From a virus, in the IMG/VR virus record IMGVR_UViG_3300046168_000058, positions 4,375-68,374 of that record: 64,000 bases of DNA; one strand, 5' to 3'. Positions 1-64,000 of this stretch are shown here, piece after piece. Within the stretch, counting starts at the first letter, position 1, and every line of letters starts with the position of its first letter. The position numbers and the translations under genes were made by a program. Below the pieces are notes generated by a model. That model made no database searches, had not been told where the DNA came from, and was given only the letters and a program-made list of their open reading frames with translations.

Positions 1-10045: not shown

Positions 10046-10333
10046 CTAGGAGACCGCCAGCTCTTCCGCTACCGGTTGAGATTTAGCCTTCTTAGTCTTC
10101 TTTACAGGTTTTGATTTTGGAGTATCTAGCCAAGCGGAAAAGAACATAGTCTTGTACAGCTTGCCCTGAGTTCTGAAAATATCATCTACTTCCTTTTGAT
10201 CGGTCGGCTCATACGAATAGTGCCTAATTTCAGGATCCCAGATAAATAAATATCTCTTTTGAGAGATGCCTTTAACACGAATTGATGGGGTCGTCCCCAT
10301 CATGTCTCTTTTTCCAAGAATGATGATTTTCAT
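10046..10333 (-). CDS. hypothetical protein
   Basis: 95-aa ORF between capsid and adaptor. Confidence 0.65.
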   Translation of the reverse strand: MKIIILGKRDMMGTTPSIRVKGISQKRYLFIWDPEIRHYSYEPTDQKEVDDIFRTQGKLYKTMFFSAWLDTPKSKPVKKTKKAKSQPVAEELAVS

Positions 10334-10340
10334 ATATTAT

Positions 10341-10374
10341 AAAAGCCTCTCCCCAGCGGATGCTGAGGAGAGGC
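10341..10374 (-). terminator. intrinsic terminator after major capsid gene
   Basis: Minus strand GCCTCTCCTCAGC-ATCC-GCTGGGGAGAGGC followed by TTTT. Confidence 0.8.
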
Positions 10375-10401
10375 CAAGTGGTTAGGTGGATAGGAAATCC
10401 A

Positions 10402-11904
10402 TTAAGGTTGTCCGAGAGACAAACCAGGGACCTGGCGTACTACTTCAACAAGTTGTACTCCGGGTATTCTTCCACGAGTGTCATGACGGGCAGCCATACC
10501 ATAGACAGACTGAACACCGACAGCGCTCAAGTGAGCTTCGTTTCCACTGTTGGCGAAGTCGTCGTAATGGAAGATTTGCTCTCCGTAGATAGAGCCCTTT
10601 GCGAAGTAAAGAGCATCTTTACCCATTGCAAGAGCGTAACCGATAGGGGTTCCGATTGCGTTAGCTTGTACGAACAAGGAGCCAGCACTGAATGCGTTAT
10701 CACCATCTCCTTTAACATTGTTGCCGTTCATTCCATCGGTGGCCTGAGTAACACGGACTAGCGTGATTTGTCCCTTGTTAGCGTTAACACTTGCCTGGGT
10801 GTAACGGTACAATGCAACAGTTCCGTCGGTATCAATACCAAGGATGTAATATGTTCCATCGTCGTCATCTCCCATTGCAGCTCCGCCTCCACCAGGGATG
10901 TTGATTTCCACACCGCGGAAGTTGGCAACATAATCACCATCGGCTCCGCCAAGAGCATTTGCGGCAACAGCATTAGGAATTGCGCTGTATGCGTAGAAGG
11001 TAGGAAGAAGAGGAGAACCTTGACGACCACGAGCGGTGTCAATCACAACATTGTGATTAGCAATGATGTTATTATCCCATTTTGCATAGCTTCCGCTGTA
11101 CAGTTTGTTGTCTGCACTGCGAACATCAGCAGCTGTGATAGCCTCGAGGTAGTCGGGGTCAGAACGCAGTGGGCGTAAGCATGCGTCAGGAGCGAAGAAT
11201 AAATAACCAGGAATTTCTTGGTTCTCGTCTCCGCCAGTGTTCATAGGCTCAGCACCGTTAGCGATCAATGCTTGTTTAGCTTCTTGGATGATGTCGGTAC
11301 TTAATCCGTCAACATATTTAAGAGCTCCGCCTGCACCGGTTCCGTATCCAGAAATAAGATTACTTCCAACAGCGTTTTTCAAGCAGATCTGACGAAGTGC
11401 ATATTGGATTTGGTCTTGCTCTGTACGGCTCATCCACTCGGACATAACCTCAGCGGAAAGCTGATCGATGGTTTTGCCGGTAAATCTCATGAGCTTAAGA
11501 ACTTGAGTCCAAGAAACAGCGTGACGGACGAGATCGATTTCAACATTGAATGTTCCGAAGTCGAGGGTATCAGTCGCATTCTTGAGGATTTCTTCCCCAC
11601 GAACACCTTGTCCTCTGATCGGAGCAACAGTAGTGAATGTAATCTTGTCTGATCCGCCTGCGGATAGATCGCGTTTTTCTGTGATTGGTTTACCACTTCC
11701 TTCTCCGCCGATGAACTTTGAGAATACATTCTTTTCTCTAGCGTCACGGGATACGAGCTCAGACCAAAGTCTTGAACGCAAATCGGAGTTAGCATTATTA
11801 AGTAAACCCTGATAGGAAGTTGTGTTAGATACGAGATCCACATTGCTAGCACCTTGTGCTGCAGCGATTGGATTGGGATTAGCTGGAATAGTTTTAATAG
11901 CCAT
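10402..11904 (-). CDS. major capsid protein (N4 gp56/DUF4043-like)
   Basis: LWS...F.KFIG....PI....DL..GG.D.ITF....I.GQGV.G...L....D.L.F..F...ID..RHAV pattern; follows scaffold; strong terminator downstream. Confidence 0.85.
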   Translation of the reverse strand: MAIKTIPANPNPIAAAQGASNVDLVSNTTSYQGLLNNANSDLRSRLWSELVSRDAREKNVFSKFIGGEGSGKPITEKRDLSAGGSDKITFTTVAPIRGQGVRGEEILKNATDTLDFGTFNVEIDLVRHAVSWTQVLKLMRFTGKTIDQLSAEVMSEWMSRTEQDQIQYALRQICLKNAVGSNLISGYGTGAGGALKYVDGLSTDIIQEAKQALIANGAEPMNTGGDENQEIPGYLFFAPDACLRPLRSDPDYLEAITAADVRSADNKLYSGSYAKWDNNIIANHNVVIDTARGRQGSPLLPTFYAYSAIPNAVAANALGGADGDYVANFRGVEINIPGGGGAAMGDDDDGTYYILGIDTDGTVALYRYTQASVNANKGQITLVRVTQATDGMNGNNVKGDGDNAFSAGSLFVQANAIGTPIGYALAMGKDALYFAKGSIYGEQIFHYDDFANSGNEAHLSAVGVQSVYGMAARHDTRGRIPGVQLVEVVRQVPGLSLGQP

Positions 11905-11940
11905 TGTATTATATAATTTTGATTAGGTTAGATTTATACG

Positions 11941-12990
11941 CTACCTAAGCGGAGTGGCTCCTCCAGGGGCTCCCAGCAATTTGTAAAGATCATCATTACT
12001 CATACCGGGAAGTGCCTGAATTAAACCATCGCGAGTAGCGGGTTGATTTACAGGTTGTGCCGTAGTCCCAGTCGTCAATACCTTCGTTTGAGTTCCCATC
12101 TGCGGTGCCTGAGGAGCGGGAGCGACCGGTTGTTCTACCGGTGCCGGCTGCTGCTGAGGAATATTTGCGGCTGCGAACTCATTGGCTAATAATTCCGGCC
12201 AACGAGGTGAGTCAAAAACTGCGGCGTAATCGGGGTCGTTCTGAGCCTGTGAGACATAATCATCGAACTGCTTGCGAAGGACATTGTCTTTGTTCTGCAG
12301 ATCTGGATAACGCTCGTAAACTCGATCACGGCTTTCCATCGCTTTGCTGCGATGGGTTTGATAAACATGCTGTTCCTGCTCGCGTTGCATTTGCTCTTTA
12401 CGGAGAGTCAAGTTTTGCAACTCAAGTTCTTGCTTCATAATCTCACGCTGTATTTTTAGCGCTTGAGTAGTCTCAAGTTCTTCTGCTGCTTTCTCGACTT
12501 TTCCTTCAAGCTCTAGAATGCTTGCTCGGATATCATCAGCTTGTTTATCGATACCTTGGATGGGATCGGGCTCGGACGCCTCGACTTGATCCTGATTAGG
12601 TTGTAAATTTTGTTGAGCTGGTTGTTGCGCTTCCTGACCGTAGATAATTCTCGAAGCATCGGCGAATGATCCTTGGAATCCTTCAGATCTATAGAGATCA
12701 ATGACTTGTTGGTCCATCTCGTTGCGGGGACGAATCCTTCGCTTTGCGAGCTTTTCCTCTTCAGTCTCAGTTTCCTCTGGCTCTTGGCCTTCAGCCTGCG
12801 GCTCTTGGACTTCGGCTTCTGGCTCTGGGATTTGCTCCTCAGGCTGAACTTCTTGGGTCGGAACCTCTTGATTGACTTCGGCAGTCTGCGTTATACCTAA
12901 AGCATTGCGAAGATCGTCGGTTGACGCATTCTCAATACTAAACTCTGATTCGGTTTGCGGGGATTCAACCTCCGCAGTTTCTGTATCCAT
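11941..12990 (-). CDS. capsid scaffolding protein
   Basis: Acidic E/Q/P-rich coiled-coil protein directly upstream of the capsid gene. Confidence 0.7.
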   Translation of the reverse strand: MDTETAEVESPQTESEFSIENASTDDLRNALGITQTAEVNQEVPTQEVQPEEQIPEPEAEVQEPQAEGQEPEETETEEEKLAKRRIRPRNEMDQQVIDLYRSEGFQGSFADASRIIYGQEAQQPAQQNLQPNQDQVEASEPDPIQGIDKQADDIRASILELEGKVEKAAEELETTQALKIQREIMKQELELQNLTLRKEQMQREQEQHVYQTHRSKAMESRDRVYERYPDLQNKDNVLRKQFDDYVSQAQNDPDYAAVFDSPRWPELLANEFAAANIPQQQPAPVEQPVAPAPQAPQMGTQTKVLTTGTTAQPVNQPATRDGLIQALPGMSNDDLYKLLGAPGGATPLR

Positions 12991-13038
12991 AATGCGAAGA
13001 TATACTTCGCACTACAAAAAAGTAACCGGTTGGAAAAA

Positions 13039-13170
13039 TTATTTTCCTTTAGGTTTGTAGGACTTAGTTCCTGGTTTGCTGTCAAGCTTAGCCTGGCATC
13101 CAAACTTTGCACATATGGATGGAGCGAGACAGTCTTTACCACAGGGTACTTTACTAGTTTTTTTGTTCAT
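13039..13170 (-). CDS. small Cys/Lys-rich protein, 43 aa
   Basis: Not in ORF track; MNKKTSKVPCGKDCLAPSICAKFGCQAK... Confidence 0.5.
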   Translation of the reverse strand: MNKKTSKVPCGKDCLAPSICAKFGCQAKLDSKPGTKSYKPKGK

Positions 13171-13312
13171 CTCTTTTGATTTTGATTAGTTTCCAAATTA
13201 AATAGACACAGGTTAGTGCTCCAGCCATAGCTCCGAAGAGATCATTCCACTGGCCAAGGGTGAAAGAAAGAGTTGTACCTAAGAATCCTATAGTTGGTGT
13301 TGGGTCATTCAT
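13154..13312 (-). CDS. small holin-like membrane protein, 52 aa
   Basis: ATG at 13312 overlaps the upstream TGA; two hydrophobic segments and a basic C-tail. Confidence 0.6.
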   Translation of the reverse strand: MNDPTPTIGFLGTTLSFTLGQWNDLFGAMAGALTCVYLIWKLIKIKRDEQKN

Positions 13313-13773
13313 CGTCTTCCTCCAGGTGTGAAATAAAATCCGACAATCATCGGCAACACGACGGATGTTTGGAAGAGGCATAGGTGTCCGCTTGTAATGA
13401 CCATATGGGTTTGCTCTGCTGGAAAACTGAGGAGCCCGAAAAGAATTTCTGTTCGTCCTTCCCCCGTAATGTTTGTTGAACTGAGTATTGGGACTGACGG
13501 ATAAATCGCTGTGATGCAAGTGACGAAGGCGATGGAGCCCATTCCGATGAGTGCGAGCATCCGGCGTGTAGCCCTAGTGAAAGCACCCCCATCACCACTG
13601 TTAAGACTTTCCTGGAATTTAATAGCAAACTCGTTATTCCGAGCTTCTCTTGCCATTTCAATTTCATACTTTTGTTGCCGAGCATCCGTAAGCATACCAA
13701 ATACACCTTTAAGTATGCTACCCATTGCGGCTGAACCGCCGCCCGTCAGGAATAAAGTTAGTAGTTCAAACAT
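13309..13773 (-). CDS. putative holin (multi-TM membrane protein)
   Basis: Hydrophobic N-terminus, RATRR followed by a TM segment, C-terminal MIVGFYF..GGRR. Confidence 0.6.
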   Translation of the reverse strand: MFELLTLFLTGGGSAAMGSILKGVFGMLTDARQQKYEIEMAREARNNEFAIKFQESLNSGDGGAFTRATRRMLALIGMGSIAFVTCITAIYPSVPILSSTNITGEGRTEILFGLLSFPAEQTHMVITSGHLCLFQTSVVLPMIVGFYFTPGGRR

Positions 13774-13991
13774 TACCGGCTTTTCTCAAAAAGTTTTTGA
13801 ATATCTCTTCTGCGGTCTTCGACGACCTTATTAAGAATTGCGATTCTTTCTGTTTTACGAGCATCGGAAATCTGAAGCTCGCGAACATGCTCTTTCATTA
13901 AATCAATCTCCACCTTATTCTTCTTAAGAAAAAAAGCTAAAACCGAAAGGCCTACGCCGATACCGGCAAACATATATGATGATAGTTCCAT
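13773..13991 (-). CDS. small membrane-anchored coiled-coil protein
   Basis: N-terminal TM segment plus heptad repeats. Confidence 0.6.
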   Translation of the reverse strand: MELSSYMFAGIGVGLSVLAFFLKKNKVEIDLMKEHVRELQISDARKTERIAILNKVVEDRRRDIQKLFEKSR

Positions 13992-14314
13992 TAGTGTTTG
14001 GCGGTTTCCTGGTATCTTATTTTGTCAAGCTGCTCTTCATGCTTGTTCATTTGCTTCTCAAGAAAAATAAGCCTCATGTTCTGCTCTGCATCGTCAGGTA
14101 ATGCTCCGAGCTCACCTCTCGGCCACTTAATTCTGAACTCCGCGTTCATTTCCACATCATGCTGCAATCGAAGGATCTCCATCTCTAGGGTGTTAAGTCT
14201 GGCGTAGATCATAGCTCCCGAGTAAACGATAAAAATGGCGGTCCCAAAAACTTTGGCTATAAAACCGAGGTTGGTTTTAACCTGCTTTGCCTCACCTATT
14301 TCTTCTTGGGTCAT
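13991..14314 (-). CDS. membrane-anchored coiled-coil protein
   Basis: One TM segment followed by coiled coil; coupled start/stop with neighbours. Confidence 0.65.
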   Translation of the reverse strand: MTQEEIGEAKQVKTNLGFIAKVFGTAIFIVYSGAMIYARLNTLEMEILRLQHDVEMNAEFRIKWPRGELGALPDDAEQNMRLIFLEKQMNKHEEQLDKIRYQETAKH

Positions 14315-16581
14315 AGCAATGAGGGTATTAGTTTTGCGTTGTTATTTACTGATGAAAGCTTCGCGTTTGCGTTTAGAGTTTCTTCAAGCTGTGGCTGAAC
14401 ATTTATAGCCATAGCTCCTGAGTCCATGGTTATAGGTCCGTTACCGGCTACCAGGACAGACCTGTCGTCATCTCTGTACAACCTACCACCTCCTACTACC
14501 ACAGCATTAGACCCTACATTTTGTATTTTAATGTCAGCGTTTCCTACATTTATCTGGTAGTTGTTTTGATTAATAGCGGTCATACCATTGAACCACTGCT
14601 CGACCCCATCTTCTGTAGTCGTTGAGTATGTGAAAAATGCATAAATATCTTTAACACTTGCGGTACCATCTGAATCATCGATATCGATTCCCATTGGATC
14701 CCCGTAGTCTGAAATAAGAGTACCATCCGACGAGTTAAGAGTCTTTGATACTTCGCTACCGTTTATCGCATTTAAATTGTAAATTTCATCTGCTTGCTGG
14801 TCTACCTGGAAGGTTATGCCCGCCGCAGTAGCCACTCCGGTCTTCTCGACGGGAAGCATTGCTTCAGCATCAACCACGCATGAAACTCTAAGTCTTATGA
14901 CATCCCCGACTGAAATTTGACTTCCATTGTAGGAGCCCGTGACATCTATAAAGTCGCCTGCACTACCACTTAGCTTTTCTGTGTGAACGAGTGCATTACT
15001 CTTAGTTACATTTACAAGCTGTATGCGAGAGGTGGCTTCCACATTTTTTATTTCCCAAGGAAGTGTTGTGGTGTCCTTAAATCTTCCTATTACTTCTGCA
15101 TCATTTAAAAGTGTGGCAGTACCATCAGTAAGTATATTACCTATAAAAGTGGTGGCTTTGATTGTTAAAGTATTACCGCTAATCGCAAATGCAGAACCTG
15201 CATTTTTGTCCACCACCACATCATAAGAGCCCGCATCAATTGTGTTACCATCTTTCGACACCAATGGTGACAGTTCTCCTGCATAGTTATCGACTAAATA
15301 TGATTTTGCTATGTCGTAAAATTTTTGTGGAGTATCTATTAAAGTATACGCATCTACAGTTGCCTTCGATGCTTCAGACACTACCAGATCTGGTGTCATT
15401 TTAACTGTGCTTTGCAAAGCATCGAGTCCAACTAAATCCTCTGCAAATCCAGTGATAGTTTGGTTGTATGCAATAATAGAGAATGGAATTTCTGAATTTG
15501 AATTTGTGCGAGAATCAGTGGTGATGGTCTTATCAATGTAATTGATTACCTCGACCAAAACATCTTCATCTAGATTGCTAGTCTGGTTGACTCCATTGTA
15601 AATCTTATCAGATCTATCATCTTGATTTTTTGGCCCAAATGCTCTGTTGCCACTGTCTAAATCTTTAGCGTAATACGAATAGGTTAATGGGTTACCATCC
15701 AAATCTTCCACCACTAAACTTATAGGTCTGACGCATTTTAGATACATGAAATTGTTTCTTGCTGCATCGAGTGCGACTCTTAGTCTGTCAGAAAAACCTT
15801 TGATGGTAATTGTCTCTCCACTTGATTTAGTTCTAGTAACATTAATTATGTCGAAGTCATGTAAGTTTGGGCCTGTGTCGAAGTTCTCAAAAGTCAGTGG
15901 TGGGAATGGTGAATTATAACTCTGGAATCCTCCTTTTTTAAATTTAAAGATTCCGACATTCCATCCGCTTTTTGTGAAGACCCTAGACTCCAAAGTCTCT
16001 CCATCGAAAGTTAAATTGTAAATATTTATTTTTGCGTCACTTGTCGAGTTAGTGGACTCAATCCTGAACTGAGATGTGTTCGTGTTTGATGATCCCTGCT
16101 TTGCAAGGTTGTAGAAAATCCCACTATTGACTGTGACTGTTGCCCCATTTGCAGTACGCAAAGTTGCAGTAGTACGAATTATTCCACCATTCCATAAGAA
16201 TGTAGAATTGCTACCAAACGAAATCCCAAAGGTATTATACATTTGCCCAGTCAAATTCTCATTGGGTAGATCAATACCCACTCCGACTGAGTATTTATCT
16301 TTTCCATTGGCAGTAGTTTTCACACCTAAATTTAATGTGCCTGTTACTGTGAGTGGATGCCCACTACCTGCATTGATCGCTTGCTTCATCACTTGCAAGG
16401 TCTCATAGGCAGGATCAATGCTTAGTGTTCCTTGAACCTCTAAGAAATGAGTTGATGCAATTGTATAAGTAGTGTGATTTCCACGAACTGTAGTAGTCAC
16501 TCCTGGCACTCCATTCAGCTCACTAAGATCAATGTCTGTACCTGTTTGCGTAATCTTGTTACTTGCTTCAGAAAAACTCAT
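14311..16581 (-). CDS. putative tail fibre/spike-associated protein
   Basis: 756 aa, N/T/S/G-rich beta composition, in the fibre cluster. Confidence 0.6.
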   Translation of the reverse strand: MSFSEASNKITQTGTDIDLSELNGVPGVTTTVRGNHTTYTIASTHFLEVQGTLSIDPAYETLQVMKQAINAGSGHPLTVTGTLNLGVKTTANGKDKYSVGVGIDLPNENLTGQMYNTFGISFGSNSTFLWNGGIIRTTATLRTANGATVTVNSGIFYNLAKQGSSNTNTSQFRIESTNSTSDAKINIYNLTFDGETLESRVFTKSGWNVGIFKFKKGGFQSYNSPFPPLTFENFDTGPNLHDFDIINVTRTKSSGETITIKGFSDRLRVALDAARNNFMYLKCVRPISLVVEDLDGNPLTYSYYAKDLDSGNRAFGPKNQDDRSDKIYNGVNQTSNLDEDVLVEVINYIDKTITTDSRTNSNSEIPFSIIAYNQTITGFAEDLVGLDALQSTVKMTPDLVVSEASKATVDAYTLIDTPQKFYDIAKSYLVDNYAGELSPLVSKDGNTIDAGSYDVVVDKNAGSAFAISGNTLTIKATTFIGNILTDGTATLLNDAEVIGRFKDTTTLPWEIKNVEATSRIQLVNVTKSNALVHTEKLSGSAGDFIDVTGSYNGSQISVGDVIRLRVSCVVDAEAMLPVEKTGVATAAGITFQVDQQADEIYNLNAINGSEVSKTLNSSDGTLISDYGDPMGIDIDDSDGTASVKDIYAFFTYSTTTEDGVEQWFNGMTAINQNNYQINVGNADIKIQNVGSNAVVVGGGRLYRDDDRSVLVAGNGPITMDSGAMAINVQPQLEETLNANAKLSSVNNNAKLIPSLL

Positions 16582-16899
16582 GCGTAATCCTTTGTAATTG
16601 ATGCTAGATTACCATCTCCATCGTAGGTTAAAGTCTTAGTGAGAGTGGTAGTATCAGAGCCGTCTTTTTCTACTACGCTAGTTAGATTACCGCTTGTATA
16701 TGTAAATGTCTTACTTCCCACTTTTGTTCCCTTCCCGCTGTCCGTCCATGTCGTCTGCGCTGTAAGCAGACCGGCTGTGAATGTAGGCTCCGAGTAGTTA
16801 TCGGATGAGCTGTCTCCTCCAATACCATCGATACGATCAGATAGGGACTTTAACTCAGTCCCTATCTTCGTACCGATCTGTGAAAAGATGTCAGGACAT
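16578..16899 (-). CDS. ~106-aa fibre-associated protein whose only ATG is one base out of frame (frameshift or sequence error)
   Basis: ATG TCC TGA C at 16899; the +1 frame reads DIFSQIGTKIGTELK..., similar to the N-terminus of 16908..19532 (DILGKVGEKVGSEIK); stop overlaps the next ATG (ATGA). Confidence 0.65.
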
Positions 16900-16907
16900 C
16901 CTTAAGC

Positions 16908-19532
16908 TTAAGCATCAAATGGTGAGTGCTGTTCGTTAGCAGCAGGCTCAAAATCAGACCATAGTAATCTAAAAGGATCTATTGTTAGTACAGGACCGGT
17001 AAAAGACGACATGTCGTTTCCTCCACTAGTTTTTGCCGCTTCGGTTACCAGAGAATTATCTGCGCTTATGTAGAAATATCGCGGCACATCACGACCCCAA
17101 GCGAGTACTGACTCAAAGCCTCCATAGATTTCGGTAATACCAGAGTCACTTAAATCTGTGTTTAGCTGATACGATTCATCTATATATTTTCTATAAGGTG
17201 TCGCGTAGTCATGGCTAACAGTCCACATGTCTGAAGAACTTGACGCCGTCCCATCATAAACATGTAGCTTACCATCCTTTACAAACTGAAACCTATTGAT
17301 GTGAACAGCGGGATTTAGGGAACTGTCATTTGCTTCGATTACAATAGTTTCAGAGCTAACGCCCGCACCTGCGATATAACTTGGCGGCCCGTTAACCGCT
17401 ATAACTAGCGCGCTTTCAAAGCTGGCGTAATTACCAAGGTCAATATTGTTAATCTTAATACCGCTGGAGTCTGCTACCTTAAGGGCACTACCTGCACTAA
17501 CATCAATATTACCCGTTACTGTCTGCCCGGCGGATGTGTCAAACAACTCTTTCCACACCCCTCCATGAGCGAAGTATCCTCTACCCGTATCATGGACATG
17601 CGCAAACATGCCGTGATATGTGGAAGCGCTTGGAAGATCGCTCGCGCTAGGGAAGACATTAGAGTAAAATATTTTTGAACCACTGCCATCTTTGGAGAAA
17701 GACCAAGCATCTAAGTCCTGATTCCAAACAAGCTCAGCATCGGGAAGCACAGCTCCCGCTTCTGAGTATGTAGCGATAGTCGCGTATCCCATATCTAGCT
17801 GGTTACCAGCGCCGCCATCCCTTTCTTTCCAGGCTGTTTTGACCCTACTTTGTATTAGACCGTTATAGACAGCTGTCTCTATTCTGTAACTTTTGGGGGT
17901 ACCCGCATTTTCAGTAAGATTACCTGTTGTGTCAGCAGGACCCGATACAACTCCTTCAGCTGGCTTAGCTCCAGTCCATTCTAATGTAAGACTGGTTACA
18001 TTATTACTGCTATTGTATGAAGGTGTGATATCCCAGCCCGCTTCGGCAGCAGTGTAGGTCAAAGAACCTTTAGACCCAGATACTGCAGCTATTACACTAT
18101 TATCTTGATCGCCACTGTTTGGATCTCTCTGTCTTAAATACAGTTCATTACTTATATGATAAAGATCTGTATTTTTACTGATGCCGGCAACATGTTCCAT
18201 TTCGACTTGGTATCCCGACAACGACAAGCCGTCACTCCGATATGAGGTAACGGAGCCACCGAAGGGGAACTCAACTGGGTTGCTGTGCGTGTAAAACTTG
18301 GTTTGTTGTTTCCAATCTGCTGAAGTTCCTGTAGGTGTCCCGGCTCCTGCGGGCTCCTTAGAATCGCCTGATCCAAAAGATGATATGTAGGTCTTTTGGT
18401 CTGCGAAATTAACAGGCACCAAAGAATTTTCACTAGTGAACATACTTGAATTGCCGGTAAAATAATCATTTGATGAATCATCGTAGTACCTAAACGACCA
18501 CCATCCATCGTAGTCACCACCAGTACTAGGCTTGTAATACTCGCCACCAGCCCCTGTCGCGTCGTCCATTCTTTTGTAATAGATGGTGCCAGCTGTTTCT
18601 CCATCAAATTTCTTAAAAGAGATCTTGTATGTTACATGTTCAGACACAGCGGTCATGGAGCTTCCTCTTTTTAAATACTTCGGCCAATAGCGAGTGGCGT
18701 CAGTCATATTATCAAAAGTTGATCCATCCTCTGAGCTATGACTAAATCGATATACAGACGCATCAAACACCCACGGTTCTATAGCATAGTCCGCACTGTA
18801 GTACCTACCGGCATAGTAAGAATCGCCAGTGTAGTTCGAAAACGCACCTGTTGGTGCGAAACGATAATCTGTCCAGCTTGGTATATTCGAAGGACCGAGA
18901 TTGTAATCCACACTACTTGGAGCGTTGTATACCTGCGTAAGACTAAAATCACTGCCCGGGATAAAATTTTTAATAAATTCTGACCCAGGGAGCTGAGCGG
19001 TCGGTTTGTATGATGTTCCCAGTTCTGTTATAACGTACTCGCCCCCTTCTATTGACTGCGACTTGGCTGCAGTAAGACTTGTGGCAATATCTGTATCCTG
19101 TACATAACTCCCGGCTTGTAATCCACGATTTACAGCAATACCACCAGTATTCGTAGTTATGTTACCATCGGCCGCAAGGTTAACCTCAATCATGTTATCA
19201 GAGACCTCAACAGTCTGAGTATTAACAATTGTGGTATCTCCTCTGACGATGAGCTCATCTACTTCAGCCCTTGAAGCTTTTAGGTTTGAGAAGGTGCTCG
19301 AACCATTAGCATATGCCGCTAAGCTAGCTTTAGTGGAGTATGGGGAAAGATCTAAATTCTCTATTTTCTGATCAACGACGCCAAGGGAAACCACCGTGGC
19401 GTAAGGACTAAAATCAATTGTGCTTGAGACATTCCCTAAGCTGACCTTAGTCGCGTAGTTGTCTTTAATGTTTTTAATTTCTGAGCCGACTTTTTCGCCG
19501 ACTTTACCGAGAATATCTGTTGCTGTGGACAT
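16908..19532 (-). CDS. tail fibre protein
   Basis: GDTTIVNTQTVEVSDNMIEVN and FAHVHDTGRGYFAHGGVW motifs seen in phage fibre proteins. Confidence 0.7.
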   Translation of the reverse strand: MSTATDILGKVGEKVGSEIKNIKDNYATKVSLGNVSSTIDFSPYATVVSLGVVDQKIENLDLSPYSTKASLAAYANGSSTFSNLKASRAEVDELIVRGDTTIVNTQTVEVSDNMIEVNLAADGNITTNTGGIAVNRGLQAGSYVQDTDIATSLTAAKSQSIEGGEYVITELGTSYKPTAQLPGSEFIKNFIPGSDFSLTQVYNAPSSVDYNLGPSNIPSWTDYRFAPTGAFSNYTGDSYYAGRYYSADYAIEPWVFDASVYRFSHSSEDGSTFDNMTDATRYWPKYLKRGSSMTAVSEHVTYKISFKKFDGETAGTIYYKRMDDATGAGGEYYKPSTGGDYDGWWSFRYYDDSSNDYFTGNSSMFTSENSLVPVNFADQKTYISSFGSGDSKEPAGAGTPTGTSADWKQQTKFYTHSNPVEFPFGGSVTSYRSDGLSLSGYQVEMEHVAGISKNTDLYHISNELYLRQRDPNSGDQDNSVIAAVSGSKGSLTYTAAEAGWDITPSYNSSNNVTSLTLEWTGAKPAEGVVSGPADTTGNLTENAGTPKSYRIETAVYNGLIQSRVKTAWKERDGGAGNQLDMGYATIATYSEAGAVLPDAELVWNQDLDAWSFSKDGSGSKIFYSNVFPSASDLPSASTYHGMFAHVHDTGRGYFAHGGVWKELFDTSAGQTVTGNIDVSAGSALKVADSSGIKINNIDLGNYASFESALVIAVNGPPSYIAGAGVSSETIVIEANDSSLNPAVHINRFQFVKDGKLHVYDGTASSSSDMWTVSHDYATPYRKYIDESYQLNTDLSDSGITEIYGGFESVLAWGRDVPRYFYISADNSLVTEAAKTSGGNDMSSFTGPVLTIDPFRLLWSDFEPAANEQHSPFDA

Positions 19533-19538
19533 GGTTTA

Positions 19539-19952
19539 TTATGTTAAGGTTGTTTCTAAATGGTTTCTAAAAGATTCATAATTCCCGTATTCAATGCGAA
19601 TCTCATTCATTGCGGGTTCTTCAATGTATTCTAAATCGTTCCAACTGTTAAAACCGTCGCCGACCTTCAATCTTTTGTTTGTGATATCGTACCCTATGCT
19701 ACCCTGTTGCAGAGCGGGATTTAAATCGGTCCACTCCTCCGCAGTCTTTGATTGAACCCCCGCGCTGACTAACGAAGAAAGCTCGGCAAAGCCGGCTTCG
19801 TAGGTCGACTTAAGGACAAAAATATCTACAGATCTTCCAACTAAAGTCCCCGCTGCTGCTAGCGAGACAGCATCGTCCTCAGGCTTGGCAATATTCTGAA
19901 TAGATATATCACCAGAATAGCTCCCACTCTGAATGGATATATCACCAGTCAT
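19539..19952 (-). CDS. protein with major tropism determinant N-terminal-like domain
   Basis: TAEEWTDLNPAL..G.IGYDITNKRLKVGDG..SWNDL.Y motif. Confidence 0.75.
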   Translation of the reverse strand: MTGDISIQSGSYSGDISIQNIAKPEDDAVSLAAAGTLVGRSVDIFVLKSTYEAGFAELSSLVSAGVQSKTAEEWTDLNPALQQGSIGYDITNKRLKVGDGFNSWNDLEYIEEPAMNEIRIEYGNYESFRNHLETTLT

Positions 19953-19968
19953 CCTAGAGTCTCTAGGC

Positions 19969-20256
19969 TTATGTGACCGTGATTGTGGAGTCTGTTAAGT
20001 CGCCAGGACCGAAACCGCCAGAGTTTTTGGAGAAAGCACCGTAAGTATATTCACCAGCATCTACCGCTGATTCTGTATACTCTTGAGAAGCGTTAGCAGA
20101 ACCAACAGCTTCAGAAGCCACTAAACTTGCGCCAGATCTGAAAGTTTCCATGTTGGATTCTGCTGTGTGATCTCCACTCTTACGATATACTTCAATAGTG
20201 TCTATATCGGATACGGTTGCGGGGTTTGTCCACGATAGTTTTATGTTTTTAGCCAT
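19969..20256 (-). CDS. second stand-alone FN3-like protein (begins at strand B)
   Basis: IKLSWTNP...IEVYR...EYTE...YTYGAFSKNSGGFG; paralogue of 1162..1437; own promoter box. Confidence 0.75.
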   Translation of the reverse strand: MAKNIKLSWTNPATVSDIDTIEVYRKSGDHTAESNMETFRSGASLVASEAVGSANASQEYTESAVDAGEYTYGAFSKNSGGFGPGDLTDSTITVT

Positions 20257-20325
20257 ATTATTAAATTAGATTACGGTTTTAGTTTGTATACAGATTTGAG
20301 GGTTATCAATCGGTTGGCTTTTTAC

Positions 20326-20457
20326 CTAGCTGTTTTTAACGGGGGCAGGCTTGCTAGGTAGAACGACAGGTGAAACCTTTGAGTTTTTCAATGCCTCGGG
20401 TCTGTTCGGCAGGATTATATTGCCTGGATGTTTGTCGACAGTCTTTACAGTCTTCAT
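20326..20457 (-). CDS. small Pro/Lys-rich protein, 43 aa
   Basis: ATGA overlap with the upstream gene; not in ORF track. Confidence 0.45.
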   Translation of the reverse strand: MKTVKTVDKHPGNIILPNRPEALKNSKVSPVVLPSKPAPVKNS

Positions 20458-20735
20458 ATCTTTTTAATCTTCCATGTTTCGGGGTTTTTAACCTTCGAGT
20501 TTTTCACTTCAATCTTCAGAGTTTTCTCTGCGAGCGATAACGGCGAGAGCGTCTCCAGCGCGTTGACGACCGCTTTGAGTGCAAGTGTTTCGTCGGCACT
20601 GGTGTCCGGATCGAGGAGTTTGGCGAGGTATCTACTTCTTTCTTTCTGAAAGCGTTTCTCAAGATGGATAAAAGCTTCATCAGTCGTTAATCGTTTTAAG
20701 TCTGCTAGTTTGTCGAATATTACTATGTCGGTCAT
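20454..20735 (-). CDS. hypothetical helical protein
   Basis: 93-aa ORF in the head/tail operon. Confidence 0.65.
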   Translation of the reverse strand: MTDIVIFDKLADLKRLTTDEAFIHLEKRFQKERSRYLAKLLDPDTSADETLALKAVVNALETLSPLSLAEKTLKIEVKNSKVKNPETWKIKKI

Positions 20736-20747
20736 TTTGAATTGATA

Positions 20748-21743
20748 TTATTCGCAAGGAGCTCCGTCTCTGCGATAAAACCTACTAAATATATAACTAA
20801 GGTCGCCTGCTACCCTGAATGGCGATTCATGATTGTTGCTATATTGTGCGTGAACACCGGTCGTAGAAGCGGGCCCGGTGTTAACCTGCTTTCGGGTGCT
20901 GCGGCTGCCTTGTGCAGGCTGAACATTACCGAATTCCCAAGCTTCAAGGAGTTCGCCACGCGTATTTGGATACCGAGCTTTATATAACCACAAGGTGTAC
21001 ACAGTAGGAACACAATCTTCGTCAATCACCCTTTCGTATACAAAACCGTCAAAAACGGTGTCTGTTAACCAATCACCGTCGGGATTAAAATACCCTTTAA
21101 GTCCCTCTACTTGTCGGTAGTACCCGTCTAGTAGTATTCCTTGAAACAAACCTTTAACCTCCAAAACTACTGAACCAATCAGTTCAGGTGTGAGCATAGG
21201 CTCAACAGTTCCATCAAGATTTTGCGGTCCACTTATCGGAATGGCTGCCGTGGAGATTAACTCCGATGGTCCTTGTGATGGCACAATAACATTGGAACTT
21301 AGGCTACCTGGGCCGGAAGCTGGCTCAACTATGCTGGTAATTAAATCTTGTGGGCCTAAATCTGGGTATGGTTTCTCTTTCAGAGATTGAGGACCAAGGG
21401 CGGGTTTAACTATTGTTGAAGCTAAGCCTAAAGGTCCTGCGTTAGATACGCCGAATGCAGTAGTTAGATTGGTTGGACCTAGTAATGGCGCAACCTCAAG
21501 ACCTGAAGGACCAAAATCCGGCGGGAGCATACTTCGATAGACACAGGTTGTACCTTTGCCAACAGCCTCACTTCTTCTCTTGGTAAATGTTGCATTTGCA
21601 AACCCATCGCCGGTCTCGTCGCAATACTGTTTTTTAATGGAACCAGGAAACCGGCTAGCCTGCAAACCAAAGTACTTAGAGCTTACAGCATAGTTAGTGT
21701 AGTTGTCCGTGTTGAACTTCTTATTTTTATATGCTCGGCTCAT
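20748..21743 (-). CDS. virion protein with eight GPxxL repeats
   Basis: GPSGL, GPTNL, GPLGL, GPQSL, GPQDL, GPGSL, GPSEL, GPQNL at ~11-13-aa spacing. Confidence 0.65.
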   Translation of the reverse strand: MSRAYKNKKFNTDNYTNYAVSSKYFGLQASRFPGSIKKQYCDETGDGFANATFTKRRSEAVGKGTTCVYRSMLPPDFGPSGLEVAPLLGPTNLTTAFGVSNAGPLGLASTIVKPALGPQSLKEKPYPDLGPQDLITSIVEPASGPGSLSSNVIVPSQGPSELISTAAIPISGPQNLDGTVEPMLTPELIGSVVLEVKGLFQGILLDGYYRQVEGLKGYFNPDGDWLTDTVFDGFVYERVIDEDCVPTVYTLWLYKARYPNTRGELLEAWEFGNVQPAQGSRSTRKQVNTGPASTTGVHAQYSNNHESPFRVAGDLSYIFSRFYRRDGAPCE

Positions 21744-22816
21744 CAGTAAGGATTTGGAGGAGTGCTGGAGTGATGAGTTCTGAAGTCCTGAGTATATTCA
21801 GGATTAATTCTCATAGTAGAGCCTACGGCAAAACCTGTTCCTTCTCCGCCTTCAAGTGAGGATTTCATGGCCATTACATCAGACTCCTTAAATCTGTTAT
21901 ATGGATTATATTGTAGATCTCTAAGATAAGCATTAGGGTAGCTAAACCATAAACTAAATTTAGGATTACTAAGATTAGGATTAACCGAATAGCTATTGTA
22001 CTTAACCTTACTCTCGGCGCTCCCCGATACTAAATATCCGCCTGTTGGTCTGTATTTATACCAATACCACTCCCAGAGATTATTACCGACACCTGACCCC
22101 CGGCTAACATTTGAATAGTATGCGGCTTGCGTCTCAGGTACAATTTTAAATCTTTGCCCTTCAATAAGAGGAAATGCGTAGTATTTATAAGGAGCATCTT
22201 CACCCAAATATATTGCGGCATCATCTACTTCCTTAGGATACCACCGACCATCGGGCTCGCCGTACAGGTTGCCGAAATTGCTGTCAGAAAAAGATACTAC
22301 CGTATAAATCGGCTCAGGGGCTTCTGCCACTAAATCTTGCGGGCCAGATGTTGGTGCGGGCCATTCTTCCAACGATTGCGGACCTGCCGCAGGGGCTACA
22401 ACTGATGCGTTCAACATAGCTGGGCCCGTTGAAGAAATTTCAATTCCAGTACTCAAACCTGTCGGTCCAAACTGAGGAGGAAAAGTTAAAAACTCAAGGC
22501 TCAGAGGTCCAGCTTCAGGTGTTGGCACTCTTAAATTAGTAGGGCCAAATGCAGGTAGGCCAAATGCGGACAGCATGTTAGGACCTCTTCTCGGCTCGTT
22601 AATATGTAAGCCCGGCTTTTCCGCCACACCCGCACGCTGCTTTGGATATAAACCATCCAAATCACCATCTCCGTCAAAATCACCAAATCCCAGTTTAATA
22701 GAAGCACCCTGAGATACTTTTTTTTCAAGATACTCAGGATTATATTTCCTTTTGTATCTTCTTTGTGAAATATTAGTTAGTTTTTTGTGACGGTATATGT
22801 GCGGGAGTTCTCGCAT
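21743..22816 (-). CDS. virion protein with seven GPxxL repeats and a DxDGDG Ca-binding-like loop
   Basis: GPNML, GPTNL, GPLSL, GPTGL, GPAML, GPQSL, GPQDL; GDFDGDGDLDG. Confidence 0.65.
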   Translation of the reverse strand: MRELPHIYRHKKLTNISQRRYKRKYNPEYLEKKVSQGASIKLGFGDFDGDGDLDGLYPKQRAGVAEKPGLHINEPRRGPNMLSAFGLPAFGPTNLRVPTPEAGPLSLEFLTFPPQFGPTGLSTGIEISSTGPAMLNASVVAPAAGPQSLEEWPAPTSGPQDLVAEAPEPIYTVVSFSDSNFGNLYGEPDGRWYPKEVDDAAIYLGEDAPYKYYAFPLIEGQRFKIVPETQAAYYSNVSRGSGVGNNLWEWYWYKYRPTGGYLVSGSAESKVKYNSYSVNPNLSNPKFSLWFSYPNAYLRDLQYNPYNRFKESDVMAMKSSLEGGEGTGFAVGSTMRINPEYTQDFRTHHSSTPPNPY

Positions 22817-23040
22817 TAAGCAACGCTGTCAGCCCTGTGTGCTTTTGAAATCTTTCCTGTAGCTTGACTATATACTACACCTAATGAACCACCCATTGTT
22901 GGGTATTTAGCTCCATAGATATTTTCTACAGATTTATGATTAGAAGCTTTACGGAAAGATTTTTTCCTCTCGGCTGCTTTGTAGTTATTAGCTGGTTTGC
23001 TGTGTTTATATTTAACTGTTGCTGGTGCTGATGCGCTCAT
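22816..23040 (-). CDS. small basic protein
   Basis: 74 aa, K-rich, directly after portal. Confidence 0.55.
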   Translation of the reverse strand: MSASAPATVKYKHSKPANNYKAAERKKSFRKASNHKSVENIYGAKYPTMGGSLGVVYSQATGKISKAHRADSVA

Positions 23041-23043
23041 AAT

Positions 23044-25062
23044 TTATTGTTGGTATTGGTTCATGCCTTGTGGGTTGCTATTACCCATACCGGCGGTTGC
23101 TGCGGAAACTCCATCCTTTGGCTCATTGGCATTGCCCTGCGCCGCTGCATTATCGCCAAGCATCTTGGCAATTTCTGCTTCGCTCTTTGGATCGGGCGGT
23201 GCTTCCTGAGGTAATAATTCATCCGTTCTTTCAAAGCCCATAGCATCAAGAATACGCTTGAGCATAGGACGAATGAACGGACGCATTTCGGGAGGTGATT
23301 GAAAATATCTGTCCTGTGTTTGCAGTGCGAGATTTGCTTTCTCGATAGCCCTCTGGCCTTGGTCCTGAGACAAGATGACTTTGGTATTGATACCAATATT
23401 ACGGATCGCTTCAGGAGTCATAACACCGAAGGCTCGGACATCACCTTCCATGTATTCAAATACTTCTTCCTCATCCATAGTTGCCATGGATACCTGGACG
23501 AGCTTGGTCAAATGCTCCTCGAATCCACGAACGATTCTACGCATCCAACGACGACCAATCTTAGAAGCTTCTCTTAATGTTGCTTCAACTCCGGTTGCTG
23601 TATTGGCAGGAGCCAACGCTTGGTAGTCACCCTGAGCCATGTTGGAAACACCCAGCCAGAGCTGAACAATACCAAACACAAAATCAATTAACTCCTGGGT
23701 CTTAATATCAACATTAGGAATCGCAGAGAACTGGAGGAAGTCATCAATGTTATATTGATCCTTCAATTCAAAGATCTTACCAGCGTGCAATTCAACATCC
23801 TCAGGCTCATCCTCTACGGCCTGCGGGTTAACACCTATGACCGGATTGGCTGCGAGTTCATTACGATAGCTCTGAGAATTAAACTGCTTATCGACATACT
23901 CCTGAAAAGATCTGATCCTTTCAGGAAGGCTTTTTCCGCACCACTTGTTTCTATCTTTTCCAATAGAAACAGCGGTGTACGGAATGCGGTTATCTGGGGT
24001 AAGCTTTGCTACAAATTCGTAATATAAAATCTTTTTGGCCTCAGGGTCTACAAACACACAGAACTCTTGAGGATCACCGGTACCAAGAACATCACGCTTA
24101 ACCCAGCATTCAAGAATCTGAATACTTGGATTTTCTTCATTATCAAAATCTAAGTTCTCGATTCTATCTTCGTTCTTCTCGATCGGACTTCTGGGGTTGG
24201 CGTCTTTGTTAACCAAATTGAAATAGTCACCAAAATTCATCCATTCACGCTCGAGGAACATCTTCTGAGCCCAGCGCATATCTTTATCGTAAAGCTCTAC
24301 TACGATATCGGCGTCCTCAAGAGACTCTGCGGTTGTCGGGCATAGGAAACGATCAGAGTCTATGACCTCTGACCTAGGACCTTTGTACTTAACCTGCTGG
24401 GTTGGAACACCCTGAGGTAAAGGTTGAAATTCATGGACACCGGGTATCATCTGAAAGCTAGGATCAGATGCAAGCCGAAGCTCTGACTCACCGGTCATTG
24501 GATTCATCTCTGGGATAAACTGTGCCTCACCTTCAATAATCGGACCTTCACCAGGAATCTCCTCAAACTCGCCTCGTTCGTTGTTGAATAATCCGTTTCT
24601 CTCATAATCGTACCAAGTGGACACCTCTTCCTTATAGGTGGATTTTAAGACCAAAGCCCGTTGGATAAACAAATGGAGATAGGATTCTTCCAAACGCTCA
24701 CGGGTTTGGCCTTTGTCCTCAAGCTTCCAGTTAAAGTATTTGTCGTAGGCTTCGGCTGATTCTTGATCTCCTGCTCCCTGGGCCTCAAATTTAAAGTATG
24801 GGCTTGTGCCTGTAATCTCATCCTCAGCCCTAGCCATAAAGTGATCGACCACAAGACTGGTCATAGGGATGGATAAATTAGAATTACTAAAAATACTGTC
24901 GTACCCTACCCGATCGGTTCGATCATTGTGGTACATCTTCCAGGAAATTTTATCATGCTCAATACGCTCACGGTTGTCCTCCTTGAGCTGCTCTACTCGA
25001 TCGAGTAAGTATTTAAGGAGTTTATCCTCCTGTTTCTTAGTTATCTTTAGATTGGTTTCCAT
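23044..25062 (-). CDS. portal protein
   Basis: 672 aa; RIPY..VSI...RNKWCGKSL.ERI...Q and NTATGVEATLREAS..RR..R motifs of P22/podoviral portals. Confidence 0.85.
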   Translation of the reverse strand: METNLKITKKQEDKLLKYLLDRVEQLKEDNRERIEHDKISWKMYHNDRTDRVGYDSIFSNSNLSIPMTSLVVDHFMARAEDEITGTSPYFKFEAQGAGDQESAEAYDKYFNWKLEDKGQTRERLEESYLHLFIQRALVLKSTYKEEVSTWYDYERNGLFNNERGEFEEIPGEGPIIEGEAQFIPEMNPMTGESELRLASDPSFQMIPGVHEFQPLPQGVPTQQVKYKGPRSEVIDSDRFLCPTTAESLEDADIVVELYDKDMRWAQKMFLEREWMNFGDYFNLVNKDANPRSPIEKNEDRIENLDFDNEENPSIQILECWVKRDVLGTGDPQEFCVFVDPEAKKILYYEFVAKLTPDNRIPYTAVSIGKDRNKWCGKSLPERIRSFQEYVDKQFNSQSYRNELAANPVIGVNPQAVEDEPEDVELHAGKIFELKDQYNIDDFLQFSAIPNVDIKTQELIDFVFGIVQLWLGVSNMAQGDYQALAPANTATGVEATLREASKIGRRWMRRIVRGFEEHLTKLVQVSMATMDEEEVFEYMEGDVRAFGVMTPEAIRNIGINTKVILSQDQGQRAIEKANLALQTQDRYFQSPPEMRPFIRPMLKRILDAMGFERTDELLPQEAPPDPKSEAEIAKMLGDNAAAQGNANEPKDGVSAATAGMGNSNPQGMNQYQQ

Positions 25063-25063
25063 A

Positions 25064-28000
25064 CTAATTTACTATGCCCAAAGCTCTGGCCTTTTTAATT
25101 GTAGCTATGTAGGCATTATTTTCCTTTTTCTCTAGCTCTGCAATGCGTTGGCTTTTTTGTAATCTGCTTAGGGAGTCGTTCTGTTCTACCTTCAGAATAC
25201 TGTCTCTAATCTTCTTGCGGAGTGAATCAGCCCGTTTTACATAGCTGTCCAGAGCTATAAAATCTTTTAAAGCATTCTTATGCTGGTTATACTCTTTTGA
25301 GCTCACTGCTTTAGAAATTCGTAACTGTTTCTCAGCTGCTAGTTTTTTATCTCTAAGCTGGTAGTACATATTCTTAAGGCTAGAGTTAGACACCGAGCTT
25401 CTATAAAATCTGTTTATTATTGGAATGTTATTTATCTCTGGTGCTTTATAATCGATTTTATCTGAAATCATAGGAGCAATAGCTGAACCTATAAATGAGT
25501 TAAGAATCTGACCTGGACCGCCTAGGTACGCTGTCATTAAATGCTCAAGCTGACTACCAGACACATTCCATGAGACTACCGAGTCTTCAAATCCTTCTAA
25601 GGGGTGGTATCCAAAAAAGCTGCTAAAACTACCTTTTACCGCTTCACTTCCACCCAACATCGTATTAACCCACTTCGATATTTCTGTCCAATACTGCTCT
25701 GTCCTTTTAGGATCATTCATGTATGCAGCTAAAGATGGTTCAAAGTCTCGATCCTCTTTTCGTATTTCCGCACCCATGAAATTTCGGTTATTAGCAAGCT
25801 CTACTATTGGTACAATCGGAGTGGGAACCATAAAGGTACCCCAGCTACCAGAAGCTAATGGATTTGTAGCGTTTACAATAGCCTGAGCATTTCTCTCCAT
25901 CCACTCAACAGGACCTCCCCCACCTTTACCGTTCCAGCGTGAGAATATATCTCCTACTGTTTGACCTAATGCCCAGAAGATATTGTACCCGAGAGGTAGA
26001 GGAATCCTTGCATTACTTCCGTCTTCAAAAGCAAATGTGACATTTGTATCTCTAAGAAAACTGTTGATTTTATCATACTTGGGTTCGGCCTCTTCATCCT
26101 CATCATAGTTCAACATTCTCTGTAAAATTGCGTGTAAAGCAGAGGCTCCCGCGATAGAACTTATTAAAGCTATAGATTTTTTGAGACCACGCGTATGTAA
26201 GGTTTTAAACAGACGGTGCGTTGAGTTAACTGATGCTCCGAAGAAAACAAACATTGATCCAAGAGTCTGCGTAAAAGTACCCTTCTGATTGAAATCAACT
26301 GTTATGTTACGGGCTATCTTTGCGGCTTCTTGGGCGGATCTGCCTTGCTCTAAAGCAGCTGAAAAAGATGCAAGCCTTATAGAGTTTTCGATGGCAGTAT
26401 TTCCGGCATCTAAATAATTCAATGTAGCCATCCAGGCTTCTTTCGCCTTTCCAGGCTTACCGGTTAGCTCTTGAACATCGGCAATCAGCTCAGTCAACGG
26501 CTTGCTTCGGAAGTATCCGACCTTACCTCCAGACTGCTTATAAAACTGATACAATCTTTTATAGTCTCCGGAGACAGAAAGATTCTTTCCGTACTCGGCT
26601 AACTCCTTAGGATCTTTTGGAAGGTTATCAAGTTTAGTTGCAATCTTATTACCTGTATCGACCTCAACTTTAGCGATATCCTTCATCATTAAAGCTATTC
26701 GCTTAGGGTCGAGTGCCTTACCCATTAATGTAACTTTGTCATCTTCGGATAAATGAATAGCGGCTGTAAGTAAATCTCTCGCAAAGTTAGGGAAAAGGAA
26801 TGCAGGGTTCTTCGAAGTAAATAGCTGAGCCATGTTACGAGTAAACCAAGCAAAGGTTTGCAGAGGCCCAGGCAAAGCTTCGAAATTTAAATTCTTCAGC
26901 GAGGCAGCTGACTGCATACCTGCTTTGTTTTGTTTGAATTTAATGTACATAGGCACACCGTTTTTACGGTACACAAATGTTAAAGGATCGTTCCTAAGTT
27001 TCTCGCTCATCTCACGGCGGTAGAACTTCAATCCATCAACAGTTTTCTCCCTCTTTTTACCGTCCTCATCGTAGAACTCTATTTTCTGCTCTTTTACCTC
27101 GTAGCCATTCTTCATAGTGAGCTCTTGAAAGTCCTTCTCAAAGATTCCATCTACGCCGAACACTCGCTCACGCAAGTTCTCACTTATAGTAGGATCTTGT
27201 TTGATTTTTGCCTCTAGATCTTTACCTCCCTCAAATGAGTCGAGTTTAGGTATAGGTAAACCTGTGACATTTTTCTGTCCGTAAAAAGCAACGGCTCTCA
27301 TCAGCTCAAACGCTCTGCCGTATGCCTGTGCCACTTCGTTTTTGTGGGCTCGTAGCGCACCGTCAAAATACTGGCTCTGAGCCACAGAAAATACCATTTC
27401 GGGATCTGGACCTACGGACTTCGCATCGCGGCCATATGACGCTTCAAAGAGGAACTGCTGTTTGGGTTGATCCCATGCACGCCCAGAACTGGAAGAAGAC
27501 TTACCTGCTATTTGATAAACCTCTTCTAAATCATTTAACCTCTCAGTCTGACCGTCAAAACCCTGCATCGGTGCGTAAGAGTAGGCACTCTCTTTACCGT
27601 CTGACTTGTACATATATTTAGACCCGCCCTGCTTCTTCCAATTAAAATAGGAGCTAGCATTGATCATGGCTGTACGCTCATTGATATCTGCACCACTCTG
27701 AATCAAACCGCCATCATTACGCAGATTCAGACTGCTCATGTTCATGTCGTAAAATGTCTGCAGCGGATTGCTGGGGTCATCCAAAAATGCTTTGAAGTTT
27801 GGATCTTTCTCCATGCTCTGAACAACCTTTATAGCGGTTGCAGTTTTTACTCCGCTCAAGGCATCTCCATGCTTTTTAATAGTTTTCTGAATGTTCTTCT
27901 TGGTCTCACCTTTCGCTTCAGCCATTAACTCTTTATAAAGCTCTTTAAGGTGTATGTTTTTACTTGGAGCTATGCGGGCGATTAAATACTCACCAAACTC

Positions 28001-31000
28001 GCGGTTAGTCACATTATGATTACGGAGTGCTTCTTTTATAGGCTCAATGTAGATAAGCTCCGATTGCTTTACCACTTCGTCAGTCTTACCAAAATACTGA
28101 TGCCATAGTGCGTGGATATCTAAATTTTCTTTTAATGCTTTGGACGCACCGAGATCCTTTAATATATCCTCCAAAGGTTTTGTAGCAGCTCTCGAGTTGT
28201 CTACAAGGGAGTTCATAAACCCATGTTTAGTTATCGGTTTACCTCCATTTAAAGCGTTCAAACGAACCCCTAACTCTTGACGGCTCTTAGCATTACTACC
28301 TGTTTTTTTGAACAGGCGATCCATGAGAGATAGAGCGTCATTGTATTGGTCAACGCTTTTAATTTTCTCTTTTAACGAAAATGTTTGTTCTTCAAGTCTT
28401 GCCCCTAGGAATGGGCTTTTTGAATCAAGTACTCTAGCTTTAAATACTGGGAATAGCTTACTCTCCTTAATCTTCTTCTGCCAAGCATAGCCGTAAAGCT
28501 TCATGTTCTTGGGAGGTACATCCATGCCAAACGCTTTCCAGAAATCAAACTCAACCTGTTCATCAGCACCTTGAAACTGCTTAACCACATCGCCTACGGA
28601 AACCTTACGGCCTCCGGATTTAAGATTAAATAGAAGCTGTCTTATCGTTGCGGCAGTCTTTTCATTCTTGTTAAGATTTTTAGTAACAATATCGTCCGCG
28701 TTAATACTCGGATCAAGCTTGTCCTTAATACCCTCCCCTTCGGATTCCTCAAAATCGCTGTCCTTAGTTTTACCCATATCCTTATCGGTACGGGTCTCTT
28801 CTTCGAAATCTGCGTCAAATCCTTCAGGTGTATCGTCATTAGCATCCCCCTGCTTCTCCTGATCGCTGGTATGCTTTTGCATATCGCGATCCATGATAGT
28901 TTTATCTTTGCGTTTGGAGGTGCCGAAGATGTCTACACGACGGGCGTCTACGACTGCCTGGAATATAGGGGCTAAGGTTGCCTGTACATATTCATAACTA
29001 GGTACTTCACGATTAAACAAAGAATCATCGCGGAGCTTTCCGTTAACATAGAAGTACTGATTATCCGCCTCATATCTAAACTGCTTCTTCTCGAAACTGT
29101 CAGCATACGCCTCTTTTCTTTGCTGCTTTTTCTTAGCTTTCTTAGCAGCTTTCTTCTTACCTTTTTTAGTATTAAGCTTCTCTAAATCTTTGGCCACTGC
29201 CTTACGGTCTTTACCGAAAGCATTCTGGACAATAGATGCAAGCTGATCGTCTTTGAGGTTAATCGATTTATTAGTTGAATCGTAAAGCACAGCACGACCA
29301 TTAGCATCAACAGTTATCCTTACAGATTTACCTTCCCATAAAGTATCTTTTGATGCTTCACCAAGTGGATCTACAGTGTCTTTCTTTTTCTCAAGGTAGT
29401 CTACTTTGAAGTTTTTTATATTAAGCTTCTTGTACATGCTTTTGATAAAGTCATCCCACACAAAAAGTAAGAAGCCTCCCCCGGGAGCTCCAGGCATTGA
29501 CTGTACAAGAGTAGAACCTTTCGGCTTTTTAGATGAAGGCATTTGTTCGAGTCGTGTAAGGTCACTCAAAACACCTTGCCCGTTCCAGAAGAATTTTGCT
29601 ACATCTGCTGCTGATACAAGATCGAGCCTCTTATCAGCAGAGAGTAACCGTTGATCAACCTCTTCCATGTAAGTATCGTTTAGATACTGCATGTCGTTAT
29701 TCCAGACGGTTATCTGTCTGTCCAAATCAGCTATTTCAGCCTCAACCTTTTCGTCTTTTTTCAGCTGCAGCACCAGAGGTATTTGTTTAGCTCGCAGCTC
29801 GCTTATTCTTTGTGCGATTACCTGTCTGAAAGTTTTGTCCTTATTAGTTTTTAAATACCAGTCACCATCTCCCTCTTCATTCAACTTCCAGACAACGGTC
29901 ATGTCGTCCCCGTTAGATCTTGTGTAAGTTACCTCGTACCCACTTTCAGGCGCTACGAAATCACTAACCATATCAAGATCAAGTCTCGAAGGTATATTTA
30001 CAACATTCGGATCTTCTTTTGTAGCCTCAGCAGCTTCAAAGCGTCTCACTGCTGTTTCAAGATCCTGCTGTAACCTTTTGGCTTGTTCCTTAGCCATACG
30101 GGTAATTTCTTCTTTGGTGCGAACCTCCCCGTCTTTACCTTTGGTGCTTATGTTTTCTTTGCTGACATCACCCTTTAGCAATCTAGCAACCCTTTTCTGA
30201 AGCTCTTTAATTATCTTCTTTTGTTTCTTCTTCTCTGGGTTGCCTTTGGCTAGCTTACGGGCTGCGGCCATTACATCAAAGCCCTCGTCTACATTGCCTC
30301 TTACAAAACCTCCATGAACCTGTTCACGAGCTGGAATCTTATCATCAGCCTCTTCTCCAATCTCGCGGTAATCAAACCCGCTGTCGTCAAAGCTTTTTAC
30401 ATACTGAGTACGACCTTTTGAATCTGGTGCAATACTTTGATTAAGATAAGTCTGCCACCCTGGACCATCTCCCTTAAAACTAGATTCTGCAACATCAGGA
30501 CCAGTATCAATATTTTCTCTTTGGTAGAAAGGAAACAGAGGTCTCTTCTTCTTAGCGTCTTCCTTCTTCTCATCAAGCTTACCTTCTAGATGTTCTATGT
30601 AATCAAGCTGTCTTTGTTTAAGCCACTCGAATACAGAATCGGCTCCTGGGTTTTGCTCGTTCTTATAAGTTTTAGCTATGTAAGCCTCAAACGCTGTGCG
30701 CTTCTTATTTGTTTGGGAAGCTTTCTCGATTAGGTCTTTATCCGTTGCATCTGGGTCAGTTCCTTCAAAGTCAGGAAACTTATCAGATTTATACTCAATA
30801 AGATTTTTATATCTCTCCGCCAAGTCCGACTCGACATAATTAAAATAGTCTTCTATCGCTTCCTCTCGCTTATGAAAGTAATCCCACTCATCAAACGCTC
30901 CTGAAAAAGGTTTTCCTCCCTGTACTTTTGGAAAATAAGGGTTCTCCTCAGCACCTCTAGCACTAAACGCTTCGGAATTATATATGTCATCAAGACGAGG

Positions 31001-34000
31001 AACTAACGACTTCTGATACCTTTTTAAATTTTCAATAGACTTCTCAATCGCCTCTGCTTCTTTATCACCGGCATCTAACTTTTTAAGCTCCTCTTTGTAC
31101 TGTTCAATTCTGCGACCAGCTTCTTTGAACATTCTATCGGTCAATGCCTTGTATCTGTACTGCCAGGTGCTCTCAAAAAGTTCGTTGCGACTCTCAAAGT
31201 TCTTACCAAGTGCAACACTTATCACATGCTGCTCATCAAGGCTAGGATCTGAGTTCATCAGGTCTATACGATTCTTTGCCTTCCTCTCAAGATCGATGGC
31301 TTGTTGAATAGCGTATGCAAAGTATGTGGTGCCTTTCTCGCTCTGAAAGCCTCCTATAGATCTAGCTTTGTTAGGTCCTTCTACTAAGTCACCGTCCTCA
31401 TCCTTTGTCTTGGGTATGTAAGTCATTGGCTCGTTACGAGTACCCGTAGGATTGAGCATGCCTGCCCTTATAGACTTAACATTTACTATGTAATCCGATT
31501 TAGAAATGTCACTACCAAGAAAGTCCCAGTCTTTTCTCTCACCAGGTTTAAAATTTTCAATAAACTGAAGCAGAGTGGCTTGACCATTACTAAGATTGTT
31601 CTTTTTCCACTCACCGTCTTTATTCTTTGACCAGTATGTAATGTTTTTGTTGGGTCCTGTATTCAAAGCTCCAAGCTTCATTCGCATATTCGTACGCTTA
31701 CCACCTGCATCTACATAATAACTTGGGTGCGGCATTTCGCTCCACATGAAAGCTTTAGATTCGGGTATCAGAGCCTCTCGGTATTCTCGGACAAATTTTA
31801 GCGTCTTTTCAGCGTCCTTGATCTCCTTCTCAAGGTTTACCAATTTACGGAGAGGGCTAAAGCTTTCTACCTTAGTGTAGTCTTTTTTCTTCTGCTTTTT
31901 CTTAGAAACCTTAAATCTAATCTGATAACTTTTTTTACCAAGCTTAGCTCTATACTTCTTTAACTGTGCCTGAATCTGTTTATCGCTTATCGCAGCCGGA
32001 TCAATCATGTCGGTCTGCGTAGTCTCCTTAAAATATGCTCGGTTTTTCTTAGTAAGCTTTCCAATGTTTTTGAACTTACCTCCTACAATCTTTTGGACAA
32101 ATTCCTGTTTTGTCTTTTTGTCCTTTAAAATATTAACCACCTCAACAGTGTCGAATTTGTAGTCGGAATCGCCTTTCTTAATCCATTTGTCTGCAAGCTT
32201 GGATAGAGTTTTCTGATCTCCATTCTCAGAGGCTTTTGTCCATAACTCCTTCTCCTTATCAGTTGCAAAGCTAGGGGCTTTAGTTGTAGTCAGAGTCGCG
32301 TAGTTTTTACGATCAGCTTCAAGACCACGAACAAGTTCAGCTTCTCGATTTTGAAGTAGCTTTAAAGCTTCATCATGCTCAGCCTGCGAAAGATATAAAT
32401 CCTCCTCTATCTCAATAATACTGGGCATCTTTACAATGCCTCGTTCACCCTTAGCACCCAGATCTGAGTGGACTTTATCCTCCGCAAGATGTCTCGCGGC
32501 GTACAAATCCCCAAAAAGCGAGTTTGACATTAGATCTTTTAGACCAAACGCTTTTTCAATAATTTGAGCTATCGATGCGCCCTCACCAAGTGCTTTCTTT
32601 GTTTTGTTGTATAAGGCTTTAAATTTCTTTGGATCCGCTAAAGTGGCTTTCATCGCAGCCTGCTTTTTAAGCGTGTTCTTCAAAGCTTTTCTACCAAACT
32701 CATTCTCAAACTCTTTAGCTGCTTTGGTAGCTTCTGCCCGAGTCTTAAAATACTTAGTCTCCACCTTACCTCGAAGACCAGGTGTCGATAAGGTTACCCT
32801 AAATCGATTGCCCTTTTCCCACTCAGATTTTTCACGCTTAGTGTCGTAGGGACTGCGACCAACAATACCTGGCTGAGGTTTATCTTTAGGTATGTCCGGA
32901 ACTTTGGGTTTCTCTTTATACTTATTTAATTCTCCTGGAGTTAGATCTCTAACGGTGCCGTCTGGTAGTTCAATCTGAGTGACCGTTTTCTTATCATCAC
33001 CTGCAAGGGTTTGTTTAATCGTCTTTTTTACGATCTTACCTTTGACTTTTTTAGTGGGTCTTCCTTTTACCTTTTTCTTAACCACGCTCCCGTCTGCACC
33101 GACCTCTTCAATCTCCTTTTCTACATCAGGTAAGCTCTTGTCAGGATCTTCAACTTCAACCTCAAATAACTCAGGCTCTTTGGGAGCTCGCTCCTTAGCA
33201 CCCTCTCCGGTCTCTTTAATTTCGGGCTCGGCAAAATCAACCTCCTTCATCTCCTGCACCCGACCTCTAGGAAGAAGCTGGGCTGTGCGGGACATGTCAG
33301 CAATTTCCTGGTCTCCGTATGTTTGATCTAAACTAGAATCGCGATCCTTCTCAACCGCCGTGGCTACTTCTACCTCACGATCAGTCCAGAATGATGTGTT
33401 AGTATCTAAAGCATTCTTACCAACAAAGGTGTTAAAATCTTTAGCGAAATTAGCACGCTCCTTTGGTGTAGTAAACTCGCCTTTAATTCTACCAACAAGG
33501 AAGTTTAAACCTTCCATATCACTCAGCCCCGATATAGCGGATGAGCCTTCAGGAGCCCTCATATTCTCCGCATTAAAATTAGTGCGAGTACCTGCGGAAT
33601 CTACATTCTTAAAGCTAAACTTCTTACCGCTTGGGCTCCTGCCCATATGCTCCAATATCTTTGCAGATAGCTGATCCTTCATGGATCCGCCAAGCTTTTC
33701 AGAACCGGCGTATTTTTTAAGAAAGGGGAAAGCATACTTACGAAGCCAGCTCTGCATTTCAGTCTTAACAGACTTATCAACCTTACCTCCTGCAAGGATG
33801 TTTACGAACTGCATACTGAACCATTCATCAGCCGCGTGGAGAGGACCTTTCTTTTGGAGCTGCTTATAGCGTTTCTGTATCTGTTTTTGCTCCGCTTCGG
33901 AATATTCGCTGAACATTTTTCCGCGAACACCGTACTCCTCCTGCTCGGCAAAAGCGGACAGCTTCTCCTCATAGCTCAACCCATCGTATATGGTGAGTAG

Positions 34001-36703
34001 CTGCTCGTCATTGAACATTGAATCCCTGGCTAGGTGTCCAGCTTCATGGAAGAAAGCTCCTATTGGGTCATTGTTGAATTGAGTTCTGTTTAAATATATT
34101 ACTCCGTTCCCTAGAAGATCTCTTTCAAAAGTACCCGGCATTGTCATATCGGAACTTGGTGTACGATCCGAAACAATCACCCGAAGATTTTTCATCTTCT
34201 CAGGGTTAGCTCTCCATAGATTGGCCACCCAATCCTGAACAGCGGCAGCCTTGCGCCCGTTGTCAATGTCGTTTAAATTTTCATCCGATATGCCAGACAA
34301 CTCAAGAAGCCCGCTGGTCATACCGTCAGCACTGTTGTAGGTGTTATACGGTGCAGTGTACCCTGCCCTATTTATAACACCTGTAGAGCCGTCTGGCGTA
34401 ACCTGCATATTCTGGTATTGAATATCCGTTTCAGTGAAATCATTGGATGCGCTTCTAAGAGAAGAAACAGTTGCACCGACGATACCTGGACCCGTACCAA
34501 TAATACCCTCAGCCGCAATATCATCGTAGTTCAAAGGCTCACCCGCCTCATTAGCCCATATCTGTGCAAGGAGCTCACCTGACATACCTGAAAGTGAATC
34601 TGCGCCAAGCTCTGTAGCTGCGTTAGTTACTTTCTGGAATTTAGTAAACCTCGGAGCGTTCTTCTCAGCGTATTTTATGTTCTGAGCCCAGCTCGCACCA
34701 TCGATCATTTTACCACCGTTCAGACCGAGCTCACGCAATCCATTCATCTTACCTGCCATACCGGCAGATAGTGAGTCCATTAAAGCAATAGGAATGCCTC
34801 GTTTTAATGCTTTGTCACGGATTTTGTTAAAAAGAACAGGATTGGTTGAAGAGTCCAGAGCGGCAGCAAGAACAAAAGGATCCTTGTCATCAATACCGAG
34901 CTCACGGAGAGACTCCATGACACTACCCACTGCTTCTAAATTAAATGAAGCAAGACCCCAACTAGCACTTACTCCAATTCCTGTGCCTTGTAGAACGCCT
35001 TTTATTAGACCAGACTTACCCGGTCCAAGACCTTGATAAAGAGCACCTCCAGCAGCTGCAACTGGAACTGCTGTCATTGCCGCTTTGAATGTGGACGGTA
35101 GGAAAGATGCCATAGACTCGACAAACATCGTAGTCGCAGCACCCGGGTTCATTAGTATATTACCTAACGCATCAAGGAAATTCTCGCTCTTGATCTTTTT
35201 ATACCTCTCCATCGAGGTAGTTGTAGGAAGCTTCTCAATTTGTGATGATAGTTCGACCATGTTCTGGATATCGTCCAGATCCAAAGTCCCTGTAAGAATC
35301 TCATCCGTATAATCACCCAGTTCAGAAGTCATCATCCCACGCTGCACCGCCGTACCTAAATGCTCTAACCATCCAACCGTATCCGCCTGCTCAAATATTT
35401 CATTAGCAAGACCAAACTCGGATGCTAACGACAAGGTCTGCATTACATACTCCCTGGCCTCATCCATCTTCTTCTTAGACTCGGCATTCTTAGGTCCACC
35501 CGCATTCTTCAGGAACTCAAGTTGAGCATCCCTGGATGCGTTCTTAGCGGCGTAGACAGCCTGCATGACCTTAGCCATGTTTATACGCTCCTCGCCGCCT
35601 ATTTCATTTAAAGCTTCCTCCAATGGGCGACCGTTATATTCAGTCATCCCGACCCTGCGCATCTCATCCAGATCAAGCGCATCCACATCCCTACGGCTTA
35701 AGCCCCGTGGCCTACCATCCTGCAAACCGTTAAGGGAGAACATTACACCACGGTCACGCAATTGACGATCCCTGGATGTTAAATCCCTTTTCTTAAATAC
35801 CCCGGCAAAATCACCTCTGGCGGCTGCCGCTGCTCGCTCATGCTGAGCACCTACTGATTTTGAAACCTGACCTGTTTTGTAATCAGGAAAAGATGATATC
35901 GGTCTTCTAGGATCGGTTGCCTCGAGATTAACAACCTCCCCCGTCTTATAATCAACGACAGGGTTCTCAAAAGATTGTCTGTCTAAATATTCATTTAAAG
36001 CTTTTTTACTAGAAGATGAAGAACTGCCGCGAGATTTAAGCTGGTTGTCCATCTCCATGCGGACAGACATCGGAATAGCCGTAAGTTGATCCTGTAACGC
36101 TATCTTTTGCGCGTTAAACTGATCGGCTAAAGCCTGACGCTGATCTCTTTCGGCCTTTAGCTTTAGGTACTGCGACTTAAGACCATTTGGCTGATTCCAC
36201 TGAGCAAACTTTCCTAGTCTTTGTCTTGCTGCGGCACGACCTTCAGGCTCACCGAAAAACCCATCGGGCTGCTTACTAATCTTAAGATCAGACTTATACA
36301 TCTTATCAAGACTATTAAGATACTCATCGTGATCGTCGTACTCGTTAAACTCATCAAAACCAGCGTAGAAAGGCTTAAGCTTGTTATTTATGAAATCGTC
36401 GTAGCGTTTATTATACAGACTGGCTGACTGATTGTGATTGCTCGCGTAACTGGATATGTAAGAAAGATTCTTTTTTGCCTGTCCGTACGCATCAAGCTCA
36501 TCCCCAAATACATTATAACCCGTAGGCTCCTGAGCTGGAGTATCATACGATATCTCCTGGGCCATTGGTTGGGGAGCTTCCGGCATCGGCCCTCCAAAGG
36601 GCTGATACTTCCTGGGGGTAGGCTTGCTTAAAAATTGCGACAGATCCTGGTCATTCTCTTTGTCGTAATCCGACAGCAAATCAAGCTGGTCGAAATCTGA
36701 CAT
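25064..36703 (-). CDS. giant internal virion/polyvalent protein with zincin-like HExxH motif and LPD38-like C-terminus
   Basis: 3879 aa; FFHEAGH plus downstream DEWF; C-terminal NFARD...ARNITVDFNQKG...FVFFGASV...RIPLPLG...ELANNRNFMGAEI pattern. Confidence 0.7.
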   Translation of the reverse strand: MSDFDQLDLLSDYDKENDQDLSQFLSKPTPRKYQPFGGPMPEAPQPMAQEISYDTPAQEPTGYNVFGDELDAYGQAKKNLSYISSYASNHNQSASLYNKRYDDFINNKLKPFYAGFDEFNEYDDHDEYLNSLDKMYKSDLKISKQPDGFFGEPEGRAAARQRLGKFAQWNQPNGLKSQYLKLKAERDQRQALADQFNAQKIALQDQLTAIPMSVRMEMDNQLKSRGSSSSSSKKALNEYLDRQSFENPVVDYKTGEVVNLEATDPRRPISSFPDYKTGQVSKSVGAQHERAAAAARGDFAGVFKKRDLTSRDRQLRDRGVMFSLNGLQDGRPRGLSRRDVDALDLDEMRRVGMTEYNGRPLEEALNEIGGEERINMAKVMQAVYAAKNASRDAQLEFLKNAGGPKNAESKKKMDEAREYVMQTLSLASEFGLANEIFEQADTVGWLEHLGTAVQRGMMTSELGDYTDEILTGTLDLDDIQNMVELSSQIEKLPTTTSMERYKKIKSENFLDALGNILMNPGAATTMFVESMASFLPSTFKAAMTAVPVAAAGGALYQGLGPGKSGLIKGVLQGTGIGVSASWGLASFNLEAVGSVMESLRELGIDDKDPFVLAAALDSSTNPVLFNKIRDKALKRGIPIALMDSLSAGMAGKMNGLRELGLNGGKMIDGASWAQNIKYAEKNAPRFTKFQKVTNAATELGADSLSGMSGELLAQIWANEAGEPLNYDDIAAEGIIGTGPGIVGATVSSLRSASNDFTETDIQYQNMQVTPDGSTGVINRAGYTAPYNTYNSADGMTSGLLELSGISDENLNDIDNGRKAAAVQDWVANLWRANPEKMKNLRVIVSDRTPSSDMTMPGTFERDLLGNGVIYLNRTQFNNDPIGAFFHEAGHLARDSMFNDEQLLTIYDGLSYEEKLSAFAEQEEYGVRGKMFSEYSEAEQKQIQKRYKQLQKKGPLHAADEWFSMQFVNILAGGKVDKSVKTEMQSWLRKYAFPFLKKYAGSEKLGGSMKDQLSAKILEHMGRSPSGKKFSFKNVDSAGTRTNFNAENMRAPEGSSAISGLSDMEGLNFLVGRIKGEFTTPKERANFAKDFNTFVGKNALDTNTSFWTDREVEVATAVEKDRDSSLDQTYGDQEIADMSRTAQLLPRGRVQEMKEVDFAEPEIKETGEGAKERAPKEPELFEVEVEDPDKSLPDVEKEIEEVGADGSVVKKKVKGRPTKKVKGKIVKKTIKQTLAGDDKKTVTQIELPDGTVRDLTPGELNKYKEKPKVPDIPKDKPQPGIVGRSPYDTKREKSEWEKGNRFRVTLSTPGLRGKVETKYFKTRAEATKAAKEFENEFGRKALKNTLKKQAAMKATLADPKKFKALYNKTKKALGEGASIAQIIEKAFGLKDLMSNSLFGDLYAARHLAEDKVHSDLGAKGERGIVKMPSIIEIEEDLYLSQAEHDEALKLLQNREAELVRGLEADRKNYATLTTTKAPSFATDKEKELWTKASENGDQKTLSKLADKWIKKGDSDYKFDTVEVVNILKDKKTKQEFVQKIVGGKFKNIGKLTKKNRAYFKETTQTDMIDPAAISDKQIQAQLKKYRAKLGKKSYQIRFKVSKKKQKKKDYTKVESFSPLRKLVNLEKEIKDAEKTLKFVREYREALIPESKAFMWSEMPHPSYYVDAGGKRTNMRMKLGALNTGPNKNITYWSKNKDGEWKKNNLSNGQATLLQFIENFKPGERKDWDFLGSDISKSDYIVNVKSIRAGMLNPTGTRNEPMTYIPKTKDEDGDLVEGPNKARSIGGFQSEKGTTYFAYAIQQAIDLERKAKNRIDLMNSDPSLDEQHVISVALGKNFESRNELFESTWQYRYKALTDRMFKEAGRRIEQYKEELKKLDAGDKEAEAIEKSIENLKRYQKSLVPRLDDIYNSEAFSARGAEENPYFPKVQGGKPFSGAFDEWDYFHKREEAIEDYFNYVESDLAERYKNLIEYKSDKFPDFEGTDPDATDKDLIEKASQTNKKRTAFEAYIAKTYKNEQNPGADSVFEWLKQRQLDYIEHLEGKLDEKKEDAKKKRPLFPFYQRENIDTGPDVAESSFKGDGPGWQTYLNQSIAPDSKGRTQYVKSFDDSGFDYREIGEEADDKIPAREQVHGGFVRGNVDEGFDVMAAARKLAKGNPEKKKQKKIIKELQKRVARLLKGDVSKENISTKGKDGEVRTKEEITRMAKEQAKRLQQDLETAVRRFEAAEATKEDPNVVNIPSRLDLDMVSDFVAPESGYEVTYTRSNGDDMTVVWKLNEEGDGDWYLKTNKDKTFRQVIAQRISELRAKQIPLVLQLKKDEKVEAEIADLDRQITVWNNDMQYLNDTYMEEVDQRLLSADKRLDLVSAADVAKFFWNGQGVLSDLTRLEQMPSSKKPKGSTLVQSMPGAPGGGFLLFVWDDFIKSMYKKLNIKNFKVDYLEKKKDTVDPLGEASKDTLWEGKSVRITVDANGRAVLYDSTNKSINLKDDQLASIVQNAFGKDRKAVAKDLEKLNTKKGKKKAAKKAKKKQQRKEAYADSFEKKQFRYEADNQYFYVNGKLRDDSLFNREVPSYEYVQATLAPIFQAVVDARRVDIFGTSKRKDKTIMDRDMQKHTSDQEKQGDANDDTPEGFDADFEEETRTDKDMGKTKDSDFEESEGEGIKDKLDPSINADDIVTKNLNKNEKTAATIRQLLFNLKSGGRKVSVGDVVKQFQGADEQVEFDFWKAFGMDVPPKNMKLYGYAWQKKIKESKLFPVFKARVLDSKSPFLGARLEEQTFSLKEKIKSVDQYNDALSLMDRLFKKTGSNAKSRQELGVRLNALNGGKPITKHGFMNSLVDNSRAATKPLEDILKDLGASKALKENLDIHALWHQYFGKTDEVVKQSELIYIEPIKEALRNHNVTNREFGEYLIARIAPSKNIHLKELYKELMAEAKGETKKNIQKTIKKHGDALSGVKTATAIKVVQSMEKDPNFKAFLDDPSNPLQTFYDMNMSSLNLRNDGGLIQSGADINERTAMINASSYFNWKKQGGSKYMYKSDGKESAYSYAPMQGFDGQTERLNDLEEVYQIAGKSSSSSGRAWDQPKQQFLFEASYGRDAKSVGPDPEMVFSVAQSQYFDGALRAHKNEVAQAYGRAFELMRAVAFYGQKNVTGLPIPKLDSFEGGKDLEAKIKQDPTISENLRERVFGVDGIFEKDFQELTMKNGYEVKEQKIEFYDEDGKKREKTVDGLKFYRREMSEKLRNDPLTFVYRKNGVPMYIKFKQNKAGMQSAASLKNLNFEALPGPLQTFAWFTRNMAQLFTSKNPAFLFPNFARDLLTAAIHLSEDDKVTLMGKALDPKRIALMMKDIAKVEVDTGNKIATKLDNLPKDPKELAEYGKNLSVSGDYKRLYQFYKQSGGKVGYFRSKPLTELIADVQELTGKPGKAKEAWMATLNYLDAGNTAIENSIRLASFSAALEQGRSAQEAAKIARNITVDFNQKGTFTQTLGSMFVFFGASVNSTHRLFKTLHTRGLKKSIALISSIAGASALHAILQRMLNYDEDEEAEPKYDKINSFLRDTNVTFAFEDGSNARIPLPLGYNIFWALGQTVGDIFSRWNGKGGGGPVEWMERNAQAIVNATNPLASGSWGTFMVPTPIVPIVELANNRNFMGAEIRKEDRDFEPSLAAYMNDPKRTEQYWTEISKWVNTMLGGSEAVKGSFSSFFGYHPLEGFEDSVVSWNVSGSQLEHLMTAYLGGPGQILNSFIGSAIAPMISDKIDYKAPEINNIPIINRFYRSSVSNSSLKNMYYQLRDKKLAAEKQLRISKAVSSKEYNQHKNALKDFIALDSYVKRADSLRKKIRDSILKVEQNDSLSRLQKSQRIAELEKKENNAYIATIKKARALGIVN

Positions 36704-36706
36704 GGA

Positions 36707-38683
36707 CTATCTTCCGAAAAAGTCTGCCGGATTTAGATCTTCAGCCGAGAAATTATCGAAAAACCTTTTCTTTTTAGCTTCCTGAACGATTCTTTGTCCA
36801 GAAGGATCTAAGCCTCCTGATTGTAATCTGCGATACTCTTCAGGAGTTAACTGTCTAGGCTCAAATTTGCGGGCTACCCCTTTCTCTGGAAGAGCAAGCT
36901 GCTGCTGCCTTCTGTGATGATTGATGATATTCTGAGTAGAAACATCAGTGCCGTCTTTAGCTCTTCTAAACTGCTCGGGTGTTATCTTTTTAGGCATGCC
37001 GCCAGGATGTAAAGGAACCCCCTGAGGAGTTGGGATAGACGCATTTCTTTGAAGTTTTATCGGTCCATCTGGCCCCATAGTCATCTTTGGATTAAATTTG
37101 TCTTTAAGCTTGTTAACACCTCTTTTAATTAGATTGCCTGAGCCTGGTAGTCTTCTATCCAAGTACCTTCTACCCGCCTCCGCAGCCCCGAGTCCAGCGG
37201 CTGTAAGGAAAGGCCATAATGGCATACCGTCTTCGTCTGTTTGTGGAGCTGGAGATGGCTCGTCCAAGGAGGGTTTCTGGTACGGCTCGTTTAGACTTCC
37301 GCGATTCAAATAGTTCAGGGCATCCTGTTCATTCGTGAACATCGCATCGCCGTAATCCTGCATATCGTTAGTCATACGCCGGGTGCCTTTGTTTACATTT
37401 ACATTAAACTTGGAACCATCTTTAAAAGTGAATCGGTTGTCAGCAGCTCCCTGATTACGAAGATTAGCAAGCATAGCACCAGCGTTTTCCGGACGATATG
37501 GCTCACTCCCCATAGACAGAGATCCTCCTCTGGCTGCCGGTGCCAAAACCTGTTTCGCAGTGTCCATACCTCCCGCACGCTCAAAAGCATCCCCGAACTC
37601 CACAGTCTCAATGCGGCCATCATCGTGCTTGAACATGGCAGTACCAGGATTCTCCATACCTGTTCTGGCCATATACTCTTCTCTTGATACCTGTCCAGGA
37701 GCTCCGTTTTTATTTTCAGGATCATTAGGATCCACATAAATATTACCTGAGGCGGCAATCTCCTGCAAAGTTTTGTTTCTACGCTTTTCCCTGGCATCAT
37801 CCGCACTGTTATAAGCACCCGCGGTTTTACTTTTTATATAACGCTCCCGCATTTGAGCCTGCGTATCAGCGTCAAGCTCATCAAACGATTTACCAGTGGC
37901 AAGGGCTCCGTGAGGGCTCTTATTCCAAGCTTCTCGCATGTCAGCTTCTCTACCCTCCATTATCTCACGGGTTCGAGCTTCTTGCTTTGCTTTACGATTG
38001 TCACGGCTATCCTCCCGCTTCATATCTCTTCTGGATCTGTTTAACTGATCCCTCTGAATACCCTCTTTAATAAGCTCGTTATGTGAACGCTTTCCGCTGA
38101 AACCACCCATCGCATCTGCAGCCCTAAAAGAGTTTACTCCTGGGCTGTTACCTTGGGGCGCGGGCTCTCGTGCTTCTACATTTTGCTGATATTCGGGATC
38201 CGCTAAAAGATCATCTAAAGACCTTTGGCCTGTAGGTTGTACTGGAAAGCCAGCGTCGTTCGAGCTTGGAGCTTCGCGAAAATCTAGTGCATCCATCCCC
38301 GCTCCGAGAGCGGTAGCTCCTACTCCTACTTGCAAACCAGGTTTGATGTAATTTTTTGGCGTTAAAAACTCCTTACCTAAGTTAACCGCAGCATCAAATC
38401 CCTCTTTACCTTTTTTTGCGGCTTTAAAAGCTGGTATTAGTTCAGCAGCAGTCAGAGCAGCGTCCATAGCATCGCCCCCGGTCCAGTCTCGATCGTAGTT
38501 AGGGTCTCCCATTAAATCACCCCTAACAGCATCGTTAATCATACCGCCGACTTCCATTGGAGCTCCAAATAAAAACTGCCCACCACCTTTCATGCCTCGA
38601 GTAAACCAGTTATCATCATCCTCCGGCTCAAATAAATACTTTTTAGCAGCGGCTATGTTTTTTTGACTCTGAGTTAATGCCAT
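36707..38683 (-). CDS. putative internal virion (ejection/pilot) protein
   Basis: 658 aa, G/A-rich amphipathic segments, upstream of the giant protein. Confidence 0.5.
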   Translation of the reverse strand: MALTQSQKNIAAAKKYLFEPEDDDNWFTRGMKGGGQFLFGAPMEVGGMINDAVRGDLMGDPNYDRDWTGGDAMDAALTAAELIPAFKAAKKGKEGFDAAVNLGKEFLTPKNYIKPGLQVGVGATALGAGMDALDFREAPSSNDAGFPVQPTGQRSLDDLLADPEYQQNVEAREPAPQGNSPGVNSFRAADAMGGFSGKRSHNELIKEGIQRDQLNRSRRDMKREDSRDNRKAKQEARTREIMEGREADMREAWNKSPHGALATGKSFDELDADTQAQMRERYIKSKTAGAYNSADDAREKRRNKTLQEIAASGNIYVDPNDPENKNGAPGQVSREEYMARTGMENPGTAMFKHDDGRIETVEFGDAFERAGGMDTAKQVLAPAARGGSLSMGSEPYRPENAGAMLANLRNQGAADNRFTFKDGSKFNVNVNKGTRRMTNDMQDYGDAMFTNEQDALNYLNRGSLNEPYQKPSLDEPSPAPQTDEDGMPLWPFLTAAGLGAAEAGRRYLDRRLPGSGNLIKRGVNKLKDKFNPKMTMGPDGPIKLQRNASIPTPQGVPLHPGGMPKKITPEQFRRAKDGTDVSTQNIINHHRRQQQLALPEKGVARKFEPRQLTPEEYRRLQSGGLDPSGQRIVQEAKKKRFFDNFSAEDLNPADFFGR

Positions 38684-38706
38684 AGGAAAAATGTATATCC
38701 CCTAAT

Positions 38707-40467
38707 TTAAGGCATCAACCGCTTGTAATTCTTCTTAATCGATCCTAAAGGAGCCCGCATGAACCCGTCGGGGCACATCATGGATGGATTTTTGCGTAAC
38801 ATCCGATTGCTTATCTTTTTCTTTTTCGGGGTCTTGAATGTCGTTGCACTGTCAATGTTATACAGGGCGATGGCCGCGGCCAGGACATGATCATCATGAT
38901 GACCCGGAGCAGCCTCAGGCTTACCCCGATCATTGATTACAAAAGTTTTGAACTCTTTTAATACATCCGCATCAGGAATATCCACATTTTCCTCGATAAT
39001 TTCCGAAGCCAGATGGTCTATAACAGTCTTTCGTGTAATTTTATCCGTAGACCACCCAAAACTCTTCTCAACCATGCCCATAGAATCGTTATATTTACGC
39101 CTCCTATAAACAGATAAGCCCATCTCCAGTAGATACTTTAATAAGGCCAGCCCAGAATTGTTAACTTCAGGGATTACGAACGCATTTCCATAAAATCTAG
39201 CAGCCGCTTCGACCTCATGCGCTAATATGCCAATATCTACGCGCGAATGGTGCAATGCAACCAATCGGGGAACATGCCAATTGCCATGCCAATCCTCAAA
39301 AGGAGCTCTCCAGACCTGTACAGAATGGTAATCCGGATCGGCGGCCAAGCCCTGGGTCTGCTGGTCCTCGCCAGTGCATGTATCCGCAGATATTAAATAC
39401 TTGGAATCATACTCAGGCTCATCATAAATCTTCCACATACCAGCCCTATCGGGCGTAAATGAAGCGTTTTTGCTGTCACCCTGAACAGCTAAATTCCCAA
39501 TACGGCATTTCTGACCGCTACACGCTCTGTGCATAGACTCAACATTCGCCATATGAAACCTAGGGCGGGATGACATAAGGAAACATTCATCAGGATCCGA
39601 AGGATACTCCTGCCGGAACTTACTTAAATCACCGTTGCACTTGTCCTGGAGGACACGACGACGCCAATGCAGCTGCTCATAGTTAACATCAAACCGTTCC
39701 ATCTCCTGCTTCTCGTCCTCGGTCATCGTATCAATGAAGTCCTGCTTCATATCATCGTTCGCAAACGGTACTACGGAGTCCTCAAATTCAAACCAGGCGG
39801 CGAATATCTTGGCCCATTCATTGTCCTGAACCCATGTCCTATAGAACCAGCCATTCGGACCGTTCGGTGTGGAATCAGCCACAACCAGGGATACCGCATC
39901 CCCATCATATAAAGACTGCAAATAACCCAGAGCCGGGTCACGCTCGCCCTGCATAGGCCAGAACGCAACCTCCGTCATGTTACCAACCTGGATTGTTCCG
40001 CTTCTTCCCGCGTTTTTGGAACCCGCAGTTTCCTTTCCGTATTGGCTTCTTGTTTTTAGCTTTATCAGATCCGCGAGATTGCCACCGTCCTCCAGGTTTG
40101 TTCCTGTACCGTCCCACGGAAAAAGATCGTTTTCCGCGTATCTTCGATATATCTCGAAAACTTTGTCCGATGTACCGCTTATGTCCCCCATCAGACTCCC
40201 GCTTAAGTTCTCGTACTTTCTCATATGATGATATGTCAGGGCTTGCGCGCATGTGCTCGCTCCCTTCTGACGAGGTTTCAGAATGATCATCTTGCATGGG
40301 AGACCTTCAATTTGGCATTTTCTGTAATGGGCGAACATACGCTTCTGCAGCGTATTGGCTTTTGGTTTGATATCTTTACCACGCTTATCTTTGATTACCG
40401 CAAATGTTGAAAACCAGACCTCCGGATCAATGCGGATGAGGTCTGCCAGCTGCTCTGAATCACTCAC
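38707..40467 (-). CDS. terL: terminase large subunit
   Basis: ILKPRQKGAST Walker A region, STPNG coupling motif, QEYP, ISADT nuclease Asp, EVNN.G, GHHDDHVLA. Confidence 0.92.
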   Translation of the reverse strand: MSDSEQLADLIRIDPEVWFSTFAVIKDKRGKDIKPKANTLQKRMFAHYRKCQIEGLPCKMIILKPRQKGASTCAQALTYHHMRKYENLSGSLMGDISGTSDKVFEIYRRYAENDLFPWDGTGTNLEDGGNLADLIKLKTRSQYGKETAGSKNAGRSGTIQVGNMTEVAFWPMQGERDPALGYLQSLYDGDAVSLVVADSTPNGPNGWFYRTWVQDNEWAKIFAAWFEFEDSVVPFANDDMKQDFIDTMTEDEKQEMERFDVNYEQLHWRRRVLQDKCNGDLSKFRQEYPSDPDECFLMSSRPRFHMANVESMHRACSGQKCRIGNLAVQGDSKNASFTPDRAGMWKIYDEPEYDSKYLISADTCTGEDQQTQGLAADPDYHSVQVWRAPFEDWHGNWHVPRLVALHHSRVDIGILAHEVEAAARFYGNAFVIPEVNNSGLALLKYLLEMGLSVYRRRKYNDSMGMVEKSFGWSTDKITRKTVIDHLASEIIEENVDIPDADVLKEFKTFVINDRGKPEAAPGHHDDHVLAAAIALYNIDSATTFKTPKKKKISNRMLRKNPSMMCPDGFMRAPLGSIKKNYKRLMP

Positions 40468-40758
40468 TTAGCACTTCCAGCGTCTACGCGCCTGCCGAAG
40501 TCTGCTATTGGGGTCTTTAGCTGCCTTTGGAAATTTTTTCATCTGACCTGCAGAACGGGAGCAATAGGATTTACGACGCTTGGCCGATTTACTCCCCTTC
40601 TTTACCTTGCCGGTCACAGCTCCTTTGAGCTTGGATCCAGGATTATCCTTACGATACTTCGCAATACCCTTCTTTGTCATACCAGCACCCTTCTTGGTTG
40701 GGCGTTTATGCCCTCCCCCAATCGTGTGCCCTTTCATAGAACCCTTCTTACTTGCCAT
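40468..40758 (-). CDS. small basic phage protein (RRKSYCSRS type)
   Basis: GM..KG...YR..NPGSKLK.AVT...RRKSYCSRSAG...PNSRL..ARRRWKC, a recurrent phage family. Confidence 0.8.
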   Translation of the reverse strand: MASKKGSMKGHTIGGGHKRPTKKGAGMTKKGIAKYRKDNPGSKLKGAVTGKVKKGSKSAKRRKSYCSRSAGQMKKFPKAAKDPNSRLRQARRRWKC

Positions 40759-40861
40759 AACCTTTACCTTTTTTTACTGCACTTCGAGCAGCAGGCTTTT
40801 TTTTTCTGGGCATGTTCTTAATAGGTTTCTTCTTGGCGGATACTTTCTTTCCGTACTTCAT
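40748..40861 (-). CDS. very basic 37-aa protein
   Basis: MKYGKKVSAKKKPIKNMPRKKKPAARSAVKKGKGYGK; start coupled to the upstream stop. Confidence 0.6.
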   Translation of the reverse strand: MKYGKKVSAKKKPIKNMPRKKKPAARSAVKKGKGYGK

Positions 40862-41115
40862 TACTTTTTCCTCTTTCTGATTGATGATGTTCGTTTTCCC
40901 ATGCCAACACGCTTTTTTTCAGCTACGACAGCTTTCTTACGCTTGCCGACGCCTTTCCATGTGACTGGGGTTTTCTTTGAAACTTTTTTGCTGGGTCTGC
41001 ACTTCTTCACACCCTTGTTTTTCGACGATCCACACGGGTTCCCTTTTTCGTCCTTCCACTTCTCTTTGAACCAACGCTTGAGCGCTGCACCCTTTGCCGT
41101 CTTTCTTACGGCCAT
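40861..41115 (-). CDS. small basic phage protein (LKRWFKEKW type)
   Basis: LKRWFKEKWKD..G.PCG...KCRP motif. Confidence 0.75.
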   Translation of the reverse strand: MAVRKTAKGAALKRWFKEKWKDEKGNPCGSSKNKGVKKCRPSKKVSKKTPVTWKGVGKRKKAVVAEKKRVGMGKRTSSIRKRKK

Positions 41116-41267
41116 TACTTCTTCTTTGCGCCCCCACGCTTACGGCATTTGGCTATAGCCCCGCTCGCATAGGCACTTGGGAATACCTTATACGATGCTT
41201 TTACCTTACGATAGCACGCGTCTTTGTTAGTCTTTTTAGCTCCGCTTTTTTTCTTTTTTGCTGGCAT
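41115..41267 (-). CDS. small basic phage protein (DACY.KVK..YKVFPSAYAS type), 50 aa
   Basis: Not in ORF track; recognisable motif; stop coupled to the next start. Confidence 0.75.
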   Translation of the reverse strand: MPAKKKKSGAKKTNKDACYRKVKASYKVFPSAYASGAIAKCRKRGGAKKK

Positions 41268-41348
41268 TATTCATTCTCCTTGCAAGAGCCTGACGACGCT
41301 TTACTTCACCAGGCGTGTTCATAAATTTTATCTCTTCGAGGCTGTGCA

Positions 41349-41534
41349 TCAGTCTTCTAAATCAAAATCTGCTTCAAATTCTACGCTCGTATCGCAAAAG
41401 CGTTCGATGACATTAACAGCGGCTAGAGCCATTTCTTCTTCGTCCAGGTCGGATTCTTCCCACCAGCGGACAAATAACGAGCTAACCTCATTCTCGAACT
41501 GCTCGATTGGTTGTAGTTTCTTTTTTCTTGGCAT
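41349..41534 (-). CDS. small hypothetical protein with acidic C-terminus
   Basis: 61-aa ORF in the operon. Confidence 0.55.
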   Translation of the reverse strand: MPRKKKLQPIEQFENEVSSLFVRWWEESDLDEEEMALAAVNVIERFCDTSVEFEADFDLED

Positions 41535-41540
41535 AATAAA

Positions 41541-42416
41541 TTAAGCATTTAGTGGCCCGCGGCCTGTAAATAAACCAGCTGGGCGTTTGTTTTGGACGGT
41601 ACTCTCAAGAAAGTCTTTAAAATGTTCTTCATTTTCTTTCATATACTTAAGACCAGGTGATTCACCCTTGGAGTTACGGTTTTGGTAAAGCAACTGTTTC
41701 AGGCCATAATCTTGTACATGCCCTCCCCCTTTTTGAACTTTGTCTAGGATAGCCTTAGCATCATTACGGTTAAATTTATCCGTCCGTCCGCTACCGTCCT
41801 TAGGCCAGTTCCTGCGGATGTAGTCGTGCTTCATATTAGTGAGCTTAGCCCCCATTTCCTTATTTCGGGCTGCATAAGGAAGCTCACCTCCTTGATCCCC
41901 AAAATCGCCTTCTATATCGTAGTACTGACCACCCTCATAAGGCTGTGCCCCATGAACCATTTCTTCAGACATGGGGTTGTATGGGTATTTTTGTTGAAAG
42001 CGATTTAAAGGATCTGACCTTAGATGATCCAAACCGTATACATGTAACTCGGAAAAAGTTCTACCGGCATCATCTTTAATCGAATCTATAAAAGCTCTTC
42101 CACCAATAACATGTCCAGGGCGGCTACTGGGCTTCTCTTTAAACGCGTAAGAAGGATTTTTACGGTTCAATGTCCAATCGTCGAGTTTTGGAGCAATCGC
42201 TTTATCCTCTTTGGAGTCAAAATCACCATATTTAGACCTATTTTGTCTCGCTTCTGAAATAGCGGCGTCTACACCTCCTGGATAACCTTCGTAAAAATCA
42301 GATACATACTCTCGATACCCTAAATTAGCCGTTTTTTCAGGTTTTGGGAACTGATCAAGCTGCTGCTGATTCCTCTTATAAAGAGGTTCAACGGGATAAT
42401 ACTCTTTATCCGCCAT
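41541..42416 (-). CDS. hypothetical protein, possibly degenerate zincin fold
   Basis: EEMVHGAQ...YAARNKEMGA resembles HExxH...E with the first His replaced. Confidence 0.5.
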   Translation of the reverse strand: MADKEYYPVEPLYKRNQQQLDQFPKPEKTANLGYREYVSDFYEGYPGGVDAAISEARQNRSKYGDFDSKEDKAIAPKLDDWTLNRKNPSYAFKEKPSSRPGHVIGGRAFIDSIKDDAGRTFSELHVYGLDHLRSDPLNRFQQKYPYNPMSEEMVHGAQPYEGGQYYDIEGDFGDQGGELPYAARNKEMGAKLTNMKHDYIRRNWPKDGSGRTDKFNRNDAKAILDKVQKGGGHVQDYGLKQLLYQNRNSKGESPGLKYMKENEEHFKDFLESTVQNKRPAGLFTGRGPLNA

Positions 42417-42798
42417 TTTCTAATTCTACAGGTGCTTCCTGCACCGATTCCGAGTAAACATCGACGATTTCGTTCAAATCAACACCTGATTGACGGAATC
42501 TGGACATAATTTCGGCCGGTGATATGACTTTTGAACTGTTATCATTAACAGTAATCTCTGCCCTGGTGGCCGGTTTACCAAATCCGTACTCCAACATGAG
42601 CTTTGCAGCGGTTAATCGGGTCGTATGGTTGGGTCTTTCAATATATTCGACCCCTCGCTGCCCATCTGCACGGTTTTGACGCACTGTATGATTGGCTTTT
42701 AGGCCATCTCGTAGTGCATTCATAGCGGCTTCAAAGTCATCATCCTGGATAAACCGGTGAATATCTTCTCTTAACTGTGTAATTTGCTTACTTGGCAT
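42406..42798 (-). CDS. putative terminase small subunit
   Basis: First gene of the late operon; RLTAAKLMLEYGFGKP motif typical of small terminase-like proteins. Confidence 0.6.
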   Translation of the reverse strand: MPSKQITQLREDIHRFIQDDDFEAAMNALRDGLKANHTVRQNRADGQRGVEYIERPNHTTRLTAAKLMLEYGFGKPATRAEITVNDNSSKVISPAEIMSRFRQSGVDLNEIVDVYSESVQEAPVELENGG

Positions 42799-43266
42799 AA
42801 GGAGTCCTCAATTTAAGTAAGACTACTATTTTGGTACCCCCCGTACCACCGGTTGGGGTGCATGGTAAAAAAGGCATTTACGCGGTTTGAGTCTCAAACT
42901 ACTCGATTTCTACCCCATAACCACTGTTTTGCAGGATATACCAGGCAGAAGACGGCCTTCCAAAAGATTGTTTTATTTTTTGTGATTGATAGTCGAGTGC
43001 GAGTGGTAGTGATAGTTGGTACCCGGTGGGATGTGGGGGGTAGCTTTGCTAGTCAACGCAGGCTATTGGGCACCAATTAAGCGTCCATGCCGCAAGGCTT
43101 TCTCGTAAGCGACTAAGAGTCAACGACTTGGGCTCGAGGACGCACAGAATTAAGTATTCGGTTAACGAACAGGAGGTCGAGGGAGGCTGTTTTGTCCCTT
43201 GATCCCTGGAAGTCCGTGTGCTGAATTTTGTGTGTCAGTGGAGGTCAGGTCAACTTGACTCGGAAC

Positions 43267-43300
43267 AAAAAAAGACGCCACAGCCGCGAGGCTGTGACGC
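43267..43300 (-). terminator. intrinsic terminator
   Basis: Minus strand GCGTCACAGCC-TCGC-GGCTGTGGCGT-C-T7. Confidence 0.8.
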
Positions 43301-43325
43301 TTTTGTATACAAGTTTGAGTGATGG

Positions 43326-43676
43326 TTAGTTAATAACCCAGCTCTTAGACTTACCTTTTTTGACGGCGATGTAACCATCGTCATCAACAAAGAGAGTAAG
43401 AACGCATTCCTGTAAGGAATCTTTCTTAACTTTACGTATCTTGCCAAAGATTCGATCGTCATAAGTGTTGATGGTTTTACCACTCAACGGGCCATGATCG
43501 ATTTCACAAGTAACAGCGGTGAACTTGCCTTCACCGTCTTTACGTTTCATCTTCACCACGGCAGTGATGACAGCTGAATGCTGTGGATCTTTAGGATCGA
43601 AGATACTAGGATTAACAGAATTTGAACTACCGCCACCTGCTGGCGCGGTTCCTTTGTGTATTTTCTTAATAGACAT
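43326..43676 (-). CDS. monocistronic basic beta-rich protein (possible OB-fold)
   Basis: 116 aa, bracketed by the conserved repeat upstream and a terminator downstream. Confidence 0.65.
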   Translation of the reverse strand: MSIKKIHKGTAPAGGGSSNSVNPSIFDPKDPQHSAVITAVVKMKRKDGEGKFTAVTCEIDHGPLSGKTINTYDDRIFGKIRKVKKDSLQECVLTLFVDDDGYIAVKKGKSKSWVIN

Positions 43677-43737
43677 ACCTCATGAAATGGGGAAACAATA
43701 TTAGTAACAGTCACCTTAATGATAGTAAGCTAGCGGA
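43677..43737 (-). promoter_or_regulatory. copy 1 of ~60-bp conserved element (putative early promoter/leader)
   Basis: ACCT.ATG.AATGGGGAAA.AATAT...ACCTT(T)AATGATAGTA(A)GCTAGCGGA shared with 51364-51423. Confidence 0.65.
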
Positions 43738-43747
43738 CTCGGAGTAT

Positions 43748-43785
43748 AAGAAAAGCCCTGCCAGCGGACAAGACTGACAGGGCTT
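43748..43785 (-). terminator. intrinsic terminator ending the early-island operon
   Basis: Minus strand AAGCCCTGTCAG...CTGGCAGGGCTT then TTCTT. Confidence 0.75.
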
Positions 43786-43799
43786 AGTGTTTATATATA

Positions 43800-44153
43800 C
43801 TACGAACTGAACAACTGCATAACCATAGGATGCAAATATTTTATAGTGTCCATGAACTCATTGTGTTTTGCGAACGATGGTGAACCACCTGTTAACCAGA
43901 CAGATCCTTGGTCGTGAACCAGAGAATAGCTTGTACTAGGAACATCAATTTGAGTATAGCTCCAGTTATTGTGTCCCCATTGTACACGGTAGTGAACATT
44001 GTATGCACTTTTAGATATACATACAGTATCGCGTGGTAGTTCTGGTTTGTTACAACTTGCACTGTGCATAGGTGCTTCAATGTCGTTGAACTTTAGTTTG
44101 GCAGCAGTGCCACGATTAGTGGCAAAGCTGTAAGGTAATGGTGTGTGTTGCAT
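43800..44153 (-). CDS. hypothetical early protein
   Basis: 117-aa ORF, last gene of the island operon. Confidence 0.55.
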   Translation of the reverse strand: MQHTPLPYSFATNRGTAAKLKFNDIEAPMHSASCNKPELPRDTVCISKSAYNVHYRVQWGHNNWSYTQIDVPSTSYSLVHDQGSVWLTGGSPSFAKHNEFMDTIKYLHPMVMQLFSS

Positions 44154-44157
44154 GATA

Positions 44158-46287
44158 TTAGATGGTTACTGCGTTGATGTATTTATGGATGTGATTGGCG
44201 ATATCGTTTTTGTTTTCTGCCCAGGTTCTGATGGTGACAGTGTCAAGCAATGGATAGTTTCGCGTCATGTATTCCGACATATCTTTGAGGTATTCAGAAC
44301 GCTCAACTAGTTTTAGTCTGTATAAAACAGAGAACAGATTGGTGAGGTTGTATCTGTCAGATAGTTGAGTTTGCCCGTGATAGTAACTTGAATTTTTGTG
44401 GTAGTGTACTAATACACGACCGTAATTCGCGATGTCTTGATTGTCACAATTTACAATTATGTCAGCTAACTCTCGGTCATAGTTGGAGTGAGTGTCTTTT
44501 GATGTAACTTGTGCATACAATTTAGATTGATCAGGATTAGCTTTTTCCCATGTTGCAAACAATTCTGCGATATATGCATCAAGTGTAATCCATTTGTTAT
44601 CAAGTTTTTTGACATGATGTTTTTTGACACCGTGAATGACAGGAGTAAGCGTGCTTAAATTAGACATATCAGACAGGAAGCGTATAGCTTTTTGTATTTG
44701 CTCAAGATAATCGAGCCAGTCTTCGTGGCCTTGCCAATCGAAGCGATCGAGTGGGACATATACAAAGCGTCCGTCAGCCATTGCTGTAGTTGGAGCTTCT
44801 TTAGATAATCTAGCAGACTTGAGTGTGTTAGGGCTAAGTGTACATACATTTACACGAACAGGTTTTTGTGTATTGCCGTTGGTGATAGTGCTGGCTGTAC
44901 GGTTAGCTTTGAGTGGTTCGATATTATCGAGATCTATGTAATCACCTGGTATCAGTTTAGGTTCAACATAATCAAGACGGCTACGAGGAATGACATAGTA
45001 TCTTTCCATTTGTGGATTCTTAGATTCATGCTGAAGCGTGCGTATGCGTCGAGTGGCATTGTTGTTAGCAATCTTGTCATCTGAATATACACAAAGTTTG
45101 GTGTATTTGGTTAGTGATGTAGACACTGCATCACCTGATTTGTTGCGCCATACATTGTCAGAAGATCGCCATGATTTCTGTTGCTCATGCATTCTGATGC
45201 TGGTTGTACCGAACTTTATTGATGATATGAGTGGAAGGCCGCGCCATGTGCATTTTGATACAATAGATTTATGTATGCCGCCAGGTATCAAGGCAGCGTA
45301 TTTATCTGCTGTGATGGATGCTTGAACACGAGAAGTTGCTGCTTTAACGCTTTTGTTAGTGCGGTTTACAAGATCAAGTAGCATGTTATTTGTCATTGCG
45401 ACAAGTGCATTGCGTGTACGATCGGTGTACTCGAGAGATTCACGATTGGCAGCTATGTCGACAGCACCAAGTGGTGCGTATAGAATAACACTGTTGGCTT
45501 GAGCTAACGATCCGGCATCGCTGTTAATGTTTAGTTGATTGTAATCAATCGGATAGCATATGTTACCCATGACAAGACTCGCACCGCCGTAGTGACGACC
45601 GTGACGGTATTGGTTTGAATCTTCGAATGATTGCAGTGCCCAGTCATCGGTTGATTCAACAATATTTATATCAATTAGTTTTTCATTCGATGTAGGTTTG
45701 ACACGCCAGTATTTGAAGAACTGATGTGCTTTGCTGATGCATGAGTTGATGTCATCTTTGCGTATAGCTACGATAACTTCAGTACCTGTTGGTCTGTTGA
45801 TGTTATCAATTTTGCTGATCATTGATATTGTACCGCGTTTGGATTCATCAATCCGTGCATGCCATGTTGTGATGTGTGATCGGGTAAAGCTGACGACTTG
45901 GAAGTCATCACCGTATGCGAAGCCAGCTTTGCAACCGATACCAAGGCAACCTGTGTAATCGTTTGATGATCGCTTAGTTGATGCACCGTATTTGACATAC
46001 AGATTGCAAACATCGTCATCAGATAAACCCTTGCCGAAGTCACGGAATGATAGTTCTGGTTTTGCAATGGTTGGTAGTTGTACATCAATTGGATTGTCGT
46101 TGCCTGCTTCGATGTTGGCGTCAGCTGCATTGGTGCTGTATTCACGAATGACAGCGAGTAGTTTGTCGGAGTATATTTGTGAACGAAGAATACCCATGAT
46201 GTGAGATAAGTCAGATTCTTCGATGCCGAAGTCAGCGGCTTTTGTTATGTTAGTGCTGTAGTTAGATGTATTAGTTGATAATTTCAT
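44158..46287 (-). CDS. rIIA: rIIA-like protein (GHKL/Hsp90-type ATPase N-terminus)
   Basis: ILRSQIYSDKLLAVIREYSTNAADA, RDFGKGL, YGASTKR.SND.TG.LGIGCK, GTEV, IAANRESLEY; start placed at MKLSTN (46287). Confidence 0.85.
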   Translation of the reverse strand: MKLSTNTSNYSTNITKAADFGIEESDLSHIMGILRSQIYSDKLLAVIREYSTNAADANIEAGNDNPIDVQLPTIAKPELSFRDFGKGLSDDDVCNLYVKYGASTKRSSNDYTGCLGIGCKAGFAYGDDFQVVSFTRSHITTWHARIDESKRGTISMISKIDNINRPTGTEVIVAIRKDDINSCISKAHQFFKYWRVKPTSNEKLIDINIVESTDDWALQSFEDSNQYRHGRHYGGASLVMGNICYPIDYNQLNINSDAGSLAQANSVILYAPLGAVDIAANRESLEYTDRTRNALVAMTNNMLLDLVNRTNKSVKAATSRVQASITADKYAALIPGGIHKSIVSKCTWRGLPLISSIKFGTTSIRMHEQQKSWRSSDNVWRNKSGDAVSTSLTKYTKLCVYSDDKIANNNATRRIRTLQHESKNPQMERYYVIPRSRLDYVEPKLIPGDYIDLDNIEPLKANRTASTITNGNTQKPVRVNVCTLSPNTLKSARLSKEAPTTAMADGRFVYVPLDRFDWQGHEDWLDYLEQIQKAIRFLSDMSNLSTLTPVIHGVKKHHVKKLDNKWITLDAYIAELFATWEKANPDQSKLYAQVTSKDTHSNYDRELADIIVNCDNQDIANYGRVLVHYHKNSSYYHGQTQLSDRYNLTNLFSVLYRLKLVERSEYLKDMSEYMTRNYPLLDTVTIRTWAENKNDIANHIHKYINAVTI

Positions 46288-46351
46288 AGTATTTATAGTT
46301 GTTGTGTGAGTTGAGCAGTTTGTTGACATGCTCAGGTCATATGGTGTGTGG

Positions 46352-47308
46352 TTAGGATGGAAGTTCCATGAATCTGATTGTGAAATCATTCATGTGATTA
46401 TCGAAGCCGAAGTCGGCGTGGTAGTGACTTTGATCTATTATGCAGTCACGGATATCAGACATACCTACATTTGGGAATGCATGTTGTACTTCTCGGAAGT
46501 AAACAGGTACATCATTATGGACACGAGCATCAAGCCAGTCAAACAATGCATTGCTGTCAACTGATGAAACACCGTAGCCACCGTTGTTGAGTTTAGCGCG
46601 GCTGGTATTTTCTGCGATGACTGTATATTTGCATACACGCAGTTTACCGTAATCACATTCGTTAGGTACAGATACGATGTCTGCTGGACTATATTCGACA
46701 GTCATTAGTTTGCCATCGTCACCAGCCCATGAGTCAGCATAGTCATGTGAACCTACATGGAAGCCTGATGAGCAGCCGTGATCTGGGTTGTCGTCAACAC
46801 CAGACCGAGGCATTGATAGTACTTGGCCGACGCTGTTGTCGAACTTGCCAGAGTATTTATCTTTGTAGTCATCACGCACACCTTTGTAACCGATGAGATT
46901 ACCTGTTTTATTCATGGGCATACCGCTGTGTTTGATGAAGTTGTATGCTTGCTGACGACAGTTGTACGATGGATTGTCGTGCAACTTTTCGATGAAGCGA
47001 AACCAGCGATCAATGTCGCTTGCACCTTCTGATACAAGGTCGATTAGTTTTTGTGCTTCTGCTGAATGAAGCTTGTTGCCATCAAGGAATACTTTGTTAC
47101 CGCGAACAGTAACGCGTCCGTTAGATACAGACTTGAGAACATTTGATTCATCAAGTAGATCGCGAACGGTTTCTTCATCACCTTTTTTGATTGCATCAAT
47201 TAATGGACGGTAGTTCATTCGGTCACTGGTGATAGTGACGGCGTTATGGTTTATGAGATCGTGTACGAATACAGATTCATCTTGGTATGAGTATGCTATA
47301 TTATTCAT
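46352..47308 (-). CDS. rIIB: rIIB-like protein
   Basis: G.LIGYKGVRDDY.D, NSVG.V.SMPR..VDDN....CSSGFHVG, PADIVSVP...KLRVCKY.V. Confidence 0.85.
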   Translation of the reverse strand: MNNIAYSYQDESVFVHDLINHNAVTITSDRMNYRPLIDAIKKGDEETVRDLLDESNVLKSVSNGRVTVRGNKVFLDGNKLHSAEAQKLIDLVSEGASDIDRWFRFIEKLHDNPSYNCRQQAYNFIKHSGMPMNKTGNLIGYKGVRDDYKDKYSGKFDNSVGQVLSMPRSGVDDNPDHGCSSGFHVGSHDYADSWAGDDGKLMTVEYSPADIVSVPNECDYGKLRVCKYTVIAENTSRAKLNNGGYGVSSVDSNALFDWLDARVHNDVPVYFREVQHAFPNVGMSDIRDCIIDQSHYHADFGFDNHMNDFTIRFMELPS

Positions 47309-48084
47309 AGATATTTTGCCCAATATAGGCTGTTTGGTTGATTTTGGATTTGGTCCCAGAATATGTTGCGAGCAATTACTGGTGGGACATCGTATGCTTT
47401 GGATAGCATAAGCCAGTAGTTCTCGTAGTAGTGGTATTGTGCTGGTGAACCTGATTTGTCAGGGTCGAGCCAACCGAATGCTTTCCACATGTGACGATCG
47501 ATGCATATGACTTGAGCAGTCAATGGGTAGATCATCTCGAGTGCGAAGCTGGTTTTAGCTAGACCAAGCTTGGGCAGGTTATCTGTAATGACATTGCGGA
47601 AGCGTTGCCATTGAACACTGTTTTGTTTTACGAATATGTTGGAGTCCCATAGTTCGTGTAGCTTGTCGATACCGACAGCTTTGATATTGTACATACCGCC
47701 AGGTGTATCTTTGAGTATACTAGACAGTTGGTTCAGCGATACATTATCGTATAGATTACGAATAGCATCATACTGAATACAACTGTTGAGCCAGCTTGTG
47801 TGTACTGTGCAGTATGCAAAGCGGAAGCGATTGATTTCTTCGTGATCAGACCGAGGACGCAAGTCAATCCATTGATTGATATAGCGTGCTTTAGTATACG
47901 GTGTAATACTAGCGAAGAACTTTGTTATACGCTTACGATGCACACGAGGTATTTGCACGATACCCTGTCCACCCCGATAGCTTGAGAAGCGTAAGCGCTT
48001 TGCTGGCTTCGCTGCCCGCTGGTTGGGTGCCGTGAATAAGTTGAGCGAAGTCTGGTCCGCGTTTGTATGCGTGTGAGTCGTCAT
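47305..48084 (-). CDS. HhH-GPD superfamily DNA glycosylase-like protein
   Basis: LPKLGLAKTSF HhH motif and VICIDRHM catalytic-Asp motif; true start may lie downstream. Confidence 0.7.
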   Translation of the reverse strand: MTTHTHTNADQTSLNLFTAPNQRAAKPAKRLRFSSYRGGQGIVQIPRVHRKRITKFFASITPYTKARYINQWIDLRPRSDHEEINRFRFAYCTVHTSWLNSCIQYDAIRNLYDNVSLNQLSSILKDTPGGMYNIKAVGIDKLHELWDSNIFVKQNSVQWQRFRNVITDNLPKLGLAKTSFALEMIYPLTAQVICIDRHMWKAFGWLDPDKSGSPAQYHYYENYWLMLSKAYDVPPVIARNIFWDQIQNQPNSLYWAKYL

Positions 48085-48697
48085 TGTCGATTTCTAGTCC
48101 TTTTTTGTTAGCTTCTTGTTTTGAGTATACAACTTGAGCAGATTTTAGATTATGGGTTGTGATGAGGTGGTCATGTTTACCGCCCCATGATGCATTGAGT
48201 TCGAAGTTGGATGGAATGTGTTCCATGTTAGCAACCCATAGATCAATGCGTTTAGTGTAGCTGTAGAACCAAGTTGGTGCAAAGGCACGAGCTAGATCAC
48301 ACCAAGCCAAGAAGTAGGATTGGTTGAAGAAGTCGCCACCTATGTGTGCGCGTACAATAGGTCGTTGTTGATGGTTACGGTGATAGTTATCGTGCAGCGG
48401 TCGTAGACTGTTGAACAATAGCTTGAACATTTGTTTCCTACTTTTCTTTCGTAATAGAAGGAAGTTGTTCCATCGTTGTTTGCGTATAGCTGAGTGACGA
48501 GCTTCCATAGTTGCTGCATAGCATCTGAACTTGGTTGAGTCGCCATCTGTGATTTTACCGGTTGTTTGGTCAGCTTTTGACAGACATTCGTCTGCCGCCG
48601 GGCACGAGTGTCCTGACGGCAGACTGAGATGTTTGATTCTGTCTGGTAACTTTGCGTTACTAGCTGACCAGCGTAACGTTGTGTTAGCTGATGTCAT
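47933..48697 (-). CDS. GP88-like protein (Cys motif, radical-SAM-like pattern)
   Basis: NAKL...LSLPSGHSCP....C...CYA...VRAHIGGDFF...Y...W...FYSYTK. Confidence 0.7.
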   Translation of the reverse strand: MTSANTTLRWSASNAKLPDRIKHLSLPSGHSCPAADECLSKADQTTGKITDGDSTKFRCYAATMEARHSAIRKQRWNNFLLLRKKSRKQMFKLLFNSLRPLHDNYHRNHQQRPIVRAHIGGDFFNQSYFLAWCDLARAFAPTWFYSYTKRIDLWVANMEHIPSNFELNASWGGKHDHLITTHNLKSAQVVYSKQEANKKGLEIDNDDSHAYKRGPDFAQLIHGTQPAGSEASKALTLLKLSGWTGYRANTSCAS

Positions 48698-48896
48698 AGT
48701 ATTTATTTATTTTAGGTGAGTATAGCGTGCTACATTGTAAACAGGGCGTTGTACCATATGTAGACTTTTGTTTGTTACATATAGGACAGCGACTTAAGCT
48801 GTTTATTTTGTAGTAAGTTGCTGTTGCTTCTCGTATCTCTGCAGGTGTGTATTTAGCACGGTTGCCAAGAATTTTTAGAGCACGAGCATAACTCAA
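48684..48896 (-). CDS. small zinc-finger protein
   Basis: CPIC...CLQC. Confidence 0.45.
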   Translation of the reverse strand: MSYARALKILGNRAKYTPAEIREATATYYKINSLSRCPICNKQKSTYGTTPCLQCSTLYSPKINKYYDIS

Positions 48897-49682
48897 TTAG
48901 TTGAGTTGAAGCTGTGATTGAATTGTATCAGCTGGGTTAGTTAGTTGTACATTGCAGAAACGATCGAACACTTTGTGCAATGCGATACCGCGTTGTGCTG
49001 AGTTAGCGATTGAGGTTCTACATTCTTTGTGAATTTCAGTGAATGCATTGAATGCAGACCAGGCATTGCGATCAGCAAATGCATCGTGTCGTGGATCAAG
49101 GTATTCAGTATGTACTTTTTCAGCTTTGCTTTGAGGTAGTGCACCGTTGATGATAGCGTCACCTAGTATTTGGTAGAAGTTATTCATAGATAGTTCTGTT
49201 TCCATATACTTGTTGAAGCGGGTCTCGTTGTTTGACCATGTCTGTACTACTTGATCGAGCATGTTTGATACACGATTGTTGAAGTTAGTGTGTACATGTT
49301 TGGTATGTTTGCTGGAGATTATGTGATCACCAGTGAAGTAACCATTTGAACATACAAGCACTTGGCCACCTGAACATGCGGATGCGCCGAAGCGTTTGTT
49401 GTGACTGTTACGAATGCCGAGCATGTTACGATAGACACCGTTTTCGCTTTCCATATACATGGTAGCAAACATGTCAGGATGTGGTTGGCGTACTTTATTT
49501 TCTACTACATCAACAATTTGATACTTGAGTTCATCAATATGAAGATCGCGTTTTTCTGCTTGCTCAATGACAGTTGTCATAACCTCATGATGCGGCATTG
49601 GTTGCCAAGTAGCAGTAGGTGCTGGCGTTGATATTTGTGTTAATCCGTTGAAGTCAACGGTGCGTGAGTTATTTAGTTTCAT
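48897..49682 (-). CDS. DUF932-like protein
   Basis: TPAPTATWQPMPH, LGIRNSHNK, VLVCSNG.F.G, KHT, NAWSAFNAFTE. Confidence 0.8.
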   Translation of the reverse strand: MKLNNSRTVDFNGLTQISTPAPTATWQPMPHHEVMTTVIEQAEKRDLHIDELKYQIVDVVENKVRQPHPDMFATMYMESENGVYRNMLGIRNSHNKRFGASACSGGQVLVCSNGYFTGDHIISSKHTKHVHTNFNNRVSNMLDQVVQTWSNNETRFNKYMETELSMNNFYQILGDAIINGALPQSKAEKVHTEYLDPRHDAFADRNAWSAFNAFTEIHKECRTSIANSAQRGIALHKVFDRFCNVQLTNPADTIQSQLQLN

Positions 49683-49893
49683 AATCTGTTATGCTATTAC
49701 TGTTTTGGTTGGTGTGTGGTATATTGTTTCAGCCCAGCCACGCATTACGATGTGTGGTTGTGACTTGTTATGATGCGATTCGATAGGCACATCGCATTTG
49801 ATGTTTGTCGTTAGTAGACATTTGTTTTTGTAGTGCAACGACAGGCACTTGTGTTGTTTGTTGTAGTGAAAGAAGAACCGACGATGATTGCTG

Positions 49894-50280
49894 CTAGGCC
49901 GACATAGCGATGACATTGTTTGGTATGGGTTGAGTTGTTGTTGTCAGGTCGATGTGTTGAGCGATTGGTATAGGTGTAACAACGCATTCGACACCATGCA
50001 GACGCACTGAAGTGATAGTGTCGAGGTTGAGATTACGGTAGCCGCGTTCAGCTTCGAAGGTGTGTCCATCCATGGTCCACATTAGATATATTGATATATA
50101 TGAATGTTTTAGACTTGGAGGCATGCCAGTACCTTTGATGTGCTTGGTTACTCCAAGTCGTGCATTTGCGCAGCGTTCTGTTCCATCTTTTTTAGTCCAA
50201 CATACATTGAATATTTTGCCACGCGTAGTAAGTAGCAATTGTTCAAGTTTTGAACGGTGTATAATTATTGGTTTGTCCAT
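49894..50280 (-). CDS. SH3/WYL-like small phage protein
   Basis: GKIFNVCWTKKDGTER..NARLGV.K..KG...GYRNLNLDTI; start at MDKPII. Confidence 0.7.
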   Translation of the reverse strand: MDKPIIIHRSKLEQLLLTTRGKIFNVCWTKKDGTERCANARLGVTKHIKGTGMPPSLKHSYISIYLMWTMDGHTFEAERGYRNLNLDTITSVRLHGVECVVTPIPIAQHIDLTTTTQPIPNNVIAMSA

Positions 50281-50290
50281 GTAGTGTGTA

Positions 50291-50857
50291 TTAGTTTGAG
50301 GTTGAGAACTTTTGCCAGATTTCAGTATCGAGACTGCTGACAGATTTGTCTTGTTGTGCAGCAAGCCCAATGAACATAGCTTCGAGGCGTTTGTATTCAT
50401 CGAGATCTTGCGGTGTTTGTTCTGGTATTGGATACTTAGGGAACTGTTGCTGTAAGTATCGCAAAATGTGTACATCAAGTACTGCAATGTCTTCGTATGG
50501 ACGGCTATGCAGAACAAAGAAGGATGCAGTTTTGGGACCGATACCTGGTATGTTTTGCATTAGCTCATCGCGATGTACTTTGAAGAACTGACCATACGGT
50601 TTGTATTGACTGATTTTACGCCAACAAGCTGACAGTCTTTTGTACTGACCAATGCGTGCATTCCGAAGTGCAGCAGTGATAGTGCGACCGTCTTTGTTGA
50701 GTAGATCAGATGGTTTGATTGATGTGAATATACTGTTGAATGCAGGTGTAATAGTCTGAGACTTTTTACCTGGAGTTACAGTACACCACAGAAGGAATAG
50801 CAGTAGCTCTTCAAGCGACCGTTTTTCTTTGGTTATGTTGTTGTAGTCGATTTGCAT
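50291..50857 (-). CDS. HhH-GPD DNA glycosylase (Ogg2/8-oxoguanine glycosylase-like)
   Basis: IPGIGPKTASFF..HS....IAVLDVHILRYL...Y..LE..F......LD..IW. Confidence 0.8.
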   Translation of the reverse strand: MQIDYNNITKEKRSLEELLLFLLWCTVTPGKKSQTITPAFNSIFTSIKPSDLLNKDGRTITAALRNARIGQYKRLSACWRKISQYKPYGQFFKVHRDELMQNIPGIGPKTASFFVLHSRPYEDIAVLDVHILRYLQQQFPKYPIPEQTPQDLDEYKRLEAMFIGLAAQQDKSVSSLDTEIWQKFSTSN

Positions 50858-50874
50858 GATGGTGTGTGGTTGGA

Positions 50875-51303
50875 TTAGTTGGCCGCGGGTTTGTATTCGT
50901 TGGCATTAGGACGAGCCATTGCACCGGTCATACCATTGATTAGGAAGAATGCTTGCTGCATACCTTTACCAAGCATTTTGTACTCTGGTGTCTTGATGTA
51001 GAAGTTTTCGCGTAGAATGCGTTCATCAAATTCTGACATGTTATCGAACATGTGTTTCATTTGACTCATGACTACTTCAAGCGTGTGAGACATGATCTTG
51101 GATTGGAACTCAATGGTCTGTTGTTTGTACGCATTGAATTCGTCTACACCTACGCGTTCCCATAGTGGTTTATGGTTTAGTTCATTGAGTGTGAGCCGTT
51201 GCTCTTTCGTTAGCGGTTTTGGCACGATTAAATCTACTTCGTTATATATTTGTAGTAGGTTGCCTAGTTGTTGCTCTGATGTGATAGTGATTTGTTCGTT
51301 CAT
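50875..51303 (-). CDS. hypothetical early protein (first gene of island operon)
   Basis: 142-aa ORF downstream of conserved element copy 2. Confidence 0.65.
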   Translation of the reverse strand: MNEQITITSEQQLGNLLQIYNEVDLIVPKPLTKEQRLTLNELNHKPLWERVGVDEFNAYKQQTIEFQSKIMSHTLEVVMSQMKHMFDNMSEFDERILRENFYIKTPEYKMLGKGMQQAFFLINGMTGAMARPNANEYKPAAN

Positions 51304-51363
51304 AGCTGTATGTAGTTGTTAGTGATTTGTAGTATGTAACAGGGATATATTTACACCTATTAC

Positions 51364-51423
51364 ACCTGATGGAATGGGGAAAAAATATAGAGCAACTAAC
51401 CTTTAATGATAGTAGCTAGCGGA
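51364..51423 (-). promoter_or_regulatory. copy 2 of ~60-bp conserved element
   Basis: Direct repeat of 43677-43737, two conserved blocks. Confidence 0.65.
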
Positions 51424-51432
51424 TGATCCGTA

Positions 51433-51462
51433 TTGACAAAGGCTAAGCCTTTAAGTAAAAGT
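51433..51462 (+). promoter_or_regulatory. sigma-70-like promoter for the candidate sRNA
   Basis: TTGACA at 51433-51438, 17-nt spacer, TAAAAG(T); the -10 is imperfect. Confidence 0.55.
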
Positions 51463-51467
51463 CTAAA

Positions 51468-51542
51468 TATTAGTTGATAATCTCATATGGTGTGTGGTTA
51501 TTTTCTATTTTAGGACTGTGTTAGCGCACAGTCCTTTTTTTT
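51468..51542 (+). ncRNA. candidate trans-acting antisense sRNA (~75 nt)
   Basis: Promoter upstream, terminator at the 3' end, no ORF; complementary to several gene leaders (see findings). Confidence 0.6.
51512..51542 (+). terminator. intrinsic terminator
   Basis: AGGACTGTG-TTAGCG-CACAGTCCT followed by a T run. Confidence 0.85.
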
Positions 51543-51611
51543 GTGAACGAGTGACAACCAATGTAATACATCTGATTGCAGGTCAACTACGATTGCCAGA
51601 TACTTATTTAC

Positions 51612-51854
51612 GTGAGTAAACCAAGAAACTACAAAAACGAATATAAGTCATACCACAAGAAACCTGTTCAAAAGAAAAGAAGGGCTCAACGAAATGCTGC
51701 CCGGAGAAAGATGACAAAGGCAGGTTTAGTTCGGAAAGGTGACGGCAAGGATGTCGATCACAAGAACCGAAATACAGCCGACAATAGAAGGAAAAACCTT
51801 AGGGTTGTCTCAAAGTCCAAAAATCGTAGCTTTTCCCGCAAAAAGAAAAGGTGA
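51612..51854 (+). CDS. small HNH-family protein
   Basis: RNYK.EY...RRAQRNAARR...GDGKDVDH...N...NLRV.S...NRS; GTG start at 51612. Confidence 0.8.
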   Translation: MSKPRNYKNEYKSYHKKPVQKKRRAQRNAARRKMTKAGLVRKGDGKDVDHKNRNTADNRRKNLRVVSKSKNRSFSRKKKR

Positions 51855-51983
51855 AACACACCCATATCTTGCTCGATGCGGATGATGGGCTAATAATTTC
51901 GGTCGAATCCGAAGATGAAAATCTCGACTGGAGTCCTATTTTGGTATATTTATCACAAAATGATGAATAATAATAACATTCTC

Positions 51984-52176
51984 ATGGTTATATGGTTTAT
52001 GGTTGCTAACCCATATCCTGGGGAACGCACTCTGGGGGGTACAGGGCGTAGCCCCTATATAATATACTTAATATCTATACTTTTAATAAATAAAACCATA
52101 AACCATATAGAGTCTCAGCTCCCCTTGATAATCAAGGACTTCTGAAATAGGGTTGATCTCCTGGTTTTATGGTTTC
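51984..52176. repeat. ori-like region: 16-bp perfect inverted repeat with ATGGTT iterons around an AT-rich core
   Basis: TATATGGTTTATGGTT (51989-52004) / AACCATAAACCATATA (52094-52109). Confidence 0.6.
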
Positions 52177-52179
52177 TCC

Positions 52180-52443
52180 TTAAGCTCCTCTGAGCCTACG
52201 GAGTTCGGCCTCCAGCTTAGCAGCTTTGAGCTCACGCTCCATTTGCTTATCGGCAAACTCCTCGATTTTTCCGACTAAAGCTGTACGAATCACATCAGAA
52301 ATTGACGAATTCTCTACTTTAGCTACTTCGCAAAGCTGCTCGTACATGGTTTTTGGGAGACGAACTGCGCATGTGATATCTTTGTGTTCACGATTCAGTG
52401 CAAGATTCTTCCTAGGTAGTTTAAGAGGTTTCTTTTTACTCAT
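52180..52443 (-). CDS. ribbon-helix-helix transcriptional regulator with C-terminal coiled coil
   Basis: TCAVRLPKTMYEQLCEVAKVENSSISDVIRTAL; start at MSKKKP. Confidence 0.75.
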   Translation of the reverse strand: MSKKKPLKLPRKNLALNREHKDITCAVRLPKTMYEQLCEVAKVENSSISDVIRTALVGKIEEFADKQMERELKAAKLEAELRRLRGA

Positions 52444-52595
52444 TTTGACTTTTATTTTAGGGTGAGTTTGTTCAGCCCATGTATAACACTTTATATACAT
52501 TTGCAAGCTTTTTTCTAACTATTTTTTCACAGCTTGACCGTAAAACTTTCTTCCAATCCCTTGCATACCGGTGCTAGATAATGTAGAACATTGTT

Positions 52596-52760
52596 ATGCG
52601 TAAGAATACACAGATCAACATAAGGCTCGACGATGACCTTCTGTCTACCCTGAAGGCTCAGGCCTTAGAGGAAGTGACAACGACCTCTCAGCTAGTCCGT
52701 AAGGCGGTTACAATGTACCTTAAGAAATTCGCGGATGCCTCAGGGAATAATAGCCTTTGA
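52596..52760 (+). CDS. ribbon-helix-helix (Arc/CopG-like) regulator, 54 aa
   Basis: Not in ORF track; MRKNTQINIRLDDDLLSTLKAQALEEVTTTSQLVRKAVTMYL. Confidence 0.8.
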   Translation: MRKNTQINIRLDDDLLSTLKAQALEEVTTTSQLVRKAVTMYLKKFADASGNNSL

Positions 52761-53181
52761 TCCAGGTAAAGGTGGCGGAGCCTGCATCCTCCGACCAGAT
52801 GCTAAGACCATCAGCCTAAAGCCTTGGACCGTAGACCATGAGCATATAGATATGCTCCGTAGCCTTGATCCTGAGGATTACGAGGCAGTGGTTGAAGATG
52901 TACCCGCATTCGTTAGTGCAATGACATCGAATGCGAGCTCTTTTAAGTTAGGCCAAAATTTTGGTGTCATTACCGGAAGCCTTCGGGCATTAAAGTTTCC
53001 GCTCCACCTGGTGAAGCCTCAGATTTGGCAGAAGGGATTGGTGGGGTTGAAGCCTAAGATGGGATACACAGCCCGGAAGCGACAGCTTAAGGACAATGCC
53101 ATTCGGCTGTACCCTGATCTAAAGATCACGAATGCGACTGCGGATGCTGTCCTGATCATGAACTACTATAAAAACCTTTGA
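52735..53181 (+). CDS. RuvC-like Holliday junction resolvase
   Basis: IIAFDPG..GG, AVVEDV, FKLG.NFG, V.PQ.WQK, ADAVLI. Confidence 0.8.
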   Translation: MPQGIIAFDPGKGGGACILRPDAKTISLKPWTVDHEHIDMLRSLDPEDYEAVVEDVPAFVSAMTSNASSFKLGQNFGVITGSLRALKFPLHLVKPQIWQKGLVGLKPKMGYTARKRQLKDNAIRLYPDLKITNATADAVLIMNYYKNL

Positions 53182-53251
53182 TGATAGAGCTATTCGTATG
53201 GCTCTTCGTAATTACTATAATAGCAATGGCGTTGGAGACGCTTCTAAATAG

Positions 53252-53494
53252 ATGATGAAAGTACAGGTATATAATGATGAGGGGCATGAGGTAATCGGCA
53301 CCATAGATGTAGTGAAGATTGAGCATGATGACGGAGCCGATCGCCCCTACCATTTGGAATTAGTCATCGAGGATTCGCTCCTTGATGAGATCGTAAAGTT
53401 CGGATCAGAGGTTTTTGGGCAGCTTGATCTTTTGCAGGCGGGGCTCAGAGGAGCTTTGTTAGAGCGGCTTGCGAGGGAAAAAGAAGAAAATTAA
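53252..53494 (+). CDS. hypothetical protein
   Basis: 80-aa ORF. Confidence 0.55.
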   Translation: MMKVQVYNDEGHEVIGTIDVVKIEHDDGADRPYHLELVIEDSLLDEIVKFGSEVFGQLDLLQAGLRGALLERLAREKEEN

Positions 53495-53640
53495 AACTTT
53501 TTTCGAAAAATGTTTGACGAGTGTATAACATTGTGATTCATTGAAGACTTAGTTTCATTTAATCATCCCTCCTTCCGGTGCGCTAACACTAGGGGGAGGG
53601 ATTTAAAAACCACACACCAAACCACACACCACTAGAGATT

Positions 53641-53919
53641 ATGAAAGATAAATTAAATCCTGATGCCGAGGCCGCGCTTCGGAAATTATTATTAGAGATC
53701 TGGAGCTTTCAGACTAAATTCGAGGAGGCTGACATTCCCGAGTCTGATTGGGATATGCCGTTGGATGATTCCGAGCCGACTAAAAACCAAGAGCTCTGCG
53801 ATTTTCATGTAGCGCTGGACGGCGAGGCGTACAGAGCGCTCCAGCTTCTTGGCTTTGACAGCTATGAAGAGCTTGAGGAATCCGTATGGGCTAAGAAACC
53901 TGAGGAGGCCGCGGTATGA
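53641..53919 (+). CDS. acidic hypothetical protein
   Basis: First gene after a promoter, hairpin and tandem AACCACACACCA leader. Confidence 0.65.
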   Translation: MKDKLNPDAEAALRKLLLEIWSFQTKFEEADIPESDWDMPLDDSEPTKNQELCDFHVALDGEAYRALQLLGFDSYEELEESVWAKKPEEAAV

Positions 53920-54104
53920 AAGAAAGTCAAATTATTGAACAGCTAAAGGATCGGGTAATCCATTTGGAGAGTACCGTCAAGGTCCTGCGTGGATTGATCG
54001 GTAGGCTCGACAGCCGTCTCGATCATACGGACGAGAAGCTTAAATACCAGAGACCACAAACAACTGCGGATTCGAATGAGGACCGCGTAACCCGATTCAT
54101 CTGA
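53916..54104 (+). CDS. small coiled-coil protein
   Basis: ATGA coupling with the upstream gene. Confidence 0.55.
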   Translation: MKESQIIEQLKDRVIHLESTVKVLRGLIGRLDSRLDHTDEKLKYQRPQTTADSNEDRVTRFI

Positions 54105-54598
54105 TGTACAACATGACAAAAGAGGAGTGGGCTGAAGTTCAGCTTGAGGAGACCTTTAAATCTCAAGTCGAAGAACAGCTTGGTGATCCTGATGGTTTCC
54201 GCGAATGGGAAGAAGGTAGCTTCTGCCGTCACGGAGTAACAGGAGGTGCTTTTAAAACCCGGGTTTATGAGCTTGCTGTTGAGGTTGCACGAGATGTTTT
54301 CAAATTGCTCTATGCGCCCAACAATGCCCGGCACCTGCTCAAGGAGTACGGGGATGTTCTCAGTCAGATTCAGCGCAATTCGACTTCGATTGCAGCTAAT
54401 ATAGCTGAGGGTGTCGGACGGAACACGCCCAAGCAAAAGATTCAGTTTCTTAGTTATGCGAGAGGTTCATTCTTTGAGCTACTGGCATTCTTTGACTGCT
54501 TACCAATACCTTTAACAGACAAACAAAAACAAAATCACAAGGAGCTGTACCGTTTAATCGAAGACGAGTACTGGGATGCTGTGCGTGATATAAGATAG
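54104..54598 (+). CDS. four-helix-bundle protein (23S rRNA IVP/Avd-like family)
   Basis: QIQRNSTSIAANIAEGVGR.T.K..IQFLSYARGS..EL. Confidence 0.85.
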   Translation: MYNMTKEEWAEVQLEETFKSQVEEQLGDPDGFREWEEGSFCRHGVTGGAFKTRVYELAVEVARDVFKLLYAPNNARHLLKEYGDVLSQIQRNSTSIAANIAEGVGRNTPKQKIQFLSYARGSFFELLAFFDCLPIPLTDKQKQNHKELYRLIEDEYWDAVRDIR

Positions 54599-54611
54599 GA
54601 GGATACCAACA

Positions 54612-54911
54612 ATGGATATTAATAAAAAGTACGAACAGTTACTTACTAACCTTGAGCTTTGGGCTGAAACCCTTGCGACCCGTGGCCCAAAGGCTGTGGA
54701 CGATGTCATGGGGGAGATGTACGATGAGGTAAAGGTTTACGCCGATGAGCTTGAGCCAAGACTCCCTGCCCTATCGCTTAAGGAGAAACTGCTTCAGGTC
54801 AGAAAGCAATTAACTAAAGAGCTTGGCGAGGAGCCGACAGATGAAGTCCTTGCGAGTGAGATGAATTTACCCGGCGGTGTCAGCACCGTCAGAACTGTTT
54901 TATCATTGTGA
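54612..54911 (+). CDS. protein with sigma-70 region 3-like domain
   Basis: LTKELGEEPTDEVLASEMNL resembles the L.QELGREPT.EELA..M consensus. Confidence 0.65.
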   Translation: MDINKKYEQLLTNLELWAETLATRGPKAVDDVMGEMYDEVKVYADELEPRLPALSLKEKLLQVRKQLTKELGEEPTDEVLASEMNLPGGVSTVRTVLSL

Positions 54912-55195
54912 TGGCTGTAGAGATGGATCCGGTGATGGAAGTCACTGAAGAGGCGAAGCTTTTTCACGATGGCTTAGAGATTTTGCTCAAGGAGATGCGG
55001 GGAAGGGTCTCGCAAGATATTGTTATAGACAGTTTAATATCTGCGGGGTTGGATCAATTGCATCATAGTGCATTGCATGACTGTGCTGACGATCGCCGTT
55101 TGGCGGGTGAGCTTGTCCGCGAGCATATGATTTTAGTGCTAGATAGATTGGTTGAGGAGGTATGGGTCAACGATGCGGAACGCGACTCTAGCTAG
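54908..55195 (+). CDS. hypothetical protein
   Basis: 95-aa coupled ORF. Confidence 0.55.
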   Translation: MMAVEMDPVMEVTEEAKLFHDGLEILLKEMRGRVSQDIVIDSLISAGLDQLHHSALHDCADDRRLAGELVREHMILVLDRLVEEVWVNDAERDSS

Positions 55196-55523
55196 CTTTA
55201 TATTAGTTATGACCGTTGTGTCATTTCTGGTGTTGTGTGCGTGCAGCAAGCCCCCGGTTGAAGGGGGCACTGCACGGTACAACAAAATGTATCATTATCA
55301 AAATATGGAGGACTGCCCCTATGACGCAGAAGATTGGCAACATAATAGAACAAATGCAAACGACAATGGATGGGATGCTAGAGAGGCTAGCAAAGTTAGA
55401 AGGGGCTTTAGTAGCCCTAAAACAATCGAGGAAGCCCTCGGTTTACATAGACGAGCAAACAGCCCTGCTGAGCTCGGAGGACGCGGACATTCGCTTTATA
55501 GCCAGGAAGGTGGCGGAAAATGA
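55173..55523 (+). CDS. putative lipoprotein
   Basis: MRNATLASFILVMTVVSFLVLCAC signal and lipobox-like sequence; stop overlaps the next ATG. Confidence 0.45.
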   Translation: MRNATLASFILVMTVVSFLVLCACSKPPVEGGTARYNKMYHYQNMEDCPYDAEDWQHNRTNANDNGWDAREASKVRRGFSSPKTIEEALGLHRRANSPAELGGRGHSLYSQEGGGK

Positions 55524-55768
55524 ATTGTCCAAAATGCGAGAGCAAGACCGAGGTATTGGAAACACGGAAGACGGTGTATTATGACGCGGTCAAAAGAAGA
55601 CGCGAATGCCCTAGTTGCGGACACCGCTTCACAACGAAAGAGTGCTCGCAGGAAAAATTCAAAGAGCTCCTCTTCGTCAAAGAAGAGCTCCTCGAAGCGC
55701 GTGCCAAAATCCGAGGACTCGAAAGCTTTAAGCGAAAAATACTTGGAACCGCCCTTACCGTTTCCTAA
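55520..55768 (+). CDS. NrdR-N-like zinc-ribbon protein
   Basis: MNCPKC....VLETR......RRRECPSCGHRFTT.E. Confidence 0.8.
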   Translation: MNCPKCESKTEVLETRKTVYYDAVKRRRECPSCGHRFTTKECSQEKFKELLFVKEELLEARAKIRGLESFKRKILGTALTVS

Positions 55769-56075
55769 CAACACGAAGGAAGATCAGACCAATGCCGATG
55801 TACGTTTATCTGAGTTTATGCGTGGTGAGCGTACTGTGCTGTTTAATGGCGAAGAGCATGTCTATGATTCGGAAGGTATGCGGACTTATACGCTTGAGGA
55901 GGTTGGCACCATTATGGGAGTCACTCGGGAGCGTGTCCGTCAGATTGAGGAAACAGGTATACGGAAAATGTGGCGTGCTTTTGACATCATGTGCAAGCGC
56001 GAGGGAGTCACTAAAGAAGAATTTATGGGGATGTTATTAGGTGGAAACGATGAAGCAACAGTCTACATGCCCTAA
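55581..56075 (+). CDS. stand-alone sigma-70 region 4 HTH protein (true start probably 55743-55818)
   Basis: YTLEEVGTIMGVTRERVRQIEETGIRKM. Confidence 0.8.
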   Translation: MTRSKEDANALVADTASQRKSARRKNSKSSSSSKKSSSKRVPKSEDSKALSEKYLEPPLPFPNNTKEDQTNADVRLSEFMRGERTVLFNGEEHVYDSEGMRTYTLEEVGTIMGVTRERVRQIEETGIRKMWRAFDIMCKREGVTKEEFMGMLLGGNDEATVYMP

Positions 56076-57369
56076 GCTATTTGATTGGCAGGAGGCTCAT
56101 GCGAGGAGACTCTCGGATGCGCTTACTGTATTTGGATATGCGAAGGATGGCTCGGATACGGGCACCGGTAAAACGGTTGTCGCTCTGTCTGTGGCCAAAG
56201 ACCTGGGACTTACACCCTTTGTCGTTTGCCCTAAGTCCGTTGTCCCATCGTGGAAAGAGTGGATACAGAAATTTTACCCATCCTCCACTAACTATGTCTT
56301 GAACTACGAAAGTCTGGTTCGTGGCAAGACAGAGTACTACAAGCGCAAGGGGTCGCAGAGATTATGGACTCTGCACCCCGAGCGTGTACTTTTAATTTTT
56401 GACGAAGATCATCGGTGCAAGGGCGCGAAGAGCGAAAACGCAAAGATGATGATCGCGGCTAAGAGCAGAGGCTTAATCACCCTGTCTTTAGGTGCGACCA
56501 GTTGCAACTCCCCTATCGAAATGCGTGCTCTAGGTTATCTGTTAGAGATGCATGATGATAGAGGTTGGTGGAATTGGTGTCTCAAAAACGGGTGTAAGCG
56601 TGGAACCTTTGGCGGATTGACTTTCACGGGGAATAAGTCGGCCTTGAAAAGGATTCACGATCACATCTACAAAGAAGGACGGGGGAGCAGATTAAAGATC
56701 ACCGATCTGCCCCCCGGCTCCTTCCCTGATGGGGTTGTTATCCCTGAGGGCTACGATGTCGGATCGACAAACGAGATTGAGAAAATTTATCACGATCTAT
56801 GGGTTAAGCTTGAGGAGATTGAACATAAGAAATCAGATAATGATAACCCTCTAACTCTTCAGCTTCGGGCTCGGCAGGAGGTGGAGCTATTAAAAGTTCC
56901 TGTCCTTGAAGAGCTCGCCCGTGATGCATTGGAGGCTGATAACTCCGTAGTAATATTTGTAAATTTTAGGGAGACGCTCGAGGCTCTGCTTCGTAGGCTG
57001 TCTGGAACTCATGAAATCAGTGTAATTGAAGGTTCTCAGTCTGGGGTGGCTAGAGACCTTGAAGTTAAAAGATTTCAGAGAGATGAGTCCCGGATATGTC
57101 TGGTCACGACACAAGCGGGAGGCACAGGTTTGAGCCTTCATGATGTCAACGGCAAGCATCCTCGGGTGTCCCTGATTTCACCGAGCTTTAGCGCAATTGA
57201 CCTGAAACAAGCACTTGGACGGATTCACAGGGCGGGAGCCCAGAGCCCTGCCGTCCAAAAAATTATATTCGCGGAGGGGACTGTGGAGATGCGTGTCTGC
57301 CGTCTTGTCCGCAAGAAACTGAACAACATCGATCTTATCAATGATGATGAGATGAATCCATTATTATGA
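56041..57369 (+). CDS. superfamily 2 (SNF2-like) helicase
   Basis: DTGTGKT, DEDH, LGAT, VVIFVNF, AGGTGLSL, QALGRIHR.G. Confidence 0.88.
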   Translation: METMKQQSTCPKLFDWQEAHARRLSDALTVFGYAKDGSDTGTGKTVVALSVAKDLGLTPFVVCPKSVVPSWKEWIQKFYPSSTNYVLNYESLVRGKTEYYKRKGSQRLWTLHPERVLLIFDEDHRCKGAKSENAKMMIAAKSRGLITLSLGATSCNSPIEMRALGYLLEMHDDRGWWNWCLKNGCKRGTFGGLTFTGNKSALKRIHDHIYKEGRGSRLKITDLPPGSFPDGVVIPEGYDVGSTNEIEKIYHDLWVKLEEIEHKKSDNDNPLTLQLRARQEVELLKVPVLEELARDALEADNSVVIFVNFRETLEALLRRLSGTHEISVIEGSQSGVARDLEVKRFQRDESRICLVTTQAGGTGLSLHDVNGKHPRVSLISPSFSAIDLKQALGRIHRAGAQSPAVQKIIFAEGTVEMRVCRLVRKKLNNIDLINDDEMNPLL

Positions 57370-57550
57370 GAAAACTAATACCTTACATCCTACGACCTTT
57401 GATCTTAATCCAAAGACTTTTGACCAAGAAGCGTGAAGAGAAGTTTGAGCCGAAAAGACCTTTTCTTTGATTTTTTACTTTTCTTTTTCGTACGCAAGTG
57501 TTATACATTTGCATAACACCACACACCAACCCACATAACCCAATATTATT

Positions 57551-57853
57551 ATGAGATTAAATCCCGATTTTTTCGAGGATCCTGAAAGCGATCCAGAGAG
57601 CCAACTTGATGACGCAATACAGGAGATTACTAAGTTTTCATCATTACCTGCAGAGACACAATCCGAAATATATCAATACGGTGAGCAAGTTAGCCACATG
57701 ATTGCAACAGCACCCAAGGATGTAGAGGATCCTATGGCATACTACTTAGGGTTTCAAGCTATGCAGATTAATGCTTTACAGAAATCGTTAGTGAAGGCTC
57801 AGAAGATAGCGGTATTGCTAGCAGGAAAAATAGACGATCTTTCTAATGAGTAG
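57551..57853 (+). CDS. hypothetical protein
   Basis: Follows operator and ACCACACACCA leader. Confidence 0.6.
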   Translation: MRLNPDFFEDPESDPESQLDDAIQEITKFSSLPAETQSEIYQYGEQVSHMIATAPKDVEDPMAYYLGFQAMQINALQKSLVKAQKIAVLLAGKIDDLSNE

Positions 57854-58076
57854 CCCGGAAGAGATTAAAGATCTACCAACTATTCGAATCCTCAAGGAGC
57901 GCGAGGTTCCCTATGTCGAATGGGATCTTGAGATGGAGGATGATACCCATGCCATGCTTGTTAAGTGGGGTAAGGAGGGTGCGACCGATGAGGATTTTGT
58001 AAACATAGCAGTCCGCGAAGGATTAAAAGCCTTTGTAGAAAGCAAGGAGGAGATTGATGAAGATATCACTGAGTAA
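57846..58076 (+). CDS. hypothetical protein
   Basis: 76-aa coupled ORF. Confidence 0.55.
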   Translation: MSSPEEIKDLPTIRILKEREVPYVEWDLEMEDDTHAMLVKWGKEGATDEDFVNIAVREGLKAFVESKEEIDEDITE

Positions 58077-58248
58077 TTTTGGAAAAACTTTTACGGTTGA
58101 GCTGGAGCAGGACTCTAGTCTCGATACCTGTTTAGATGCAATCAAGGGATTGCTTGTGTCCGTAGGTTTTCACCCTACGACAGTAGATTGGCATATTAAA
58201 ACGGATACATGGAATCTCGAGCAGAGTCCATTTGGCGACGATGAGTAG
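58054..58248 (+). CDS. hypothetical protein
   Basis: 64-aa coupled ORF. Confidence 0.5.
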   Translation: MMKISLSNFGKTFTVELEQDSSLDTCLDAIKGLLVSVGFHPTTVDWHIKTDTWNLEQSPFGDDE

Positions 58249-58513
58249 TCCTGAACAACATCATGCGCTTGGGCCGAGCACATTAAAGTATGTAGAAATT
58301 TGCCCATCGTATCGCTCCTCCAACGAGACCAACATCTTTGCGGAGGAGGGTACGCTTTTACATTCAGCAGCTGAGACTGGCGATCTCACCGAGCTTAACG
58401 AGGAGCAGTTACGACATGTCGTATCGTGTTTAGATTATTTAAAACCTTTGGAAGATCAGGCGGATCAAGTTTTCAAAGAGTTGCGTGTGGAGATTGGATA
58501 TGGATCAGATTAA
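58241..58513 (+). CDS. Cas4-like/DUF2800 PD-(D/E)XK exonuclease, N-terminal half
   Basis: HHALGPSTL....ICPSY...AEEGTLLH..AE...KELRV. Confidence 0.8.
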   Translation: MSSPEQHHALGPSTLKYVEICPSYRSSNETNIFAEEGTLLHSAAETGDLTELNEEQLRHVVSCLDYLKPLEDQADQVFKELRVEIGYGSD

Positions 58514-58730
58514 AGAAGGAAAGATTCGACAAAGTACCGAGGCCCCTCTTTGGCACGAGCTTCAACTGCTCGGCTCTGGAGATAAGGTTGTCGGAAGAAG
58601 TGTCATCAGGCGGGGTGACTCAATTTATGTGGAGACTAACTTCGAGCAGGTTCCTATCTATGCGTTCAAAATGAACGGGAATCTCATGAATTTTCTTCGC
58701 GAGCATAGGAGTGTGTGGGATGGAGAGTAG
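58500..58730 (+). CDS. 76-aa ORF lying between the two exonuclease halves
   Basis: Overlaps the end of the N-half and the start of the C-half. Confidence 0.55.
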   Translation: MDQIKEGKIRQSTEAPLWHELQLLGSGDKVVGRSVIRRGDSIYVETNFEQVPIYAFKMNGNLMNFLREHRSVWDGE

Positions 58731-59565
58731 TATATTTGGAACAGTAGATCGGGTCGTCATAAGAGGAACTCATGTCGATGTAGTAGATTTTAAATTTGGT
58801 CGCGGTGAGATCGATGATGCGGAAATTAATATTCAGGGTCAGGCATATTTGCTTGGCGTAATGGATAAGTTTCCAGAGCTCGAGACCGCTACCGTTCATT
58901 TTATCATTCCAAGAAGGGATGAGGTTTTTACTGCTGATTTCACTCGTGCTGACATGGAGGGGATCCGTCTTCGCATCGGTCTTATTGTTGGTAAGGCTAT
59001 GCTTTCTGATGCGGAGCGGATCCCCAATACCGAGGGCTGTAAATACTGTAAGCACAAGCTATCCTGCCCTGCCCTGAATGATAAGATGCTACCTCTTGCT
59101 AAGAAGTATGCGAAGACTGTAGATGATTTTGAATTAAATCTTTGGGGCAGCTACTCCCCTGCTGAGATCGAGGATCCTGAGGTTCTTGGTAAGATGCTTA
59201 ATGTAGCCAGCGTGGTAGACAAGTGGGCAGAGGCTGCCAAGAAACAGGCGACAAAGCTTGCAACAGATGAAGGTCTGGAGATACCCGGATACGATCTGCA
59301 TTTCAGAACAGCAACTGCAAAGATTGATGATAGTCAGGCTGCTTTCGATGCGGTGGAGCATTTGCTAAGTGCGGAAGAATTTATGAATGCGTGTAATGTT
59401 ACCCCCTCTGCATTGGGTAAAGCGTATTCTGAAAAACTTCCACGGGGTGAGAAGAAGGACGCCAGGGCTAAGATCGACAATGCCCTTGAGGATGCAGGAG
59501 TAATCCTGTCCGAAGAAGAACGGAGTTTGACTCCTTATCTTAGGAAATCAAAAAATTTATCTTGA
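58720..59565 (+). CDS. Cas4-like/DUF2800 exonuclease, C-terminal half
   Basis: FGTVD...VVDFKFG...NIQGQAY...CKYCKHKLSC; AGGAG upstream of the ATG. Confidence 0.85.
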   Translation: MESSIFGTVDRVVIRGTHVDVVDFKFGRGEIDDAEINIQGQAYLLGVMDKFPELETATVHFIIPRRDEVFTADFTRADMEGIRLRIGLIVGKAMLSDAERIPNTEGCKYCKHKLSCPALNDKMLPLAKKYAKTVDDFELNLWGSYSPAEIEDPEVLGKMLNVASVVDKWAEAAKKQATKLATDEGLEIPGYDLHFRTATAKIDDSQAAFDAVEHLLSAEEFMNACNVTPSALGKAYSEKLPRGEKKDARAKIDNALEDAGVILSEEERSLTPYLRKSKNLS

Positions 59566-59623
59566 GTGTATAACATTTGTTAACGCTCGCAAAACAATAA
59601 CCAATAGACAGGAAGGATACAAG

Positions 59624-60346
59624 ATGGCTAAATCATCATTATCAGAGTCAAAGACAGACGAAACGGCAGTAGTAGAAGCTACTGGAGATATCATAGAAGG
59701 ATCACCAACATCGGGGGCATTGGCGGTGTCCGGCGCGGGTGTAATCGGAGACATCGATGCAAGCGACATCGAATTTCCTAAGCTAGCAATAGCTCAGGGA
59801 GTTGGACCGCTTAGCGATAACTTCAAGAAAGGAGCAATCGTTCTTGATGCCGAGCACGAAATCAGCGACGGGACAACACCAGTCGAGTTCACCGTTCTAA
59901 GGATCGGTAAATTCTTCGAGGAGAATATTCCCTTCGGATCTGGAGAAATCCCAAGAATCGTAACGCCGGCAGAGCAGAAGAAGATCGGGGGGACGACACA
60001 GGGTCACCGTGATGGTGAGAACTGGGTTCAGCCCGATTGGAAACCATTGGCTGACGCCTTGGTCTGCATTAAGGGTGATAACGAGGATGTGTTCCCGTAT
60101 AACTTCGGCAAGGATCATTATGCCATCGCTATGTGGCGAATCCGTAAGACCGCCTACGAAGGCGGGGCTAAACCGATTCTCACGGCAGCGGGCACCTACT
60201 ACAGAAACGGGCTTCGCAACGGCTCATTTCTCCTGACCACTCAGAAGAGAGTGTTTAGTGGAAATGCTGTCCACGGACCAAAAGTTGTTCGCGGTAAGAA
60301 GCACGACGAGAAATTCGTTAACTGGTTAGCATCAGAATTTTGCTAA
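59624..60346 (+). CDS. putative ssDNA-binding/annealing protein
   Basis: Lies between exonuclease and polymerase; IDASDIEFPKLAIAQ..G motif. Confidence 0.5.
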   Translation: MAKSSLSESKTDETAVVEATGDIIEGSPTSGALAVSGAGVIGDIDASDIEFPKLAIAQGVGPLSDNFKKGAIVLDAEHEISDGTTPVEFTVLRIGKFFEENIPFGSGEIPRIVTPAEQKKIGGTTQGHRDGENWVQPDWKPLADALVCIKGDNEDVFPYNFGKDHYAIAMWRIRKTAYEGGAKPILTAAGTYYRNGLRNGSFLLTTQKRVFSGNAVHGPKVVRGKKHDEKFVNWLASEFC

Positions 60347-60357
60347 TCTCATAATTA

Positions 60358-60430
60358 GCGTGGTGTGTAGCGCCGAGGGTTTAGTGACTTTTTCCCTCGG
60401 CGCTCGATCGCCACGCCCAACCACACACCA
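60358..60430 (+). promoter_or_regulatory. long hairpin plus AACCACACACCA leader upstream of DNA polymerase
   Basis: GCGTGG..AGCGCCGAGGG / CCCTCGGCGCT..CCACGC stem; motif at 60419-60430. Confidence 0.65.
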
Positions 60431-60439
60431 CCACAATTC

Positions 60440-62332
60440 ATGAAATATATAGCATTAGATTTTGAGACCTTCTATTCGAAGGACTACTCAATTGTAGGTC
60501 AGAGTACCTACCAATATGTCAATCACCCCGAGTTCGACGCCTATCTTGTTTCTTTATGGAACCCTGAGATCAGCTATGTTGGACAGACTAAAGAGTACCC
60601 CGATTGGAAGAAGTTAGACGGGTACACCTTTATCGCCCACAACGCGTCTTTTGACCAACGCTGTTTCGAAAAATGCGTTGAGCTTGGCATCATCCCCGAC
60701 ATTAAAGTCGAGTGGATCTGTACAGCCGACATGTGCGTGTACTTTCAGTATCAGAGAAATCTGAAGGGAGCCGCCAAAGCTATCCTCAACGCCGACATGG
60801 ATAAGGAAGTTCGTGAAAACATGAAGGGTAAAACCTGGGATGACATGATCGCCATGGATGAATCCAAAGCTGTTCTTCAGTACGCGTTGGACGATTCGAA
60901 ATATACTTATCAGATATTTGAGGAGCTCTACGACCAATGGCCTGAGACCGAACGCCAATTATCTAAGATGACGCGGCAGATGGCATGGGACGGCATTCCT
61001 GTGGACTACGATAAACTAATGGAGGGTATCAATACTTTGGAGGAACAGTTGTTCGAGGTGAAGAAAAACCTACCTTGGTACGATCAGATCGATCCGGACA
61101 CTAAGAAGAAGTATGTAGAATACTCTAAAAAGGCGATGGCATTGGAGTGCCGTAAAGCTGGAGTTGAGCCTCCCAAATCCATGGCCAAGGATAGCCCTGA
61201 GCTAGCGGAATGGATTAAAGAGCATGGGGACAAACTTAAGTTCGTCTCAGCCATGCAGAATCATAACAGGCTGAACATGCATCTAACCCGTATGAGAAGC
61301 GTTAAGAACAGGCTGACCGACGATAATAGAATGTCCTACAATCTAAAATATTTCGGAGCGGATGCTACCGGAAGATGGTCAGGCGACGCCGGTTTTAATG
61401 TCCAAAATTTACCTCGCGAGACCCGTTATGGCGTCAACATCCGTAACATGTTTTCTGCACCTGAGGGCAAGACCTTTGTCGTTGCTGACCTTTCGCAGAT
61501 CGAGCCTAGACTTACAGCATTTATCGCGGGTGATGAGGACTTCCTGAAATTAATCAAGCAAGGTATGAGTCCGTATGAAGCTCATGCTCGGCAGACCATG
61601 GGATGGACAGGAGGTAAACTCAAGGATGAGGATCCCGAGCTATACCTGCTGGCTAAGGTTCGTGTGCTTCAGCTTGGTTACGGCAGTGGATGGTTTAAGT
61701 TTGCGGAGACTGTAGCTCAGTACGGGCAACAGCAGATTCTAGACATGGGATTTTCTCGTAAGGATGAGATTCGCTTTGAGGAATTCGCTAACACTTACCA
61801 ACCCGGCAAAGGATCAATATACCCTACCCTATCTGAAAAAGAGAGAAGGCAGTGGGTTAATGCGTATATCCAGGTCTCAGACTTTCGTGACAAGAACCCA
61901 AAGATAACAGCGATGTGGAAGAAGCTCGACAGGGAGTACAAGATGGCAGCGGCTGAGGGTGACGATTTCTCTTTTGAGATTCCTAGCGGCAGAACCTTAC
62001 ATTATTTCTCATGTCAACATCAGCACGATGGGGTGACATGTAAAACTCAGAAAGGAGCATTGCGTAGAGTTTACCAATACGGAGCAAACCTTTTCCAGAA
62101 TGCAGTTCAGGCGACAGCCCGTGACTGTTTTGGGTTCATCATGACCAATCTTGAAAAGGCTGGAAAGAAGATCGTCCTTCATGTCCACGATGAAGTGGTC
62201 GTTGAAGTAGATGAAGACATGGCACTGCACGCAAAGGCTGACATTCAGGAGATCATGAAGCAGGGGCCAGAGTGGATGAAGGATGTCCCGCTCGACAGTG
62301 AAGCAATCATAACCAAGGAGTACACGAAATGA
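60440..62332 (+). CDS. polA: family A DNA polymerase with 3'-5' exonuclease
   Basis: ALDFET, AHNASFD, YALDD, TGRWSG, NVQNLPR, ADLSQIE, K...L..GYG, VHDE. Confidence 0.93.
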   Translation: MKYIALDFETFYSKDYSIVGQSTYQYVNHPEFDAYLVSLWNPEISYVGQTKEYPDWKKLDGYTFIAHNASFDQRCFEKCVELGIIPDIKVEWICTADMCVYFQYQRNLKGAAKAILNADMDKEVRENMKGKTWDDMIAMDESKAVLQYALDDSKYTYQIFEELYDQWPETERQLSKMTRQMAWDGIPVDYDKLMEGINTLEEQLFEVKKNLPWYDQIDPDTKKKYVEYSKKAMALECRKAGVEPPKSMAKDSPELAEWIKEHGDKLKFVSAMQNHNRLNMHLTRMRSVKNRLTDDNRMSYNLKYFGADATGRWSGDAGFNVQNLPRETRYGVNIRNMFSAPEGKTFVVADLSQIEPRLTAFIAGDEDFLKLIKQGMSPYEAHARQTMGWTGGKLKDEDPELYLLAKVRVLQLGYGSGWFKFAETVAQYGQQQILDMGFSRKDEIRFEEFANTYQPGKGSIYPTLSEKERRQWVNAYIQVSDFRDKNPKITAMWKKLDREYKMAAAEGDDFSFEIPSGRTLHYFSCQHQHDGVTCKTQKGALRRVYQYGANLFQNAVQATARDCFGFIMTNLEKAGKKIVLHVHDEVVVEVDEDMALHAKADIQEIMKQGPEWMKDVPLDSEAIITKEYTK

Positions 62333-62880
62333 TAATTGGATTAGCTGGTGGAAAAGGTTGCGGTAAGAGCACCGTAGCGAAAATAATTAACAAGTTGCAT
62401 GGTTATGAGATAATCTCATTTGCCACTCCAATTAAGCAAATGCTTCGTGTTCTGGGGCTTGGTGATGCGGAATTGAACGATCCTGCATTTAAGGAGATTC
62501 CTCTTGATGAGTACGGGAAAAGTCCAAGACAGCTCTGCCAGTCGCTTGGCACAGAGTGGGGCAGAATGTTAGTCTCTGGAGATGTATGGATCCAAGCGCT
62601 TCGCAAGCAACTCAAACCGAAAACTAATTATGTCATCGACGATGTTCGATTCGATAACGAGGCACGGTTTGTTGGGGAGCGTGGATCGGTGATTCATGTT
62701 GAGCGGGAGAGAGACATAGACGGAGATACCCATATTTCAGAAGCGGGTATCAGCGATGATTTAATTGATGGAAAAATAAGAAACATATCGTGCTACGAGA
62801 CCGATCTAGAATTGGAAGTAGCCCGACAAATGGAGGAAATAATATATTATGGATTTGTTCACGATTCCAAATCTAAGTAG
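62329..62880 (+). CDS. deoxynucleoside monophosphate kinase
   Basis: IIGLAGGKGCGKST, SFATPIK, PRQLCQSLGTEWGR, VIDDVRFDNEA, HISE. Confidence 0.88.
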   Translation: MIIGLAGGKGCGKSTVAKIINKLHGYEIISFATPIKQMLRVLGLGDAELNDPAFKEIPLDEYGKSPRQLCQSLGTEWGRMLVSGDVWIQALRKQLKPKTNYVIDDVRFDNEARFVGERGSVIHVERERDIDGDTHISEAGISDDLIDGKIRNISCYETDLELEVARQMEEIIYYGFVHDSKSK

Positions 62881-64000
62881 TACGCAGATATTCAAAAGGA
62901 AACCGTGGGAGCTGGAGTTTGAGCTTCCAGAGTTTAAGAACACAGCAGCTTTTAAAAGCTGGTGTAAACTACCGGGGACAAAATACTGTGCTTATTCAAC
63001 CGCAGAGGGTGTGGATCCTAATCAGCGGATATCTAATCAGAACCCAATGCATAACCTGCATGGCGTCTGTGCGGATTGGGATGCAACTTTTACTGACGAG
63101 CAGTATGAAGATATTGTCCGCCGCCTTATTGATTTAGAATACCCTGTTAATTACATCAGCAGGAGCTACTCGGGAGGGATACACGCTGTTTGGTTGTTTG
63201 AGGACAAGATTTGCTTACACTCTCCCAAGAATACTACTCGATTCCTTAAGAGGGTTGCTGGTGAGTTGAAGCTTACAGGCAGAGATGCTGTTGCCCGAGG
63301 ATTCGACGAGCCTAATTTTACAAAGCAGCATTACCTGCTTCAGGGTCACGATTGGAGACCTGTCAGCCCTAAATCTCAAATCGATTTAAAGCTTCTCCAT
63401 TACTGGCAGTATGAGGAATCTCGCTCATCAGATTTTGATGGAGTGGATGCAAACATCCCCCTGGACACTGTTTTTGAGGAGGTCAAAAGATTATTCCCTA
63501 ATAATAAATGGCCTGGAGAATTTAAGGACGGTGTTCGAGGACCGACATTCTGGGATCCAGGCGGGAACCATAAATCTGTAGACTCAGCTATTGTCAGAGA
63601 GACCGGCATGCAAGTGTTCAACATGCCTAAAGCTTTCTACTCATGGAGGGAGATACTTGGAACTGGTTTTGTCAGGGACTTCGAAGTTGGACGGATCGGT
63701 GAGGCTATTAAGAATTATTGGTTCGACGGCAGAAATTACTTCATAGAAGACGGTAAAGGCGGTTACACGGTTAACAGCAAGGAAGACACCTTATTGGACC
63801 TGCAATGCCGCTATAGCCTCTCAGCTCGACCCGGAAGGCATGAGAATGTCTCCGAAGCCCGTCGCGCCATTCATATGGTAAATACGACCAAAAGAGTAGA
63901 TGCAGGTATCCCCTTTTGTTTCACAAAGGCGAGAATTGTAAATCATGAGAACGGATTGTACTTCAACACCGCAAAGATTAGACCCCTGGCACCAAGTAAT
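62849..64000 (+). CDS. AEP-type primase(-helicase), partial
   Basis: Not in ORF track; ATG at 62849 (MDLFTIPNL...) appears open to the window end; GVCADWD and SRSYSGGIHAVW motifs. Confidence 0.7.
   Translation, partial: MDLFTIPNLSSTQIFKRKPWELEFELPEFKNTAAFKSWCKLPGTKYCAYSTAEGVDPNQRISNQNPMHNLHGVCADWDATFTDEQYEDIVRRLIDLEYPVNYISRSYSGGIHAVWLFEDKICLHSPKNTTRFLKRVAGELKLTGRDAVARGFDEPNFTKQHYLLQGHDWRPVSPKSQIDLKLLHYWQYEESRSSDFDGVDANIPLDTVFEEVKRLFPNNKWPGEFKDGVRGPTFWDPGGNHKSVDSAIVRETGMQVFNMPKAFYSWREILGTGFVRDFEVGRIGEAIKNYWFDGRNYFIEDGKGGYTVNSKEDTLLDLQCRYSLSARPGRHENVSEARRAIHMVNTTKRVDAGIPFCFTKARIVNHENGLYFNTAKIRPLAPSN

Follow-up and report, generated by a model that had tools for sequence, protein, structure and literature searches.

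A candidate anti-leader small RNA gene mirrors a start-codon tag of early and replication genes in an uncultured marine phage

Region 51433-51542 of an uncultured marine phage genome carries what we consider, from comparison of related sequences, fairly probably to be the gene for a trans-acting anti-leader small RNA (sRNA) of about 75 nt on the plus strand, and this single predicted RNA probably controls the whole early and replication gene set. The window, that is, the whole stretch of DNA analysed, comprises 64,000 nt of one strand of IMGVR_UViG_3300046168_000058 (positions 4,375-68,374). Comparison with relatives established the anatomy of the unit, its conservation, its strand, its occurrence as one copy per genome and the joint change of its seed with a 12-nt tag, AACCACACACCA, placed before start codons.

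An earlier note on this DNA had described a promoter, an ORF-less unit and a strong terminator at the locus. A promoter-like site is present on the plus strand at 51433-51461, with TTGACA at 51433-51438, a 17-nt spacer and TAAAAG at 51456-51461, but its -10 lacks the T at position 6, and a consensus promoter scan did not return the site. The -35 is kept in all lineages as TTGACA, TTGACG, TTGACT or TTTACA with a 17-nt spacer, and the -10 is weak and non-canonical in every one of them (TA followed by variable bases, mostly without a final T). A hairpin in the promoter spacer (51440-51456) was dropped as a feature, not being kept in L003, L005 or L006. The predicted RNA (51468-51542, plus strand; 86.8 bits with a covariance model), whose 5' end was placed from the promoter and whose 3' end from the T run, begins with a 5' arm (51468-51487), followed by the seed TGGTGTGTGGTT (51488-51499), which is the exact complement of the tag and occupies invariant alignment columns. 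The seed lies in the loop and 3' arm of a 5' hairpin (helix 1, 51476-51504), which is 92.9% paired over nine distinct sequences with mostly one-sided changes; nine of the 12 seed bases fall within the 3' arm of this helix when the RNA is folded in silico, leaving the seed partly paired. CATA directly 5' of the seed lengthens the pairing with those tags that have TATG after them. The intrinsic terminator (51512-51542), recognized both by a terminator scan and by compensatory changes, has a 9-10 bp stem and the loop TTAGCG, with the hairpin at 51512-51535 and the T run to 51542; this strong terminator ranks second among 24 terminator-like sites between 44 and 62 kb. The unit is also without a conserved reading frame, as the minus-strand mini-frames after an ATG vary in length and sequence across lineages, and a 41-aa plus-strand ORF at the locus reads on through the terminator. 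RNA contigs from libraries X16, X17, X18 and X20, which are of low depth and do not capture small RNAs, fell on 50857-51295 and 51666-51939 only; none covered 51433-51542, which is neutral with respect to a plus-strand transcript.

The unit occurs once per genome in at least nine related lineages. The order block 1, -35, 17-nt spacer, weak -10, 5' arm, seed, hairpin and T run is common to window/L003/L004, L005, L006-8, L009, L011, L012 together with L029, L041, L045 and L050, L014, and L034. The -35 lies 51-56 nt upstream of the seed in all lineages and 6-30 nt from block 1, a 17-mer at 51406-51422 that is invariant throughout. The covariance model gave one match of 50-87 bits per source in 14 related sources, the next best being 29.8 bits, and scored L034, which had been left out of its training, at 62 bits. 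Between L004 and the window the non-coding unit is about 95% identical and the neighbouring protein 75%. Eight of the nine terminator pairs show compensatory, two-sided changes, and 97.5% of cells pair there; over the whole structure 95% of cells pair compared to 80.7% in shuffles (0/500 reach it), and this falls to 33-56% when the partners are slid. The terminator hairpin folds more stably as plus strand in 7/7 lineages, U.G pairs in L006-8, L009, L011, L012, L014 and L034 correspond to C.A mismatches on the opposite strand, and a T run of 5-9 follows the hairpin in all lineages. The -35 geometry, the conserved seed and a terminator with compensatory changes and plus-strand-only wobbles agree with the independent plus-strand RNA gene that had been proposed, and the competing scenario considered in the earlier note, a remnant of a rearranged rIIA, is contradicted, since the unit is retained by every lineage found and always adjoins the same leftward promoter block, with varying neighbours. 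Among 33 viral stretches with the 17-nt seed word, nine were orthologues of the RNA gene, five of them new, and five were leader-type copies of tag and start on the opposite strand; four of the latter came from relatives (L025, L036, L037, and L039, with further tags in L025, L036, and L039) and one from L023, which has a weak polA match only. The other 19 were single matches, 18 of them in contigs without a match to this genome.

At up to two mismatches, AACCACACACCA has 16 matches in the window against 4.37 expected, and 0/100 shuffles reach 16. Six exact copies and two with one mismatch all lie within 46.3-60.5 kb, seven of these eight on the coding strand of local genes, the eighth being the locus itself (51488-51499, minus strand). 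Every coordinate that had been reported could be found again in the sequence, and the tags do stand on the sense strand 2-54 nt upstream of the starts of rIIA, DUF932, glycosylase, 53641, 57551 and polA. The distance to the ATG is 2 nt for the glycosylase (50860-50871, minus strand, in a 17-nt spacer after a 142-aa gene), 9 nt for gene 53641 (53608-53642, plus strand, where two tags in tandem are accompanied by GAGATTAT across the ATG), 9 nt for polA (60419-60430, plus strand), 22 nt for gene 57551 (57517-57528, plus strand, one mismatch), 27 nt for DUF932 (49710-49721, minus strand, one mismatch) and 54 nt for rIIA. In the rIIA leader, the complementarity to the RNA was exactly as reported, with 18/18 nt at the tag (46337-46354, minus strand), after which a conserved hairpin follows at about 46300-46336, and 19/20 nt between the start codon region (46269-46288, minus strand) and the 5' arm. 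On the minus strand, the sequence of the locus is that of the rIIA leader without the stretch between two TATGA words. Further upstream, at -78, the polA leader has the anti-tag in cis (GGTGTG), and it also contains a strong hairpin.

No tag lies in the late region, and the window tags are confined to 46-61 kb. Of the 33 nt reported as complementary to start regions, the 12-mer is enriched and the second half, TATGAGATTAT, is not, with 23 matches in the window against 26 expected; pairing beyond the 12-mer therefore appears to be specific to single targets. The weaker match that had been placed at 44138-44147 is a site at 44139-44150 inside a coding start, and is probably due to chance.

Co-variation of seed and leader motif, proposed earlier as a check, was examined in the relatives and found. 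The seed columns are either invariant or vary at one site that tracks the tags, which occur as a C-variant and an A-variant. Genomes with a G in the seed carried exact 12-mers of the C-variant only (12 in G001, 10 in G003 and 11 in G004; 0/33 A-variant), whereas G002, with a T in the seed, had six exact A-variant copies and no C-variant, and the T-seed lineages L005-L008 had A-variant cores only. The trees of helicase and resolvase both join G002 with G001 as sisters (94/95 and 99/99), and L005 and L007 form a separate clade; because G002 thus groups with G001 and apart from L005 and L007, at least two seed switches, each joint with the tags, are needed. One counter-example was seen in G002, in which the leader AACTACACACCA mismatches the genome's own seed. 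The window has seven tagged sites, and each relative has 6-12 exact tags, which in a complete relative of 68.8 kb are limited to about 24 kb; in G001, G003 and G004 the tags sit inside operons, in short intercistronic spacers 0-28 nt before the ATG. These natural pairs of C-variant and A-variant are in effect a ready-made compensatory-mutation experiment.

Outside the seed, a sliding duplex-energy scan was noisy, ranking long imperfect duplexes high, and counts of exact complementarity were therefore used. In addition to the rIIA start region, the 5' arm is complementary to 53635-53642 (8 nt) and 57550-57559 (10 nt). It mirrors the rIIA start in three lineages, each with its own sequence (window, G002, and L041): in G002 by 10/10 nt over the rIIA ATG, with another 10/10 nt in rIIB codons 3-6, and in L041 by 7+3+4 nt with a 3-nt gap. 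Matches of 10 bases to the 5' arm are near chance, with about 0.7 expected in 20 kb by our own estimate and three seen, and only their location at start codons is notable. A search for rIIA in G001, G003 and G004 gave no match, but since L041, which has a G001-type RNA, possesses both rIIB and rIIA, we do not claim any lineage to be without rIIA. The terminator apex (51518-51529) is the reverse complement of the 12-nt apex (53578-53589) of a hairpin in the 53641-operon leader (53566-53601, plus strand), and four lineages had such reverse-complementary loops, which are of three distinct sequences and sit on unrelated stems; in L009 and L011 this is weakened by a palindromic TGCA core, and both leader hairpins fold better antisense.

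From these features we propose that the predicted RNA gene sits between divergent early promoters and yields an RNA of three parts, namely a weak 5' hairpin with the seed UGGUGUGUGGUU preceded by CAUA, the 5' arm and the intrinsic terminator. The seed would pair with AACCACACACCA, which early and replication genes carry in their 5' leaders or in short spacers between cistrons, the 5' arm would add gene-specific pairing across the rIIA start codon, and the terminator loop could also pair with the 5'-hairpin loop of the 53641-type operon leader in at least four lineages. Provided that the RNA is made and pairs in the cell, pairing over or beside the start codon may stop ribosome entry or set off decay, so that rIIA and the other tagged genes would be lowered together; such repression is our tentative choice as the most likely outcome of pairing. 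A TTGACG-17 promoter similar to that of the RNA gene heads the 53641 operon, and because of this resemblance to an early/middle promoter the RNA may appear at the same time as its targets instead of later; the promoter type does not imply a function in late shut-off.

Seed and tags would also change jointly if the tag were read by a protein or the ribosome and the locus were simply a further tag copy. There would then be no RNA gene, and the locus would be a minus-strand module of hairpin, spacer, tag and ATG like that of 53641, being either the leader module that opens the leftward operon or a decaying duplicate of the rIIA or 53641 leaders. This is unlikely in our view, although the mirror copy is oriented like every tag of the leftward operon, which speaks against an RNA gene, the hairpin apex, an 18-nt spacing and the tag are common to the locus and the 53.6-kb leader, 37/38 nt are common to the locus and the rIIA leader and start, and a change of all copies together fits a common reader. 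However, block 1 and block 2 (51364-51384) recur at 43677-43737, where they head the 43.7-kb unit just past a terminator, and look like a leftward early promoter. Given the position of block 1, the mirror copy would lie upstream of the leftward transcription start, and with both blocks downstream of it on the minus strand it would fall outside the leftward mRNA; to the right of the terminator, inspection by eye and the alignment gave no minus-strand promoter conserved across lineages. Moreover, the U.G wobbles and fold stabilities point to the plus strand in all seven lineages, and the T run is universal, yet three of four leader hairpins have no matching A run. The -35 keeps its fixed distance and the mini-frame is not conserved, and a decaying relic would not hold about 95% identity while the neighbouring protein drops to 75%. 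Bacterial and archaeal genomes gave 11 matches to the 17-mer of block 1, which had no tag or seed beside them and were attributed to chance.

A real plus-strand transcript could instead be the terminated leader of a downstream gene, acting in cis through regulated read-through, with the anti-tag as a by-product of an old inverted duplication. The gene in question (51612-51854, plus strand) encodes an 80-aa, very basic, HNH-like protein and is found on the same strand 3' of the RNA, 70 to about 400 nt away, in every lineage with sequence there, and weak plus-strand Rfam matches, far under thresholds, include cis-regulatory leaders (PyrR site, rimP, and L20). We nevertheless find this quite improbable, since an attenuator predicts neither the invariance of the seed amid a varying RNA nor its change only with the tags, the sequence and length between terminator and HNH-like gene vary widely, and no alternative anti-terminator fold was found in the predicted structures. 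Very unlikely, finally, is that the 12-mer acts in DNA as a double-stranded site for a phage regulator, its orientation irrelevant and the hairpin serving as terminator or insulator between divergent promoters. The locus does lie in the main divergent control region, beside the invariant 17-mer and palindromic operator-like words, but in G001, G003 and G004 all 33 exact copies are oriented with the local genes, one mirror copy per genome excepted, and a plus-strand terminator with no plus-strand gene upstream needs a plus-strand transcript to end. Tag placement, in short spacers just before the ATG and inside operons, fits an RNA-level signal.

The HNH-like protein, which is 78-97% identical over 60-63 aligned residues (80-85% in most lineages), could also be a partner of the trans-acting RNA that we prefer. 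The RNA might guide the protein or be chaperoned by it, the protein might be brought to every 12-nt tag and tagged early messages, or the DNA tag, might be cut or processed at gene junctions, with the seed variant setting specificity and also excluding superinfecting relatives that share the tag. In phages generally, a single inverted copy of a start tag might mark an anti-leader RNA, a design that might account for SAS-type motifs too. All of these parts being true together strikes us as quite a small chance.

The tag resembles the SAS/ESAS of Cluster K mycobacteriophages, short asymmetric repeats described as lying few bases before start codons, often over the preceding stop, restricted to the non-structural genome part in one orientation and in about half of the cases with an inverted repeat just upstream (PMC3203893). 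Both kinds of element stand just before starts, belong to non-structural genes only and have a single orientation plus one inverted copy, a likeness of function and not of descent, as the SAS is a 13-mer with a Shine-Dalgarno core (GGGATAGGAGCCC) whereas the tag is C/A-rich without such a core, and the sequences are unrelated. Unlike here, no antisense RNA is known to have been proposed at the inverted SAS. For the binder of SAS, the describing paper did not decide between RNA and protein or between host and phage origin (PMC3203893). In mycobacteriophage Anaya, the single inverted SAS lies in a 385-nt gene-free gap, where simple scans showed no promoter or terminator. Phage start tags have been without a known reader since their description in 2011, and a 2025 survey still presents SAS function as unverified (PMC3203893; PMC12699233). 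A conserved, phage-encoded predicted RNA that mirrors a tag and changes with it is a concrete and testable reader, and we put the locus forward as a variant form of antisense control in phages and as a candidate for what reads start tags of the SAS type.

Several phage regulators act on related principles. The c4 RNA of P1 and P7 (immI) is processed out of the leader of its own target operon and has two sites in one transcript, and related phages differ by matched changes of RNA and target which set immunity specificity. Like c4 and the P4 CI RNA, the RNA predicted here would be a small phage antisense RNA with repeated complementary mRNA sites, at which downstream expression would be blocked, but unlike c4 it has its own predicted promoter and terminator, and about 8-12 genes, from both of the divergent modules, carry its sites. 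The lambda OOP and P22 sar RNAs are small, terminator-ended, base-pairing RNAs from the opposite strand of a single target; here, in contrast, nothing conserved lies opposite the RNA and the targets are elsewhere, so it is not cis-antisense. T4 RegA is a protein that represses translation of many early mRNAs, including that of rIIB, at their initiation regions, and the present locus would likewise provide one phage factor for many early initiation regions, albeit a predicted RNA rather than a protein. If the proposal is true, translation of the entire early and replication set, above all of rIIA, is set by a single 75-nt RNA, which would do as an RNA what T4 RegA and similar repressors do as proteins. 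C4 antisense RNA is described as needed for full repression of ant (PMC8198154).

Scanning of the window at Rfam gathering thresholds gave no match, C4 included, the best sub-threshold hit being ncS54 (24.4 bits vs. 43), and a search of open-access main texts found no phage sRNA described as targeting its own phage's genes through a common start tag. No phage isolate was matched by 50800-52200 in blastn or by the portal in tblastn, polA reached at most 25.5% and rIIA at most about 30% identity, and searches of viral contigs with rIIA, the 142-aa protein and profile A1 likewise gave none. An N4-like identity, prompted by a 3879-aa ORF, was not established, as the PHROG matches of this ORF are to families of unknown function. 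Phages of this group occur widely in seawater, and none of their relatives is in culture. A palindromic box was also observed 42 nt before four late starts.

The source virus record is a single contig of 68,374 bp, of which the window covers 64 kb. Late and structural genes (portal, terminase and a 3879-aa ORF) occupy 1-43 kb on the minus strand, followed at 44-51.3 kb on the same strand by an A/C-rich early block (rIIA, rIIB, DUF932, an Ogg-type glycosylase and a 142-aa gene) and, from 51.6 kb on the + strand, by a replication block (HNH-like gene, resolvase, helicase, exonuclease, polA and dNMP kinase). The locus at 51433-51542 lies inside the 270-nt divergent gap separating the two early blocks. 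No tRNA genes and no Rfam families were found in the window, neither blastn nor a portal search returned a close cultured phage, and the best identities to cultured phages were at most 25.5% for polA and about 30% for rIIA. A Shine-Dalgarno sequence is present in few window genes, and our guess for the host is a member of the Bacteroidota. The change of the + strand GC skew to positive values falls at 44 kb rather than at the 51.4-kb strand switch, and the coding strand of the early leftward genes is rich in C and A and poor in G. A palindromic box, CAACCGRTTG, occurs 26 times at one mismatch or fewer between 1470 and 42855 (12.5 expected) and is found 42 nt upstream of the starts at 4654, 10036, 12990 and 38683, a placement consistent with late promoters whose leaders are very short or absent. 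At its C-terminal end, the 3879-aa ORF (25064-36703, minus) has matches solely among large phage proteins without a known function.

Every coordinate given for the locus and its targets in the earlier note was confirmed in the window; the minus-strand sequence of the locus is the rIIA leader tag (18/18) fused to the rIIA start region (19/20), and its terminator, described as strong, ranks second among the sites in 18 kb. The promoter fared less well, as its -10 lacks the final T and the promoter scan did not list the site, and the word TATGAGATTAT, the second half of the 33-nt stretch, is not enriched (23 matches against 26 expected).

Relatives were collected with several queries. A pattern of hairpin apex plus tag identified two IMG/VR contigs (94% identical), both beginning right of the locus; homologues of the 142-aa protein (alignment A1) led to six metagenome loci; an invariant 17-mer beside the locus had six matches, namely four further lineages and two chance coding matches; and the seed word had 33 matches, five further orthologues among them. 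At least nine lineages carry the unit (the window with L003 and L004, L005, L006-8, L009, L011, the L012 type, L014 and L034), in a common order consisting of block 1 (the invariant 17-mer), a 6-30-nt gap, a -35 (TTGACA, TTGACG, TTGACT or TTTACA), a 17-nt spacer, a weak TA-initial box, a variable 5' arm, the seed region, an 8-16-nt gap, and a G+C-rich hairpin of unrelated sequence among lineages followed by 5-9 T. The seed region reads CATATG or CATGTG leading into TGGTGTGT(G/T)G(T/A)T in all lineages, and the seed is always 51-56 nt from the -35. Between L004 and the window the unit is about 95% identical, compared to 75% for the neighbouring protein. A covariance model trained on 10 sequences gave exactly one strong match (50-87 bits) per source in 14 related sources; L034, which was outside the training set, scored 62 bits, and the next-best match overall, at 29.8 bits, corresponds to a tagged leader read in antisense. 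The RNA gene is always closely followed downstream by the gene for an 80-aa, lysine/arginine-rich HNH-like protein (51612-51854), which is 80-85% identical in most lineages over 60-63 aligned residues, compared to about 65% for the helicase, making it one of the group's best-conserved proteins over aligned residues; no relative was found among solved structures.

The RNA, predicted to be about 75 nt long (51468-51542), would fold into a 5' hairpin followed by the terminator. In the terminator, 8 of 9 pairs show two-sided changes and 97.5% of the alignment cells are paired, while in the structure as a whole 95% are paired, compared to 80.7% in shuffles (none of 500 reached the observed value) and 33-56% with slid partners. 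The 5' hairpin is 92.9% paired over nine distinct sequences with mostly one-sided changes, and its several G.U pairs are again compatible with the + strand alone. A U.G pair in the terminator stem of L006-8, L009, L011, L012, L014 and L034 would be a C.A mismatch on the opposite strand; it is never repaired in the other strand's favour, and the reverse case, a wobble valid on the minus strand only, occurs in no alignment cell. Since the wobble has a similar position in every stem, these six stems are probably not six independent events. When both strands were folded, the terminator hairpin was more stable on the + strand in 7 of 7 lineages, by 0.8-6.3 kcal/mol, and the T run is retained in all lineages, while the matching A run is missing from three of four comparable leader hairpins.

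In the minus-strand direction, block 1 (51406-51422) and block 2 (51364-51384) lie downstream of the locus, and both blocks recur immediately past a terminator, ahead of the gene at 43676, which indicates that they are likely a leftward promoter; the mirror copy of the tag in the locus would thus be outside the leftward mRNA. Moreover, the reading frames after the minus-strand ATG vary in length and sequence among lineages. From the pair changes, wobbles, stability, T run, position relative to the leftward promoter and variable frames, we conclude that the functional product is the predicted + strand RNA ended by the locus terminator. Block 1 (also at 43719-43735, minus) does not vary in any lineage, including those whose proteins share only 60-65% identity, and block 2 of L009, L012 and L014 is a short inverted repeat (CCCCAT, 3-nt loop, ATGGGG). 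The two blocks may be a phage-specific early promoter, and are reminiscent of the hairpin promoters known in phages injecting an RNA polymerase of their own.

The tag AACCACACACCA has six exact and two one-mismatch copies in the window, all at 46.3-60.5 kb, and 16 matches at two mismatches or fewer, compared to 4.37 expected (16 reached in none of 100 shuffles). Seven of the eight closest copies are on the coding strand 2-54 nt upstream of an ATG, one of them occupying the 17-nt spacer between two operon genes, and the eighth is the mirror copy within the locus. As tags in operons follow the preceding gene's stop codon, 0-28 nt ahead of the ATG, and are absent from the late region, they hold the place of a ribosome-binding signal rather than a promoter. 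Contigs unrelated to the phage group had the seed word as single matches only, thus giving no sign of a general host signal. The small gene at 52180-52443 has a tag in its leader (52444-52510, minus) in L002 and L003 and none in the window, indicating that tags are gained or lost between 94%-identical genomes. All polA leaders (60340-60440; L002, L005, L007, L019, L020 and L021) carry an anti-tag, a hairpin and a tag in this order; the hairpin is strong but variable in sequence, and the anti-tag is a sense-strand copy (GGTGTG at -78 to -96), an arrangement that could sequester the tag in cis.

Co-variation of seed and leader motif, a check proposed in the earlier note, was positive. Searching both variants in four related genomes, we found that those with seed ...GTGTGGTT carry AACCACACACCA alone, with 12 exact copies in the complete 68.8-kb genome G001, 10 in G003 and 11 in G004, and none of the other variant beside these 33, whereas G002, with seed ...GTGTTGTT, has six exact AACAACACACCA and none of the former. 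L005-L008, with a T seed, have exclusively the A-variant core. On helicase and resolvase trees (8 rows each, none omitted) G002 and G001 are sisters, with support of 94/95 and 99/99, and L005 and L007 form a separate clade, hence at least two seed/tag changes took place, each covering the RNA plus all tags, scattered over about 24 kb. Exceptions are one G002 leader, AACTACACACCA, which mismatches that genome's own seed, and a few one-mismatch tags. A third party reading the tag would also fit the co-variation by itself; combined with the strand evidence, the co-variation indicates that selection maintains complementarity of the + strand RNA to the tags. The earlier interpretation, an sRNA silencing early genes, is partly supported: the RNA gene and the selected complementarity are well supported, and expression of the RNA and silencing are predictions.

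The best-supported reading is that the locus encodes a trans-acting anti-leader RNA, a prediction we regard as fairly probable. Such an RNA would pair over 12-18 nt at or beside start codons at about seven tagged sites in the window genome, most strongly with rIIA, where two blocks together match at 37/38 nt, and with the leader of gene 53641 (12+12+8 nt). By analogy with known base-pairing RNAs, such pairing should keep ribosomes from binding or make the message prone to decay; conceivable alternatives are that it activates or processes its targets, or confers immunity to related phages. In the predicted fold the seed (51488-51499) occupies the UGG loop and 3' arm of the 5' hairpin, and its partial pairing in a weak helix would be compatible with target pairing, but counts against easy access. 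The sRNA promoter is similar to the one heading the 53641 operon (TTGACG-17), so the RNA may be made alongside its targets, which would suit a timer or brake rather than a late switch.

Pairing beyond the seed appears to be target-specific, as the 5' arm varies by lineage and tracks the same lineage's rIIA start: 19/20 in the window, 10/10 across the rIIA ATG and 10/10 in rIIB codons 3-6 in G002, and 7+3+4 nt with a 3-nt gap in L041 (L012 type). The count of ten-base matches, three, is not far from chance (about 0.7 expected in 20 kb by our own estimate), and it is their location at start codons, not their count, that is notable. Since a conserved hairpin separates tag from start in the rIIA leader, the RNA would clamp both its sides. 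This hairpin, GACCTGAGCATGTC ... CTGCTCA (46300-46336, minus), follows a tag ahead of rIIA in G002 and L041 as well as in the window, and stands ahead of other genes in G001 and G003; its positions outside the window are 9342 and 14911 in L018, 2180 in L019 and 16791 in L020. A second contact, between the terminator apex and the leader hairpin apex of the 53641-type operon, is possible judging from their sequences: in four lineages one is the reverse complement of the other, with three different loop sequences on unrelated stems. The complementarity spans 12 nt in the window, and sets TTGCAG against CTGCAA in L009 and L011 and CTGTAA against TTACAG in L014. The L009/L011 match is weakened by its palindromic TGCA core, and both leader hairpins fold better on the antisense strand; no such contact was found in L005-L008.

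Among known systems, the c4 RNA of P1/P7, an antisense RNA needed for full repression of ant (PMC8198154), is comparable to the predicted RNA. Unlike c4, the predicted RNA would have a promoter and terminator of its own and many target genes. It matched no Rfam family, and in the literature searched no phage RNA was described that targets a start tag common to several of the phage's genes. The tags appear to function like the start-associated sequences (SAS) of Cluster K mycobacteriophages, with which they share inverted repeats upstream and the presence of just one inverted copy in each genome, but no sequence (PMC3203893); a 2025 survey still calls the function of SAS unverified (PMC12699233). 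In Mycobacterium phage Anaya (L062), simple scans of the 385-nt stretch without genes that separates gp96 from gp97 gave no promoter or terminator; the sole inverted SAS lies there, at 34871-34883, directly following a TTGACC word.
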